From positions 13,144,001-13,208,000 of the forward strand of contig JANJGN010000034.1 in the NCBI GenBank assembly GCA_026770705.1: a DNA stretch of 64,000 nucleotides, in the 5' to 3' direction. Shown here piece by piece: positions 1-64,000 of this stretch. Origin of the DNA: Isurus oxyrinchus. Its lineage: Eukaryota. Below the pieces are notes generated by a model that had not been told where the DNA came from, made no database searches, and worked only from the letters and a program-made list of their open reading frames with translations. The translations under genes and the position numbers were made by a program. How positions within the stretch are numbered: position 1 is the stretch's first letter; the number at the start of each line of letters is the position of its first letter.

Positions 1-417
1 CACAGCCCCAGGGTACACCGTCCCACTTCCTAGAAGGTTGGAACTTAAAGTAAAAAGGGACATTCCTCAAAAAGCTCAAAAGGCAAATGGTCATTATCAC
101 TACTGCCGCTGTTTTCTTGGTGCAAAATCTGGATTTCAGATTGTGACAGCAAATGGCCACAAAACGGTCGAAGATGAGAGTGATGGTCAGCCAAACGGAA
201 CAGTCTATAGCAGCGTAACCCAGCATGGCGTTAGCGCTGCACACTGCCATGTAGAACAGGAATGAGAATGGGAAATAGCTGAAACTAAGTGTAGTGAGTA
301 TGACATTGAAGATAATGACCATTAGATCGGCTGTCGCCATGGAGACCAGGTAGAGAGAAACACCTTTGCTGAGGCCGCACTTTCCCCGAGACAGATTCAC
401 AATCGTCACTAAATTAG
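1..417 (-). CDS. GPR139/GPR142-like class A GPCR copy 1, exon 2 (partial; runs off the window start)
   Basis: Acceptor aaccttccag| at 418-419, phase 1. Open frame ANLVTIVNLSRGKCGLSKGVSLYLVSMATADL...VCS...FDRFVAICC...WDGVPWGC with no stop to base 1. TM2 Asp and a DRF motif are intact. Confidence 0.85.
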
Positions 418-3400
418 CTGGAAGGTTAATTGAGAAGCTGTTGAATATTGAGAAGGGTGATGAGCCATCATTACCACAGTGTGACCCAATGAAAGAATAA
501 TCATCGGGTAAAATAATCACAGTGACGTCACGTAGAGAGACACATTTAAACACCAGTTCTCTAATGGTTTGAAAAGTACAATTTAAAGTCTCATGAATTG
601 TTCATGAGAAGGCATGAAACATGTAGTGATTCAAACAAGATACTCTACAGCACTAGTTGGTATTAATAGCTCTGGGAAATAGGTTTTTTTAAAAACAGAT
701 TTGAATCTCTAAAGTGCACTTTATAGCCAATGAAATATGTTTTGAAGCGTAGTCACCATTGCTATGCATGAAACCCACAGCCCATCCTATGCACTGCAAG
801 ATCCCACAAACCGCCATGCAATGCTGACCAGCCAATCTGGTATTGGGATGTTGATGAAGGGATAAGTATTGGCCAGGACCCCGGGGATAAATGATGCCAT
901 GGAGAACCTTTTATATCCAGGAAAGCAAGCAGATGGAGCTTCGGTTTGACATCTCACTCCCAAAACACAGCACCTCAGACAGTGCAGCACACCACCAATA
1001 CTGCATTGGTGTATCAGCTCTGATATTTGTGGCTCACGTGCTGTACGAGAAGGTATGGTGCACTGTAATGAAGGGCCGGAGATAGCACATTACATGTTGA
1101 GGGATCGAGAATAGACAGCGGGTGAAATGTCCTTTCAAAGGACGTTTTGAGGTGTTGGAGTTCACACCCCGAGTTATTGGTTCACACAACAACTATTCCA
1201 ACATCCCACATTCGACTGCGTAGGTAGATGAAAGCAAATAAACCTAATGTATAGGATAAAGCAGCCCTCTTGATTGGCACCCCATCCACAAACATTCACT
1301 CCCTCCACCACTGACATACAGTGTCAGTAGTGTGTGTACCATCTACAAGATGCACTGCAGGAACTCACCAAGGCTCCTTCAACAGCACCTTCCAAACCCA
1401 CGACCACTACCATCTAGAAGGACAAGGGCAGCAGATACATGGGAACACCATCACCTGGAAGTTCCCCTCCAAGCCACTCACCATCCTGACTTGGAAATGT
1501 ATCAGCCGTTCCTTCACTGTCGCTGGGTCAAAACCCAGGAACCCCTTCCCTAACAGCACTGTGGGTATACCTACACTGAATGGACTGCAATGGTTCAAGA
1601 AGGCAGCTCACCACCACCTTCTCAATGGGCAACTAGGTATATGGGCAATAAATGCTGGCCCAGCCAGCGAAGCCGCCACCCTGTGAACAAATGTAAGTAA
1701 AACATAGTGGAACATTATGGGTAAATGTGATTAAGTTCAGGAAAAGCACTAACCTGGCCTGGCCATAATTAACAGGTAAGCAAATGTATTGCATAGCGGT
1801 CTCTAACTTCCTGATGTTTATCCTCTCGATGCCATAGAAATTTAAATGGCAACTGAGTGTCTGTTTCCGACACTGATCTGCATATGGTTGAGTGGAGAGG
1901 CTAAACGCATTAATTAACTGGGTTGCTGCTCTTTCCCCTAGAAAATGGAAGGCTGAGAAATGAACTGACCTTCATGAATATGTGACCATTGAATGGAGTG
2001 GACATGCCAAACTGGAGCCCTTTGGAAGTGGTAAGATCATCATGAACAAATCCAATAGGACATTCACGGGAGGCTCCCTTATTTAGCAAGCGGTTGGAAT
2101 ATGGAACCCCCGGCCACAAGAGGTATTTGAGATAAATAAAAGAGTTTAAGGGTAAACTAGGTAAGTTCACGGGCGAGCAAGGAGTACCAAGTTATTTTGG
2201 GAGGATTAGGGGTAGGAGACTCATGTGGAAATTCATCCCATGTGCCCTGTACCTCTGCTGAATATTCCATAGAATTATAATTAATTTCACTTAAAAAAAT
2301 CACATCAATTCAATTCAATTTCATTATACATATGGAGATTCGTTTCATTTTGGGTACTTTACTCATGGGCTAAAATAAAATTACATCTAAATGAATAATA
2401 ACAATTAAAAAAAAAGAATTAACCTATCAGAGATCTAAATTTAATTAACTATGCATCAATACGTGTTTAATTCATTCAAATAATCAGTCAGTGAGTCCCA
2501 GCCTAAGTACATATCCTCATCCATATATCAAACTCCTATTCACAGTTTTAAGGGCACTAATGAGTTCAGGAACGGACTTGCCTGCGTCGGAGGGATTGTA
2601 GCTCTGACCCTGAATGCATCCATTCAAAGTTAAAGTGCTCTACGGTTAAAATTCATCGAAAGCAGATTTCGCCAGGAGAGGTCTGTTGGTCAAATCTCTT
2701 TCTTGCCTGCTTCAAGAATCCTCAGCACTCTCAAGGGGCCTGCTGCTCTAAGACAACGGTACCAGTCGTGGCATCTATCAAGGACAGCGCCCTCAACCAC
2801 AGCCACATGGAAGAGTTTCCTGACTGTAGGATCACCTTCCAAATCCACGACATCTACCATCTAGAAGGTCGAGGGCTGCAGACACATGGGGAACAGCACC
2901 ACCTGGAAGTCCCCCTCCAAGCCACTCACCATCCTGACTTGGAAATATATCAGCCGTTCCTTCACTGTGGCTGGGTCAAAATCCTGGAACCCCCTCCCTA
3001 ACAGCACTGTGGGTGTACCTACACCACATGGACTGCAGCGGCTCAAGAAGGCAGCTCACCAACCACCTTCTCAAGGGGCAACTAGGAATGGGCAATAAAT
3101 GCTGGGCCCAGCCAGCGAAGCCCACGTCTCGTGAATGAATTTTAAGAAGTCGAGAAGTTTTTGATTTCTGGAGACTAATGTACATCGCTTGCCTACCACG
3201 CCTGAGCACTCTTCCCTCTCGTTCAACTGGCCAGCCTACTTTAACACCGAGATATCTGGAGCCGGCAACTACTTCAATTTCCAAACCATGAATCTTCGCA
3301 GGAGCCGTATCATTAACTGTCTTTTTTTTTTGCCGAACTAGTACTTTCACTTTGTTTTTGCTCCGTTTTGAAAGAATGGTTCCTGCGTCATTTTACGAAC

Positions 3401-4184
3401 TCATTCACCCGAGCCCCTGGTTCCCGAGGAGACCCACCAGCATTAGGGACGTCTCAGCAGCATGTATGTGTCCGGAGTCATTCGGAGAGAGGGTGAAAAT
3501 GAAAAGAGACATCACCGGGGGAGGGAGTGGGGGGGGGGGGGTGGGGGGCGCGGTGGTCGCTGACATGGGCTCCAAGTGATACCCGGTGTGCAAACTGCGA
3601 CTGGTCCAGAGGGATCGAACAGGCGGTTTCACACAATCCGTCAGAAGTCCCTTTAAGGCTGTGGGCCGGGAGAGCCAACTGTTCATCCGTCTGCTCCAGC
3701 CACGGGCCGGACTTCCGAGCAGTCAGGGCGATTATCCAACTCAGTCCAACATTGCAGAATGGCTGCGGCGCCGAAGGAGGGCCATTCGGCCCGTCGTGCC
3801 TGCGCCGGACCTCCAAAGGAGCACTTCACCGAACGCCTGCTTCCCCGCTTTCTGCCCGCAAGCCCTGCACACACGCTTTCCCGGTTGACGCTGCCTCCGT
3901 CACACTCTCACCTTCCGGACCCGGGCTACTCCTTGCATGAGGGTGAGGGGGGTGGGTTGGTGCGGGGGATTTGCCCCCACCCCCTCCCCCCTCCCTCCTC
4001 CTCCTCTTCCTCCCTTTACCGCCATTGGTTCTCGTGCCAATTGCCCTAAATCCAAGAATATCTTCCAGCCTGCAGATTCACCGCTCTAGCTTGACAAGGC
4101 TTCTCACCACGAAGCACGGAGCTCTCAGTAAAAGCGGATCCACCCCATCAGAAAAACGGTTTCCCTCTCTCACCTCCACCCCTC

Positions 4185-4215
<31 letters not shown>

Positions 4216-4964
4216 ACACACACCCACACACACACCCACACACACACACACTTGTACACTCGTCCCGCGTGGTTTGGACTCGCTAGGGTGACGAGCTCAT
4301 TGTCGAATAATAGGATAATCGAGTACAGGAGGATCCCATTGGACTCTTTGAAAGAGCTTTCCAGTTAGTCCCACTACCCGCCCCCAACCACCCCACCCCA
4401 CCCCCCCAACCCATTCCAACCCCAGCCTTTCCAATGATCCGCCTATTGATCCAAAACCCTTTTGAAAATTACTGTCTGTGATCTCCATCCCAGGCGGTCA
4501 ATTCAAATAATAATTAGACTCGGAAGTTTAGGAGGCAGTCTCCTTTCGCCTTTGGTCTCGGCTTAAGAACTGTGTAAGATCTCGTACCCCAGGCTATCAA
4601 AGCTCCTGGACATAGTGCTTCCCCCAAAACCCCGATTAGCGCGATCAAGCCCCTTCATAACTGTGAGCATTCCTATGATACCTCTCCCAGCCCCACCCCC
4701 CCCCCCCCCACCCCCACCTCCGACAACCCCCCTCTCCCCCCAACTCTTCCTCTGCTCTATGGAGAATGCACAACCTCTATCATCTCTCCACACAACTGAA
4801 GCTTCTCATCCCCTGGTGCCACTTCAGCCAATCTCTCCTCTGCACCCTCCCCCGGAACCATCGCATCGACGCCCGGATCGCAAAGCCAGCGATCGAATGT
4901 TTCACTCTCAAGGCAGACCGGACCATTCACATCACATCTGAGGAAGTGGGAAGGGCATCCTCAC

Positions 4965-5034
4965 CCGGAATACAGACGGCTGCAAGGAAGTGGAAGGCAA
5001 CGATTAAAATCTGAATAGTTATTGGCCCTTGCAT
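4965..5034 (-). CDS. GPR139/GPR142-like GPCR copy 1, exon 1
   Basis: ATG at 5034, MQGPITIQILIVAFHFLAAVCIP, donor G|gtgagg (phase 1). Joins exon 2 to complete TM1 (...CIP-A-NLVTIV). A paralogous exon lies at 35816-35885. Confidence 0.85.
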
Positions 5035-5041
5035 TGTTAGT

Positions 5042-5226
5042 CAAAAACAGAATTACCTGGAAAAACTCAGCAGGTCTGGCAGCATCGGCGGAGAAGAAAA
5101 GAGTTGACGTTTCGAGTCCTCATGACCCTTCGACAGAACTTGATGCTGCCAGACCTGCTGAGTTTTTCCAGGTAATTCTGTTTTTGTTTTGGATTTCCAG
5201 CATCCGCAGTTTTCTTTGTTTTTATT
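5042..5226. mobile_element. Short Penelope-derived fold-back insertion with 14-bp TSD
   Basis: Perfect 45-bp inverted repeat of the Penelope pLTR end (5042-5086 / 5142-5186). TSD cttgcattgttagt at 5028-5041 and 5227-5240. The paralog shows the empty site at ~35880. Confidence 0.9.
5102..5140 (-). ncRNA. Minimal Penelope-type hammerhead-ribozyme-like motif (A6U core variant)
   Basis: AGUU-CUGUCGA-A-GGGUC-AUGAG-GACUC-GAA-ACGU-C-AACU: 4-bp stem I, 5-bp stem II, GAAA, palindromic ACGU stem III and a GUC site. Confidence 0.55.
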
Positions 5227-5321
5227 CTTGCATTGTTAGTGTTGGCCGATCTCACTCACCGACTCTGCAGGCAGGGCTTGGCAGTCTGGGTTCAGATCCC
5301 GAGTTGAAAACGGTGCATCAC

Positions 5322-5328
5322 TTATATA
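5322..5328 (-). promoter_or_regulatory. Putative TATA box of GPCR copy 1
   Basis: Minus strand TATATAA(G), about 90 nt upstream of the pre-insertion ATG position. The paralog has TGTATAAG at the equivalent place (~35973-35980). Confidence 0.5.
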
Positions 5329-6353
5329 GGGTTGTAAACCCCCTCTGCGACACAACCGGGGTTCAGTTCCAGTATAGTGAACATAGTGAACACACTTATT
5401 AAGAGCGTCCCTCAGCGCTGACATATTCCACATGGGAATGGGGCTATTTGTGACCAGCGCTCCTCAGGGGGCTTTCACCAGCAATGAAGTGCGTTTGTTT
5501 CTCAGTCAGGTTCTTGCAGAACAGGCGCTGATTCACTTCGGGGCAACAACCTGGGCGGAATGTTACTTCCCGTGCCGGTCACCCTCTGCGTTACTGTCGA
5601 TGAGAGAGAAGGATTAATGGACAGAATTATGTGCAGCTCTGCCGCCCTCTACCGCCGAGGGAGCGGGTTCCCGACCAAACCCTAAGCGTCAAGCCAAGGG
5701 AAGCATTAATGTTACGGCCCAGTGGTTGAAAGCTACCATTTGAGATACAAGCGACTCCTGGCATCACATTAACCTGAAGGCACCGCCCCCCTCACTTTAG
5801 AAGGGGTCCCTCTGCAGCAGGTAAAAATGCGTGGCTGGGTCGGAAAATGAGTCGATATTTACAAGTGAACACTTGGAATCTCCCCCTGGAGTAGCAGGGC
5901 CTGCCCGCTGCCTAGAGGTCAGTTCACGGTCCTGCCGTTGCAAGACTGGGTTGGATAGGTTTCTGATGGGTGGGATTGTCAAGGCGTATTGGACCCAAGC
6001 TGGGTGATTGAGGGGAAGGTCAGCCATGATCTGACTGAATGGCAGAATCGGTTGAAGGGGCTGAATGGCCTCCTGATTTTTTTTTAAAGCTTACCTTCCC
6101 ATACGCGCGAAGGAAAGTTGGGAAGAACTCTGCATCTCAGAGAGAGAGAGAGAGAGAGAGCAATTAAGGTATTTTCTAAATGGCAAGAAAAACAGAGCTA
6201 ACGTTTCGAATCCGTACCACTCTTCTTATCTATGTACTCCTGCTCCTATTTCTTATGTTCTTATAAATAGGGGCTGAGGCCTGAGGCAGATCAGCCATGG
6301 TCTTATTGAATGGTGCCGAATGGCCTACCCCTGCTCCTGTTTCTTGAGTTCTT

Positions 6354-6560
6354 ATCTATCTTTCTGCCTATCGATCGATCTATCTATCTATCTATCTGCC
6401 TATCGATCTACCTGCCTATCTATCTATCTATCCATCTATCTGCCTATCTATCTGTCTATCTACCTGCCTACCTATCTGTCCATCCAACTATCTATCTATC
6501 TAATGTCTATCCATCTGTCTGTCTGTCTGTCTGTCTATCTGTCTATCTACCTGCCATGCA
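6354..6560. repeat. (CTAT)n/(CTGT)n compound microsatellite
   Basis: Direct inspection. Confidence 0.95.
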
Positions 6561-8079
6561 TCTTTATTACGTATGATCATTTTTCAACGAATCTAGTTAT
6601 ATATCTATTATCCACTTATTATGCATGCGTCCATTCAACTATTTGTCGATGCTTTACATCTCAATAGGCAGGTGAGTTCTTTAAGATGGATGCTGAAAGG
6701 ATTATGGTTTGCGGGTTAAAATAAACCATGAATTGGAATACTGTCATGATTCCCCAAACTAGGAGAGCCTTTCCATTGGGCTATTTGGCAGTGTACAGGT
6801 CTAATTGAAGGTTGAAAACTTTCAATGTTCCCTATGCATTGACTGGGATGCCTGTGTGGAGTGAAGAGCATGATTTCACTCAACGGCACATTAGGGATAC
6901 CAGAAACCATTAGTCATAGTTCAAATTTAAATGCCAAGTTATATTGCAGTTGTTGGTTATTCCAATTTACAAGTGTGGATATGGCCAACAACAGTCCCAG
7001 GAACAAATCTTGACACACATTGAGAGGAAACTCAAAACCACCATGTGAAAGCAAGTAGGACCCATGTGCTGTATTTACTGTTTTTGCTGCACTTGGGGAG
7101 TCAGTGACATAGTGTTATTGTCACTGGGCTAGTAATCCAGCAACTCAGGGCAATGCTTTGGGGACCCGGGTTCCAATCCCATAATGGCAGAGGGTGAACT
7201 TTTATTGAGTTCAATTTATTGACTTGAATTGAATTCAATAAAAAAAAAATCTGGAATTAAAAGTCTAATGATGACCATGAATCAATTGTCATAAAAGCCA
7301 GCTGGTTCACTAAAATGGCCAACTTTTAAACTCTCCCAAGCCACTAGTTATCAGGACTAGTAAAGCACACTGGCAAGTTCCACCCCAAACCATGCCATGT
7401 CCTGGCTTGGTATGGTATCTGTTTTCCTTCACTGTTGTGGGATACAAACCCTGATAACCCTCTCTCCCTAACAACACATTGGGGGTATCTGCACAAGGTG
7501 GACTGTAGCAGTTCCAGGAGGCGGCTCCCCACTGCCTTCTCCAGGGCAATTAGGGATGGGCAACAAATAATGGCCCTGTCAGCTTCACGCAGATACCCCA
7601 AAAGAATCAAAGGAAAAGTGGACCCTTAACCACCCTCTGAAATGGCCTAGCTAGCCACCCAGTTCAAGGGCAATTAGGGATGGGCAACAAATGCTGGTTT
7701 TGCCAGGGACACCCACATCCTGTGAAAGAATGAGGAAAATATCGAAGTTTCTGCTGGATTAATTTTTTGGGTTTATTACTTACTGTCTCATGATTATGGC
7801 CCTCTGGTTCTGGCCTTACCCAACAAGTGAAAGTGTCCTATCAAACATCCTTTTTAAGGATCGTTATCGTGTCACACCTCAGCCCCTCTCTGCTTCAGCA
7901 TTGAACACAATACCCGTAAGCCTCTTCGCTTCGCCGATTGAATGTAATGCTGGCCGCACCTTCAGGCCAGCTCGATGTGTAACTCATTTCCATAGTGTCT
8001 GAAAGGATTTTCGCCAACCTGGAACCAAAGGCAATAGGATGAGAAGCCATCGGCCCCTCCCCAGATTTAAAAAGGTAAA

Positions 8080-9197
8080 CTTTTTTTTTGGAAAAATATA
8101 CTTTATTCATAAAATATCTGAAAGAACATTACAAAACATTTCCAAATTGCCATCACAATAAGTGCAATCATATTCCAACTTTCCACATAGATCATGAGAT
8201 GCTTCAATACAATCAGTGAACATACAGACATTTCAACTTGGTCATTACAGTCAGTCCAACAGTACAATGGGATTCAAGTTATGGACAGAGATCATGTTGC
8301 TTTCTGAGGTGCTTCAATACAATTGTGATACATTTAGTATTCACTATATACATTAGTTCTGAGTCATACAGCCCGAGGGGTCTTTACAGTTTCCAGCCCC
8401 TCGGTGCACTATGGCTGAAAGGTCTCGGACAGTGACCTTTCCCCATTGCGCCTTTGTGGCGGCTGCCCCAAGCTTTAGTGTGTCCCTCAGAACATAGACC
8501 TGGACCTTGGAATGTGCTAGTCTGCAACACTTGGTCAGGGACAACTCTTTGTGCTGGAAGACCAACAAGTTTCGGCCAGACCAGAGAGCATCTTTCACCG
8601 AGTTGATGATCCTCCAGCTGCAGTTGATGTCTGTCTTGGTGTGTGTCCCTGGGAACAGCCCGTAGAGCACAGAGTCCTGTGTCACAGAACTGCTCGGGAT
8701 GAACCTCCACAGAAACCACTGCATCTCTCTCCAGACCTTCTTTGCAAAGGCACAATCCATAAGGAGGTGAACAACGGTCTCGTCCCCACCACAGCCACCT
8801 CGAGGGCAATGTGCAGAGGGGGTGAGACTCCTGGCGTGTAGGAAGGATCTTACAGGGAGGGCCTTTCTCACCACCAGCCAAGCTACATCTTGGTGCCTGT
8901 TGGAAAGTTCTGGCGATGAGGCATTCTGCCAAATGACTTTGACAGTCTGCTCGGGGAACCATCCCATAGGATCCACCCTCTCCTTTTCCCTCAGGGCCCC
9001 TAAGATGTTACGTGCAGACCACTGCCTGATGGACTTGTGGTCAAAGGTGTTTCTCTGCATAAATTTCTCCACGAGGGATAGGGTGGTACAGCACGGTCCA
9101 ACTACTTGGAGCGTTCCGTGGCAGCGTGGCCAGACCCATCCTTCACTACACCAGGGACAGGTAGAACCTCAGCACGCAGTGACACTTGGTGTTTGCT
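8080..9197 (-). mobile_element. Tx1/L1-clade LINE, 3' part (ORF2 C-terminal zinc finger, 3' UTR, poly-A)
   Basis: ORF 8353-9072 contains CPRGGCGGDETVVHLLMDCAFAKKVW (zf-RVT-like). On the minus strand there is AATAAA and a poly-A tail at ~8080-8106. Confidence 0.85.
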
Positions 9198-9439
9198 ATA
9201 AACTGTTCGGGGAAGAGGAGCCTCGTGTTTCTGCCTCAGCAGGCATGAGGAGGACTCCACTGGGCTGATCCCTCGCATCTGATATTAAAGCCATTGAACC
9301 AAACCTTCCACAAACAGACACTCCTCGCTGGTAGACAGCCGCAGCGACAAAAACGTTCACCGTTCCCACGAAGGGATGGGCTACTAGTGAAAACTTTGAC
9401 ATCAGTTACAGCGCCACATTGAGGAGGGAATATGTTTTT

Positions 9440-9523
9440 TTGAAAACAAAAACAGAATTACCTGGAAAAACTCAGCAGGTCTGGCAGCATCGGCGGAGAA
9501 GAAAAGAGTTGACGTTTCGAGTC
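9440..9523 (-). mobile_element. Penelope pLTR terminal fragment
   Basis: Near-identical to the pLTR end seen at 5042, 13510 and 43209; no clear TSD. Confidence 0.8.
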
Positions 9524-10484
9524 CGGGTGACCATTCATTTTATGCATGGACTGGCCCGAGTTACATCAATGCCTCTGTCATACGCTGCCAGAAGGGGGCG
9601 GTCTAAACAGATAGAATAATCACTTTCAAAAGCAAATGAGACATTTGAAAGCAGACTATTTGAATGGTTACTGGTAAAGGGATTGGATGGATCTTTCAAA
9701 GACTCTAATAAATCCCTCACTGGGCGGGGGGGGGGGGGGGGGGGGGACCAACGCCTCTTTGCGGACATAGACTCCATGTGCAGACATTCAAGACCACAGG
9801 GCTTTGTAGATGGTGCATATTTCCCTCTTGTCACTCCAACTGAATTCAGCTCCACTGCCGAAAATATTGCACTCGTCAAATGCGGTCTCGGTCACAGCGA
9901 GGGCAAAAGCTGCGGGAACCTGCTGGCGCTCCGGGTCGGCTCGGTCTCCACAAAGTGAAGCGAAGACTGTCACATCGAGAGAGAGAGAGAGAGAGAGAGA
10001 AAAGGCAGCCTGCTTTAGACTGGAGGGGGTTGCAATACTCGCAGCGAGGTAACGCCCTGGGACTGTGCGGCTGTCAGTCTGCGTGCAAGTGACTGTCCCG
10101 GCCTGTCTCTCGCTGACCTCTGGGATGCGTCGAGTTGCCTCATTTCAGCTGGGACACAAACGTGTGGCCTCGCTCGAATGAGTGAAGCGCTCTCCTCCTT
10201 TCACTGCCCTTGTGACTGTGCGGCGTGTTTGCGTGCGGGGAGAAGACGCGCAGAAATTCCGCATTGCTCCCGATTGAATTGCTCCGTTGCGTAAGTTTTC
10301 TAATCAGCCTGGCATCCGCTGCAAAGAGCTGTCGAGTTGAAGGGCAGTTTTTCTTTTACTGCTAGAAATAAATCCCCGAGCATGAGTGTTCAGTTGCCGG
10401 TGTCTTAAAAAAGACTTGCAATTTCTATAGCGCCTTTCACCATCACCAATGGTGCAGCCAATGAAATGCTTTTGGAGTTCAATG

Positions 10485-11395
10485 TGTAAGTGTTTGTGTG
10501 TATGAGTGTGTGTGTTCGTGTGTGTGTGTATGTGCATGTGTGTGTATGCGTATGCGTGTGTTTGTGTGTCTTTCGGTGTGTGCGCGTGTATGTGTGTGCA
10601 TGAGTATGTATGTGCACGTCTGTGTGTGTTTGTATGCATGTGTGTATATGTGTATGCATGTGTTTTTGTGTGTGATTATGTGCTTGTGTGTGTATGTGCA
10701 TGTGTGTGTATGCGTATGCGTGTGTGTTTGTGTGTCTTTCGGNNNNNNNNNNNNNNNNNNNNNNNNNNNNNNNNNNNNNNNNNNNNNNNNNNNNNNNNNN
10801 NNNNNNNNNNNNNNNNNNNNNNNNNNNNNNNNNNNNNNNNNNNNNNNNNNNNNNNNNNNNNNNNNNNNNNNNNNNNNNNNNNNNNNNNTGTGTGCCTTTG
10901 TGTGTATGTGTATGCGTGTGTATGTGTATGCGTGTGTGTTTGTGTGTTAGTTTGTGCCTTTGTGTGTGTGTGTGTGTGTTTGTGTGCGTGTGTATGTGTA
11001 TGCATGTNNNNNNNNNNNNNNNNNNNNNNNNNNNNNNNNNNNNNNNNNNNNNNNNNNNNNNNNNNNNNNNNNNNNNNNNNNNNNNNNNNNNNNNNNNNNN
11101 NNNNNNNNNNNNNNNNNNNNNNNNNNNNNNNNNNNNNNNNNNNNNNNNNNNNNNNNNNNNNNNNNNNNNNNNNNNNNNNNNNNNNNNNNNNNNNNNNNNN
11201 NNNNNNNNNNNNNNNNNNNNNNNNNNNNNNNNNNNNNNNNNNNNNNTGTGCCTTTGTGTGTATGTGTGTGTGTGTGTGTTTGCACATGTGCATGTGAGTG
11301 TGTAAGTGTATGTGTGTGTGTGCAGTTTTGGGTGTGTATGCGTGTTTTTGTGTGTACATGTGTGTGTGCGTGAGAGAGTAAGTGAATGTGTGTTT
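10485..11395. repeat. Degenerate (TG)n/(TGTA)n array containing two N gaps (10743-10888, 11008-11246)
   Basis: Direct inspection. Confidence 0.95.
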
Positions 11396-13476
11396 GAGTA
11401 AAAAGGGATATTCCTCAAAATGCTCACCAGGGAAATTAAAAGTTGTTTTTTTTCCGATCACAACTTTCTAATCGCACCGTTGAATAAATCTGCTGCCATT
11501 TTTTGAGCAGTCAGTTTCCAGTATTGTCTTTGCTGCAAATCTGGGGAGGGAGCGGATGAACCAATCTTTGTCTCATCACCTCGGTCAATGTGAAATTCTT
11601 CAACTCTTCCCTCCGACTCGCAGAAACAAGGAGTTCTCTCGACAGTGGCTCAAAGAGCTCAGGCTGGAATTAAATCTCTTGGAATGAAGGCTGTGACACC
11701 CGAGGGAAAGTTCCTGCTCAAAGCCAACAGTGGTCCTTTGAGGGGTGCCCATAATGCTCCAAGGGGCTTCACTTAGACAACCCAGGAGGTCGTTTCTCAC
11801 AAGAGCTGGTGCCCCTTGCGCTTCTGCAGAGCCTCACCAGGAAACAAGCTGCTTCAAAATGGTGGGGCGTGGGTTTCCAAACCCTTGGTGCTGATGATCA
11901 CAAATGATCGGGCAACCTCTGAGCTGACGCTGAATTGGTTTTGGAAGCAGATTATAAGCAGCAGCAAGAATAACACCAGCAAGGGAGCTGTGCCAGAGGG
12001 GTTGGGGGGGGGGGGTAATGTCATTCCTACAATTCCTACTGCTTTTCCTTTGCCATATGGTCCTCTCCACTAACACGGACCACCATGCCCACCTTGTGAC
12101 CTGTCACCCCATGGACTACACACTGGAAAGTCACATCTACCTATCAGCAAATGCTTTCCTTAATTACTAGACAACAGGTCACTTCTGAAAAGGAAAGCTG
12201 TAGGTCCTCAACTTGAATTAGACTGTCCTCAGATAATTTGGGGGAGGGGGAGAGGGGGACATGTCTGCAGAAGGAGCATCAACATCAGTGAGAGCAGATC
12301 CAGAGGCCCTGGCTATGCCCTGGGGACATGGGTTCAAATCCCACCAGGCTGTCTGGTTTAGCTTGAATTCAGTTACTAAATCTGGGATGTCCAGCTGGCC
12401 TCAGTGACAGTGGCCATGAAACCATCATCATTTCTGCTGAAAACACATTTGGGGTCACCAATGTTGGTTCTGGAAGGAAATCTGCCGTCCTTATTTGGCT
12501 TGGCCCTATATGTGACTCCAGGCCCACAGCAATGTGGCTAAGTCTTAACCGCCCTCTGCAATGGCTGAGCAGGCTATTCAGTTGAAGGGCAATTGTGGCT
12601 GGGCAGCCAATGCTGGGATTGACAGCGACATTCAGGGCCCGTGAAAGACTGGTGGGTGGGGGGGGGGGGGGTAGTGGGGGTAAGTAAGAAGGCATCACTC
12701 GATGTCGACCCAGCTGCCCCATTGAAGGATGAGCTGCTGAATTGTTTACACCGAGGGCGCTGACAAGAGGAGGCCTAGGCAAAGCCTGCTGTTTGTGGCC
12801 CAGCATGCTGAGGGTGGAAATGACTCATCTCAGCAGCAAGGGACCACAGAAGAAAGGAAAGTCAGGCGCAAAGGCACCAGCCATGACCCTAGCAAGCCGG
12901 AATATCTGCACTCCCCCTGGTGGTCAAACCAGCAAGTAGCCTCTAGTAGCCAGGGAACTGAGACAATATGATTTCGAAGTAGCCGGTCTTAGTGAAGCAT
13001 GGCCAGTTGGGGTAGGTCAGTTGCATAAAGAGGAACAGCGTACACTTTCTCTTATAGTGGGGGGGGAGGGGGGGGGGGCGTTGGTTCTACCTCCACTTGA
13101 TAGTATAGGGGCAGGAGACGCTATCTCCATCAGGAGAGAGATTACAAAGGATCTGGGAAACCTTTCCAAGCCCACCAAATAACTCCTGATGAGTGGACCA
13201 GCTTGCCCCTGCAAGAATACCTCCCACGTGCTCCCACAGGCACTAACCGTGGTGACGTACTCACCATGCGCAAAGCCCACGGCCAATCAAAGGGAGCTGA
13301 CCCCGCGGCCGCCCCGGACAATTCCAACGTAGGGTCGCCAAAGGGTAAACGCCCAAGATGCAGGTCAATGTGTTACACAGGAAACCCCCACCCCCCCGCG
13401 AGGGAAGAGAGGTAGACACAGCTACACCATATTGTGATGGGGACGGGAATGAATCACTCTGACACAGTGATCAGGT

Positions 13477-14300
13477 TTGAAAACAAAGAAAACTGCGGAT
13501 GCTGGAAATCTAAAACAAAAACAGAATTACCTGGAAAAACTCAGCAGGTCTGGCAGCATCGGCGGAGAAGAAAAGAGTTGACGTTTCGAGTCCTCATGAC
13601 CCTTCGACAGAACTTGATTTCGAGTCCAGGAAAGAGTTGAAATATAAGCTGGTTTAAGGTGTGTGGCGGGGGGGGGGGGGGGGGGGGAAGGAGAGAGAGA
13701 GAGAGACAGAGGTGCTTGTGTAGACAAACAAGCAGTGATAGAAGCAGATCATCAAAAGATGACAGTAACAATGGTGCAAAAGAACACATAGGTGTTAAAG
13801 TTAAAGTTGGTGATATTATCTAAACGAATGTGCTAATTAAGAATGGATGGTAGGGCACTCAAGGTACAGCTCTAGTGGGGGTGGGGGGAGCATAAAGGAT
13901 TTTAAAATATTAAAAATAATGGAAATAGGTGGGAAAAGAAAAATCTATAAAATTTATAGGGAAAAAAAAGGGGGAAAAAAGGGGGAAACAGAAAGGGGGT
14001 GGGGATGGGGGAGGGAGCTCACGACCTAAAGTTATTGAATTCAATATTCAGACCGGAAGGCTGTAAGGTGCCTAGTCGGAAGATGAGGTGTTGTTCCTCC
14101 AGTTTGCGTTGGGCTTCACTGGAACAATGCAGCAAGCCAAGGACAGACATGTGGGCAAGAGAGCAGGGTGGAGTGTTAAAATGGCAAGCGACAGGGAGGT
14201 TTGGGTCATTCTTGCGGACAGACCGCAGGTGTTCTGCAAAGCGGTCGCCCAGTTTACGTTTGGTCTCTCCAATGTAGAGGAGACCACATTGGGAGCAACG
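13477..14300 (-). mobile_element. 5'-truncated Penelope-like element (GIY-YIG C-terminus + pLTR)
   Basis: CSQCGLLYIGETKRKLGDRFAEHLRSV...PVACHFN...GLNIEFNNF* is a GIY-YIG endonuclease C-terminus. 11-bp TSD agtgatcaggt at 13466-13476 and 14301-14311. Confidence 0.92.
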
Positions 14301-15653
14301 AGTGATCAGGTCCCTGCCACAATAGACAATCATTAACTAATAATGAATGCCTGTACGCCGTACATGCCACCGAATATATTTTCCTCTGAAAGTTCAAACA
14401 ACAGTCAAACGGTTGAAATTAATTCTGGTAGAAAAGTCTTAATATTTGACATTTGACATAATAGACTATGGATTTGACGTTGTACAACAAAGCATAATAC
14501 TAATATTATCAGTAATAATACACCCTTTCTCTTAGCGGAGAAGAAATTTACCAGGGGGGTATTTTAAGTCATAGAAGCAAGATTGGAGGGGAGTTGAGTT
14601 GGAGGGCGGTGGGAGTCTGAAATTCACCGGCTAAAATCGTGCTCGAAGCAAAAGCCCTAATCACATTTTTTTTTAAAAAAATAAGTACTTGGGTATTCGC
14701 TTGAAGTGCTGCATCCTTCGAGGCTATGGACAAAGTGCTGGAACGTGGGGTGAGGTTGAATAGCTGTTCCTCGGGCAGCACAGCCACGATGGGTCGAATG
14801 GCCTCCTTCTGTGCTATAAATGTATCATACCAACGCGCGAACATACGAACAAGGGGCAGGAGGAGGCCATTCGGCCCCTCTCGATCCTGCTCCGCCATTT
14901 AATAAGATCATGGCTGACCTGATAGTAACCTGAAAACTGCATCCCGCCTACCCCCGAGAGCCTACCAGCCCCCCCACCCCCCCCCCCCCCCCCCCCCCCC
15001 CCCCACCCCCGGCCTTGCTTATAAAGAATCGATCCACCTCTGCGTTAAAAAATATTCAAAGACTCTGCTTCCACCGCCTTTTCGGGGAGACAGTTCCAAA
15101 GACTCGCGAGCTTCTGAGAGAGACAACATTTCCCCTCATCTCTGTATTAAATGGCTGTGATTTTGTGCTAAGCAAACTGGTTCATTCCCGATTAATTAGA
15201 TGATCCTAATTGCATCTCTGTGACATTTTTACAAGATGCGCCCAGGGATGTGGGCTTAGAACCGCCCCGCCCCGCTACCCCCCCCCCTCCCCTCCCCCAC
15301 CCACAACCCATGCCGACTGCATTCGGAACCCGAATGACCAATGCCCCTCGAATTCAGTCCGGAGCACAAAAACATTAAAGTGTTATCACCTTCACCCAGG
15401 GGAATCGTGTTTGTTTGTGGTACTGAAGGGAATAAAATGCAAACTCGATAAATCCAGCGCTGTTGCACAAATCTTCAAGCTATGAACGGCAATGGGGTGG
15501 GTGGAGGGGATCCACTTGAATTCTCATGTTTTCAGCCGAATCGAGAGTACATTACGACACAGGGCGACATGTCAGCGGGCCTGGCTCCCTTGGAAGTGAG
15601 AACTGAAGGTCAGCCACACATCGCCGACCGATACACCAAAAGGTGCAATATAT

Positions 15654-15788
15654 CTATGTCTGTTTGACGATGCCGTACACAATGCCGTCTGGCTCAATAT
15701 TATCTTCACGGGGGCATTTCCTCTTCGTGGTATCTCCTACCTTCTGCTGCTGTATGTCGAGCGACGCATACACGATCTCACGGTGACC
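15654..15788 (-). CDS. TIGIT/PVRIG-like inhibitory Ig receptor, terminal coding exon with two ITIMs
   Basis: Acceptor gctttgtttcaacag|, phase 0. GHREIVYASLDIQQQKVGDTTKRKCPREDNIEPDGIVYGIVKQT* (TAG 15654-15656). IVYASL and IVYGIV both fit [ILVS]xYxx[LV]. Confidence 0.88.
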   Translation of the reverse strand, partial: GHREIVYASLDIQQQKVGDTTKRKCPREDNIEPDGIVYGIVKQT

Positions 15789-15967
15789 CTGTTGAAACAA
15801 AGCATGTTTCACCGCGTTGATTTCTTTTCAACGACAGATACTATGGCTTCTCTCAAATTGACCCCCACGCATTACGGAAGAATACAGGCATGTCTGCAGG
15901 TAAGAGCAGCATGGCTGTTCCGGTTTGATACGCAGGAGTTGTGGCCTGAAGCGAAGCTCTGCAAGAT

Positions 15968-16556
15968 ATGTATCGAACGCTAGTCAGGCCACAGCTGGAG
16001 TACTGTGTGCAGTTCTGGTCGCCACATTATAGGAAGGAGGTGATTGCACTGGAGGGGGTGCAGAGGAGATTCACCAGGATGTTGCCTGGGCTGGAACGTT
16101 TCAGCTATGAAGAGAGACTGGATAGGCTGGGGTTGTTTTCCTTAGAGCAGAGGAGGCTGAGGGGAGACCTGATTGAGGTATACAAAATTATGAGGGGGAT
16201 AGATAGGGCAGATAGGAAGAAACATTTTCCCTTAGTGGAGGGGGGTGGGGAGGGGGATGGGGGGGGCGGGTAGGCATCGATTTAAGGTAAGGGGCAGGAG
16301 GTTTAGAGGGGATTTGAGGATTTTTTTTTCACCCAGAGGGTGGTTGGAATCTAGAACTCACTGCCTGAGGGGGTGGGAGAGGCAGGAACCCTCACAACAT
16401 TTAAGAGGTGTTTAGATGAGCGCTTGAAACACCATAGCATACAGGGCTACGGGCCAGGAGCTGGAAAATAGGATTAGAATAGACGGGCGCTTGGTGGCCG
16501 GAGCGGAAACGATGGGCTGAAGGGCCTGTTTCTGTGCTGCCTAACTCTATGACTGT
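15968..16556 (+). mobile_element. CR1 LINE 3' end (in the last intron of the Ig receptor gene)
   Basis: YRTLVRPQLEYCVQFWSPHYRK...LEGVQRRFTRMLPGL...RRLRGDLIEVYKIM, followed by a CR1-type 3' UTR. Confidence 0.9.
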
Positions 16557-16955
16557 AAGTTTTTTTTTAAAAATGGAAGAGAGGCTCTCATTTCAAAACC
16601 ACAGGAGGTGCCAAAGCGTCTTCCAATGAAAGGTACACTTCCAAGTATTGTCAAGGGTGCAATTTGGGAAAAGCTGCAGCCAATCCATACTCAGTAAACA
16701 GTAAACATGATAATGTCAGAGAGTCATTTCCTTATTGTGACCTGGATTGGGGGCTATAAGTTAGCTAGGACACAGGAGATAGCGTCCTTGCTCACTAAAG
16801 GCATATTGGCAATGGGTTCTTTTGCAACCACGTAAGAGAACAGAAGTGACCTTGGTTTAATGTCAAAAGCAGCTCATTGTTTTAATCCTCACTCAGAACG
16901 GTAACAAACGATGCCCCGATTACCCGTGCGATCAAAGGCTTTTTGAATGACCTAC

Positions 16956-16993
16956 CTCGTCCGTTTCCTTCTTGGAAGCTTCGCTTTCCGGGG
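16956..16993 (-). CDS. TIGIT/PVRIG-like inhibitory Ig receptor, 38-nt cytoplasmic linker exon
   Basis: ttctttccctctcggtctag|CCCCGGAAAGC...ACGGACGAG|gtaggt. Phase 1-0, APESEASKKETDE. Bridges the phase-1 TM exon exactly to the phase-0 last exon. Confidence 0.78.
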
Positions 16994-17226
16994 CTAGACC
17001 GAGAGGGAAAGAATATCAAGAGGGTGGTTAGTCACTGGTGAATCCATGAGGTCAAAGTGCTCCCCTTCTGAATATAAATCTGTGCACACACTAACACCCG
17101 TGTGTGCAAGGAGCCGTTCTCAGCGTCCATGCAGTCCACCCACTACCTATGATAGACCTCCCTACCTGCAGCACTTAGCAACATGATGTGCATGACAACT
17201 CATTATCTTTCTCAGGATAATTTTAC

Positions 17227-17244
17227 CTCTGTGGGTCGACCCAT
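17227..17244 (-). CDS. Candidate 18-nt symmetric micro-exon (DGSTHR) of the Ig receptor cytoplasmic tail
   Basis: gttgtctgttag|ATGGGTCGACCCACAGAG|gtaaaa. Phase 1-1 and frame-preserving between the TM and linker exons; supported by splice signals only. Confidence 0.4.
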
Positions 17245-17344
17245 CTAACAGACAACATTTTAGATCTAGCTAGCTAGTGAGGCTTTTAGCAATTTTTTTA
17301 ATCTGTTTAACTAGTTAGATAAAGTTTTGAATAAGAGCCGAGAA

Positions 17345-17744
17345 NNNNNNNNNNNNNNNNNNNNNNNNNNNNNNNNNNNNNNNNNNNNNNNNNNNNNNNN
17401 NNNNNNNNNNNNNNNNNNNNNNNNNNNNNNNNNNNNNNNNNNNNNNNNNNNNNNNNNNNNNNNNNNNNNNNNNNNNNNNNNNNNNNNNNNNNNNNNNNNN
17501 NNNNNNNNNNNNNNNNNNNNNNNNNNNNNNNNNNNNNNNNNNNNNNNNNNNNNNNNNNNNNNNNNNNNNNNNNNNNNNNNNNNNNNNNNNNNNNNNNNNN
17601 NNNNNNNNNNNNNNNNNNNNNNNNNNNNNNNNNNNNNNNNNNNNNNNNNNNNNNNNNNNNNNNNNNNNNNNNNNNNNNNNNNNNNNNNNNNNNNNNNNNN
17701 NNNNNNNNNNNNNNNNNNNNNNNNNNNNNNNNNNNNNNNNNNNN
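17345..17744. other. Assembly gap (400 N) in the Ig receptor intron 3, probably a collapsed microsatellite
   Basis: N run flanked on the right by (TCCA)n-like sequence. Confidence 0.95.
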
Positions 17745-18248
17745 TCCCTCTGTGCGTCCGTCCATCCATCCATCAATATCTACCTATTAGCATTTATCAA
17801 ATCTATTTAAGTATCCATTGACCATATATCCGCCTTTCTGTCTGTCAGTCAACCCTGCTATGTTAGGATTATGTCTGGGCTTGTGTGTGAAGGGGCTGTA
17901 CTGTGTCAGAAGCACAGTGTGACATCTTAAGTACAGACAGGTATTATCAATCATTGTGGAAACTAGTCACTTTTATCCTGATTTACATATCAATAGAATT
18001 GATTTCTCTAAGATGCAAAACGTGAACAGTGTGTTCTGCAGGTAGAGGTGTGTCAGAAACGGGAATTTTGTCATTATTCACCAAACTAGGAAAGGAAAAC
18101 GTCATTTGGCAGATTACAGTCCAATGAATGTTGAAAACTATCAATGTTCTCGGTGCGCTCTCAGTGCAGAGTTCAGCGGCTGTGTTGGGGAGGCTGCCAG
18201 TCATTGGTGCAAGCCGAGGTCATAGTGCATTTGTAAAGGTCAAGTTAC

Positions 18249-18368
18249 CTTTCAGCTGTTGGCTCTTCCAACTTAGAAATGTGCGTGTTGCCAACAACAT
18301 TCCCAGCAGCAAAATAAGGCTCATCACCGCAAGGATGATATATTTCCTGCATGTTATCGGCATAGCAT
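18249..18368 (-). CDS. TIGIT/PVRIG-like inhibitory Ig receptor, exon 3 (short stalk + transmembrane helix)
   Basis: Acceptor ttccctctcacag|, donor AAAG|gtaact, 120 nt, phase 1-1. Reads DAMPITCRK-YIILAVMSLILLLGMLLA-TRTFLSWKSQQLK, with an uncharged hydrophobic core. Confidence 0.82.
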
Positions 18369-19770
18369 CTGTGAGAGGGAACATATTTCCAACAGGTGAA
18401 AGGAAATTCATTGTAGGATCCCTGTAGCATCACTGTTGCTCTTACTGTAACATTGCTTATCATCATTATTCTCATCAACATGCCCCACACCATGGGAGAA
18501 ATATATAGTGTACCTTGTGGATAATCTTGCCTCGTCAAAGTTATATATGGCACTCCTTCTGTTTAGTTCTTAATTTCTATAAGTTGTTTCACAGCTCGCT
18601 TCACTCTGAACAGAATTGATCCTGCCCTCAAACTTTTAACTACTTCATCTTTTTGCAGAGCTGTAAGAGTTTCAACAATTTCCCATTTTTACTTCCCTTT
18701 TGCTTCTAAATAGATTACCTGGGTTGAATTGGAATTTATTTATAGGTCCACCATTTCCGTTAATACAGCAACTTGCAGTCCCACGACCGCTACCATCTGG
18801 AAGGACAAGGGCACCAGACACATTGGAACACCGCCAACTCCAAGTTCCCCTCGCAATCACACGCCATCCTGACTTGGAAATATATCGGCCGTTCCTTCAC
18901 TGTCGCTGGGTCAATATCCTGGAATTCCCTCCCTAACAGCACTGCGGGTATACGTACACCACATGGACTGCAGCGGTTCAAGAAGGCAGCTCACCTCCAC
19001 CTTCTCAAGGGACAATTAGGGATGGGCAATAAATGCTGGCTGAGCCAGCGAAGCCTACAGCCCATGAAAGAATAACAGAAATATCAAATTGGGTAGGCTT
19101 GTTAAACTCCAAAGTGTGTTAACTGATCCTACACTGTTGGTGCAAGTTGGAATTAAATCATCGAACTTCAACATTTGTCCCATCAACATTGTTCGATTGA
19201 GTACATGTCTGAGTATATCTCAGGGCCCTTGAATTGATTTTTCAAATGTGTACATCTTCACGCTTTTGAGGGTTCCCCCCCCCCACCCCTTTCATGTGCT
19301 TTTGTCTCCTTAAGCTGTTAGCTTCTGAGGGAAGGGGGTTACCATGTATCCACATTGCTCAGTCTACCTGTGCTACCAGCTGTTATCAGCAGGTTACCAC
19401 ACAGTGGAAGCCCTCAATTTGACAACCTCAATGCAACTTCGAGGCAGGGAACTGTTGTACATATCCAGAACCACTAAGGTCAATTATGGCAGACCAGCCA
19501 ATACAAATTTGCCTGAGTATGGAACTCTGATTGAACATGTAATATTTTGGGGGCTTTTCGAAACCTCTCTAATCAGGTCCTGCCACTGCCATGCCACTGA
19601 CATGGATTTGATTGGAATTGTAAGTGAAATCCTTGAGGGGAATCTATCTCCCCACATCTTTCTAGATGTGCATGTGCAACATTTGCACCTCTCTAAACCT
19701 TCTCTCCCATTGACCCATTGAGCTGGTATCACAGAAGTATAATAATTCCCATAACATTATTGTGACTTAT

Positions 19771-19806
19771 TGTAAGAAGTAGGTTAATGGTGGGGTTTGG
19801 ACTTCT

Positions 19807-19844
<38 letters not shown>

Positions 19845-20644
19845 TGGGGGTGGGGGTGAAGGGGGTGAGGGATTTAATTGAATTGGAGGCAGCTGGTATG
19901 GAGGCTTTGACTCATCAAAAGAAGCTAGGTTTGAAATGCTAAATGCATAAACATGGCAAAAGTCTTAGAATGTAAGGCGAGGAGAATTTGCATTATTAGA
20001 TAAATCGGGGCAGTTTGAATTTCAAAGAGATGGTAGGCCCAGCAGTGTGTTTATTTTTCTCAAAGGTTACACACAGTATTAGCACCATTAGCAATAATTT
20101 ATACTATGAGAATAATAAGGTTCCAAAGACATATGGAAACAATGGAATTTACATTAAATGAGAGAAACATGGATAAAGGAGAATAATGCTATGTGTCAGG
20201 GGACGCAATGTAAGATCTAACAGAAGTGTGAGAAGCCTCCAGTATTTGTACATTAAGCTGCTGTCTACATAAACTGAAGCTGGGAGAAGCCACTTTGAAT
20301 TCTACTGTCCAGGGTATTGTGTTGACTTGCCTGGATCTATTTAAAATCTTTTTTATACTGTTGCTTTAATGGGGGTGTGACTGGAAGCTAGATTAATTAG
20401 GGATTTAAGGAATTATTATAGTAGTAACTTGTAGACCTATGTATGTGCTTGAAATCTTTATTTTGTTAATAAATATTTAATTTAGTTTTTTTTTAAATCT
20501 CTGAAGTCTTGGTGGACTTATTACTTCTGAATTCAGGGCAGGCATTTCAAACTAAATACAAACTGCAGAACTGTTGTGATAGCGTAATCAAGTTATCTCA
20601 TGGATTTGATCTGCTCGGCACACATTATCTGCCATATCAAAACA
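19771..20644 (+). mobile_element. Solo-LTR-like element
   Basis: TGT...ACA termini and an internal aataaatatttaattt block. Homologous to 21142-22532 and, in reverse, to ~30075-30832. Confidence 0.55.
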
Positions 20645-21141
20645 GTGGGCTTGCATCGCATGGTTCCAATTCTCAGTATCCAGCTCTATCTTGACAATTT
20701 CTATCAATGGCTTCCCTTTCAACAGCTGCACCATTCCCTCTGGAGTTCCCCATCCCATACCACCACCCCCCCCCCCCCCCACCACTCCCCACCCCACCCC
20801 CACCCCCACCAAAAGAACTTTCATTGTCTCCCTTATTATTCATGCATTTTCCAGCCTTCAGCACCATCAAAGGTGCTTTGGAAAAGTAAGCTGTCATTGT
20901 TGAAGTGTTATCAATACATTCTCTTGCTACCACATTGCTGTGTTCCCTTGTTCAACAGGGAAGTGTGATCTGCATGTTGTGGTATTTTCAAACATGGTGA
21001 CCAATGTGGACGTTTTCAGTCTGGAACCATCTGCTTTTCAGGAAGTCCCCAGGAAGCAGCAAAAAAATTGTGCCGAATTTCAGCAGGATGTTAACCTCTT
21101 GAGGGAAGTATAATAATTTTAATAATATTTTTCTGGTTTAT

Positions 21142-22532
21142 TGTGAAGTAGGTTTATGGGGGTAAGTAGGGTTGGGTCTGTCTGTGTGATTTAATTACAT
21201 TTGGTGTCAAGTAGACTGCAAGCTTGAAATCATCAAAAAAAAAAGCTAGATGCTTAACATGCTAATGAGTAAAGATGGATGCTGGCTTAGCACGAAGGGA
21301 ATTAGCCCTTATCTAAGGAAAGATGTACCAACACTGGAGGCAGTCCAGAAAAGTTTCACTAGGCTGATTCCAGGTATGGAGGGATTTTCTTATGAGGAGA
21401 GGTTGAGTAGGTTGGGCCTGTACTCATTGGAGTTTAGAAGAATGAGAGGCAACCTTATTGAAACATATAAGATTCTGAGGGGGCTTGACAGAGTAAATGC
21501 TGAGAGGTTGTTTTCCCTTGTGGGAGAGTCTAGGACCAGAGGGCATAATCTCAGAGTAAGGGGTCACCCATTTAAGACAGAGATGAAGAGGAATTTCTTC
21601 TCTCAGAAGGTAGTCAATCTGTGAAATTCTTTACTGCAGAGGGCTGTAGAGCCTGGGTTGCTAAGTATATTCAAGGCTGAGGTAGACAAATTTTTCACCA
21701 GTAAGGGAATCAAAGGTTATGGGGAAAAGACAGGAAAATGGAGTTGAGGATTATCAGATCAGCCAGACTCGATGGGCTGAATGGCCTACTTCTGCCCCTA
21801 TGTTTTATGATCTTATGGTCTAAATGAAGGGATTATTTGGATTTCAAAAGGATCTTAGTCTGTTTCCAACTAGCCAGATAAGCAAGGCTAAGGAGTGTGT
21901 TTATTTTTCCCAAAGGCACTGACAATATTGGCAACATGAAAGTTTTATATTACCAAGAAGAAACAATTTCAAAGACATATGGAGCAATAGAATTTATGTA
22001 TTAAAAGAGAGAAACATATATGAAGGAGAATGAAAGGCTTTGTGGGAGAAGGCCATGTAAGATCTAACAGGAGTTTGTGAAATAGCTTTAATGATGCCTC
22101 CAGCATTTTGCATAAGTCTGCCATACAATGAAACTGAATTTGGGGAAAAACCATTTGGAATTCCACTGTCAAGTGGGTATTGTGTTAATTTGCTGGTTCT
22201 GTTTTAAATCTAAAATCTTTTTTGGACTGCTTTCTTAAAGGGAGTGTGTAACTGGGGGTCATGTCAAATAGGAATTTTAGGAGTTATTATACTCATAAGT
22301 AATTGTAGTCTTATGTTTGTACTTGAAGTCTTTTATTTTGTTGATAAATATTTTAATTTAATTTTCTAAATCTCTCAAGGTCTTGGTGGACTCATTACTT
22401 CTTGATTCAGTGCAAACATTTTCTGGTAATGAATACTTTTATAAATAAATTTCAAAACCATTGTGATAGCGTGACCAGGCTTCCCTTGTAGGTTTGGTCC
22501 ACATGGCACACATCATCTGCTATGTCACAACA
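21142..22532 (+). mobile_element. Solo-LTR-like element (same family, CR1 nested)
   Basis: Collinear similarity with 19771-20644 from tgtgaagtagg to gcacacatcatctgctatgtcacaaca. Confidence 0.55.
21303..21820 (+). mobile_element. CR1 LINE 3' end nested in a solo-LTR-like element
   Basis: PYLRKDV..LEAVQKSFTRLIPGM...RTRGHNLRVRG...RNFFSQKVVNL. Confidence 0.88.
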
Positions 22533-23221
22533 GTATGGCCTGATTTAGTTACTCCCATTCGGGTAGAGTTGAACACACACATTCACAATTGTGTCAGCAA
22601 GGTACATTTGTCCTCATCCAACTGAGATAGCCTGATCTTTTTGAAGCATTGTAACCTTTTTCAAAAGCAAATTCTTCCATGAGGTGTGAGTGTTGTTGGA
22701 AATACCAGTGCAGGACTGAGGGAGTGATGCATGTTGGATGAGAGGTTAAACTGAAGGCCCATCATCTAGCTTGGCTGGGCAGAAAAGGCCCCATGGAACT
22801 AATCTGAAGAAGATGGGGGCCACAGCCCGAATTGCACTTGAGACGGTGGTGATGGGCCGCCTTCTTCAACCACTCCAGTCCTGCAGCCCTGGTTTTTTAG
22901 TACGACCGAGTGCCCATTTCATTTGCTGTGGATCTGGAGTCACATGTAGGCCAGGCCAGGTAAGGATAGCAGCAAAACCAGATGGATTTTCACCACATTC
23001 CATGATCCTTTCATGGCCATCATTACTAATACTACTTTTAGTGCCAGATTTAGGAGTCTGATTTAATTAATGAATTTAATTTCAATTCCATCAGCTGGCA
23101 TTTAAACCTCTGACCACACAGCCATCAGCCCAGGCCTCTGGTTTCACCAGTTCAGTGATACTACCATGATACCACAGTCATCCTGCATCGTGATGTCGAG
23201 GGTTTCTTTTTGTTAACCTAC

Positions 23222-23569
23222 CTGAAATGTTCAGTTTTGTTTTGCTGGAAAAGATTCCCTTGGGAAACGTTGTCCAGGAACAGGTGTAAATGCCCGAGTC
23301 GCTTTTGCTGGAGTTGTTTATCATAAGCGTGGCGTCCTGTTGAGAAGGGCGCCTGAAGTGGATGCGACTGGAGTTGGTCTCCCCTGGGTAACTTGTTCCG
23401 AGCCGGGGATGGTACACAGCCAGGTCTGCCTTCTTGGCAGGACTGCTCCAGGCGACACTCACCACTTCCACACCTGGGTCGGAAATGGTGACGGAGCATG
23501 GAAGGATCACCACCTGTCCCTTATAGCCCGTCACAGACAGCGATGTGTGTACCGTCACTGCACAGTGAA
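23222..23569 (-). CDS. TIGIT/PVRIG-like inhibitory Ig receptor, exon 2 (nectin/PVR-family IgV domain)
   Basis: Acceptor tttactttccag|, donor TCAG|gtaggt, 348 nt, phase 1-1. Translation has the B-strand Cys (VILPC), C-strand Trp (VSVAW) and DSGIYTC, plus the PVR-family motifs AX6G (AVYHPRLG) and TFPxG (TFPKG). Confidence 0.93.
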
Positions 23570-25529
23570 CTGGAAAGTAAATACACATTCAGCCAACATT
23601 GCTGCTGTTCGTTTTCTCTTTCGATCTTTGGTCTTAACACTTGCGTTCTTTCTTTTTCCCCCAAACTATAACATTTGTAAAGCAGAGTTCAAATTTGACA
23701 TTACATGTAGTGCAGTACAGGTCAGCACATTCCATGAGGTGTCTCATTACATTTGCCATTACGGATTTTGACTGCAATGCACATTGACACGGCAGGTCAA
23801 ACACGCTCTGCTTCTTGCAGTGCGAGGGGTTTAACAAGGCTCCCACTCCCTGGGTGGATGTTGGCGGCAGGATGGGCCGAACAGCCTCCTTCTAGTGCTG
23901 TAAAATGTAATGATTCTGCTCCAGGGAGCACATTCCAATTACACGGTGAGGAAGCCCACGGCTCTTTGCAGTCAGGGGACCATTTGCAGCCACCGAAAGG
24001 CTACAAGGGCTCTGCAGGATATTTATATTTCCCTCGAGGTCACTTTCTGCTCTCTCTCTCTCTCTCTTTCTGCTGAATTAACTACACGCAGCCGAAAATA
24101 ACCGCGTCCGCCAAATGCGGCCTCCAACAGGGCGAGGCAAGCGCTGCAGGAACTGTTGCTAATCCGTTTCTCGAAAAGTAAAGCGAGAACTGTCACTCGC
24201 GGGGGAGACAGCGCTGTTGTCTAACCGCGAGGGACCCGTTTTAGACAAGCATCGCACTGCGTTGCATCGAGGCGAAACCCGCCGCGGCGCAGTTGTTCAA
24301 TGCAAAGTGACTGTCCGAGTATTTATCTCCACCTCTCTCTCTCTCCCCCGCCACCACCACCCCCCACCACCCCCCCCCCCCCCCCAACCCCTGCCCTTTG
24401 AAGCGAACCACATTGTCTCACTAAGAGCTGGGACATGAACGTCGGGCATGAGAGAGACTCTCAGACCCAGCGCATGAATGAAAGCTTGGCACATTCTTCC
24501 ATTGCAGTCCCTATCCTCTGCGTGGCAGCAAGAGGAGCATCCGGAACTCTGCATCGCTCCCACAACATGGTATAAAAGTTTCTAATCAGCCCAGGCATCA
24601 GCTGCAATGGTTCGGCGAGCTGGAGGAGGTGCCTGTCGCTGCCAGAGATGAATCACCAGGGGCGAGAGAGAATTCGGCCTGCAAGTGCTCGGAGTATTTT
24701 TTTTTAAAACATTCATTCATGGGGTGTGGCTAGGCCCAACATTTATTGCCCACCCCTTAACTGCCCTTGTTCAGAGGGCAGTTCAGAGTCAACCACGTTG
24801 CTGTGGGTCTGGAGTCACATGTAGGCCGGGCCGACAAAAGGGCGGCAGATTTCCTTCCCTGCCCTGAGGGACATGTTCTGCCTGGGTGATGTCGACTGAG
24901 GGACGATGTTGATGACTCACGGCCCACGTCGCCTTCGAACTAGTGCCCTGGGAGTTTTCAAACCCACCCAAGGGAACTGATGGGACTTCAGTCGAGCCTC
25001 TCAGCTCCCCACCCCCCCCCCCCCTCCCCTCTTCTCTCCTCAGCACTGCATTGGAGTGTCAGTCTTGATTTTTGGGCTCAAGACTTGGAGTGGGAGTTGA
25101 ACCCAGGATCTTGTACTCAGGCTAACACCTGGCCCTGGACTGGTTAAGGGGGGTTGGCTGAGAGGCAAAGGGAGGAGGGGAGCTGGGGGGCTGGGCCTGG
25201 TGGGTAACCTAACCTCTATGAGTGCCAAAGGACTAAACTGTTTACATCAATATAAATTTCATTCCTGACTAAAGTCACAGATTGACAGGCAGACAGACCA
25301 GGAGTGAGAGAAACCAACAAACACAAACCTGAGCTAACAAAACAACAAGTTAGTGCTTAACAGGGGGCAGTGCCAGTGAATGAGCATAGAAATTAAGGAT
25401 AGAAAATGTTACATTTCATTATTGTCAATAGCTTAACATTAATCATTGCTGGGAGAGTTAGAGAGTTCATTCATTATTGATATGAAGTGGGCCAACAGTC
25501 TGTAGATATTGCTATTAATCTAGCGGTCG

Positions 25530-25642
25530 ATAAATAGATAAATAGATATATAGACAGATAGATAGATAGACAGTCAGACAGACAGTCAGACAGGCAGATG
25601 GACAGCCAGTCAGACAGTCAGACAGGCAGATGGACAGATAGA

Positions 25643-25682
<40 letters not shown>

Positions 25683-25860
25683 TGATAGATAGGCAGAGAA
25701 ATAGATGGATAGATAGACAGACTAATAGATGGATAGATAGATGGATGGATGGACCAATGGATGGATGGACGGATAAAAGAGAGATAGATAAAAGAATAGA
25801 TAGATAACATGATAGATTAGAAGATAGACAAACAGACAGGTCGAGGGATAGAGAGATGTA
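25530..25860. repeat. (GATA)n/(GACA)n/(GGAT)n compound microsatellite in intron 1 of the Ig receptor
   Basis: Direct inspection. Confidence 0.95.
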
Positions 25861-25905
25861 GAGAAATAATAACTTAATTCTTTCCGGGATGGATTTCGAA
25901 CTTAC

Positions 25906-25972
25906 CATAAGCTGTGGTGATGAGAATGAGCCACACACTGGAGAGCAAAAACAGATTAATGAATGGTTTCAT
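25906..25972 (-). CDS. TIGIT/PVRIG-like inhibitory Ig receptor, exon 1 (signal peptide)
   Basis: ATG at 25972 reads MKPFINLFLLSSVWLILITTAY, a basic N-terminus followed by a hydrophobic core. It ends G|gtaagt (consensus donor, phase 1), in phase with the IgV exon. Confidence 0.85.
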
Positions 25973-27479
25973 GTTTGAGTTAAGAGAAACCAAAGGTGGA
26001 AAATGGAGCTTCCTCAACAGTGCACTGGGCTCTCCCTGATCACATCCCAGCTAACAGCACCGCCAATCTGTGCTCCGCTCAAGCAATTGCAGTCTCCCAG
26101 GCTCTGAAGTCAAATGCACAAACCCCACCCCCACACACCCACAAAATGGCAACAAGAGTCCTTGGTCAATGTCTCGGAAATTCTTTGATCCGGAGCGACC
26201 AGGTTCAATCAGCTCACAGTTTAGTTCTGACTTGGTTAGCAGCGGAAATGTGGTTAGCATAACCGAAGCTGAGCCCTTTCCTGTAAGACTGTTATCGCGA
26301 GAGGAAATGGAGGGTTTGATTTAAATCTGCAGTTGGATATATATGTAACTATGTCTCTGTCTTAACCAACCAGCCTTGCATTTAGGCTAGACACTTACTT
26401 CAAGCAACCCCCTATGTTTCCTGTGGGACTGGCTGCAGAGGATAATCATATTAATCATTTTTCTGCCAGATTTAAGAGGCTGCATGTTTTTAGAAAGAGA
26501 GATAAGGCTGCCAGAAGTGTATATCATTCAAGCAGATTGCAACATTAACTGTGTGGGTGATGAATAAAGCGGGAAACTGAAAATTTAAGGTAATAGTGCC
26601 TTCAACACTTGTAACTGTCTCAAGTCAAGATAATTAAACTAAATTAACAAAGTCAGGGGCAAACTAAAAAGCAGCCCCTTAAAGGGAAACTGGAAAAAGC
26701 AAAGGCAAAATTCAAAGAAAACTTACAAACATCAAACCAAAATGTGATTAGGAGGGTCAATAAAACACCTCAGTCCCCATGGTGCCCACTGAGCACGGAT
26801 GGTCTCGACAGTGCCAGAGTTGCATGTTCCCTCTCCAGAGATACCCGGCTGCGAATGTAGCGGTGGAAAAGGGCAGACAGTTGGGCCAGATGGCTCCCCT
26901 CAATCACCCACTGCCTGGATCTGTTAATGGCCAACTTGGTCAGGAGCAGATTCACAAGAGGTCCTCCTCCCTTCCTACCCCACTCAACAATTGTAGTTGC
27001 ATTTGTGAGCTGGAGACAGTAAGCATTCGAAATTGTGACAGTATTTTCGTGCCCTTTATTGTGATAAAAATATCTTAGAAGACAAACCTAAAAATCAATA
27101 TAAACCTTGGTGTAACTCGCAACTTGGAAGCCATAACTAAAACTCAATCGTATTAATTGTTTAAACTAGTTACATTGATTAATGTTAGAAGACTAAAGAA
27201 ACCCAAGTGAATTAAAGCTTGTTCAATTCAATATATGGAGGAAAGATGGATGGAGATGTCAGGAGATGGACTATATCTGCAGTAAGTGGGACTTGGAGAG
27301 AGCAGTGTGATGCCAGACAGCGACATCTACAGTTATTACCTGGAACTACCGTTCAGAGTTGTTGAGGTGGAGGCCGAGGAGGGAAGATTGAGTAAAATCA
27401 TGGAAGGAGGATATGACTGCCAGGACACTTTGACCCAGGTGGCAGGCATTCCCTTTAGGTTAGGCAGCTGTATAGATTA

Positions 27480-28265
27480 GGGTAGCCTTCAGGGACTGAT
27501 ATGGCTGCAGGTCTGAGTGGTAAGCGGGTCTCAAATGAAGTGGTGGAGGAGACCCATCCACTTCCATTGCCTGACAGGCATGCGGCAATGGCAGAACGCC
27601 CCATTGCCAGGACATTCAAAGAAGCACCAGGACATGGCATGGCAGGTGGCGAGAAGGACCATCCTCCCTTCAGGCCCTTCCTGCATACCCGGGGTCTCAG
27701 CATTTTACACTCGAGGCAGCTGTGGTGGAAACAAACTTTAGCCACCTCCATCTGGAATCTGCCTTTGCAAAGCACATCCGAAAGAGATCCACTTTTTTTT
27801 CCATTGAGGCCCAACTCAAGCAACTCCAATACAAAGGAGCTTGCGCTCCATGTCTAATCCCAGGGGCGCACACTGAGATCAACATCAACTCAGGACCATC
27901 CACTTAGTGAAAGACACTCTTTGATCTGCCCGAAAATTTCTGGCTTTTCAGGCCGAAGAGCTCTCCGCGATCAAGTGTTGCAAACTGGCACATTCCAAGG
28001 CCCAGGACTGGATGCTAAGGGACTAATGCACTAAAGCACGAGGCAGCTCCCAGGGGCAAGGCCACTGTCTAAGGCCATAGAATACCAAGTGCTTTGACAT
28101 GAAATGTAAATGTACGTTGTAAATACAACCTAATGTGGGAAGTGTAGTGAGGCAGCATATGTCCTGCATTGATATAAATTGATCTATATTGCACTTTATG
28201 TCATGTCAACCTTGACCTGTTATGTAATTAAGTTCTGCACATTTTACAAATAAAGGACACTTAAG
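27480..28265 (+). mobile_element. Older Tx1/L1-like LINE 3' remnant
   Basis: Diverged match to the same zinc-finger and 3' region (ctgtggtgga..., gcacattccaaggcccaggact). A paralogous remnant lies at ~39650-39870. Confidence 0.6.
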
Positions 28266-30074
28266 GGGAAATTTAGGAAGTTGCTTCCAATGTGAATGGC
28301 TTCATAGAGTGTGAGCAAATTGACCCCCACTGCTTGTATCAGGAAGACATTCAAGTGGATGGAGAACGTTGTAAGAGTTGGAGAGTGGGAGGGATGGGAG
28401 GGGGGTGCGGGTGGTGGGCAGATGCTGTTCTCTGCCCCAATGACCTGGTCTACCTAAGGCTGAATTGTTGGCCGTGTTCCACGGTGAAGGGCTTCTCCCC
28501 TCAGCTGAAGGAGAGCTTGGAGGACCCCACTGGGGAAGGTAAAGGCCCCTTTCTGTTGTTGGCGCCTCAATCAAGGGTGGATGTAGAAGCAGCAATGAGG
28601 TTCCACTGGGGGAGTGAGAGGAGTTGATTGGAAATTAAGAAGAACCTCACCACAACGAAGCTGAATTGTGGGCTTGCTGCTAAGGCAGTTGCAAATTGGT
28701 ATAATGTCATAAAGGTTAGAGTTTGAAATGTGTGTCTGAAGGTGTGGGGTGTGAGGCAGGGGTCTTAATTCATGCGATACTGGCACCAATACTGGGGAAT
28801 GGGGTAGCTCTGATATAGAATCCAGATTCTTAAGGTGAATGAAATAACTAGGGTGGTAGTTAGGGCAGATTCGGGGTGGATTCAGGTCATGGTAAATCCA
28901 CCAGTCTGAAGAGAAAAGTCAAGTTGTGGCTAATATCCTGATCACCCTGCCTTTAGCTCACCTCAAGTCTAATCCGCATTGGGGGCTGGGTGTCTCTGGA
29001 GAGGAAGCACACGGCGTCTGCCAGCACCATCGAGGCCTTCCATGCTCAGTGGGCACCACGGGGACTGGGGCCCCTTTTAATCAGATTTTGATTTGACGTT
29101 GGTAAGTTTCCTTTGCACTTTATGTTTTGTTTGTGCAGTTTCCCTTTAAGGGGCTGCTTTTACTTTGTCCCCAAATTTGTTACTTTAGTTTAATTGTTTT
29201 GCCTCCAAAAAGTGGAATGAGTAAAAGCTCATCCGCCTGTACTGTCAAATTATAACGGAAGGTATGAAATTTAAATGCCCCAGGTAAGGACAGCAGCATT
29301 ATGTTTCCTGAATGAATTCTTGCGTCCACATTGAGCTTTGAAAGGAATCGGGAGAATGGTCTGACTGCAGCTCTTGGTCGTCATTAGCTGGTGGGTCTGA
29401 ATTGGAAATAAGAGCAATTTGCTTAATTTAAAAAAAAAAAAATATATATATATATATACCCCCGGTTCCTCTGCACACTAAACATGACAGATTGTTTACA
29501 ATTCATGAGAAGGTACAAAAAATGTATACTTGGTCCAAAGCATGCAGATGCAATTCAGTCCCAATTTTAAGTAATTGTGCTAGAAGTTCCTCTTGGTCGC
29601 TAGCACAAACTGGGCAGCCTCATTTGCCTCCACTAGTTATATAATCTGACAGACATTAAACTCAATTGACATTCACTTGAACCCTGTATTTGTTCGGGCG
29701 AGCAGCAAACGCGCCTTTTAGTCTTCCTCCCACACACCCTCACCAACCCCCCCCACCCCCCCCAATTCACTTAGATGGTGGCTGATCTGCATCTAGACTC
29801 AACGGTCACATACCCTTTAATTCCCTGGATGAACAAAAGAAAAATACCATCACTTTGAGTTTGGGAACGTTCAGTTGCCTCAGTCTCCACCGTTTTCTTC
29901 AGAATTGAACAGAATTCTGGATTTAAACCCTGAAACATTCATGCTATTTTCTTGTCTATAGCTTATTTAGACGTAGAGAGAATAAGAGAAAGAGCGAGAG
30001 AGATAAGGCGGAGGAGCAGAGATGGAGAGAGCAGTATAGAGATGAAGAGGGGTGAGTGTAAGAGTGAATTCAGT

Positions 30075-30832
30075 AAAAAAAAAAGGCCACCGAGGCTTAG
30101 AGGGTTTACAAAACTAAATTAAACATTTATTAATAAAAGAAATAATGTTAAGCACATACATAGGGTTACAAATTACTACTATGATAACTCCTAGCTCCCC
30201 TAGTTAATCTGACTCCCAGTTACACCTCCATTAAGGGAACAATAAAACACATAGACTTAAAAGACCCAGGCAAAGTAACACATAGTACCCTGAACAGTTG
30301 ACTTCAAAGTGAGTTTTTCACAGCTTCAGTTCTTTGTGGACAGCAGCATGAAGCTTAGATGCCTGAGGTTTGTCACACTTGTGTTAGACCTTAACAATGC
30401 CTGCCTTTACACACAGCCTTCCCTCCTTTGCACATATTTTCCACTTTAAATGCAAATTCCCTTTGTTTTGCTATGTCTTTGGACTTTACCTCTCTAATAA
30501 TAAAAATCCATCATAGTACTAATTTTACCAGTAATCTTTGGGAAAAATAAACACGCTGTTTCTTAGCATTTTCTGGCTGGGTGTAATATTTCACCCTCTC
30601 TTTTGAATTCAAGCTACTGTGGTTTATTTAAAAATGCAAATGTTCCCTTTACACCTCACATTCTAAAACTTCATCCAGGTTCACCTATTTACCATTTCAA
30701 ACCTAGCGTCCCTTTTTACATCAAAGCCTTTAGGCCAGCTGTCTCTAATTCAATTAAGTCCCCCACAAACATCCCACTTTTGCTCTCATTCACCATAAAT
30801 TCCAACTAACATTACAAAAATTCCTGACAACA
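30075..30832 (-). mobile_element. Solo-LTR-like fragment (same family, reversed)
   Basis: The reverse complement contains taataaatgtttaatttagtttt and gtgtaactgggagtcagattaa, as in the two plus-strand copies. Confidence 0.5.
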
Positions 30833-32739
30833 GGCATTTTATCCAGAATGGGGCTCAATACGTCACTGCCTCAGAGATAAAGGTGACTTTAGCTTTCCAC
30901 TGTGGTATATAACAGGCGGTTATCAGACACATAATCAGAGTGCACAGACCAAAGTTTCTTATGCCTTATCTTCCATTTTACACCAGAGTTTCAAGTTAAA
31001 ACAACTTCCAAAGCTGGTGAATTCCCAATTTGGCCAGGTATGGAACAGATGGTTTCTCCTTTATCTTTCACATTCGAGCAGGTCTGGACAAAGTGGGAGT
31101 AAACACTCGTGACATCGAGTAAAGAGAGACGTGGCCAGGGATTGGCGCCTCTTTCACATTTTAAACACAATTTAGCCCTGGCTACTTCTACAAATCTGTA
31201 GTCAAGAGGGAAAGGGGAACTTTCACTTTTGCCAGTAGGCCCAGAAGAGATGTTAATGAATTGGCCAGGGAAAGGAACAAAGCAGTTAAAATGGGTTCCA
31301 GAATAGGCGCACACATATTACTGACTGGTGGTTCGAGTGAAAATTCCTGTGGCCTCAACTCATCATTTGGTAACACTGTGGACAATCGGGTGCCGTGGGA
31401 GGCGGGGGTAGGGGGGTGGGGGTGGAGTGGGGGAGGGTGGGAGGACGGGGGGGGGGGGGGGGGGGGGCGGGGGGCAACAGAGTTATATGAACGGTCCGGG
31501 GAGCTGTATTTCCAGCCAGGGTTGTTACTTTCATGAGGATGCTAATTCAATGACGAGAGTAAAAGAATATTTCACCAACCTCTTCAGCTCCTCTCTGACC
31601 TTACTCTGGGTCAGTGCATAAATGACAATCTTTGTACAGGAGCTCAGGTAGAAGAGAATATTTCCAGATATATCTGCAACCGTTACTGGGTGATCGTAGC
31701 TAGGGTAAGAATGCCTGTTGGAGATCTCCACCAGTGAGAAAACACAGATCTTGGTCATCCACAGCAAGATAAAACTGCCCGATACAGCAAACAGCAGAAT
31801 GATGGATCTCCGCCTGTTGGCCATCTCGGCATCTCCTCGCTGCTCCCCCTTACTGGGACCCTGGAGGCCCCTGCGGGCTCGATTGGCCAGCACAATGTGC
31901 CTGACGGTCAGAGCATTGAGCAGCAGGATCAGGATGTAGGGGATCAATGGGTTCAGCAGGTGGTGGAGCCAGAAAAATGCCACCCAACTGGGCAAGGTGT
32001 AGAATTCCAGTCTGGTGGCACAGCCCCAGGGTACACCGTCCCATGTGCCATAAGGTCAGAACTTAAAGTAAAAAGGGACATTCCTCAAAAAGCTCACAAG
32101 GCAAACGGTCATTATTACCACCACCGCTGTTTTCTTTGTGCAAAAACTGGATTTCAGATTGTGACAGCAAATGGCCACAAAACGGTTGAAGATGAAAGCA
32201 ATGGTCAACCAAACGGAACAGTCTGTAGCAGCGTAAGCCAGCATGGCATTAGCACTGCATACCACCGTGTAGAACAGGAATGAGGCTGGGAGATTGTTGA
32301 AAAGGAGTGAGGTGAGTATGACCCTGAAGAAACTGATCAGTAGATTGGCTGCCGCCATGGAGACCAGGTAGAGAGAAACACCTTTGCCGAGGCCACACTT
32401 TCCCTGAGACACAATCATCACTAAATTAGCTGGAAGATAAATTGAGAAGATGTTGAACATTAAGAAGAGCCATCCTTACCACATGTTACCCAATGAAAAA
32501 CTAGTAATCGAGTAAAATAACTGCAATGAGCTTCTATTAACGTCGCATATATTACACACATTTAAAGGTCATTTGTGCGATGGTTTGAAAACACAAGGTC
32601 ATTCACTGTTGATGGGAAGACACAAGGAATATAGAAATTCCGGCAAGAAACTCTACCGGAGTGATGGGTATCAATAGTGCTGTGTAGAAAAAGTTTTAAA
32701 AAAAAGACTTGATTTTCTAATGTGGGTTTGGTGATCACT

Positions 32740-33135
32740 GGACATCTCAAAGCACATTACAGGCAATGCAACAGATTTGGAATTGTGGTCACTGTTGTAA
32801 CGTGGGAATCCAAAGCCGAATTTGCACAGACCATGCTCCCCCAACCAGCAATATGATGATGTTCCGTTAACCTGTTTTTGGTGATGTTGATTAAGGGATA
32901 ACTATTGACCAGGGCAGCTGGGATAAATGGTGCCATCTGACCTACTCTATCCACGAAGAACGGTCAGACGAGAATTTAGTGTGATGTCTCATCTAAAGCA
33001 CAGCACCTCCGACAGTGTGGCGCAGCATCTTGACTGCACCAGAGCCCCAGTTTAGATTCTTGTACATAAATCTTGGATTTGGGCTTGAATCCTTTAGCCA
33101 CTCAGAAGTAGGAGTGCTACACACTGAGCTGCCGC
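32740..33135 (-). mobile_element. DeuSINE-like SINE remnant (paralogous copy ~700-1040; others ~16590-16870, 25040-25125, 62285-62545)
   Basis: cagcacctccgacagtg...gggcttgaatcc...gagtgctacacactgagc resembles the reverse complement of a tRNA-headed Deu-domain SINE. Family assignment is from recalled similarity. Confidence 0.55.
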
Positions 33136-33570
33136 TAGGATTTAGAGAGGAGCCGTTGAAGGCTAAAGCGAATGGGAGTTGTAATCCATACCAGTTCAAT
33201 CGGACAGCTATTTGGAAGATGGGCCGAATGGCCTCCTATGCAGTTAGATTCTACCATAATACATGCTACCAGCACTTATCCGAATAGGCATGGTGCACAG
33301 AATGAAGGATCACAGGTAACAGTTTATATATAAGAGATCGCGAACAGAAAGCAACTGAAATGTCTTTTCAAAGGAAGATGTGAAGTGTCAGAATTCACTT
33401 CCTGAGTGTCTGTTGAGACAACAGTCATTCCAACATTTCAGATTAGATTTCGTGGGTGAATGAAGGCAAAGAGGGCAAATGATACCAGAATATACCAGAT
33501 TCCGGATACCAGAACATTATAGGTAAATGTAATTAGAACAGTTCACTGGGGTACAGGATAAACACTAATA

Positions 33571-34135
33571 CCTGGAGTACTGTGAACAGTGCTGGTCTCC
33601 TTATTTTAAGAAAGATGTAAATGCGTTAGAAGCAGTTCAGAGTAGGTTTACTAGATTAATATCAGGAATGGGTGGGTTGTCTTATTAGGAAAGGTTGGAC
33701 AGGTTAGGCTTGTATCTACTAGAGATTAGAAGAGTAAGAGGTGACTTAATTGAAACCTTTAAGATCCTGAGGGACCTTCACAGGGTGGATATTGAGGTGA
33801 TGTTTCCTCTTGTGGGGAATCGAGAACTAGGAGTCACTGTTTAAAAATAAGGGGTCGCTCAGTGAAAACAGAGATGAGGAGAATTGTTTTTCTCAGCGGG
33901 TCCTGAGTCTTTGGAACTCTCTTCCTCAAACGGTGATGGAAGTAGAGTCTTTGAATAATTTTAAGACAGAGGTAGATAGATTCTTTATTAACACGGAGAG
34001 TGAAAGGTTATCACGGAGAGGGGTAGGTGGGAATGTGGGGTTGGCGTTACATTCAGATCAACCATGATCTTATTGAATGGTGGAGCAGGCTCGAGGGGCT
34101 GAGTGGCCTACTCCTGCTCCTAATTTGCATGCATG
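33571..34135 (+). mobile_element. CR1 LINE 3' end
   Basis: ctggagtactgtgaacagtgctggtctcc... through gagtggcctactcctgctcc; degenerate ORF2 C-terminus. Confidence 0.85.
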
Positions 34136-36679
34136 TAACATGATCTGGCCATGAACAACAGCTAAGCAAATCTACATCATAACACTCTCTACATTACTGA
34201 TATTTTCCTGAATGCCTTAGAAATTATATTGAGAAAATGAATACACGCCTCTGACAATATTATGTCATGTGGCCGGCCGGAAGTGTTAAACTCAGTAACT
34301 AACTGGGTGATGGCTCTTCTCTCTGCATATTGAAAGGCCTGCATCTAAACTGATAGGGGTCTTTATGAATATGTAACATTTGGAAAGAGTAGGTGTGCCA
34401 AGCCTGAGCCCGCCAGTGGAGGAGGTAACAACCAGGGGCCTTACTCTTCTGACAACCCCAATTCGGAAATTCAAGATATACCTCCATGTCCAGGAAGTGG
34501 TCAAAATGTGGAACTTCCTGCCACAAGGGTTAATTGAGATGAATGGAAGAGTTTAAGGGTAAACTCGATAATTACATGGGCCAGCCAAGGACTACCAGTT
34601 GGTGCTGGTAGGGTTGGATGAACGAGGGCCGAGGAGACTCATGGGGAGCGCAAGTATCAGCCGGTGGACCCCGGGTGCCCTGTTTCTGTGCTGCACATTG
34701 GAAATAATTCTAACTCCATCCACCAAAAGAAAAAGTTATCCATATCCAATTAAATCCAGAGTCACGGATTCGTCACAACTCAGGCATAGGCCATTCAGCC
34801 TGTCCTTTCTGTACTGGCTCTCTGACTGAGCCAAATGAATGCCACTCTCCCACCTTCTCACCGTAACCCTGCACATCCCTCATTTTCACACAATAATCCA
34901 GTTCCCTCTTGAATGCTCTGAGTCAAACTGAGCACACTCTGGGGCAGTGTATTCCACATCCTAGCCTGCTGCCGCATGGACAGGATTTTTCACAGGTCTC
35001 CATTGCTGCTTTTGCCAATTCCCTGAAGTGTAACAATATTTACTGGCCTGTAGGTTGGCCCTCTTAGCCTTACAAGATTTTCACCAGAGCCTGCAGGGCT
35101 GTTAATAAAAGTAGACTCAAATCTAAACCTGTTCCTCCCACTCATTCATTTCCAGACAAACTAAACGTCCCACGTTTATTGGGCTTCATAGAATGACAAA
35201 CCCATTTTAGAATCATTGAATTGAGCACAGGAGGATCCCATTTGATTTGAAAATGCTCCCACACCACCCCCCTCCCCCCACCTCCCCTCACGCCCTGACC
35301 TTTCCTCATAGTCCTGTGGATTGTCTTTTCCAATTCTTTTCTAAAATTTACTCACTGTAATCCCCTCCCAGCGCCCGCTCGCTTACTGGCTTACTGAATT
35401 CAAATGTTATAAGTTCACTGCTTAGAAAGACATCTCGTTTCTCCTCTGGTCCTCTTAAGGGCTGTGTGAAATCTCTCTCATCCGACCGCCAAATATCCTG
35501 CCACTGATAAATGCATTTTTTTTATTCCCGCCATTAGCACTACCAACACTCTTCATAAGTTCAAAAGCCTTCACTAAATTCCTCCAGTCCTCCACGGTTC
35601 CAAGGAGGATACATAACGTGTTTAATCTCTCCACAGAACTGAACGTTCCCATCCCTGGTACAATTCCAGTCGATCTCCTCTGCATCTTCCCCAGGGTCAC
35701 TCTATGAAATACGTCATCGACATCCAGGTTACAATGTCACTGTTTATATGTTTTACTATGAAATAGAGACAGAACTACAAACATAACATCTGAGGAGGTG
35801 GAAGACTGTCCTCTCCTGGAATAGAGACCAATGCAAGGAAATGGAAGAAAAAGAACAAGATTTGTAGTATTATTGGCCCTTGCATTGTTAATGATGGCCG
35901 GTCTCACTCACTGACTCTGCAGACAGGACTTGGGAGTCCGGGTTCAGATCCCGAGTTGAAAACAGTGCATCACTTATACAGGATTGTAAACCCCTCTGTG
36001 ACACAACCCGCGTTAGTTCCAGTATATTGAACACATTTATTAAGAGTGTCCCTATGACATGGTGCATTCTCTCAGCACTGACATGGGAATGGAACTATTT
36101 GTGACCAGCGCTCCCCAAGGGGCTTTCACCAACAATGAAGTGTTTTTGTTTTACAATCAGGCTCTTGCAGCATTGGTGCTGATTCCACTTCGTGTCAATA
36201 ACTTGGTTCGAATTTCACTTCTCATGTCAGTCACTGACTATGTTATTGTCAATGAAGTGATTAATGGACAGTATTGTGTGTGCACCTTTTAGGCTGCCGT
36301 CCTTTACTTCCTCGAGTGTGCTTTCCCGACTAAATCCTAAGTATTAAGTCAAGGGAAATTTTACTTGTTGCATTCCTGATGTTCAAAGCTACCGTTTGAG
36401 ATGCAAGCAGGTCGCTTCACTAAATAACTGTGGGAATAGGGTCCCCACCACTCCAGAAGAGGTCCCTACTGCAGCAGATGAAATCCGGGGCTAGGTCGGA
36501 AAATGTTTTGATATTTTGCACCAAATAGCTTCAATCTACCCTTGAAGAAGCAGACTTGCATCACTTCACCCGTTCGATCTTTTCAAAACTGGGATGGGCA
36601 GATTTTGGCTGGCTAAGGTTGACAAGGTGAATGGGGCCGAGCAGTGTTACTCTACTCCAGTTGTCACATCCTGCCAATC

Positions 36680-37290
36680 AGACAAAGACCCATTTAAGCA
36701 TACTCTGTTTTTTGCCATCCAGCCAATCTTCTAACCAGGCTAATACATTACCCGCTACACCATGCGCTTTTATTTTCCATAATAATCTTTGATGTGGCAC
36801 CTTATCAAATGCCTTCTGGAAATCCAAGGACAGCACATCTACAGGCTCCCCTTTATCCACAGCACATGTCAGTTCTTCAAAGAACTCTAATAAATTGGTT
36901 AAACATGATTTCACTTTCACAAATCTACGCTGACTCTTCCCAATCACCTTGATTTTCTCTAAGTGCCCAGCTATGATCTCCTTAATGATCGATTCTAACA
37001 CGTACACAAGACAGATGTCAAGCTAACTGGCCTATAGATTCCTGGTTCCTGCCTCCCTCCCTTCTTGTATAGAGGCGTTATGTTTTCTACTTTCCAATCT
37101 GATGGAACCTTTCCAGAATCTAGAGAATTTTGGAAAATGAACACCAACACATTTACAATCTCATTAACCACCTCAGCTAAGACCTCATTTAAAATGAAGT
37201 CCATCTGGAACCAGAGACTTGTCAGCCCGCAGCTCAATGATTTTTCCATGTATACCTTCCATAGTGATTGTAATTTCACCAAGTTCCCCT
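36680..37290 (-). mobile_element. CR1 LINE reverse-transcriptase fragment
   Basis: WKVENITPLYKKGGRQEPGIYRPVSLTSV and KSCLTNLLEFFE...LDFQKAFDKVPH. Confidence 0.9.
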
Positions 37291-37681
37291 CTCTTTTCCA
37301 ACTTTTTAAAAATCATTCATGGGATGTGGGCTTCGCTGGCTCAGGCTACATTTATTGCCCATCCATAATTGCCCCTTGAGAAGGTGGTGGTGAGTCACCT
37401 TCTTGAACCCTGCAGTCCATGTGGTGTAGGTGCACCCACAGTGCTGTTACGGACGGAGAACCGGGAATTTGATCCAGTAACCATGAAGGAACGGTGATAT
37501 ATTTCCAAGTCAGGATGGTGAGTGTCTTGGAGGGGAACCTCTAGGTGGTGGTGTTCCCATGTGTCTGCTGCCCTTGCCCTTCTAGATGGGAGCAGTTGTG
37601 GTTTGGAAGATGCTGTCTAAGGAGCCTTGGTGAGCTGCTGCAGTGCATCTTGTCGATAGTACACACAGCTGCTACTCTGCA

Positions 37682-37730
37682 CCAAGGCCGCACTTTCCCC
37701 GAGATAGGATCACAATCGTCACTAAATTAG
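37682..37730 (-). pseudogene. GPR139-like GPCR copy 3, short fragment of exon 2
   Basis: ttccag|ANLVTIVILSRGKCGLG, then truncated against a LINE 3' fragment. Sequence homologous to the paralogous intron continues to ~38100. Confidence 0.8.
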
Positions 37731-39124
37731 CTGGAAGATTAATTGAGAAGCTGTCAAATATTGAGGAGGATTATGAGCCACTGTTACCACAGTGTGACCC
37801 AGTGAAAGAATAATCACCAAGTAAAATTGCCATAGTGAGCTCCTATTAATATCAATTAAAGAGACATACATTTAAAGAGCAGTTCTGCAATTATTTCAAA
37901 AGTGCAAGGTGAAGTTCCACTTAACTGTTGATGGAAAGATGTATTTCATATGGAAATTCAGTCAAGAAACTCCACGGAGAAGCGGGTATGAAAAGTGTTA
38001 TGCTATGGATGTAGTTGAATAAAAGGTTTGAATTTTACAGCCAACGGATTTGCCAGACTGCTTTACAGCCAATGAAGTACTTTTCAAAGTGTAGTAATGG
38101 GTGTAATGCGGGTGATGCACAGTTATCAATCTGCATCGTCTCGTTACTTGTTATCCTGTCTTCAAATCCTGAGGCTGAGCCCAATCTTATATTACAGACC
38201 GAGATGGGAGGAGTACGCGGTTAATTCTAGCCCCACTCCTCCACAGTTTGTAACAGTAGTTTAAGTGTTTAATTTACCCACAACAGTGGCCAGTTGTTAC
38301 CTTTGTACTGTTATTCCCAGCATAAAAAGACTCCAACCAGGCTTCTTTTATTAAACACCAACAATAAGAATTGATTTATTAAGAAGCAAACTTCTTTGTT
38401 TCAAACAAGTTATAATACTGGCTAATATGCAAGTTGTGGTTGAAAAGTGTAATGATTTTTCCCGTTTAAAAATAACAGATATTTGAACACCCTATACACT
38501 CCGTTGATAAAACAGAATTCTGGTCACAATAGATCTGGAAGTTCTTTCAGAAGGATTTTTTGGTGAAATGATCCTTAATGACTCTCACATGTCACAACTT
38601 TGCAGACTTGCAATAATGGTCCCATAACCATTGAAATCACTCATTAAAGGTGCTCCTCCAACATTGTTCATAGCCCCAATGCTGGCCTATCCCATATGGA
38701 AATGGAACAAAGTGTGACAGCAGCCCCTCCTCCCCATACTACCGCCACCCCACCCCCCCCACCCAACCCCCCACCTCCACAAAGCCTGGGGTACATTCCA
38801 TCCAGCCCTGGTGATTTATCCACTTTCAAGGATGCTAACCCAATTAATACTTGCTCCGTCCCTCTGTTTATCACATCCAATAGTTCACACTCCTCCCCCT
38901 TAACTGCAGTATCTACATCGTCCCCATCTTTTGTGAAGATAGTCTTAAAGTATTCATTAAGAAAGACACCATTACCTTCTGCCTTTACACATATGTTACC
39001 TTTTTCCTTAGTTATACTCTTACTCTTAACACATTGATAAAACATCTTTGGATTCACCTTTATTTTGCTTGCCAGTATTCTTTCACGTCCTCCTTTTGCT
39101 TTCCTACAATGATTTATACAATGA

Positions 39125-39350
39125 GATAAAAGCAAAATACTGCAGATGCTGGAAACCTGAAACAAAAACAGAAAATGCTGGAAAAGCTCAGCAGATCTAA
39201 CAGCGCCTGTGGAGAGAAAGACAGTTAATGTTTCGAACCCATGTGACCCTTCAGCTCTGAAGAAGAGTCATACAGACTCGAAACATTAACTCTGTCTTTC
39301 TCTCCACAGATGCTGTTAGGCCTGCTGAGATTTCCCACTATTTTCTGTTT
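39125..39350. mobile_element. Older Penelope-derived fold-back (palindromic) element
   Basis: Two inverted, diverged copies of the pLTR end (ctcagcagatctaacagc... / ...gctgttaggcctgctgag), inserted in a CR1 remnant. Confidence 0.75.
39257..39292 (+). ncRNA. Hammerhead-like motif with canonical CUGAAGA core in an older Penelope-derived hairpin
   Basis: CUGAAGA-A-GAGUC-AUACA-GACUC-GAAAC-AUUAACUC. The stem III palindrome carries one substitution (acat instead of acgt). Confidence 0.5.
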
Positions 39351-40047
39351 CTCTTCCTTTTTGATTTCATCTGTCCACTTTCTATACTCCTCTCGGCTTT
39401 CTGCATTATTGAGTCCTCGGTGTCGAAAATCAATTTTCTTTTATATATGTAAGCTCCTTGACACTCAGTGAGCTCTAGGTTTGGTCATCCCACCCTTTTT
39501 CTTTGTGGGAATATGTTTACTCTAGACCCATTGAAAGCCCCCTTTGAATGCCTCCCACTGTTTTGGGCCTAGCCAGCGACGCCCACATCCAATGATTTTT
39601 AAAAAATTGTTGATCTTCCAGTGTAAACTGGGACATTCCAATGTTCCGGGCGACATGCTTGGGGAAGCCAAGTGGGGACAGACCACTGTCTGAGCACCTC
39701 CCACCGTAGTATCGTGAGGGGCTGGTTACTGGGTAAAGGCCAGCTGTATGCACCAGAGAACCATTGACATGAAGTGTAAATATAACCTGTAATGCCAAAT
39801 ATAGCGAGACAACGCATGTACTGTGTTGAAAGGAATGCTTCGCACTTTATGTAATGTCAAATTGGGACTGTTAAGAGATATTCATTTTTGAATAGAGGAA
39901 TGTCGCAGATGTAAGTTAGTTGGGGTGGGGACCAATACTGTTCTTTGCAGTCTGGCGTATTGAAGGCTAGCTACCTGGTGGACAAGATGCCAGTGTTAAA
40001 GCCCTCTCCTCATGGCTGAAGAAGATTGTGGATAAAGGGAAGGAGAT

Positions 40048-40430
40048 TTTAGAGGATAAGAGGTGATCTCATTGAAACCTACAAGAGACTTAAAGGAATA
40101 GGCAGGGTGGATGCAGGTAAGATGTTTTCCCTGATTGGGGAGTCCAGAACCAGGGGGCACAATTTCAAAATAAGGGGGAAGCCACTTAGGACCGAGGGGA
40201 GGAGAAACTTCTTTACTCAGAGGGTGGCGAACCTTTGGAATTCTCCACTCCAGAAGGACATGGAAGTTCAGTCATTGAATATGTTTAAGGCAGACACTGA
40301 TCTGATTAACAATAACGTGAAAGGTTTTGGGGTTAGTGTGGGTAAAAGGCATGGAAATGTTCGATCAGCCACGATTGTATTGAATGGTGGAGCAGGCTCG
40401 ACGGGCTGAATGGCCTCCTCCTGTTCCTAT
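40048..40430 (+). mobile_element. CR1 LINE 3' end
   Basis: MFSLIGESRTRGHNFKIRG...RRNFFTQRVANLWNS plus the 3' UTR. Confidence 0.88.
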
Positions 40431-41964
40431 GAGATGACTCTGTTGCCCTTGTCCACGTCAAAACCAAGGCCATAGTGAGGACAAGCAGTGAGGTCCTGCT
40501 GAGGGAGTTTGAAGAGTTGATTACAAATGAAAAAGCAACGTCAAACTTCAAAGGTGACCTGCGGCTTGCTGGGGAGCCAATGGCAAATCGGCATAAGAGT
40601 CAAAAAGATTAGAATTCGAAACACGTGGCTAAAGGAGTGGTGTGGGAGGTTAGGGTTTAATTCATGTGGCATTGGCAGCAATATTGGGAACAGAGGGAGC
40701 TGGCGCACTGGGACCGAATCCATTAAAAGTGGCCTCAGACCAATCTCGTGGGGAGTCAAATAACTAGAGTGACAGAAAGGGCTTTAAACTAGTAAAGTGG
40801 GTGGAGGATTAGGGTGAGGGTAAATCCATCAGTCTGAAGTGGCTGATTGATAACCCAGCCTTTGGCTCACCTCAACTCTTATCTGCACTGAATGAGTCAA
40901 AATGAGTTGTGCTGTCAATTTATGATAGGCAGATATAAGATTTAAATGTGTTGTGAGAATATTTTAACTGCAGCTTTTAGTTATCATTAGTCGGAGAGGC
41001 TGAATTGGAATTAGGAGCAATTCTGTGGGATTTTTACACCCCTGTAGCTTCTATTATGCTACACATGGTGTGTTGTTTGCAGTTGATGCAAAGTTAGAAA
41101 GAAATGCTTGGTGGTCCAAAATGTGCAGATGCAATTTAGGTCCCATTATAAGTCACAGTGGTAGAGGTTCCTCATAGGTATTAGCACAAATCGGGTGGCC
41201 TCATTTGGATCATCAGTTACATGTTCAGTCAGGCATTAAGTTTAAGTGAACTCCACATCAGTTTGGGCGAGCAGCAGACAACCCTTCAAGTCTGCCCTGC
41301 TGTTCAGTTAGGTTATGGCTGATCTCTATCTTATCTCAGTTTTCCTGTGTTGGTCCCACACCTCTTCATTCCCTGGATGAACGAAAAATCTTAACGATCT
41401 CGGATTCTGAGCGTTCAATTGCCTTAGGCTCAATCGTTTTTGGGCGGGAACAAAACCCTGGGTTTTAATTTTTAAATATCCTCATTATGCTCGCACCTAT
41501 AACTTATTTAGACAGGGAGAGGAACAAGAAAGATAGAGAGAGAGAGATAGAGGGGAGTAGCAGAATTGGAGAGAGCAGAATAGAGATAGAGTAAAAGGCA
41601 GGTTCGAGTGTAACAGTGAGGGATAGAGAAAGTAACCATAATAGGGAAATGGGAAGTAAAACAGAGAGATGTAGCCAGATATCAGAGATATGGATGGAAA
41701 GAATATTTCCTATGAGAAGTTTATAAGGAGGTGTCACATGAATGGTTGGCAAATGTTTCTTAATATTTTGAAGTCACTGTATTATGAATCACCCTGAAGT
41801 TTGTAAAGGGAATGAGGTAAAACATTGGCACCTTCCCATAAAATGGATTTTTATTCAGCTTGGTCAAATGTTGACATCCATCTGAATATTCTTTAAGACA
41901 TGCGCAGCCATTTTCTCCAGAATGGTCTCCATCGTGTCAGTATATATCTAAAAAAGGGGGATTA

Positions 41965-42418
41965 CAAACATCAACTGCAGCTGGAGGATTATCAACTCGG
42001 TGAAAGACGCTCTTTGGTCTGCCCGAAACTTGTTGGTCTTCCAGCGAAAAGAGTTGTCCCTGACCGAGTGTTGCAGACTGGCACATTCCAAGGTCCAGGA
42101 CTAGGTGCTGAGGGACGCACTAAAGCTTGGGGCAGCTGCTGCAAAGGCCCAATGGGGAAAGGTCGCTGTCTAAGATCTGTCAGCCACAGTGCACCGAAGG
42201 ACTGGGAATTATATAGACCGTCAGGCTGTATGACTCACAATAAGTGTATGCAGTGAATACTACATGTATCACAATTGTATTGAAGTGCCTCAAGAGAGCA
42301 ACATGATGTAGGTAGGACACTCGAATATTATTGCACGTTCTGCACTGGCCATTTTGAAAAATTTTGTAATGTTCTTTCAGATATTTTATGAATAAAGTAT
42401 ATTTTTGCAAAAAAAAAA
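41965..42418 (+). mobile_element. Tx1/L1-clade LINE 3' end (same family as 8080-9197)
   Basis: INCSWRIINSVKDALWSARNLLVFQ-type sequence, ending gaataaagtatattttt plus an A-tail. Confidence 0.85.
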
Positions 42419-42976
42419 TCACGATCGGCAGAAACCTGGTCCTATGATCCCTCATCATCTGTTTCACACCAGGGCTGAAAATTCAAATTAGCTCCAAAGC
42501 CCTGGAATGCTCCGCGGTTTGAGGAGTAAAATAGGGCGGGGCGTAGAGTGGGCGGATTTCCCGCTTGCTTCACGTACACGCAGAACGGGTCTGTTTAGGC
42601 GGAGTCGGCCAGTGACGTCAAAGAAAGGGAAATATAGCTAGGGTATGGATCAAGTGTAATTCCAGTCTACTGTACACGAGGGGATGGTTAAGGGATGGTG
42701 GGGAGAGGGGTGGGCGGGGGGGGGGGGCGGTGGGGTGGGGAAGCAGGTGAATATTTAATATTCCCAGCTGCTACAGCTGGCCAGGCAAAGGATCAATTGA
42801 GTTAAAATAGGCCCCAGAGCCGACGGACCCTACTTTCCGCCAGGTGGTAAAACTGAAAATTCATCCTTCTCAACTCAGTGTTTGGCTAAACCAGGGACAA
42901 TCAGATGTTGTGAGACTGGGAACAGGTCACACAGCAACATGCACCGCCTGGGGTGCTGCAGTCCTAACCAACTTAG

Positions 42977-45048
42977 TTACTTTACTGAGGGGAATGATAC
43001 AATGATAAGAGTAAAATGATATTTCACCGCCCTCTTCAGCTCCTCTCTGACCTTACTTTGGGTCAGTGCATCAACGGCAGTGTTTGTACAGGAGCTCAGG
43101 TAGAAGAGAATATTCCCAGATATATTGGCGACCATTACTGGGTGATCGTAACTAGGGTAAGAATGCCTGTTGGAGATCTCCATCAGTAAGAAAACATTAG
43201 ATCTTGGTCAAAAACAGAATTACCTGGAAAAACTCAGCAGGTCTGGCAGCATCGGCGGAGAAGAAAAGAGTTGACGTTTCGAGTCCTCATGACCCTTCGA
43301 CAGAGCTAGGTGAATCCCAGGGAGGGTTGAAATATAAGCTGGTTTAAGGTGGAGGCGGGGGGGGGGGGGGGGGGGGCGTGGGGGGGGTGTGCCGGTTGGG
43401 TGCGGGGAGACAAGTGGAGGGGGGGTGGTGTGGTTGTAGGCAAAAGCAGTGAATGGAAGCAGATCATCAAAAGATGTCACAGACGGCAGAACAAAAGAAC
43501 ACATAGGTGTCGAAGTTGCTGATATTATCTAAGCGAATGTGCTAATTAAGAATGGATGGTAGGGCACTAAAGGTACAGCTCTAGTGGGGGTGGAGGGGAG
43601 CATAAAAGATTTAAAAATATTTAAAAATAATGGAAATATTAGTTGTCAGAAGACCTACCCTGAATTACATCATCTGAATGTGTTACTTTATTAATTATTT
43701 ATTTACATTAACCAGGAAAAAGCCTTATTTAGTTGACATAGTTATAATTAACACTGAGTAACCACTCCCAAATAATTAAACAAGGTAAAAAAACTAATCG
43801 AAATGCCAGAATACACAAGTTCATTTAACCATTATGTACCAATTGTCCACCTTACCCGCCCACCGGGGATCAGGCGTTAGGCCTCCCACCCTGGAGATAT
43901 ACAATATTTCCATTATTTTAAAATATTTTTAAATCGTTTATGCTCCTCCCACCCCCACTAGAGCTATACCTTGAGTGCCCTGCCATCCATTCTTAATTAG
44001 CACATTCGTTTAGATAATGTCACCAACTTTAACACCTCTGTGTTCTTTTGTACCATTGTCGCTGACATCTTTTGATGATCTGCTTCTATCGCTGCTTGTT
44101 TGTCCCTACAACCACACCACCCCCCTCCACTTCTCTCCCCCCCCCGCCCCCCCCCCCCCCCCCCACCACCACCTTAAACCAGCTTATATTTCAACCCTCC
44201 CTGGGATTCACCTAGTTCTGTTGAAGGGTCATGAGGACTCGAAACGTCAACTCTTTTCTTCTCCGCCGATGCTGCCAGACCTGCTGAGTTTTTCCAGGTA
44301 ATTCTGTTTTTGTTTTGGATTTCCAGCATCCGCAGTTTTTTGTTTTTATTTTTATCATTAGATCTTGGTCATCCGCAGCAAGATAAAACTGCCCGATACA
44401 GCAAACAGCAGAATGATGGACCTCCGCCTGTTGGCCACCTCGGTATCTCCTCGCAGCTCCCCCTTACTGGGACCCCGGAGGCCCCTGCGGGCTCGATTGG
44501 CCAGCACAATGTGCCTGACGGTCAGAGCATTGAGCAGCAGGATCAGGATGTAGGGGATCAATGGGTTCAGCAGGTGGTGGAACCAGAAAAATGCCACCCA
44601 ACCGGGCAAGGTGTAGAATTCCAGTCTGGTGGCACAATCCCAGGGTACACCGTCCCACTTCCTGGAAGGTTGGAACTTAAAGTAAAAAGGGACATTCCTC
44701 AAAAAGCTCACAAGGCAAATGGTCGTTATCACACCGCCGCTGTTTTCTTGGTGCAAAAACTGGATTTCAGATTGTGACAGCAAATGGCCACAAAACAGTC
44801 AAAGGTGAGATCGATGGTCAACCAAACGGAACAGTCTATAGCAGCGTAACCCAGCAGGGCGTTAGCGCTGCACACTGCCGTGTAGAACAGGAATGAGAAT
44901 GGGAGATAGTTGCAGCAGAGTGAGGTGAGTATAACGCTGAAAAGAGCAACCAGTAGAGCCGCCAATGCCATGGAGACCAGGTGGAGAGAAACACCTTTGC
45001 CGAGGCCGCACTTTCCCCGAGACAGCATCACGATCGTCACTGAATTAG
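42977..45048 (-). pseudogene. GPR139-like GPCR copy 4 pseudogene (exon 2 only)
   Basis: Acceptor at 45049-45050, ANSVTIVMLSRGKCGLGKG... There is a frameshift near 44730 and a 1-nt insertion giving TAA after ...MTKI. The exon is split by a Penelope insertion (43211-44355). The C-terminal part SSCTNTAV...VREELK ends at 42977. Exon 1 is deleted. Confidence 0.9.
43211..44355. mobile_element. Penelope-derived composite insertion: two inverted ~430-450-bp pLTR arms around a ~260-bp unrelated core
   Basis: Arms at ~43209-43640 and ~43903-44355. TSD cattagatcttggtca at 43195-43210 and 44356-44371, inside GPCR copy 4. Confidence 0.88.
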
Positions 45049-46605
45049 CTGCAAGATAAACTGAGAAGCTGTTGAATATTGAGCAGACTGACGAGTCATC
45101 GTTACCACAGTGCGACCCAATGAAAGAACAGAATAGAATTCATCGGCTAAGATAGTCACAGTGAGCTTCTATTAATATCAAGTATGAAGACACACATTTA
45201 AAGAGCAGTAAAATCCCCCTTCTTTGCAGTATCATAACTTTAAGCATCTCTATTAAGTCACCGGTCCTCACTTCTTTGGAGAGAACACCACTTGTCTAAT
45301 CTCTCCACACAACTGAAGCCTCTTATCCCTGGTACCATCCCAGCCAATCGCCTCTGCACCGTCCCCACGGTCTCCCTATGAAACATTCCATCGACATCCA
45401 GGGTGACAATGTCAGTGATCGAATGTTTTACTATGAAATACGGGCAGAACTATAAGCATCAACCCCCTGCGACACAACCGGGGTTCAGTTCCAGTATAGT
45501 GAACATAGTGAACACACTTATTAAGAGCGTCCCTCAGCGCTGACATATTCCACATGGGAATGGGGCTATTTGTGACCAGCGCTCCTCAGGGGGCTTTCAC
45601 CAGCAATGAAGTGCGTTTGTTTCTCAGTCAGGTTCTTGCAGAACAGGCGCTGATTCACTTCGGGGCAACAACCTGGGCGGAATGTTACTTCCCGTGCCGG
45701 TCACCCTCTGCGTTACTGTCGATGAGAGAGAAGGATTAATGGACAGAATTATGTGCAGCTCTGCCGCCCTCTACCGCCGAGGGAGCGGGTTCCCGACCAA
45801 ACCCTAAGCGTCAAGCCAAGGGAAGCATTAATGTTACGGCCCAGTGGTTGAAAGATACCATTTGAGATACAAGCGACTCCTGGCATCACATTAACCTGAA
45901 GGCACCGCCCCCCTCACTTTAGAAGGGGTCCCTCTGCAGCAGGTAAAAATGCGTGGCTGGGTCGGAAAATGAGTCGATACCTTGCACCGAATACCTGAAT
46001 CATCCCTCTGAGAAAGCAGACTGCTTTCTGCGTCGGTGTCAGTTCCGTCTGGCTTTCCCAAGGCTTTGGGGGTGGGCGAATAGGCTTATGATGGGTCAAG
46101 GATGTCAAGGCGTAATGGGGCCAAACTGGGCGAATGGGGACGAGAAGCAGGTCAGCCATGCTCTGACGGAATGGCAGGACAGGGCTCAAGGGGCTGAATG
46201 GCCTCCGCTCTCTTTATCGGAATGGCAGAAACCGCTGGACATATTCGGCAGGTCTGGACGCCCCTGTTTGGGAGAGATAAACAGAGTTGACGTTCCAGGC
46301 GATGAACTGTCATCAGTCCGGAACTCCGTTCAGCTCCATTGACCAGGGAACTTAGCGGCTGTGGTGTCGACATAGCTGCCCTTAGGCAGCCAAGGCCCGC
46401 AGGAGGAGGTCGGTTTGAAGAGCAAGGAGCAGGACACGCGTTCTCATAGAGCGGCCAGTCACCTGCGGAACACAGGGAGTCAGAGATTGATTTTGCCATC
46501 AGGAGAGAGATTAGAAAGGACCTGAGGGGGGAATAAAAACTTCCCAAAGGCATCAACAAAGGCTTGATGAATTTCAGCTTCCCCCACAACAACACAAGAG
46601 GCAGG

Positions 46606-48524
46606 TGTCATGGTAATGGAGGAGAAACACCGAACAGCATCCGGAAATATTGGGCTTTAAAAGTAAGATCTGAGGTTTTTAAAAATACACACAAGCCACA
46701 GGCTGGAACACTGCAGGGTGACTCCCTAAGAGGTAATGGAGCCCCACCCTGTTGCCAGGCAAGGTACTTCTAAAGACATCCAGGATCTAATTGCTCCCTC
46801 CAGTCGAGACAATGGGACATAAAGGGAGGTGAGTATCACCTCATCAGAAAGTGACCTGAAAGCTGCCTCGGTGTCTGTCTGTTGGTGGGTGTTATGAGAG
46901 AGCAAGGGCTGGAAGTTTGATTCAGAAGTACCCCTGCAAATTGCCATTTTGCGGGTATCCTGATCTCTTTCCCCCTCTATGGACTTCAACACTACTGGAA
47001 CCTCGCAACTGACTATTCGTCTACCGGAGTCAACACTACTGGAAGCTCAAAACTAACTATTCATCTACCGGAGTCAACACTACTGGAAGCTCAAAACTGA
47101 CTATTCATCTACTGGAGTCAACACTACTGAAACCTCGAAACTGACTATTCATCTATCGGAGTCAACACTACTGGAACCTCGAATCTGACTATTCATCTAC
47201 CGGATTCAACACTACTGGAAACTCAAAACTGACTATTCATCTACTGGATTCAACACTACTGGAATCTCGAAACTGACTATTCATCTACTGGAGTCAACAC
47301 TACTGGAAACTCAAAACTGACTATTCATCTACTGGAGTCAACACTACTGGAATCTCGAAACTGGCTATTCATCTACCAGAGTCAACACTACTGGAATCTC
47401 GAATCTGACTGTTCATCTATTGGAGTCAATGCTACTGGAACCTTGAAACTGACTATTCATCTACCGGAGTCAACACTACTGGAACCTTGAAACTGACTAT
47501 TCATCTACTGGAGTCAACACTACTGGAACCTCGAAACTGACTATTCATCTACCAGAGTCAACACTACTGGAACCTCAAAACTGACTATTCATCCACCGGA
47601 GTCAACACTACTGGACCCTCAAAACTGACTATTCATCTACTGGAGTCAACACTACTGGAACCTCGAAACTGAGAATTCATCTACCGGAGTCAACGCTACT
47701 GGAACCTCGAAACTGACTATTCATCTACTGGAGTCAACACTACTGGAACCTCAAAACTGACTATTCATCTACTGGAGTCAACGCTACTGGAAACTCAAAA
47801 CTGACTATTCATCTACCGGAGTCAACGCTACTGGAACCTTGAAACTGACTATTCATCTACTGGAGTCAACACTACTGGAACCTCGAAACTGACTATTCAT
47901 CTACCAGAGTCAACACTACTGGAACCTCAAAACTGACTATTCATCCACCGGAGTCAACGCTACTGGACCTTCAAAACTGACTATTCATCTACTGGAGTCA
48001 ACACTACTGGAACCTCGAAACTGAGAATTCATCTACTGGAGTTAACGCTACTGGAACCTCGAAACTGACTATTCATCTACTGGAGTCAATGCTACTGGAA
48101 TCTCAAATCTGACTGTTCATCTATCGGAGTTAGTTCTACTGGAACCTTGAATCACAATGGTCACCAAGCTCAATCAGCTACTCCCCACGAGTCAAGGACT
48201 GTTCTGTATACCCTTTTAAATAGATATATATATATTCACTTACTTCAAGCTAAATTCATACTTTTAACCTGTATGACCGTATATGCATGCGTCTTATCCT
48301 GTATATCCTTTAGCAGTTAGTAAACTTACCCTTATCTTTAACTCAAGAAAGTCTGATCAAATTGGCTCCATCAAAACCCGAACGACTGGGTCTGGGGAGA
48401 AAGGTATCTGTGAGAGGGGGCCCTTTGTAGATTAAATCTAGTTGTGACCAACAGAGGTGGCGGGGTGTTGGGGGCTGAATAAAGACAGGGAGCGAATTCA
48501 TCCCTCCTCACCCGGGGCATAACA
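46606..48524 (+). mobile_element. LTR-like element (TG...CA) containing a minisatellite, followed by a degenerate primer-binding site
   Basis: Termini TGTCATG...CATAACA form an imperfect inverted repeat; AATAAA at 48478-48483. It is followed by atc-TGGGGG, resembling a tRNA-Pro PBS. Confidence 0.6.
46983..48150. repeat. 44-bp minisatellite, about 26 units
   Basis: Consensus gagtcaacactactggaacctcgaaactgactattcatctac(c/t)g repeated head-to-tail with no spacers. Confidence 0.97.
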
Positions 48525-49454
48525 ATCTGGGGGTGTCCCAGCCAGACTGTGAGAAATTGAGAGGTCTCGTGTGGATCAACAACTTTGGGGAGCCTCGCCT
48601 AGGTGGGGGTTGTAACACAGACAACACTCACAAGTGCATATGCTCCCACAATGACCAGCAGTGATGGTGTAAAGGAAAGGGTCTATAACAGCTGTGGGCA
48701 ACCTGTGGCCCACAGAAGCAGGCGGGGGTGGGGGGGGGAGGTGGTGGTGGAGGTGGGGGGTGGGGGGGGCGGGTGGGGGGTGTGGGAGAGGGTGGTGGGG
48801 TGGGTGGGGGGGGGGTAGGGGTGTGTGCATGTGGCCCTTCACGGTTCTAAGTGTGGCCCGTGAGACATTTTGTGGGCCGCTGCCCATGCACGGGGTTGCT
48901 CGATGCCGCTGGTTTCCTGCGTAGTTTTGTCCGACTGGTATGACTGAAGCGCCATGCACACAAAGCAAAGGCAGGCAAAGCGAGGCGTGTGCTGATAGCA
49001 CACCACATTAACCATGAGAACCACGCGTCCAATCAAAATGCTGCTGCGATGCCGGGTTTCGATCTTGCAGCCCACGGAGGCGTAGGGTGGGGGTTGGGGG
49101 GGTGGGGGGAGGTGGGCACTCATGCGGCACACTCACGAGCCTGAGGTGGTCCACCACTGCTCTATGATGAGCAGGATCATCCCCTATGGTGAATCCCTGA
49201 AGATAACAAAGGTATCCTTTTCGGCAACTTCAGTTTCAGAGTCAGGCGTGATGTCGGCAGGCATTCTCGATAAGTGTAGAGTTGGATAGGAAAACTCAAA
49301 AGGAACTCTCTTACTTCTGTTGGGTCCTAAGCATAACCTTGCTGTAACTAACATCACATTTCCACCTGAAAGAGGAATGTGAGAAAACCTGGCAACACCC
49401 CATGACCTAAGCATTGACATCTCCTTGGTATGTGCTTGTCAGGCATAAGGGGTT

Positions 49455-50850
49455 ATTCTCCTCGGAACAGGGGAGGCCAAGGGGAGATTTGATTGAAACA
49501 TCCAAAATTGTGAGGGACCTGGATAGAGTGGTTGGGAGGGCCTATTTACTTTGCCAAGATGGAGAGGGGCCATGGGTTTAAAGTGATTGGTAGAAAGATT
49601 AGAGAGGAGATGAGGAAAAATGTTGTCCTGGGCAAGGAGGGGGATTAATTTAAGCAGCCCTGATTTCTCCTCTCACCACCCAGCCATAAACAGAAAAGTG
49701 TTTCTGATTTTTTTACCCCTTTATAAGTGGTGGTGTGTTTCCCAACCCCTCAGTTTGGGTGTGACCCGATTTTCTATTAAAAACCCCACAGCAGACCTGA
49801 GCTAGGGTGAACTCAGAGGGTTAGTTGATTTGCACACACTCAAAATGCGACTGGGGACTCGCTATGGAGCCCTCTCTGCATTCATACAGTAAAAGGGGGA
49901 TCGAGAAAGAACGGTTTACAGGCCAAAGACCACAGAGAGAAGACTTATTCCTTCACATGAGTCCAGGGTCCAATGGTGTATCTGTTCACAGAGGTTGGCA
50001 GGCTGAACTGATGCTGGATAATTCACTTTTCCAATAGAGTTGCCTTCCACAGTATAAATGGGGCCAGGTATTCAGTCTAGCAGAGCCTTTTTTCCATGCT
50101 GCTGCTAGGTAGATGGGAAAATGGCAGAGGTTCTTAGTAGCACAAGGTAATATCACTGGTTCCACTAGCTAGGGGTTCATGTCACATGATTCCCACCTCT
50201 CCATTTTGGCTTTAACAAAGGCTCTGCATCCCTCTGTCTGGGCCCCTCAGATTGCTAAATTTCCAACCATGAAGTCTCTAAGGGAGGTTGCAAGGCCTTT
50301 TGTCCTGGCAGATGAATCAGCTCCAGTTGGCCAGACTTGGTTAATGAAATGTAGATGGCCTTTGTATACTTCGTTTTGAATTTGGCCTCTGCAGCCCACA
50401 GGAGGTGTTAGGGTCACTCCAGAGATAATGAGGTGTCAGTTCCTGAGAAGCTGCCATATTAACTCATGTTGTTCGAGGGTCACAGACAGATATAACTCCA
50501 GCTTTTTCTAAAAGGGTCTTTGTCCAGCTTTTAAAATCTTAGAAATAGCCATGAGGATATCTATATATGTTTTATAAAAATATAGAGTGTGAAGTCTTAG
50601 CCCCCTAAAACTTTTTCACCCAGTGGGTTGTGAGGGTCTGGAACTCACTACCTGAAAGGGTAGTGGAGGCAGAAACCCTCAATTCATTTAAAAGGTGTCT
50701 GGATGTGCACCTTAAGTGCTGTAACCTGCAGGACTACAGACCAAATGCTGGAAAGTGGGATTAGGCTGGGTGCCTCGTTTCTCAACTGGTGGAGACAATG
50801 AGCTAAGTGGTCCTTTTTTGTGCCATAAACTTTCTATGATTTCTATCATT
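49455..50850 (+). mobile_element. CR1 3' end interrupted by a ~1-kb insertion (49621-~50610, possibly a solo LTR)
   Basis: CR1 sequence stops at gagatgaggaaaaa and resumes at ctttttcacccag (~50611). The insert begins TGTTG. Confidence 0.7.
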
Positions 50851-51914
50851 TCCTATAAGGAAAAGGCTCATGTTACGATAATGCATTCAATGCAAGGAGC
50901 TGACAGCTAGACAATACACCCCTCCCCCCCCCCCCCACCCCCCACCGGTTTGCACCAAGCTGCGTCTATAGTTCTAGCCAAAGCTAGAACTCCTTAAGTT
51001 AAGCTCCTCAAGATTGCCTGAGACCTTGCTATGCAAGTCGGCACCACCCTTCAGTTCGATGTTCCTCCCTGAAGAGACATAGAAGATGGGATGGGAACAG
51101 CTCGGCGATCAGGTGTTCAAGAGTCCGCTGTTTGTCCTGGGATAATGCAAGTCCGATTGTCATAAAAACCCAACTGGTTCACTTCAGAGAGGGAAATCTG
51201 CTGTCCTTACCTGGCCTGTCCCTACATGTGGCTCCAGGCCCACAGCAATGATTCTTAAATGCCCTCTAAACAAGGGGCAATTAGGGATGGGCAATAAATG
51301 CCGGCCTAGCCAGTGACCCCCACATCCCACGGACGAATTACGCGCAATCACCAAGGCTGGCTTGATAAGAATGTTGGAAACGTCGCCCATCCTTCTCAAA
51401 CAGAAACAGCCTCTCCGGTCACCAACCAACCCTCAAGCCTTTAAAAACGCTAAGCACAAGCTCTCGAGGTCTTCAGGGGAAACGCAGAATGACTGGTGGG
51501 GGAAACGTAAAAGCTGGTGGGCTGCGACACCCACCGAAAGGCCTGATCCGTGTTCTTATAACGTGCTGAAGACGGTATAGGGCCCACTTTGCTCCCACTG
51601 CCTAACAGCAGATAAGAAATAGGCCAATCACTGATAAGGCAGCTGCCTGAGAACGAAGGCCTGTCCCTTCCACCGAAGGTCTGGCGAAAGCCACTCGAAT
51701 CGACCGAGCAAGGCAAGGACCGATGCCCCAGGCGGCTTTCCGGGCAGTGATTTTGGAAACGCAACAGTACAGAGCTTGTTAACAAAGCTGCAGCCGCCTT
51801 CAAGAGAATCCGGGCTCAGGGGTTGGGGAAATCTACAGCAACTCAAGAATGTCAGCAACTGGAAGTGGAGAGGATCGAAAAATGCACATGACAACCAGCA
51901 AGGAGTAGGCCTTA

Positions 51915-54615
51915 ATAATAAAAGCAAAGAAGTGCGGATGCTGGAAATCCAAAACAAAAACAAAAGTACCTGGAAAAACTCAGCAGGTCTGGCAGCATCG
52001 GTGGAGAGAAACACAGTTAACGTTTCGAGTCCTCATGACCCTTCAACAGAGCTAAGTAAAAATAGAAAAGGAGTGAAATATAAGCTGGTTTAAAGTGGTG
52101 GGGGGGGGGGGAGGTTGGAGTTGGGACAAGAAGAGCTGGATAGAGGGCCAGTGATAGGTGGAGATAATCAAAAGACGTCACAGACAAAAGGACAAAGATG
52201 TGTTGAAGGTGATGTTATTATCTAAAGGAATGTGCTAATTAAGGGCAGAAAGCAGGTCAAGCAAGGTACAGATAGCCCTAGTGGGAGTGGGGTGGGGTGG
52301 GGTGAAGGAATCGAAAAAGGCTAAAAGGTAGAGATAAAACAATGGATGGAAATACATTAAAAAATAATGGAAATAGGTGGGAAAAGAAAAATCTATATAA
52401 ATTATTGGAAAAAACAAAAAGGAGGGGGAAAAGCAGAAAGCGGGTGAGGAAGTAGTTGAGAGTTCATGATCTAAAGTTGTTGAACTCAATATTCAGTCCA
52501 GAAGGCTGTAAAGTGCCTAGTTGGAAGATGAGGTGCTGTTCCTCCAATTTGCGTTGAGCTTCACTGGAACAATGCAGCAGGCCAAGGACGGACATGTGGG
52601 CAAGAGAGCAGGGTGGAGTGTTGAAATGGCAAGCGACAGGGAGGTCTGGGTCATGCTTGTGGACAGACCGAAGGTGTTCTGCAAAGCGGTCACCCAGTCT
52701 GCGTTTGGTCTCTCTAATGTACAGGAAACTGCATTGGGAGCAACAAATGCAGTAGACTAAGTTGAGGGAAATGCAAGTGAAATACTGCTTCACTTGAAAG
52801 GAGTGAAAGGAGTAAAGGAGCCTTTAGACGGTGAGGAGAGGGGAAGTGGAGGGGCAGGTGTTGCATCTTCTGCGGTTGCATGAGAAGGTGCTGTGGGAGG
52901 GGGTTGAGGAGTAGGGGGTGATGGAGAAGTGGACCAGGGTGTCCCGGAGGGAACGAGTCCTGCGGAGAAAGCGTTGTGGGTGGGGGCCGGAGTAGGACTG
53001 GAACAAGGAATGTTCCACAAATGCCATGAAGAGACAGGCATAGCTGGTGCCCATGCGGGTACCGTCCCACAACTCTCTCCGGTACATCGATGATTACTTC
53101 GGTGCTGCTTCATGCTCTCGTCGGGACCTGGAAAAATTTATTAATTTTGCTTCCAATTTCCACCCCTCCATCATTTTCACATGGTCCATCTCTGACACTT
53201 CCCTTCCCTTCCTTGACCTCTCTGTCTGAATTTCTGGTGATAGACTGTCCACCAATATCCATTACAAGCCTACCGACTCCCACAGCTGCCTTGACTACAG
53301 CCCCTCACACCCTGCTTCCTGTAAGGACTCCATCCCATTCTCTCAGTTCCTTCACCTTCGTCGCATCTGTTTTGATTATGCCACTTTCAAAAACTGGCAT
53401 GTCCTCCTTCTTCCTTAACCGAGGTTTTCCACCCACGGTGGTTGACAGGGCCCTCAACTGTGTCCAGCCCATCTCCCGCGCATCCGCCCTCACACCTTCT
53501 CCCTCTCAGAAACACGATAGGGTCCCCCTTGTCCTCACTTATCACCCCACCTGCCTTCGCATTCAAAGGATCATCCTCCGCTATTTCCGCCAACTCCAGC
53601 ATGATGCCACCACCAAATACATCCCCCCGGCGGCATTCCGAAGGGATCGTTCCCTCTGTGACACCCTGGTCCACTCCTCCCATCACCCCCTATTCCTCAA
53701 CTCCTCCCACGGCACCTTCCCATGCAACCGCAGAAGATGCAACACCTGCCCCTTCACTTCCCCTCTCCTCACCATCCAAGGGCCCAAACATTCCTTTCAA
53801 GTGAAGCAGCATTTCACTTGCACTTCCCTCAACTTAGTCTACTGCATTCGTTGCTCCCAATGTGGTTTCCTCTACATTGGAGAGACCAAACGCAGACTGG
53901 GCGACCACTTTGCAGAACACCTTCGGTCTGTCCGCAAGCATGACCCAGACCTCCCTGTCGCTTGCCATTTCAACACTCCACACTGCTCTCATGCCCACAT
54001 GTCTGTCCTTGGCTTGCTGCATTGTTCCAGTGAAGCCCAATGCAAACTGGAGGAACAGCACCTCATCTTCCAACTAGACACTTTACAGCCTTCCGGACTG
54101 AATATTGAGTTCAACAATTTTAGATCATGAACTCTCTCCTCCATCCCCACCCCCTTTCCGTTTTTTTCCCCTCTTTTTTATTTTTTCCAATAATTTATAT
54201 AGATTTTTCTTTTCCTACCTATTTCCATTATTTTTAAATGTATTTCCATCCATTATTTTATCTCTACCTTTTAGCCTTTTTCGATTCCTTCACCCCACCC
54301 CACCCCCACTCGAGCTATCTGTACCTTGCTTGTCCTGCTTTCTACCCTTAATTAGCACTTCCTTTAGATAATATCACCACATTCAACACCTCTTTGTCCT
54401 TTTGTCTGTGACATCTTTTGGTTATCTCCACCTATCACTGGCTTATTGTCCCAACACCCCGCTCCCCCCCTTAAACCAGCTTATATTTCACCCCTTTCCT
54501 ATTTTTACTTAGTTCTGTTGAAGGGTCATGAGGACTCGAAACGTTAACTGTGCTCTCCTCCGCCGATGCTGCCAGACCTGCTGAGTTCTTCCAGGTATTT
54601 TTGATTTTGTTTTTT
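51915..54615. mobile_element. Penelope-like element with inverted arms (RT + GIY-YIG remnants)
   Basis: Plus arm (~53067-54615) has RT LRYIDD...FASNFHPSIIFT...LPFLDL and GIY-YIG VYCIRCSQCGFLYIGETKRRLG. Minus arm (~51915-53066) has GTRMGTSYACLF joined to a second GIY-YIG copy and a pLTR. Stops and frameshifts are present. Confidence 0.92.
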
Positions 54616-56489
54616 TTAAGGATTATAACTCCTCTCAATCGCTGGGAGGATGTTATAAAAGCCGGTACAGAGAAAATCTTGCCGGGAATCAGGCTTTAAG
54701 GCTGATGGTGTGGAGCTGCCGACATGGTGTCCGCTGGAAGACAGCTTCAAAAAAATTGCGGAAGGAAACAGGGAGGGTGGTGAATGTTTGAAACTCCCCT
54801 TCCTCTAAAAGGCAGCGGAGGCTGAGCTTTTGAATCTTTTTAAGGCGGAGCTAGGTAGATTCTCGATAAGTAAAGGGGTGAAAGGCTATGGGGTGGGGGG
54901 TGGGTGGTGGTGCGGGGGAAGAGTAGGTGAGAATGTGGAGGAATCGGATCAGCCATGACCTTATCGAATGGCGGAGTAGGCCCGAGGGGCCGAGTGGCCT
55001 ACTCCTGCTCCTATCTCGCATGTTCACATGTGTCAGGATCTATTGATGCTGTTCATGGACATAAGTGAAGATTTTTTGGCAGTGTGAGTTCACCTGCTCT
55101 ATTGCACTGTCTCTCCAACCTAGGGTGTCTGAACAGATGTGTTAACATCCTGTACCTACTGCATGGTGGCATGATTGGATGTGTTTATGCAGGTTTTGAG
55201 GTATCCAATGCCTTTGCCATAACTGGTGGCAAAAAGCAAGGGTGTGCCGTCACTCCACAAATCTTCAATCTCTTCTTTGCAGTGATGCTTAAGGAAGCCA
55301 CATGCCTACAGGCATCAGCGTTAGGTTCCACCCAGGAATGATCATTGACCTCTCCCAGCTGCATGCCACCACCACCAAAGTCACGGAGCCTGTCCTCAGA
55401 GAGATTCATAAGAACATAAGTAATAGGAGCAGGAGTAGGCCATTCAGCCCCTCATGCCTGCCCCACCATTCAATAAGTTAGTGACTGATCTGCCCCAGGC
55501 CTCAACTCCTATTTCTGAAGTCTAAAATCAAACTCTGCAAGGCCGTTGTCCTTACCACCCTACTGTAAGGTGCAGAACCCTGGGTCTGGCATAAGCAGTA
55601 AATCAACGATCTGGAAGGCTGCCAACAGGTGATGCCTGAGGTCCTTCATGAGAGACCAAAGGCCGAACACAATCACAAACAAGGACGTTCATCGTGCTGG
55701 GCTCCAGGACATGGGGACCACCCTCCCGAAAATTCAACTCGGATGAGCAGGCCATCTTTCGCATGTGGGCGGCCTCAGAATCCCCAAGCAGACTTTGTTA
55801 GGAGACCTGTCTCAGGGCAAACCACGTCAAGGTGGTTAGTGCAACCAATACAAGGAAAGCCAATAAAACAGCCTTACAAACCCCTGCATTGGAGGTTTTC
55901 AGGCTAAGAGGTTTTCTGCTGCACTACTCTCACACAAACCGTGGTCACCTGGTCAGGAGCCAATTAAAATGTTGTTGACAGGCACTTCCTTATTAGACCA
56001 GACTCCTCCTTGGCACCATCCTGTCAGTCATGGCACACTCTGTTCCAGGACAGCAATATTGTATATATCCCTCACACTATTCCAGTAGACATGTCCTTCA
56101 AACTCAGCCATTGTAATTTTAATCCACAGTCCATCTTCCCTTGGTAAACACTGCAGCTGAGTGGCCCACGTGGAGTGAAACACTGAAATTTGGCCCAGTG
56201 TGCTTTGAGGACCACCTACACCAACCTCACAACATTCGCTGTGCTTAAAGGAAACCTAGAAATGGCACAGCTGCGGAGCTTCCCTTAAGCACCAACTATA
56301 ACAGTATGAATGGCCAGTTCTGTGGATGTTGAGGCTGATCCTGCATTGGGTTCTTCAATCATGAGAGGACCCACAGAAAAGAATGGGGTCATTTATAGCT
56401 TGGGCATACTTGGACATAAGTGAAGTCTACCACCATTCATTTGTGCTCAAGCAGACACCTTCAGCAATCTCCCTCTGTTGAGTATACTA

Positions 56490-57460
56490 GATATTACACT
56501 CTGTACACACAACACCAAATTTGCAAGCCACCCTTGATCTCTTTAATGTTGCATGCAACAAACTCGGCCTGTCCTCGAATGTTGCCAAAACAGAGTTCTT
56601 ATATCAACCCACATCTGGTCAGCCAGATGTTCCACCGCGCATATCTATTTATGGAGCGATCCTGAAATATGTTAAGCACTTCCTATACCTTGTCTGCCCT
56701 CTCTCTCAAAAGGCCACGAGATCATCTCACACCAGAGCAGCTGTGCCAGCCCAGCCTTCTACAAACTATTGTGTGGCCACAAAGACGCCTGCAAGTCAAT
56801 GAAGATCCGAGTGTGCAGGACAGTTGTCGCCACTACACACTCCTGTGCTGCAGTGAGGCCTGGACTGTGTATCAGCAGCACAGGAAAGCGCTAGAGAAAT
56901 TCCATGAGCAATGCCTCCTCCCCATCCTCCGGATTCAATGGGATGACCATTGAGTAAACGCTAGGTTCCTTCTTGAAGACAGCTCCACAAGTGTTCAGGT
57001 AAAACTCCTGCAAATGCAACTCTGACAGGCTGGATACTGTCTGGATGGCCCCTGTAAAGATTTGCCCTCTCAACTCTCAACTGGTCAAAGTTCCAGAGGA
57101 GGGCAAAGAAAACGCTTCAATGACACTCTGGAGCTCTCCTTGGAGGGCAGCAGCATTGATATTAATGATTGGGAGGAACTTGCTGTCAATCATTCAAAAT
57201 GGCAACAACCTGTCCATCAGGTTGCATTACACTTCGAGTCACAACGTCTTAATGATGAGGCAGAGCGGCGGCAGAGAAGGGTAGGGAAGGAAGCAACTCC
57301 TGCACTCCGTATCCCACTACCCCATGGGAATTCCTGCCTCATGTGCCCAAGGATCTGTGGGTGGAGAATCAAACTGTTCAGACACATGAAGGCCCATGGC
57401 AAAAACTCGCAACCTCAAGTAGACTCATCCTCAAATCAAGGGGCAGTCGGTGATGACACG
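56490..57460 (+). mobile_element. RTE-clade LINE 3' remnant (related pieces at ~12920-13050, 46340-46600, 50985-51140, 51340-51905, 55040-55410, 55515-56220)
   Basis: LQATLDLFNVACNKLGL..NVAKTEFLYQP; RGGQRKRFNDTL...WEELAVNHSKW; CLMCPRICGWRIKLFRHMKAH. RT motif GGKKQGCAVTPQIFNLFF at ~55225. Confidence 0.8.
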
Positions 57461-57489
57461 TGGACGCCTTCAGCAATTCCCTGACCCAC

Positions 57490-57860
57490 TGAGGGAGATG
57501 GTAGTGTAGTGGGGATGTCACTGAGCTAGTAATCCAGTAGGCTCACAGTGCTCAGAAGGCGTAGGTTCAAATCCCACCACAGCAGCTGGTGGAATTCGAA
57601 TTCAATTTGTAAATCCTGAATTGTGACCTGGTCTCAGTAATGATACTTGTCCTCATTCTTTGTTGCTCAAAAACCCATCTGCTTCATGACTGCTGTCCTT
57701 TCCTGGGTCTGGCCTACATGTGACTCCAGATCCACAGCAATGTGGTTGAATCTTAACTGCCCTCTGCAATGGCCTAACAAGCCACATCATTGAAGGGCAA
57801 TTAGGGATAGGCAACAAATGCTGGGATTGCCAGTGACACCCATGAAAGAGTGAAAAAAGA
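57490..57860 (+). mobile_element. tRNA-derived SINE sharing its 3' tail with the L2/CR1-group LINE (other copies ~7096-7735, 12297-12645, 51150-51335 on +; 22900-23175, 24705-24870 on -)
   Basis: A-box/B-box-like head (ggtagtgtagtgg...ggttcaaatccc), body ctggcctacatgtgactccaga, tail aagggcaattagggat. Confidence 0.75.
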
Positions 57861-57981
57861 ATAAAAACTTGGTATCCCCCACAAACACAGATGCCTTCAG
57901 CAATCTTCCTCTCTGGGATAATACTTGGTGTTACACTCTGCCTGTCTCTCCCTAAGAAAATTCTATATCAGATCCCCCCTG

Positions 57982-58018
<37 letters not shown>

Positions 58019-58019
<1 letters not shown>

Positions 58020-58915
58020 GTAAAGAACATGTTGTTTTATTTCTGTTGGACTGTGGATTAAAATTACAATGGCTGAGTTTGAAGGACATGTCTACTGGAA
58101 TAGTGTGAGGGATATATACAATATTGCTGTCCTGGAACAGAGTGTGCCATGACTGACAGGATGGTGCCAAGGAGGAGTCTGGTCTAATAAGGAAGTGCCC
58201 TGTCGACAACATTTTAATTGGCTCCTGACCAGGTGACCACGGTTTGTGTGAGAGTAGTGCAGCTGAAAACCTCTTAGCCTGAAAAGGGAAAATACCTAAA
58301 ACCTCTTTCTCCTGTGTGTGTAAGATTCTAGCAATTGTACAATAATAGCTAGCTGTTTTTTCCCCTCATATCTCTATAACCTGGTCTCTCTCTAAAAAAC
58401 ACCTGTCAACAGGAAAAGGGGAAAATCATCGTTAGAGACATTGAAAAGCAAATGCTCAACCTGTGAGCTAAAGACTGAAAGTGCTGGATGACCACCTCAT
58501 GTCATCAACAAAGAACTGAAAGAAATTTGGAATCAACCCATCAAGTCCTGTACTGTGGGATTGGTGCTATTGAACTGTTTTATCCCACCCTTAAAATCCA
58601 TGTTTTTGTGTGCCTTATGTTTCTTGTATGTGTCTGTAGAGGGATTTAAAAAGGGGTAGAGTTTAAGTTATAGAGTTAAAAATTAGCAGTTCATATTTCT
58701 TTGTTTTACCACTGGTTAAAGACAATTTGTTCAATAAACAGTTATTTACTTACTAAGTTTACAAACCTGGTGCTCATATTCTGTTAATCTAAATTAAATA
58801 ATTAGGTAGAATTGGGACAGTCTGGTGGTTTGGTCAAACTTTTCACATTTGTCAAGGCTTGTGCAGCAGTGGGGCTTGATATTACAGCACACTGTTCCCA
58901 GTAAGTCGATCATAA
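58019..58915 (+). mobile_element. Solo-LTR-like element inserted in a (TA)n tract
   Basis: Starts TGTAAAG directly after (TA)n, has AATAAA near 58733, and (TA)n resumes at ~58928. The 3' end is not sharply defined. Confidence 0.45.
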
Positions 58916-59611
58916 TCTATTTATGTGTATATTATATATATATATATCCTATCAGCTCTTGTATCATCTTATGCACAGTGCTCCAAGTGTGGCCAAACCA
59001 AGGTTTGGCGCAAATTTCACTTGACTATGCTGCTTTTAATTCTATGGATCTAGAAATGAATTTTATCCTTTAAGAAATTATCTTCAAATGTCTCTCTATC
59101 TTTGTTCATCAAATCGATGGATTCTTTTTCTGTGTCACTTGGTTTCGTTCTGGCCGCCAATGGCATACGTCCAATTATCTGGTATTTCCAAGAGTCCACT
59201 GATGCACTGAATGGTCATCAGTATTTCAAAGGTCTCTCACTTCGCCTCCCTCCAACCATTGGAATAAGTAGCATCGATCCCTGGTAAATTTATACTTCTT
59301 GAATCTCTGAAAGAAATTAACCTGTCATTAATAATTCCTTTGTGATTTGGGATAGTTTTCTTCAGAGATGACTCACTGAATCTCTCTGCCTCGCTACCTT
59401 TCTCTCCAGTTTAAACATAACACGTAAAACTTCAGAGATATTTTACTCTTTTCAAAAAAATATACTTCATTCGTAAAAGTTAAAGAAGAGTATTACATGA
59501 CTGTTCAAAGTTGACATTGCATAAAGTGCACACCCAAAACAGTTTCTGCAAATGCAGCATTTACTCTACATTCACCAATACAGTTAATATTTACAATATT
59601 CATTACATGTC

Positions 59612-60275
59612 AGACTATCAACATCCTGGGGGGGGTTACCATTGACCAGAACCTGAACTGGGCCAGCCATATAAATACTGTGGCTAAAAGAACTGGTCAG
59701 AGGCTAGGCAACCTGCGGCGAGTAACTCACCTCCTGACTCCCCAAAGCCTGTCCACCATCTGCAAGGCACAAGTCAGGAGTGTGATGGAATACTCCCCAC
59801 TTGCCTGGATAGATGCAGCTCCCACAATACTCAAGAAGCTTGACACCATCCAGGACAAAGCAGCCGCTTGATTGACACCCCATCCACAAACATTCACTCC
59901 CTCCAGCACCGACGCACAGTAGCAGCAGTGTGTGTACCATCTACAAGATGCACTGCAGCAACTCACCAAGGCTCCTTTGACAGCATCTTCCAAACCCACG
60001 GCCTCTACCACCTCTAAGGGCAAGGGTAGCCGACACATGGGGACACCACCATGTGCAAGTTCCCCTCCAAGACACACACCATCCTGACTTGGAAATATAT
60101 CGCAGTTCCTTCACTGTCATTGGATCAAAATCCTGGAGCTCCCTTCCTAACAGCACTGTGGGTGTACCTACACCGCAGGGTGAGCAGCGGTTCAAGAAGG
60201 CAGCTCACCACCGCCTTCTCAAGGGCAACTAGGGATGGGCAACAAATGCCAGTGACACCCACATCCCCTGAACAA
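59612..60275 (+). mobile_element. L2/CR1-group LINE 3' end (shorter copies at ~1255-1690, 2810-3140, 7370-7600, 18780-19070 on +; 37315-37680 on -)
   Basis: KAQVRSVMEYSPLAW..AAPT.LKKLDTIQDKAA plus a shared 3' tail ...cttctcaagggcaattagggatgggcaa. The exact clade is not resolved. Confidence 0.75.
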
Positions 60276-60329
60276 ATTTTTAAAATGCCCTCTGGTATAC
60301 TGTGGCTGAAACATCTTAGACATTGCCCT

Positions 60330-61360
60330 ATCCCCATTGCACCTGTGTGGTGGCTGCCCCAAGTCAATCAGCACTTTGTCCTGGAATGTGCCAGTCTCCA
60401 ACACTCACTCATGGATAGCTCTTTGCACTCAAAAACCAACAAAACACAGGGGGACCAAGGGTCATCTTTCACCCAGTTGATGGTCCTCCAACCGTACCTG
60501 ATGTTATCTCAGTGTGCATCCCTAGGACCAGCCCATAGAACACAGAGTCCTGCATTGTGGAACTGCTCAGGGTGAATCTCAACAGAAACCACTGCATCTC
60601 TCTCCAGACCTTCTTTGCAAAGGCACATTCCACAAGGATGTGAACAACGGTCTCTTCCCCACCACAGCCACCTCAAGGGCAGCGTGCAGAGCGTGTGAGA
60701 CTCCTGGTGTGTAGGAAGGATCTTACAGGGAGGGCCTTTCTCACTACCAGCCAAGCTACGTCTTGGTGCTTGTTGGAAAGTTCTGGCGATGAGGCCTTCT
60801 GTCAAATGACTTTGACATTCTGCTCAGGGAACCATCCCACAGGATTCACCCTCTCCTTATCCCGCAGGACCTCTAAGATGTTACATGCTGACCACTGCCG
60901 GATGGAATTGTGGTCAAAAGTGTTTTTTTGCATAAATTTTTCCATGAAGGACAGGTGGTCCAACTACTTGGAGCGTTCCACAGCCGCATGACCAGACCCA
61001 TCCTTCACAACACTGGGCACAGGTAGAACAGCAGCACGTTGTGACACTTGGTGTTTGCGTACCGAGGGTCTACACACAGCTTGATGCAGCCACACACAAA
61101 GGTAGCCATCAGGATGAGGGCGATGTTGGGCACATATTTTCCTCCTTAATCTTGAGCTTGTACATCACGTCCCTGTGAACACGATCTACTTTCGACTTCC
61201 AGATAAAGCAGAAGATGGCTCGGGTGATCGCCAGCATGCAGGAGTGAGGCATGGGCCAGACCTGCGCCATTTGCAGCAACAGCGAGAGTGCCTCACACCT
61301 GATGACCAGGTTCTTACCCACAATTGGTGGGGGGTGGGTGAGCATCGCTCCCACATACCC
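60330..61360 (-). mobile_element. Tx1/L1-clade LINE fragment, degenerate
   Basis: Homologous to 8440-9197 and extending further 5' (AITRAIFCFIWKSKVDRV). A further piece lies at ~62625-62910. Confidence 0.8.
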
Positions 61361-62835
61361 AGTTTTCTTTCCACCATAGCTACTCGTTCCTTCCAGTTTC
61401 TAACGCATGCCTTGGCATCCTTGGGATATTTCACCACCCAGTTTACTGTTCATTTCACAAGACTTTGAAGCTCTGTCAACCTTCCAAGGCAGCTCCACTA
61501 AGACTTTGCACAGCAATATCACAGTCCCAGTGAGCAAAGCAGAGATGAAATAGATTCAGATATTAAAGTTTTCATTCAGAGGAGAGCTCTCTACAGTGGC
61601 TGTAATTGTTTGTGGAATATGTGTCATGCCATGTAAACATCCAAAGGCACAATACTGCAGAAAGTGACTGATTCTGATGAAAGGTCCCTGAGTTCAAACA
61701 TTAACTCTGTAACTCTCAATCTGCACAGATGCTGCCTGATCTGTCAAATATTTCCAACATTTTCTGATTTTGATATGTGAATACACGGACATCCTATCTG
61801 TTATTAACTAACTTTCAGAGGTAATTCCTTTCAGGGAGTAAATCAGTTAAATGAAAAGAGGTAGAGGCCTCTGAATCTCTCTGTTTAAATAAGCCAGTGT
61901 TGAGCTGCAGTCATTATTCTTTAGTTTGTGTGTGTGTGCAAAGGATAACACCAACATGCAAATCATGCTCTATGGTACTGCTTTCCGCATGGTAAAATGA
62001 TAATCAGACCTTTGACTCTTGCCCACTGCCATCACCTTGAGCACCGCATGTGGAGAGGGTGAGACTCTGGGTGTGCAAGAAGGTTCTGATGAGGAGGCTC
62101 CTTCTCACCATCAGCCCAGTTACAGGTTGGTGCTTGTATGAAAGTTCCTCCATATATATTCAGCATGTATCAGTGAGTAAAGCAGACAAGAGATAGTTTT
62201 GGATGTTAAAGGTTTGATTCAGAGGAGGAGCTCTCTCCAGAGGCTGCAATTGTTCTGGAATAACTGACCAGCCATGCAAATGGACGTCAACAATATCTTA
62301 CATTTATATAGCACCTTGGCTATCATGATACAGCCGAAGGCACTTCACAGGGACATTATGTCAAAGTTTGATCCTGAGCCACATGAGGAGATATTAGGAC
62401 GGATGACAACAAGCTTGGGAAAGGATGGAGATTCTAAGAAGAGCCTTAAAGGAAGAAAGTGAGGGAGAGAGGCTCGGAGGTGTAGGGAGGGACTTCCAGA
62501 GCTTGTGGCAACTGAAGACATGGCCGCCAATAGTGGAGTGATTATAATTGGGAATTTTATTTTTCCAAATATCTACTTCCTTCACAAAATTTATAGAAGC
62601 GCATTACATGGCCATTCACAGTTGAGGGCATTACATGCGGACCACTGCCTGATGGACTTGTGGCCAAAGCTATTTTTCTGCATAAGCTTTCCCATGACAA
62701 TTTGGGTGGTGCAGCATAGTCCAACTGAATGAAGCATCCTTGGCAATTGGGCCAGAGCCACCTTCACGACACTGGGGACAGGTAGAATCTCAGCATGTGG
62801 TGACATTTGGTGCCTGCATAGCGGGGGTGGAGAGG

Positions 62836-62867
<32 letters not shown>

Positions 62868-62937
62868 CCACACACAGCTTGATGCAGCCACACACACAGT
62901 TGGCCATTAGGTGGGCTTGCCTCTCCTCCTTTGAAAC

Positions 62938-63315
62938 ATACATGATTCTGAAGGGGCTTGACAGGGTAGATATTGAGAAGATGCTTCCAATAGTGGGGGA
63001 ACCTTGAACTGGGGGACATAGTTACAGAATAAGGGGACACACATTTAAAACTGAGGCGCGAAGGAATTTCTTCTCTCAGGGGGTAGCGAATATCGGGAAT
63101 CCTCTACCCCAGGGAGTTTTGGAGGCTAGATCACTGGAAGCATTTAAAGAGGAAGCAGATAGATTTTTGAAATATCGGGGAGAGGAGGGCTATGAGGAGC
63201 TGGCACGAAAGAGGAGTTGGGGTCTGGGACAGATCAGCCATGATCTTATTGAATGTCAGGGCAGGTTTGAGGGGCCGAATGGTCTACTCTTCCTCCCATT
63301 TCTTATCTTCTTATG
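62938..63315 (+). mobile_element. CR1 LINE 3' end
   Basis: Typical ORF2 C-terminus and 3' UTR (aggaatttcttctctcag..., agccatgatcttattgaatg). Confidence 0.85.
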
Positions 63316-64000
63316 TAATTTACCTAGAGATTTGTACCTTGTCACCCTGCAGTCAGGGTTCATTTTCGATCTATAGGTAAAGCAGAGGGTGACCCTGGTG
63401 ACCACCACAGCGGACGAGTGTGGCATGGACAAGATCAGCACCTCGGACAGCAACTCCGAGAATGTCTCGCACCTCACGGCCAGGCTCTTACCTGCACTGG
63501 CGAGGGAGCATCACTCCTACATGCACAGTTTTCCTTTTGTCAAGGCTGCACACTCCTTCCAGATTGGAGCATGTCCTGGACCCTCTGAATCATAGCCCCA
63601 GCACCTTCTTGTAGTCTGATTGGACGGTGAAGGCTGCAAAGGATCAGTTGGCCCAGCTCCCAAAGGACACGGCCTCACTCTTGCCATGATTGACTTCGGC
63701 TGCTGAGGCGTGCCTGAACTGGTCATGGACGCTCAGCCTTCTGCGCACCGACAGCGGATCTGAGTAGGCGATGACAGCACTGTCCAAGCTCGGAGAGGCT
63801 ATGGTCTAATTGCCTCTGCTGTCTGGGGTTGTCACCCCTCTTATGCCCCCGTTCTCCCTGACGGGGCCAGGGAAATGTTGGATGTTTGTGATTTGAAGGA
63901 CAGAGATACTGCATGCAAATCAGTCCCACACCAGCTCGACTGTACTGCTTTCTAAATGCCCAGAAGGAAAAAGCAGTTTGGATCAGTACTTTCTCCGGTA

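What the first reader, a model, noticed from the sequence alone, without database searches (positions are those of the whole stretch)
5028..5240. Penelope insertion duplicated a GPCR start codon and put a uORF, a 45-bp hairpin and a sense-strand hammerhead motif into its 5' UTR
Seen: the 14-bp TSD contains the ATG. The original start (5233) now reads ATG CAA GAA TAA (MQE*), while the duplicate ATG (5034) heads the intact exon 1. Between them is a perfect 45-bp inverted repeat ending 7 nt before the coding ATG. Its loop carries a minimal hammerhead-like motif oriented on the mRNA strand. The putative TATA box (5322-5328) is upstream, so all of this would be transcribed. The paralog at ~35880 shows the empty site. 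Established: Penelope pLTRs carry minimal type I hammerheads that act as dimers, and uORFs and stable hairpins repress scanning. Inference: the only ORF-intact GPCR copy here may be silenced or regulated post-transcriptionally by the insertion.
Basis: partly seen in the sequence, partly recalled or inferred. Interest (0 to 1): 0.78.

Follow-up and report, generated by a model that had tools for sequence, protein, structure and literature searches.

The report
Penelope mini-insertion at shark GPCR start
A recent 185-base fragment of a very abundant jumping gene landed exactly on the start codon of a shark receptor gene and probably blocks its translation, while the small "ribozyme" motif it carries looks like an inactive passenger.

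Summary
There is a 14-bp target-site duplication holding the ATG, a 3-codon uORF, a perfect 45-bp inverted repeat ending 7 nt before the working ATG, a hammerhead-like motif on the mRNA strand, an upstream TATA box and an empty site in the paralog.

The insert (5042-5226) has the standard Penelope-like-element (PLE) insertion architecture in miniature. It joins the last 85 nt of the element, including the 40-nt "tail", to an inverted, tail-less 100-nt copy.

A contig of a related shark species (about 4% diverged) skips exactly 5031-5229. The insertion is therefore recent and lineage-specific.

Homology to annotated shark "GPR139-like" receptors confirms the two-exon gene model and the ATG at 5034 as the conserved start.

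The insert adds four upstream ATGs and a predicted -92 kcal/mol hairpin. If it is transcribed, translation should be strongly impaired.

The hammerhead motif matches the PLE minimal type but has U instead of the conserved A6. That holds in 6 of 6 young copies here, and the scan noted it before on other DNA of this genome. The motif is present once and folds weakly, so self-cleavage is unlikely.

I obtained no RNA data. Expression, polymorphism and the rest of exon 2 remain unknown. This is an ordinary, well-documented transposon hit in a gene family that gains and loses copies quickly.

The parts
5227..5240 (.). Upstream (relative to the gene) copy of the 14-bp target-site duplication. It holds the original ATG (5233-5231, minus strand).
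   Evidence: family D2, 100%
5028..5041 (.). Downstream copy of the 14-bp target-site duplication. It holds the working ATG (5034-5032, minus strand).
5042..5226 (.). The whole 185-bp PLE-derived insert.
   Evidence: It is absent from the related species: X6 record 14 skips 5031-5229.
5142..5226 (+). Direct part: the last 85 nt of the PLE in plus orientation, ending with the 40-nt tail (5187-5226) that abuts the TSD.
   Evidence: Alignment with copies c13, c44 and c52; BLAST, 97.5% to 44268-44345.
5042..5141 (-). Inverted part: 100 nt of the same PLE 3' region in minus orientation (hammerhead-like motif through the arm). It is tail-less and ends at the TSD.
   Evidence: Identical over 100 nt to copy c13; 99% to copy c44.
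5042..5186 (-). Hairpin in the mRNA sense: 45-bp perfect stem (5186-5142 paired with 5086-5042) and a 55-nt loop (5141-5087). Predicted -91.8 kcal/mol.
5102..5140 (-). 39-nt PLE-type minimal hammerhead-like motif. Helix I is 4 bp. The core box has U at position 6 (5133). There is an extra A (5129). Helix II is 5 bp (5128-5124 with 5118-5114). The GAAA box and a palindromic ACGU follow. The would-be cleavage site is after C5106.
   Evidence: Features compared with PMC4209133.
5222..5233 (-). uORF1, MQE-stop. Its context from -7 to +7 is identical to that of the main ATG.
5120..5203 (-). uORF2, 27 codons, entirely inside the insert.
5067..5123 (-). uORF3, 18 codons. It starts in the loop of hammerhead helix II.
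5053..5085 (-). uORF4, 10 codons, in the 3' arm of the hairpin.
5322..5328 (-). TATATAA, the presumed TATA box. It lies in a block from the TATA box to the ATG that is about 90% identical to paralog G2, against 74.5% for the whole upstream region.
4965..5034 (-). Coding part of exon 1: 23 codons plus 1 nt (phase 1). The donor GT is at 4964-4963.
   Evidence: The exon 1 peptide aligns to residues 1-23 of P0001.
1..417 (-). Exon 2 (7TM exon), open to the window edge. The acceptor AG is at 419-418.
   Evidence: Pfam 7tm_1, E=1e-12. It aligns from residue 25 of P0001, 73% identical.
35879..35892 (.). Empty target site in paralog G2.

Best explanation
A recent insertion of a very abundant Penelope-like element (PLE), specific to this shark lineage, hit the start codon of a GPR139-like class A receptor gene (G1).

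How the insert formed (inferred from the anatomy and from published in vitro data):
- The element's endonuclease cut the two target strands 14 bp apart.
- cDNA synthesis was primed on both strands. It started at the element's two alternative internal start sites, one including the 40-nt tail and one not.
- Both cDNAs were short (85 and 100 nt) and overlap by 45 nt.
- Joined head-to-head, they give a 185-bp insert with a perfect 45-bp inverted repeat, flanked by a 14-bp duplication that contains the ATG.

Predicted consequence for the gene (inferred, not shown):
- If transcription starts about 30 nt below the conserved TATA box, the leader grows from about 65 to about 265 nt.
- It then holds four upstream ATGs. 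The first has exactly the context of the real one.
- It also holds a -92 kcal/mol hairpin ending 7 nt before the real ATG.
- By the established scanning model this should nearly abolish translation, so the allele is a null or strong hypomorph.

The hammerhead-like motif in the loop is a passenger. It is homologous to PLE minimal hammerheads, but it carries U at position 6, stands alone and folds weakly. It is not expected to cleave.
For: Anatomy:
- TSD and inverted repeat.
- The insert parts align base-for-base with other copies. The tail is on one part only.
- The same architecture (inverted pair, tail at one end only) is seen in 3 of 3 pairs in the window. The TSD is 14 bp in 2 of the 3; none was found for the third.
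- Published descriptions match. Craig et al. report that an inverted 5'-truncated copy and a 30-40-bp tail at one end are typical (PMC8557442, passages). Frangieh et al. report that a PLE protein cleaves and extends both strands and starts reverse transcription at two internal sites that delimit the tail (PMC11167929, main text).

PLE identity:
- A degenerate RT remnant (YIDD) lies upstream of a GIY-YIG-like ORF, next to a full 3' region.
- 216 relatives were found at E<=1e-5. Many carry PF00078, PF26215 or PF01541.

Recency:
- Arms differ at 0 of 45 positions and the TSD at 0 of 14.
- The inverted part is 100/100 identical to copy c13.
- Contig X6 record 14 of the related species joins 5030 to 5230 with no extra letters and about 4% divergence in the flanks.

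Gene model:
- The exon 1 and exon 2 peptides abut on residues 1-23 and 25 onward of annotated shark proteins.
- 122 family members were found.

Repression potential:
- Leader with insert: -122.2 kcal/mol, z=-12.2. Native part of the leader: -15.6, z=+0.7. Paralog leader: -18.1, z=+0.1.
- Hairpin alone: -91.8 kcal/mol.
- Four upstream ATGs here against none in the paralog leader.

Hammerhead:
- U6 in 6 of 6 young copies that cover the core. A6 survives only in an old copy.
- Predicted probability of helix I is 0.07-0.15 and of helix II 0.29.
Against: - No RNA evidence of any kind. The one run labelled "RNA?" (X5) covers the intron and the region upstream of the TATA box at low depth, so it behaves like DNA. 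The transcription start site, splicing and expression of G1 are unknown.
- The 3' part of exon 2 lies outside the window, so G1 may already be dead.
- Across the part of exon 2 in the window, the related species differs at 8 sites, 5 non-synonymous and 3 synonymous. That gives no clear sign of constraint.
- Short uORFs allow reinitiation, and helicases can open hairpins, so some translation could persist.
- The strengths quoted for hairpin and A6 effects are recalled from the literature (Kozak 1986/1989; Ruffner et al. 1990).
- The empty site in the related species rests on one contig of one run.
Confidence: 0.7

Rival explanations
1. Neutral hit on an already dead gene. G1 was a pseudogene, or was dispensable, before the insertion, so the insert has no functional meaning.
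For: Both other paralogs in the window are dead. G2 has an in-frame stop and a lost exon 1 donor. G3 has lost the TATA-to-exon-1 block and carries a PLE in exon 2. The family is very large (122 hits). The non-synonymous to synonymous count against the related species is 5:3.
Against: All 162 codons of G1 visible in the window are open and 73% identical to an annotated receptor, with splice sites intact. The block from the TATA box to the ATG is better conserved with G2 (about 90%) than the surrounding upstream region (74.5%).
Confidence: 0.3
2. The insert is a post-transcriptional regulator. In this reading the hammerhead cleaves the mRNA, possibly as a dimer with another transcript, or the uORFs and hairpin give conditional translation.
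For: The motif is on the mRNA strand and has the PLE minimal-hammerhead layout. PLE hammerheads can be protein-assisted (PMC11167929).
Against: The core has U6. There is a single copy, with no partner on the same RNA (one search finds one motif in the insert). Single minimal motifs showed no detectable cleavage and dimers only low activity (PMC4209133). No reads began or ended at the hammerhead site in Anolis (PMC11167929). The fold is weak. The insertion is too young to have been shaped by selection.
Confidence: 0.04
3. The hairpin is processed into small RNAs or edited. In this reading the 45-bp perfect dsRNA, transcribed from a gene promoter, feeds Dicer- or ADAR-type pathways and yields small RNAs matching the roughly 10^4 copies of the PLE tail.
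For: A perfect 45-bp stem. The arms match a family at about 10^4-fold read depth. Several miRNA-precursor models score on it, all below their thresholds.
Against: All Rfam miRNA scores are far below gathering (57 against 100 bits) and are what any long perfect hairpin gives. An old PLE fold-back behaves the same way. No small-RNA data and no evidence of transcription.
Confidence: 0.05
4. It is not a retroelement insertion. In this reading it is a fold-back DNA transposon (MITE) or an assembly artefact.
For: It has terminal inverted repeats plus a TSD. PLE inverted structures are known to trouble assemblies (PMC8557442).
Against: The termini are asymmetric: a 40-nt tail sits at one end only. 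Both parts are colinear with the 3' end of an RT/GIY-YIG element. A clean TSD is a biological signature. Four runs of the probable source sample hold 0.77-0.87 of the words of the 601-base stretch 4800-5400, although those runs are not independent of the assembly.
Confidence: 0.02

Closest known systems
Canonical Penelope-like element insertion units (inverted 5'-truncated copy plus direct copy, 30-40-bp tail at one end), as described by Craig et al. 2021 and Frangieh et al. 2024
   Same: It has an inverted 5'-truncated copy next to a direct copy, a 40-nt tail at one end only and a short TSD. A hammerhead motif lies 64 nt (tail-less end) or 104 nt (tailed end) upstream of the element's 3' end. 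The family ORF is of the RT plus GIY-YIG type.
   Different: It is extremely short (185 bp, no coding sequence), so the two parts overlap and form a perfect 45-bp hairpin. The TSD was 14 bp in both insertions where it could be read.
Minimal type I hammerhead ribozymes of metazoan PLEs (Cervera and De la Pena 2014)
   Same: Helix I has 4 bp. [quoted passage not shown] The GAAA box is present. There is no helix III, positions 15.2-16.2 are palindromic, and the cleavage triplet is GUC.
   Different: Position 6 is U instead of the conserved A in all 6 young copies. Helix II has 5 bp including a G-U pair. Only one motif lies on the transcript.
L1 twin priming (5' inversion) in mammals (recalled, not checked in a paper here)
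   Same: Two cDNAs primed on opposite target strands are joined head-to-head inside one TSD.
   Different: In this insert the two cDNAs start at different internal template sites 40 nt apart and overlap by 45 nt. L1 inversions usually have a small deletion or duplication at the junction and a poly(A) end.
Translational repression by uORFs and stable 5' leader hairpins (scanning model; recalled)
   Same: An upstream ATG sits in the same context as the main ATG. A hairpin much more stable than the roughly -50 kcal/mol reported to stall 40S subunits lies between the cap and the ATG.
   Different: Nothing has been measured here. The arrangement arose by a single transposon hit, not by selection.

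Membership tests
Penelope-like element (EN+ PLE) insertion | The family encodes an RT with a C-terminal GIY-YIG endonuclease. | tested here: met
   An RT remnant with YIDD lies upstream of an ORF with a GIY-YIG-like stretch (Pfam E=0.015, below the cut-off). Of 216 relatives at E<=1e-5, many carry PF00078, PF26215 or PF01541. The copy in the window is itself degenerate (frameshift and stops).
Penelope-like element (EN+ PLE) insertion | An inverted 5'-truncated copy adjoins the direct copy. | tested here: met
   5042-5141 (minus) against 5142-5226 (plus). The same is seen at 43197-44345 and 51922-54613.
Penelope-like element (EN+ PLE) insertion | A 30-40-bp tail extension at one end only. | tested here: met
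   The 40-nt tail at 5187-5226 is absent from the inverted end. One tailed and one tail-less end in 3 of 3 pairs.
Penelope-like element (EN+ PLE) insertion | Target-site duplication. | tested here: met
   A 14-bp TSD here and at the 43197-44345 insertion. None was found for the third pair.
Hammerhead ribozyme, PLE minimal type I | Conserved CUGANGA box. | tested here: not met
   The box has U at position 6 (5133) in the insert and in 6 of 6 young copies. One old copy at 39257 has the canonical box.
Hammerhead ribozyme, PLE minimal type I | [quoted passage not shown] | tested here: met
   Read directly from 5140-5102. The criteria come from PMC4209133.
Hammerhead ribozyme, PLE minimal type I | A second motif nearby, to form the active dimer. 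| tested here: not met
   Only one motif lies in the insert. The direct part lacks it.
Hammerhead ribozyme, PLE minimal type I | A match to curated hammerhead covariance models. | tested here: inconclusive
   No hammerhead family matched at E<=10 or at gathering threshold in the whole window. The old copy with the canonical core is missed too, so the models do not see this type.
Hammerhead ribozyme, PLE minimal type I | Self-cleavage. | not testable with these tools
   This needs an in vitro transcription assay.
uORF/hairpin-repressed 5' leader | The elements lie inside the transcribed leader. | not testable with these tools
   No RNA run was obtained. Run X5 behaves like DNA. The TATA box at 5328-5322 is only a sequence match, though it lies in a block that is conserved with paralog G2.
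uORF/hairpin-repressed 5' leader | Upstream ATGs with in-frame stops before the main ATG, and a very stable hairpin. | tested here: met
   Four uORFs. Hairpin of -91.8 kcal/mol. Leader z-score of -12.2.
GPR139-like class A GPCR (shark expansion) | 7tm_1 domain and the family N-terminus. | tested here: met
   Pfam 7tm_1, 48.5 bits against a cut-off of 30.5. 73% identity to P0001. Exon 1 matches residues 1-23.
GPR139-like class A GPCR (shark expansion) | Complete open reading frame. | not testable with these tools
Fold-back DNA transposon / MITE | Symmetric terminal inverted repeats reaching both ends. | tested here: not met
   The repeat reaches the left end (5042). On the right it stops 40 nt short of the end (5186 against 5226).

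The most novel reading that the evidence does not exclude
The mini-insert could have turned a receptor gene, driven by its own tissue-specific promoter, into a transcribed perfect-hairpin locus. Its 45-bp dsRNA stem would match about 10^4 PLE tails and would be diced into small RNAs against the element. Residual receptor translation would then depend on reinitiation after the MQE uORF and on helicase unwinding. That would be an accidental, brand-new link between transposon control and a chemoreceptor-like gene. A weaker variant: the U6 hammerhead still cleaves when it pairs in trans with abundant PLE transcripts or is helped by PLE protein.
Probability: 0.05. Interest if true: 0.6.

Novelty: new member of a known kind. 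Interest (0 to 1): 0.3.

Why it matters
The case is a clean natural example in two ways.

First, it records how Penelope-like elements integrate. Both target strands were primed, from two template start sites 40 nt apart, and the cuts were staggered by 14 bp. This agrees with recent in vitro work on an Anolis element.

Second, it shows how one very short retroelement fragment can disable a gene without touching its coding sequence. It duplicates the start codon into a uORF and places a -92 kcal/mol hairpin next to the real ATG.

The empty site in a related species gives an allele pair that can be used directly in reporter tests.

The U6 core, fixed in a family with about 10^4 copies, adds to the evidence that strong hammerhead cleavage is not needed for PLE spread. 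The scan had already noted this on other DNA of this genome.

For shark biology it is one more step in the rapid gain and loss of copies in a large orphan receptor family.

Tried and rejected
- Rfam. No hammerhead hit, but an old copy with the canonical core is missed too, so the negative result is uninformative. The sub-threshold miRNA and plastid-hairpin hits are what any perfect hairpin gives, and I rejected them.
- First acceptor guess. I first considered an exon 2 acceptor near 560-558, which would give a longer N-terminus. I rejected it when the homologs showed that exon 1 must join directly at the acceptor at 419/418.
- Start codon inside exon 2. G2 has an ATG just before TM1. I rejected this for G1, which has ATA there, because the family N-terminus matches exon 1.
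- RNA evidence. The single run search returned no confirmed RNA run of the species. X5 ("RNA?") covers the intron and promoter at depth of about 5, so I treated it as DNA.
- Polymorphism. The raw reads of a second individual (X21, X22) were sampled at about 4 in 100, which gave 0-2x depth on unique sequence. No junction-spanning evidence was shown, so polymorphism could not be judged.
- TSD of the third inverted pair: none found.
- Pfam on the PLE ORF: only a sub-threshold GIY-YIG hit. The homology search resolved this.
- Papers. Two searches (listings only) found nothing on the shark GPR139-like expansion and no published PLE insertion that duplicates a start codon. I did not see any supplementary files. 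The supplementary figures of PMC4209133 that list hammerhead variants may bear on whether U6 cores have been seen before.
- Spliced model.
Full report
**1. Observation**

The region read on the minus strand and the repeat finder confirm every sequence feature in the finding.
- A 14-bp direct repeat lies at 5028-5041 and 5227-5240, 14/14 identical.
- A perfect 45-nt inverted repeat has arms at 5042-5086 and 5142-5186, separated by 55 nt.
- In the gene's sense the upstream repeat copy reads ATG CAA GAA TAA (5233-5222).
- The downstream copy supplies the ATG at 5034, which opens exon 1. The 3' arm ends 7 nt before it.
- TATATAA lies at 5328-5322.
- Paralog G2 at 35879-35892 carries a single, uninterrupted target.

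The arm and the hammerhead-like stretch recur at 8 and 7 sites in the window, against 0.19 and 0.00 expected from shuffles. The insert therefore belongs to a repeat family.

**2. What the insert is**

Longer copies of the family share one order of features in the element's sense. A C-rich stretch comes first, then the hammerhead-like motif, then the 45-nt "arm". After the arm the copy either ends there or runs on for a further 40 nt, the "tail".

The insert consists of two pieces of this 3' end.
- 5142-5226 on the plus strand is the last 85 nt including the tail. It abuts the right TSD copy.
- 5042-5141 on the minus strand is 100 nt running from just before the motif to the tail-less end. It abuts the left TSD copy.

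The two pieces overlap by 45 nt of element sequence, and that overlap is the perfect inverted repeat. The primary orientation is therefore antisense to the gene. The motif sits on the mRNA strand only because it lies in the inverted piece.

The inverted piece is identical over all 100 nt to copy c13.

The same design (inverted pair, tail at one end only) is seen in 3 of 3 pairs in the window:
- this insert;
- 43197-44345, which interrupts exon 2 of paralog G3 and also has a 14-bp TSD;
- 51922-54613, for which no TSD was found.

The third pair carries a degenerate ORF with an RT remnant (YIDD) followed by a GIY-YIG-like stretch. That ORF has 216 relatives at E<=1e-5 in sharks, rays, echinoderms and corals. 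Many of them carry reverse-transcriptase (PF00078), PF26215 or GIY-YIG (PF01541) domains. That domain pair defines the endonuclease-bearing Penelope-like elements.

Published work describes exactly this architecture.
- Craig et al. 2021 report that an inverted 5'-truncated copy often adjoins the unit, and that a 30-40-bp tail is often present at only one end (PMC8557442, passages).
- Frangieh et al. 2024 showed in vitro that a PLE protein cleaves and extends both target strands. It starts reverse transcription at two internal sites whose spacing corresponds to the tail (PMC11167929, main text).

The 185-bp insert is thus a minimal product of two-strand priming. That mechanism is inferred here, not shown.

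**3. Age**

The arms and the TSD copies carry no differences. I laid four runs on 1-5700.

One contig of a related species (organism B, run X6, record 14, 487 nt) maps with record positions 187-487 on 4730-5030 and 1-186 on 5230-5424. It therefore skips exactly 5031-5229, which is 199 nt: the insert plus one TSD copy. The flanks differ by about 4%. The orthologous site in the related species is empty, so the insertion postdates the split.

This rests on one contig of one run.

Read depth over the PLE bins is about 10^4-fold that of neighbouring unique bins, in both raw-read runs of a second individual. The family is also very abundant in the related species.

**4. The gene**

The exon 2 translation hits 122 proteins. 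They are nearly all cartilaginous-fish proteins automatically named "probable G-protein coupled receptor 139", 294-324 aa long, and the best is 73% identical. Pfam 7tm_1 scores 48.5 bits against a cut-off of 30.5.

I searched the spliced model exon by exon and left out the joined step.
- The 23-residue exon 1 peptide aligns to residues 1-23 of P0001 (12/23 identical, E=3e-6).
- The exon 2 peptide aligns from residue 25.
- Residue 24 is the split codon.

This fixes a phase-1 intron with its donor at 4964/4963 and its acceptor at 419/418. It also shows that the duplicated ATG is the family's conserved initiator. G2's exon 1 matches in the same way.

The other two paralogs in the window are dead.
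- G2 has lost the donor and has an in-frame stop.
- G3 has lost the TATA-to-exon-1 block, even though 517 nt upstream are 99.6% identical to G1, and it has a PLE in exon 2.

G1 is open for all 162 codons visible in the window, but the rest of exon 2 lies outside it.

Between G1 and G2 the block from the TATA box to the ATG is about 90% identical, against 74.5% for the whole upstream region. That fits a real core promoter and leader.

**5. Likely effect**

With a start site about 30 nt below the TATA box (inferred), the leader would contain four upstream ATGs, at 5233, 5203, 5123 and 5085. Each opens a short ORF that ends before the main ATG. The leader of the empty-site paralog has none. The first upstream ATG shares positions -7 to +7 with the real one.

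| RNA | Predicted energy (kcal/mol) | z-score |
|---|---|---|
| Hairpin alone | -91.8 | not computed |
| 281-nt leader with insert | -122.2 | -12.2 |
| Native part of the leader | -15.6 | +0.7 |
| Paralog (G2) leader | -18.1 | +0.1 |

By the scanning model (recalled: hairpins beyond about -50 kcal/mol stall 40S subunits), translation from such a leader should be close to nil. The arm also contains a donor-like CAG|GTAATT site 22 nt before the ATG, but that site would be buried in the stem.

None of this is shown, because no RNA data could be obtained. The run labelled "RNA?" (X5) covers the intron and promoter at low depth and behaves like DNA.

Within exon 2 the related species differs at 8 listed sites, 5 non-synonymous and 3 synonymous. 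That is too few to show constraint.

**6. The hammerhead motif**

The 39 nt at 5140-5102 have the layout of PLE minimal hammerheads as defined by Cervera and De la Pena (PMC4209133, whole text):
- a 4-bp helix I;
- the core box;
- a G10.1-C11.1 closing pair;
- a 5-bp helix II;
- the GAAA box;
- no helix III, but a palindromic ACGU;
- a GUC cleavage triplet.

The exception is U at position 6 instead of the conserved A. This holds in 6 of 6 young copies from two subfamilies, while position 7, which is free to vary, varies between C and U. One old copy at 39257 keeps A6. An earlier follow-up of this scan (s1-869593) reached the same conclusion on other DNA of this genome.

Several points argue against cleavage.
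- Only one motif lies on the transcript, whereas the published minimal motifs showed no detectable activity as single units and low activity as dimers.
- In Anolis, cleavage needed the PLE protein, was dispensable for insertion in vitro, and left no trace in RNA-seq.
- The hammerhead-like fold of the loop (-6.6 kcal/mol) is not the minimum (-7.9). Its helices have predicted probabilities of 0.07-0.15 (helix I) and 0.29 (helix II).

Rfam gives no hammerhead match, but it also misses the copy with the canonical core, so that negative result carries no weight. I conclude that the motif is a homologous but probably inert passenger.

**7. Verdict**

This is a young, lineage-specific, two-strand-primed mini-insertion of an abundant Penelope-like element, placed exactly on the start codon of a GPR139-like receptor gene.

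It most likely creates a translationally dead or crippled allele in a family that gains and loses copies quickly. Alternatively it hit a gene that was already expendable. A regulatory or ribozyme role is unlikely.

It is a new member of a known kind. It is useful as a clean natural record of PLE integration and as a ready-made pair of filled and empty alleles for testing leader effects.

The protein atlas did not take the sequence.

Noticed in passing
window 43197-44345: A second young PLE inverted-pair insertion (about 1.15 kb) with a 14-bp TSD (CATTAGATCTTGGT) interrupts the 7TM exon of GPCR paralog G3. Its left end is tail-less and its right end carries the tail.
   Followed up: partly
window 45463-45979 vs 5341-5857: 517 nt upstream of G3 are 99.6% identical to the G1 upstream region, although the two exon 2 sequences are only 87% identical. 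In G3 the identity ends at a deletion that removed the TATA box, leader and exon 1. This suggests recent gene conversion or a mosaic duplication (also noted as s1-865530).
   Followed up: partly
window 51922-54613: A third PLE inverted pair. A 540-nt inverted tailed copy is joined to a 2.1-kb direct copy with a degenerate RT (YIDD) / GIY-YIG ORF (53090-54130, frameshifted upstream). It belongs to a subfamily about 86% identical to the insert's. No TSD was found.
   Followed up: partly
window 39203-39313: An old, diverged fold-back PLE copy whose hammerhead-like motif keeps the canonical CUGAAGA box, although its cleavage-site palindrome has decayed. Rfam reports only sub-threshold miRNA-like hits for it.
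   Followed up: partly
window ~5252-5261 (minus strand) and the matching G2 site: A donor-like GGTGAGTGAG lies in the native leader about 25 nt upstream of the ATG and is conserved in paralog G2. Whether a leader intron or alternative splicing exists is unknown.
   Followed up: no
window 1141-1710 and 2851-3230: Two intronic repeats have read depth more than 10^3-fold above unique sequence in both shark species (SINE-like). At 3028 there are abundant "goes back 52-56" joints, which show that most genomic copies carry an extra 52-56-nt internal duplication relative to this copy.
   Followed up: no
window 8353-9072 (minus strand): An ORF with a zf-RVT domain (Pfam E=4e-10), a fragment of a different (LINE-type) retroelement.
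   Followed up: no
window 31531-32500 and 35817-35885: Paralog G2 is a pseudogene. It has an in-frame stop after FYFKF in exon 2, and the exon 1 donor has changed from GT to GA.
   Followed up: partly

What the first reader, a model, noticed from the sequence alone, without database searches (positions are those of the whole stretch)
15654..25972. Hidden, intact single-IgV two-ITIM receptor of the TIGIT/PVRIG family in a cartilaginous fish
Seen: five minus-strand exons with GT-AG sites and matching phases (1,1,1,0) splice into a 708-nt stop-free CDS of 235 aa: signal peptide, IgV, short stalk, TM, and a tail with IVYASL and IVYGIV. Three of the five exons are invisible in the ORF track. Established: the AX6G and T(F/Y)PxG motifs are the lock-and-key signature of the nectin/PVR family (TIGIT, CD96, CD226, PVRIG, nectins). 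TIGIT and PVRIG are its single-V inhibitory members, and paired ITIMs recruit SHP-1/SHP-2. Inference: this is a shark nectin-binding immune checkpoint receptor. Its VSVAW strand lacks the Gln of the (V/I)(S/T)Q motif, as in PVRIG. Its two canonical ITIMs differ from the ITT+ITIM tail of mammalian TIGIT, so it may be a distinct lineage rather than a strict ortholog.
Basis: partly seen in the sequence, partly recalled or inferred. Interest (0 to 1): 0.85.

Follow-up and report, generated by a model that had tools for sequence, protein, structure and literature searches.

The report
Shark single-V nectin-family inhibitory receptor gene
This is a real, transcribed shark gene for a small membrane receptor with one nectin-type Ig domain and two inhibitory tyrosine motifs; it is built like the checkpoint receptor TIGIT, but nothing here shows it is TIGIT's counterpart, and relatives already carry automatic annotations of it.

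Summary
Five minus-strand exons with AG/GT sites and phases 0,1,1,1,0 join into a 708-nt, 235-aa reading frame: signal peptide, one IgV, TM, and two ITIMs (IVYASL, IVYGIV). The N gap lies inside intron 3 and hides no coding exon. Spliced RNA contigs join exon 2 to exon 3 exactly as predicted. An NCBI model from basking shark (235 aa) is colinear with all five exons. Orthologues occur in five shark orders, with the lock (AX6G), the key (T[F/Y]P) and the first ITIM invariant.

The V domain clearly belongs to the nectin/PVR family, but it resembles nectin-1, nectin-2 and PVR first domains far more than TIGIT. It fails the PVRIG Pfam threshold. An axolotl TIGIT control matches human TIGIT specifically. 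V-domain trees cannot settle orthology.

Verdict: a new member of a known kind, a shark-wide single-V nectin-family inhibitory receptor. It is annotated in relatives under inconsistent names. The ligand and signalling are inferred. The scan had noted the neighbouring nectin-like cluster before, but not this gene.

The parts
25906..25972 (-). Exon 1, coding part: ATG at 25972-25970 and the signal peptide (residues 1-22 plus the first base of codon 23). The 5' UTR extends upstream to an unknown point.
   Evidence: A at -3, in-frame stop 29 codons upstream, GTAAGT donor. It is 20/22 identical to P0151 and identical to P0001 residues 1-22.
23222..23569 (-). Exon 2: IgV domain (residues 23-139), phase 1-1. 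It holds C47, W63, C119, the lock A73-G80 (23397-23420), the key T123-F-P125 (23262-23270), V59-S-V61 in place of (V/I)(S/T)Q, and sequons N88, N108 and N136.
   Evidence: Pfam V-set 8e-16. PDB nectin-1 D1 9e-15. RNA contigs cover it and end at its acceptor.
18249..18368 (-). Exon 3: short stalk with C145 and the transmembrane segment (about residues 148-170, 18274-18342). It is 120 nt, phase 1-1, so skipping it would stay in frame.
   Evidence: Helix 144-177 in the model of the orthologue. It is spliced to exon 2 in X1 and X2 contigs. TM-less isoforms are modelled in Heterodontus and Stegostoma.
16994..18248 (-). Intron 3, which holds the assembly gap 17345-17744.
   Evidence: One search lists the N runs. 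P0151 is colinear across the exon 3 to exon 4 boundary, so no coding exon is missing.
16956..16993 (-). Exon 4: 38-nt cytoplasmic micro-exon (residues 179-191). It shifts the phase from 1 to 0.
   Evidence: It is 11/12 identical to P0151 residues 180-191. The junction was not seen directly in RNA.
15654..15788 (-). Exon 5, coding part: tail with ITIM 1 (I196-L201, 15759-15776), ITIM 2 (I227-V232, 15666-15683) and the TAG stop at 15654-15656. The 3' UTR continues downstream.
   Evidence: It is 38/42 identical to P0151. The motifs are conserved in all full-length orthologues. The length of the X1 contig beyond exon 3 (515 nt) fits exon 4 plus 477 nt of exon 5 (inference).
18369..23221 (-). Intron 2 (4853 nt). 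It is removed in RNA contigs, is rich in interspersed repeats, and holds no relic C-set exon.
   Evidence: One search shows the joint 18368|23222 in X1 and X2, very high contig depth at 18740-19137, 21327-21923 and 22919-23117, and the DNA run X7 covering the intron. In one search, tblastn with the 3-Ig receptors finds nothing there.
23570..25905 (-). Intron 1. It is retained in one RNA contig.
   Evidence: X2 contig 8 runs from exon 2 on through the acceptor to 23700, the end of the stretch laid.

Best explanation
An intact, transcribed five-exon gene encodes a 235-aa type I membrane protein. It has a signal peptide, one nectin/PVR-type IgV, a short stalk with a cysteine, one TM helix, and a tail of about 65 residues with two tyrosine motifs 31 residues apart (Y198 and Y229). 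In this species both motifs are ITIMs. In other sharks the second is an ITSM.

The gene belongs to an orthologous group found in at least five shark orders. It sits next to a cluster of 3-Ig nectin-like ITIM/ITAM receptors.

Likely mechanism (inferred): the V domain binds another nectin-family V domain face to face through the invariant lock (AX6G) and key (T[F/Y]P). Src-family kinases then phosphorylate the two tyrosines, and the pair recruits the tandem SH2 domains of SHP-2/SHP-1, which damps activation of the leukocyte that carries the receptor.

In architecture and probable role it is TIGIT-like. By V-domain sequence it is nectin-like, and by its tail it resembles its 3-Ig neighbours. I therefore read it as a separate elasmobranch lineage of the nectin/PVR receptor family, not a demonstrable TIGIT or PVRIG orthologue.
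For: Gene structure and frame.

Transcription and splicing: the exon 2-3 joint is seen in two RNA runs of one sample. Exon edges 18249 and 23569/70 are used in two species.

Orthologues:
- P0151 (Cetorhinus, 235 aa) is colinear with all five exons at about 91% identity.
- Further orthologues come from Carcharodon, Rhincodon, Stegostoma, Heterodontus, Pristiophorus and Heptranchias.
- They form a clade with 87/95 support (99*).
- Invariant across them are C47, W63, A73, G80, C119, W121-T122-T123, P125 and G127.
- ITIM 1 is present in every full-length member. The second motif is an ITIM or an ITSM.

Family: Pfam V-set 8e-16. PDB sequence and profile searches are led by nectin-1, -2, PVR, nectin-3, CD226 and CD96. 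The Foldseek matches are nectin, PVR and TIGIT V domains at TMt 0.8-0.9. The lock and key motifs are described for this family in PMC9263721.

Neighbourhood: the Heptranchias model P0002 fuses the orthologue to a downstream 3-Ig ITIM/ITSM receptor. The 3-Ig receptors P0177 and P0178 lie on the same Cetorhinus contig as P0151, and the same holds in Carcharodon and Heterodontus.

Tails: they resemble those of the 3-Ig ITIM receptors, with shuffle p of 0.001 or less for the Heterodontus tail, 0.0005-0.0045 for the Pristiophorus tail, and 0.0015-0.05 for the window's exon 5.
Against: - No ligand, phosphorylation, SHP binding, cell type or tissue has been shown. The runs are coded and their RNA status was a guess until the spliced contigs were seen.
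- Three of the four junctions were not seen in RNA of this species.
- The Gln of the (V/I)(S/T)Q motif is replaced by Val or Ile in all eight shark sequences of this clade, the window's included, so the interface may differ from the canonical one.
- ITIM-bearing nectin-family proteins can also be ligands or adhesion molecules; PVR itself carries an ITIM (PMC7286890).
- The tail resemblance rests mostly on short motif regions that could be convergent.
- The 'separate lineage' reading is not proven. The AU test does not reject a clade with axolotl TIGIT (p 0.66).
Confidence: 0.62

Rival explanations
1. It is the true elasmobranch orthologue of TIGIT. The shark copy kept an ancestral nectin-like V domain and an ITIM/ITSM pair, while tetrapod TIGIT diverged fast in both the V domain and the tail.
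For: - The architecture is the same: signal peptide, one V domain, TM and an inhibitory tail.
- NCBI names the whale-shark orthologue 'TIGIT-like'.
- The nearest ESM Atlas cluster is 'TIGIT-like' at 0.97.
- The profile still reaches human TIGIT at E 3.5e-7.
- A tree constrained to hold the shark clade with axolotl TIGIT has a log-likelihood 2 units higher than the free tree, with p-AU 0.66.
- The axolotl TIGIT branch is very long (3.15), as fast divergence would predict.
Against: - The V domain scores 77 bits on nectin-1 but 33 on TIGIT.
- Structure-based identity is 21-22% to TIGIT against 33-36% to nectin-1/2. Identity to axolotl TIGIT is 23% at 31 bits.
- Axolotl TIGIT keeps 87 bits to human TIGIT, so TIGIT V domains are not generally unrecognisable across large distances.
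- The AU test equally allows a clade with the shark 3-Ig receptors (p 0.48).
- The local neighbours are GPR139-like genes and nectin-like receptors, which say nothing about the TIGIT locus.
Confidence: 0.25
2. It is a PVRIG (CD112R) orthologue.
For: It has a single V domain with an inhibitory tail. There is a weak Pfam Ig_PVRIG match (22.9 bits, E 1e-4; 19.3 bits for P0151).
Against: The Pfam match is below the 31.5-bit cut-off. No PVRIG chain is among the best 60 PDB sequences for the shark profile, nor among the listed Foldseek matches, although PVRIG complexes are in the library.
Confidence: 0.03
3. It acts mainly as a ligand, decoy or adhesion partner for the neighbouring 3-Ig paired receptors or for classical nectins, rather than as a signalling checkpoint receptor on lymphocytes. 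Its ITIMs would play a secondary role, as the ITIM of PVR does.
For: The V domain is nectin-like, and nectins and PVR are ligands as well as receptors (PMC7286890; PMC9263721). TM-less, possibly soluble isoforms are modelled in two species. The gene is adjacent to the paired receptors.
Against: Both tyrosine motifs and their spacing are conserved across five shark orders, which argues for a signalling role. A single-V form with a short stalk is typical of receptors such as TIGIT rather than of adhesion nectins.
Confidence: 0.08
4. It is a chance chain of exon-like pieces or a decaying pseudogene.
For: Four of the five exons are short, and three junctions were not seen in RNA here.
Against: Spliced RNA contigs exist. 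Full-length colinear orthologues exist in several orders. The frame is stop-free, and both the interface and the motifs are conserved.
Confidence: 0.02

Closest known systems
TIGIT (T-cell immunoreceptor with Ig and ITIM domains)
   Same: One nectin/PVR-family IgV with lock and key motifs, one TM segment, and a short inhibitory cytoplasmic tail. The exon plan is signal / V / TM / tail. The V fold superposes at TMt 0.87-0.89.
   Different: V-domain identity is only 21-23% and the profile score is 33 bits against 77 for nectin-1. The Gln of the (V/I)(S/T)Q motif is absent. There are five exons, with a 38-nt micro-exon. Orthology is unresolved.
Nectin-1, nectin-2 and PVR first (V) domains
   Same: These are the closest sequences. 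Nectin-1 D1 scores E 9e-15 with the single sequence and 1.5e-20 with the profile. Structure-based identity is 36% to nectin-2 D1. The stretch after the lock shows the same pattern, AVYHPxxGxSYP. PVR also carries an ITIM (PMC7286890).
   Different: Nectins and PVR have three Ig domains (V-C-C), and nectins have long tails with PDZ-binding motifs (PMC7286890). This protein has the V domain only, and intron 2 holds no C-set relic.
Shark 3-Ig 'nectin-1-like' paired ITIM/ITSM and ITAM receptors in the adjacent cluster (for example P0178 and P0177 of Cetorhinus)
   Same: They share the same genomic cluster and contigs and have nectin-family V domains. The inhibitory members have a similar tail with an IVYA(S/T)L-type ITIM, then about 25-30 residues, then a T/I-x-Y-x-x-V motif close to the C terminus.
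   Different: Their V domains form a separate, well-supported clade (98*) at about 32-36% identity. They have two extra C-type domains. No activating twin of the single-V gene was found in the window.
PD-1-type ITIM plus ITSM tails
   Same: In horn, whale and zebra sharks the second motif is TxYxx(V/L), an ITSM, and it follows an ITIM at a spacing suited to tandem SH2 domains.
   Different: The V domain belongs to a different family (CD28/B7-type against nectin-type). In this window's species the second motif reads as an ITIM (IVYGIV).

Membership tests
Nectin/PVR-family V domain | V-set Ig fold with the canonical Cys-Trp-Cys core | tested here: met
   Pfam V-set 8.1e-16. C47, W63 and C119 are invariant. 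The model of orthologue P0151 has pLDDT of about 82-93 over most of the V domain (73 in one block of ten).
Nectin/PVR-family V domain | Lock motif AX6G | tested here: met
   A73-VYHPRL-G80. A73 and G80 are invariant in all eight shark sequences. The motif is defined in PMC9263721.
Nectin/PVR-family V domain | Key motif T(F/Y)P | tested here: met
   T123-F124-P125. T123 and P125 are invariant, with F or Y between them.
Nectin/PVR-family V domain | (V/I)(S/T)Q motif | tested here: not met
   The window reads V59-S60-V61. The other sharks have VSI, VDV or VDI. The local scan flags no VSQ in this clade, although many relatives have it.
Nectin/PVR-family V domain | Best sequence and structure matches lie within the family | tested here: met
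   The top PDB hits are nectin-1, -2, -3, PVR, nectin-4, CD226 and CD96. Foldseek gives the same set plus TIGIT.
TIGIT orthologue | Single IgV plus TM plus inhibitory tail | tested here: met
   joined translation checked locally; TM and motif scan of the orthologues.
TIGIT orthologue | V domain specifically closest to TIGIT | tested here: not met
   TIGIT is absent from the best 60 hits of the single-sequence search. It scores 33 bits against 77 for nectin-1 with the profile. In the control, axolotl TIGIT scores 87 bits on human TIGIT and 19 on PVR.
TIGIT orthologue | Groups with TIGIT in a phylogeny | tested here: inconclusive
   The free tree puts axolotl TIGIT elsewhere on a branch of length 3.15. 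The AU test does not reject a joint clade (p 0.66), nor a clade with the 3-Ig shark receptors (p 0.48) or with the eel 'TIGIT-like' proteins (p 0.16). Only one true TIGIT sequence was available.
TIGIT orthologue | ITT-like motif plus a single ITIM in the tail | tested here: not met
The reference list seen names TIGIT's ITT-like motif only in a title.
TIGIT orthologue | Conserved synteny with the TIGIT locus | not testable with these tools
PVRIG (CD112R) | Pfam Ig_PVRIG (PF25456) above its gathering score | tested here: not met
   22.9 bits (window exon 2) and 19.3 bits (P0151) against a 31.5 cut-off.
ITIM-bearing inhibitory immunoreceptors | Canonical (S/I/V/L)xYxx(I/V/L) in the cytoplasmic tail, conserved among orthologues | tested here: met
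   IVYASL and IVYGIV. The first motif is in every full-length orthologue. The second is an ITIM or an ITSM.
ITIM-bearing inhibitory immunoreceptors | Phosphorylation-dependent recruitment of SHP-1/SHP-2 | not testable with these tools
   This needs biochemistry.

The most novel reading that the evidence does not exclude
This gene is the cartilaginous-fish counterpart of TIGIT. The nectin-TIGIT checkpoint axis, recently grouped with amniote-age genes (PMC13262535), would then predate the split of cartilaginous and bony vertebrates. It would have begun with a nectin-like V domain and an ITIM/ITSM tail, inside a cluster of paired nectin-like receptors.
Probability: 0.25. Interest if true: 0.7.

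Novelty: new member of a known kind. Interest (0 to 1): 0.45.

Why it matters
Receptors that read nectin-family ligands (TIGIT, CD96, CD226, PVRIG) set activation thresholds of T and NK cells. A 2026 survey of human IgSF conservation places CD96, CD226 and TIGIT in its amniote group (PMC13262535).

A conserved, expressed, single-V nectin-family receptor with a tandem inhibitory tail in sharks shows that this kind of receptor exists at the base of jawed vertebrates. That holds whether it is an old TIGIT relative or a parallel invention. It also sits next to a cluster of paired nectin-like receptors.

It gives comparative immunologists a defined gene to test for ligand and for SHP recruitment. 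It also shows that the names given to it by automatic annotation (nectin-1-like, -2-like, -3-like, MPZ-like, TIGIT-like, uncharacterized) are unreliable.

Tried and rejected
- **Paralogues in the window:** tblastn with each exon found none.
- **Relic C-set exons in intron 2**, which would show descent from a 3-Ig gene: none were found. There is only a weak C2-like hit outside the gene at 30958-31185 (E 0.005), with no Pfam support.
- **Word-index protein search:** with P0151, with a 14-sequence alignment and with the Conger 'TIGIT-like' protein, it returned almost only sharks and eels. One true TIGIT (axolotl P0203) came out of the third search. No PVRIG or CD96 sequence was obtained, and CD226 only from teleosts (in the tree), so the tree lacks PVRIG and CD96.
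- **Poly(A) signal:** no AATAAA or ATTAAA lies within 750 nt after the stop, so the 3' end is undefined.
- **Literature:** searches for a described shark TIGIT or nectin-family ITIM receptor found nothing.
- **Complex prediction:** not used. No specific partner is claimed, and any two nectin-family V domains would probably dock.
- **Joined model:** the joined 235-aa model was translated locally only to check the frame. It was not sent to any search or fold tool. Searches used single exons by reference and the orthologue P0151, and the structure model is of P0151.

Full report
**1. Observation**

I read the five claimed exons on the minus strand and checked them by script.

| Exon | Coordinates | Length | Content |
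|---|---|---|---|
| 1 | 25972-25906 | 67 nt | ATG, signal peptide |
| 2 | 23569-23222 | 348 nt | IgV |
| 3 | 18368-18249 | 120 nt | stalk and TM |
| 4 | 16993-16956 | 38 nt | cytoplasmic micro-exon |
| 5 | 15788-15654 | 135 nt | tail, ending in TAG |

- Every internal exon follows a pyrimidine-rich tract and AG. Every intron starts with GT. The phases are 0,1,1,1,0.
- The joined frame is 708 nt, or 235 codons plus stop.
- The ATG has A at -3 and is the first in-frame ATG after an upstream stop.
- The protein reads: signal peptide; IgV with C47, W63 and C119; lock A73-G80; key T123-F-P125; stalk with C145; TM at about 148-170; then IVYASL (Y198) and IVYGIV (Y229).
- I made the joined translation only locally, to check the frame. 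All database searches used single exons by reference or the orthologue found with them.

**2. The assembly gap**

The N run 17345-17744 lies inside intron 3 (16994-18248) and touches no exon. The basking-shark orthologue P0151 goes from the exon 3 residues (140-178) directly to the exon 4 residues (180-191), and it has the same total length of 235 aa. No coding exon is therefore hidden in the gap.

**3. Transcription**

Runs holding exon 2 were found. Four of them were laid on 17745-23700.

- In X1, a 1561-nt contig lies on 18249-18368 and continues without a break on 23222-23570, with 0-1 mismatches. That is the predicted exon 2-3 junction.
- X2 is from the same sample. It has a 722-nt contig with the same joint, but this contig runs on through the exon 2 acceptor into intron 1. 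It is an unspliced or intron-retaining form.
- In X5, from a second species, pieces stop exactly at 18249 and 23570 while the contigs continue with letters that do not fit the adjacent intron.
- X7 covers the introns evenly and is therefore DNA.

So the gene is transcribed. One junction and two further exon edges are confirmed. The other three junctions lay outside the single 6-kb stretch I was allowed.

Two of the second species' differences in exon 2 (E57K and K69E) are the residues seen in the great white shark protein P0001. The window is therefore probably from a lamnid close to Carcharodon. This is an inference.

**4. Orthologues**

An exhaustive HMMER search with exon 2, followed by name look-ups, gave these relatives:

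| Protein | Species | Length | NCBI name | Note |
|---|---|---|---|---|
| P0151 | Cetorhinus maximus | 235 aa | uncharacterized LOC144671520 | colinear with all five exons |
| P0001 | Carcharodon | 143 aa | nectin-2-like | truncated; 97% identical in the V domain |
| P0004 | Rhincodon | 227 aa | TIGIT-like | |
| P0006 | Stegostoma | 238 aa | nectin-1-like | lacks the TM exon |
| P0154, P0005 | Heterodontus | 232, 192 aa | MPZ-like X1, nectin-3-like X2 | X2 lacks the TM exon |
| P0008 | Pristiophorus | 228 aa | nectin-2-like | |
| P0002 | Heptranchias | 688 aa | nectin-2-like | fused to the next gene, a 3-Ig ITIM/ITSM receptor |

- P0151 matches the exons at 20/22, 105/115, 35/39, 11/12 and 38/42 identical residues, with the split codons at the predicted places.
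- The alignment shows the lock, the key and the surrounding WTT(F/Y)PxGxFS stretch invariant across five shark orders.
- The first ITIM is always present. The second motif is either an ITIM (I/V at -2) or an ITSM (T at -2).
- The gene is old, constrained and already modelled by automatic annotation, though under inconsistent names. I found no paper that describes it.

**5. Which family**

- Exon 2 is a V-set domain (8e-16). Ig_PVRIG matches only below its threshold (22.9 bits against 31.5).
- Against the PDB, the single sequence hits nectin-1 D1 (9e-15), then nectin-2, nectin-3, PVR, nectin-4, CD226 and CD96. TIGIT and PVRIG are not among the best 60.
- A profile of the shark orthologues scores as follows:

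| PDB protein | Bits |
|---|---|
| nectin-1 | 77 |
| nectin-2 | 66 |
| PVR | 56 |
| nectin-3 | 56 |
| CD226 | 50 |
| CD96 | 39 |
| TIGIT | 33 |
| nectin-4 | 32 |
| PVRIG | not listed |

- The AlphaFold model of P0151 is confident over the V domain. Foldseek gives nectin-2 D1 at 36% identity, nectin-1 at 33-34%, PVR at 28-29% and TIGIT at 21-22%, with TMt of 0.87-0.89 for TIGIT.
- As a control, axolotl TIGIT (P0203) hits human TIGIT at 87 bits and PVR at only 19. It is 23% identical to the shark protein.
- Membership of the nectin/PVR V-domain family is therefore firm. A specific TIGIT or PVRIG affinity of the V domain is not.

**6. Phylogeny**

- A quick tree of 102 V domains and a careful tree of 39 both recover the shark single-V clade.
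- Its sister is a second single-V ITIM/ITSM lineage (Mustelus P0035 plus P0027).
- The shark 3-Ig receptors form a clade of their own.
- The eel 'TIGIT-like' proteins sit among nectin-like sequences.
- Axolotl TIGIT sits on a very long branch.
- AU tests reject none of the alternatives: with TIGIT p 0.66, with the 3-Ig shark receptors p 0.48, with the eel 'TIGIT-like' proteins p 0.16.
- The 115-column V domain cannot decide orthology.

**7. Tail and neighbourhood**

- The tail motifs and their 31-residue spacing differ from TIGIT's. They resemble the ITIM/ITSM tails of the shark 3-Ig nectin-like receptors. Shuffle p is 0.001 or less for the Heterodontus tail, 0.0005-0.0045 for the Pristiophorus tail, and 0.0015-0.05 for the window's own exon 5.
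- Those receptors lie on the same contigs in three species. The Heptranchias model is fused directly to one of them.
- Earlier notes of this scan place such paired ITIM/ITAM genes just before the window's start.
- Inside the window there is no paralogue and no relic C-set exon in intron 2. The flanking genes are GPR139-like GPCRs and retroelement remains.

**8. Mechanism**

Shown:
- An intact, transcribed gene.
- A nectin-family V domain with a conserved lock and key.
- A TM segment.
- Two conserved tyrosine motifs.

Inferred from established knowledge of the family (PMC9263721) and of ITIM/ITSM signalling:
- Face-to-face V-V binding to a nectin-family ligand.
- Tyrosine phosphorylation and SHP-1/SHP-2 recruitment by the motif pair.
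- Inhibition of the carrying leukocyte.

The constant loss of the motif Gln suggests an altered interface. The ligand, the cell type and the signalling are all untested.

**9. Verdict**

This is a shark-wide single-V inhibitory-type receptor of the nectin/PVR family. It is TIGIT-like in design, but it has a nectin-like V domain and a tail like that of its 3-Ig neighbours. Orthology to TIGIT remains possible, at about one in four. Orthology to PVRIG is unlikely. It is a new member of a known kind and of moderate interest.

Noticed in passing
window 2-601 (-) and 31534-32475 (-): Two intronless GPR139-like GPCR genes flank the receptor gene. Pfam 7tm_1 matches them, and the best PDB hit is GPR139. 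The copy at 31.5-32.5 kb has an in-frame stop at 32056-32058, so it may be a pseudogene. The copy at the window's start runs off the window.
   Followed up: partly
window 18249-18368 (exon 3); P0005 and P0006: The TM exon is 120 nt with phase 1 on both sides, so skipping it keeps the frame. NCBI models in Heterodontus (isoform X2) and Stegostoma lack exactly this exon. That would give a secreted V-plus-tail form, which recalls the soluble PVR isoforms.
   Followed up: partly
window 23570-23700 (intron 1): One RNA contig (X2, 722 nt) is spliced at exon 2-3 but reads through the exon 2 acceptor into intron 1. Intron-1-retaining or unspliced transcripts are therefore present in that sample.
   Followed up: no
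window 23432, 23468, 23483 (exon 2): The second species differs at E57K and K69E. L79H is a further difference, seen in P0001. All three are non-synonymous. The RNA of the window's own species shows S52A against the assembly. The numbers are too small for a selection test.
   Followed up: partly
window 18740-19137, 21327-21923, 22919-23117 (intron 2): These stretches have enormous summed contig depth in all runs, with many partial joints. They are interspersed repeats that are abundant in both RNA and DNA runs.
   Followed up: no
window 30958-31185 (-): There is a weak tblastn match (E 0.005, 30% over 83 aa) to the third Ig domain of the Cetorhinus 3-Ig receptor P0178. It has no Pfam support. 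It could be a decayed Ig exon or chance.
   Followed up: partly
window 8353-9072 (-): An ORF carries a zf-RVT domain (reverse-transcriptase zinc-binding region). It is a retroelement remnant downstream of the gene.
   Followed up: no
window 53090-54130 (+): A 346-aa ATG-started ORF with no Pfam match. I did not examine it further.
   Followed up: no
P0035 (Mustelus asterias) and P0027: A second single-V lineage carries an ITIM (IEYAAL) plus an ITSM (TVYATV) and is sister to the clade of this gene. It may be the carcharhiniform orthologue or an old paralogue.
   Followed up: partly
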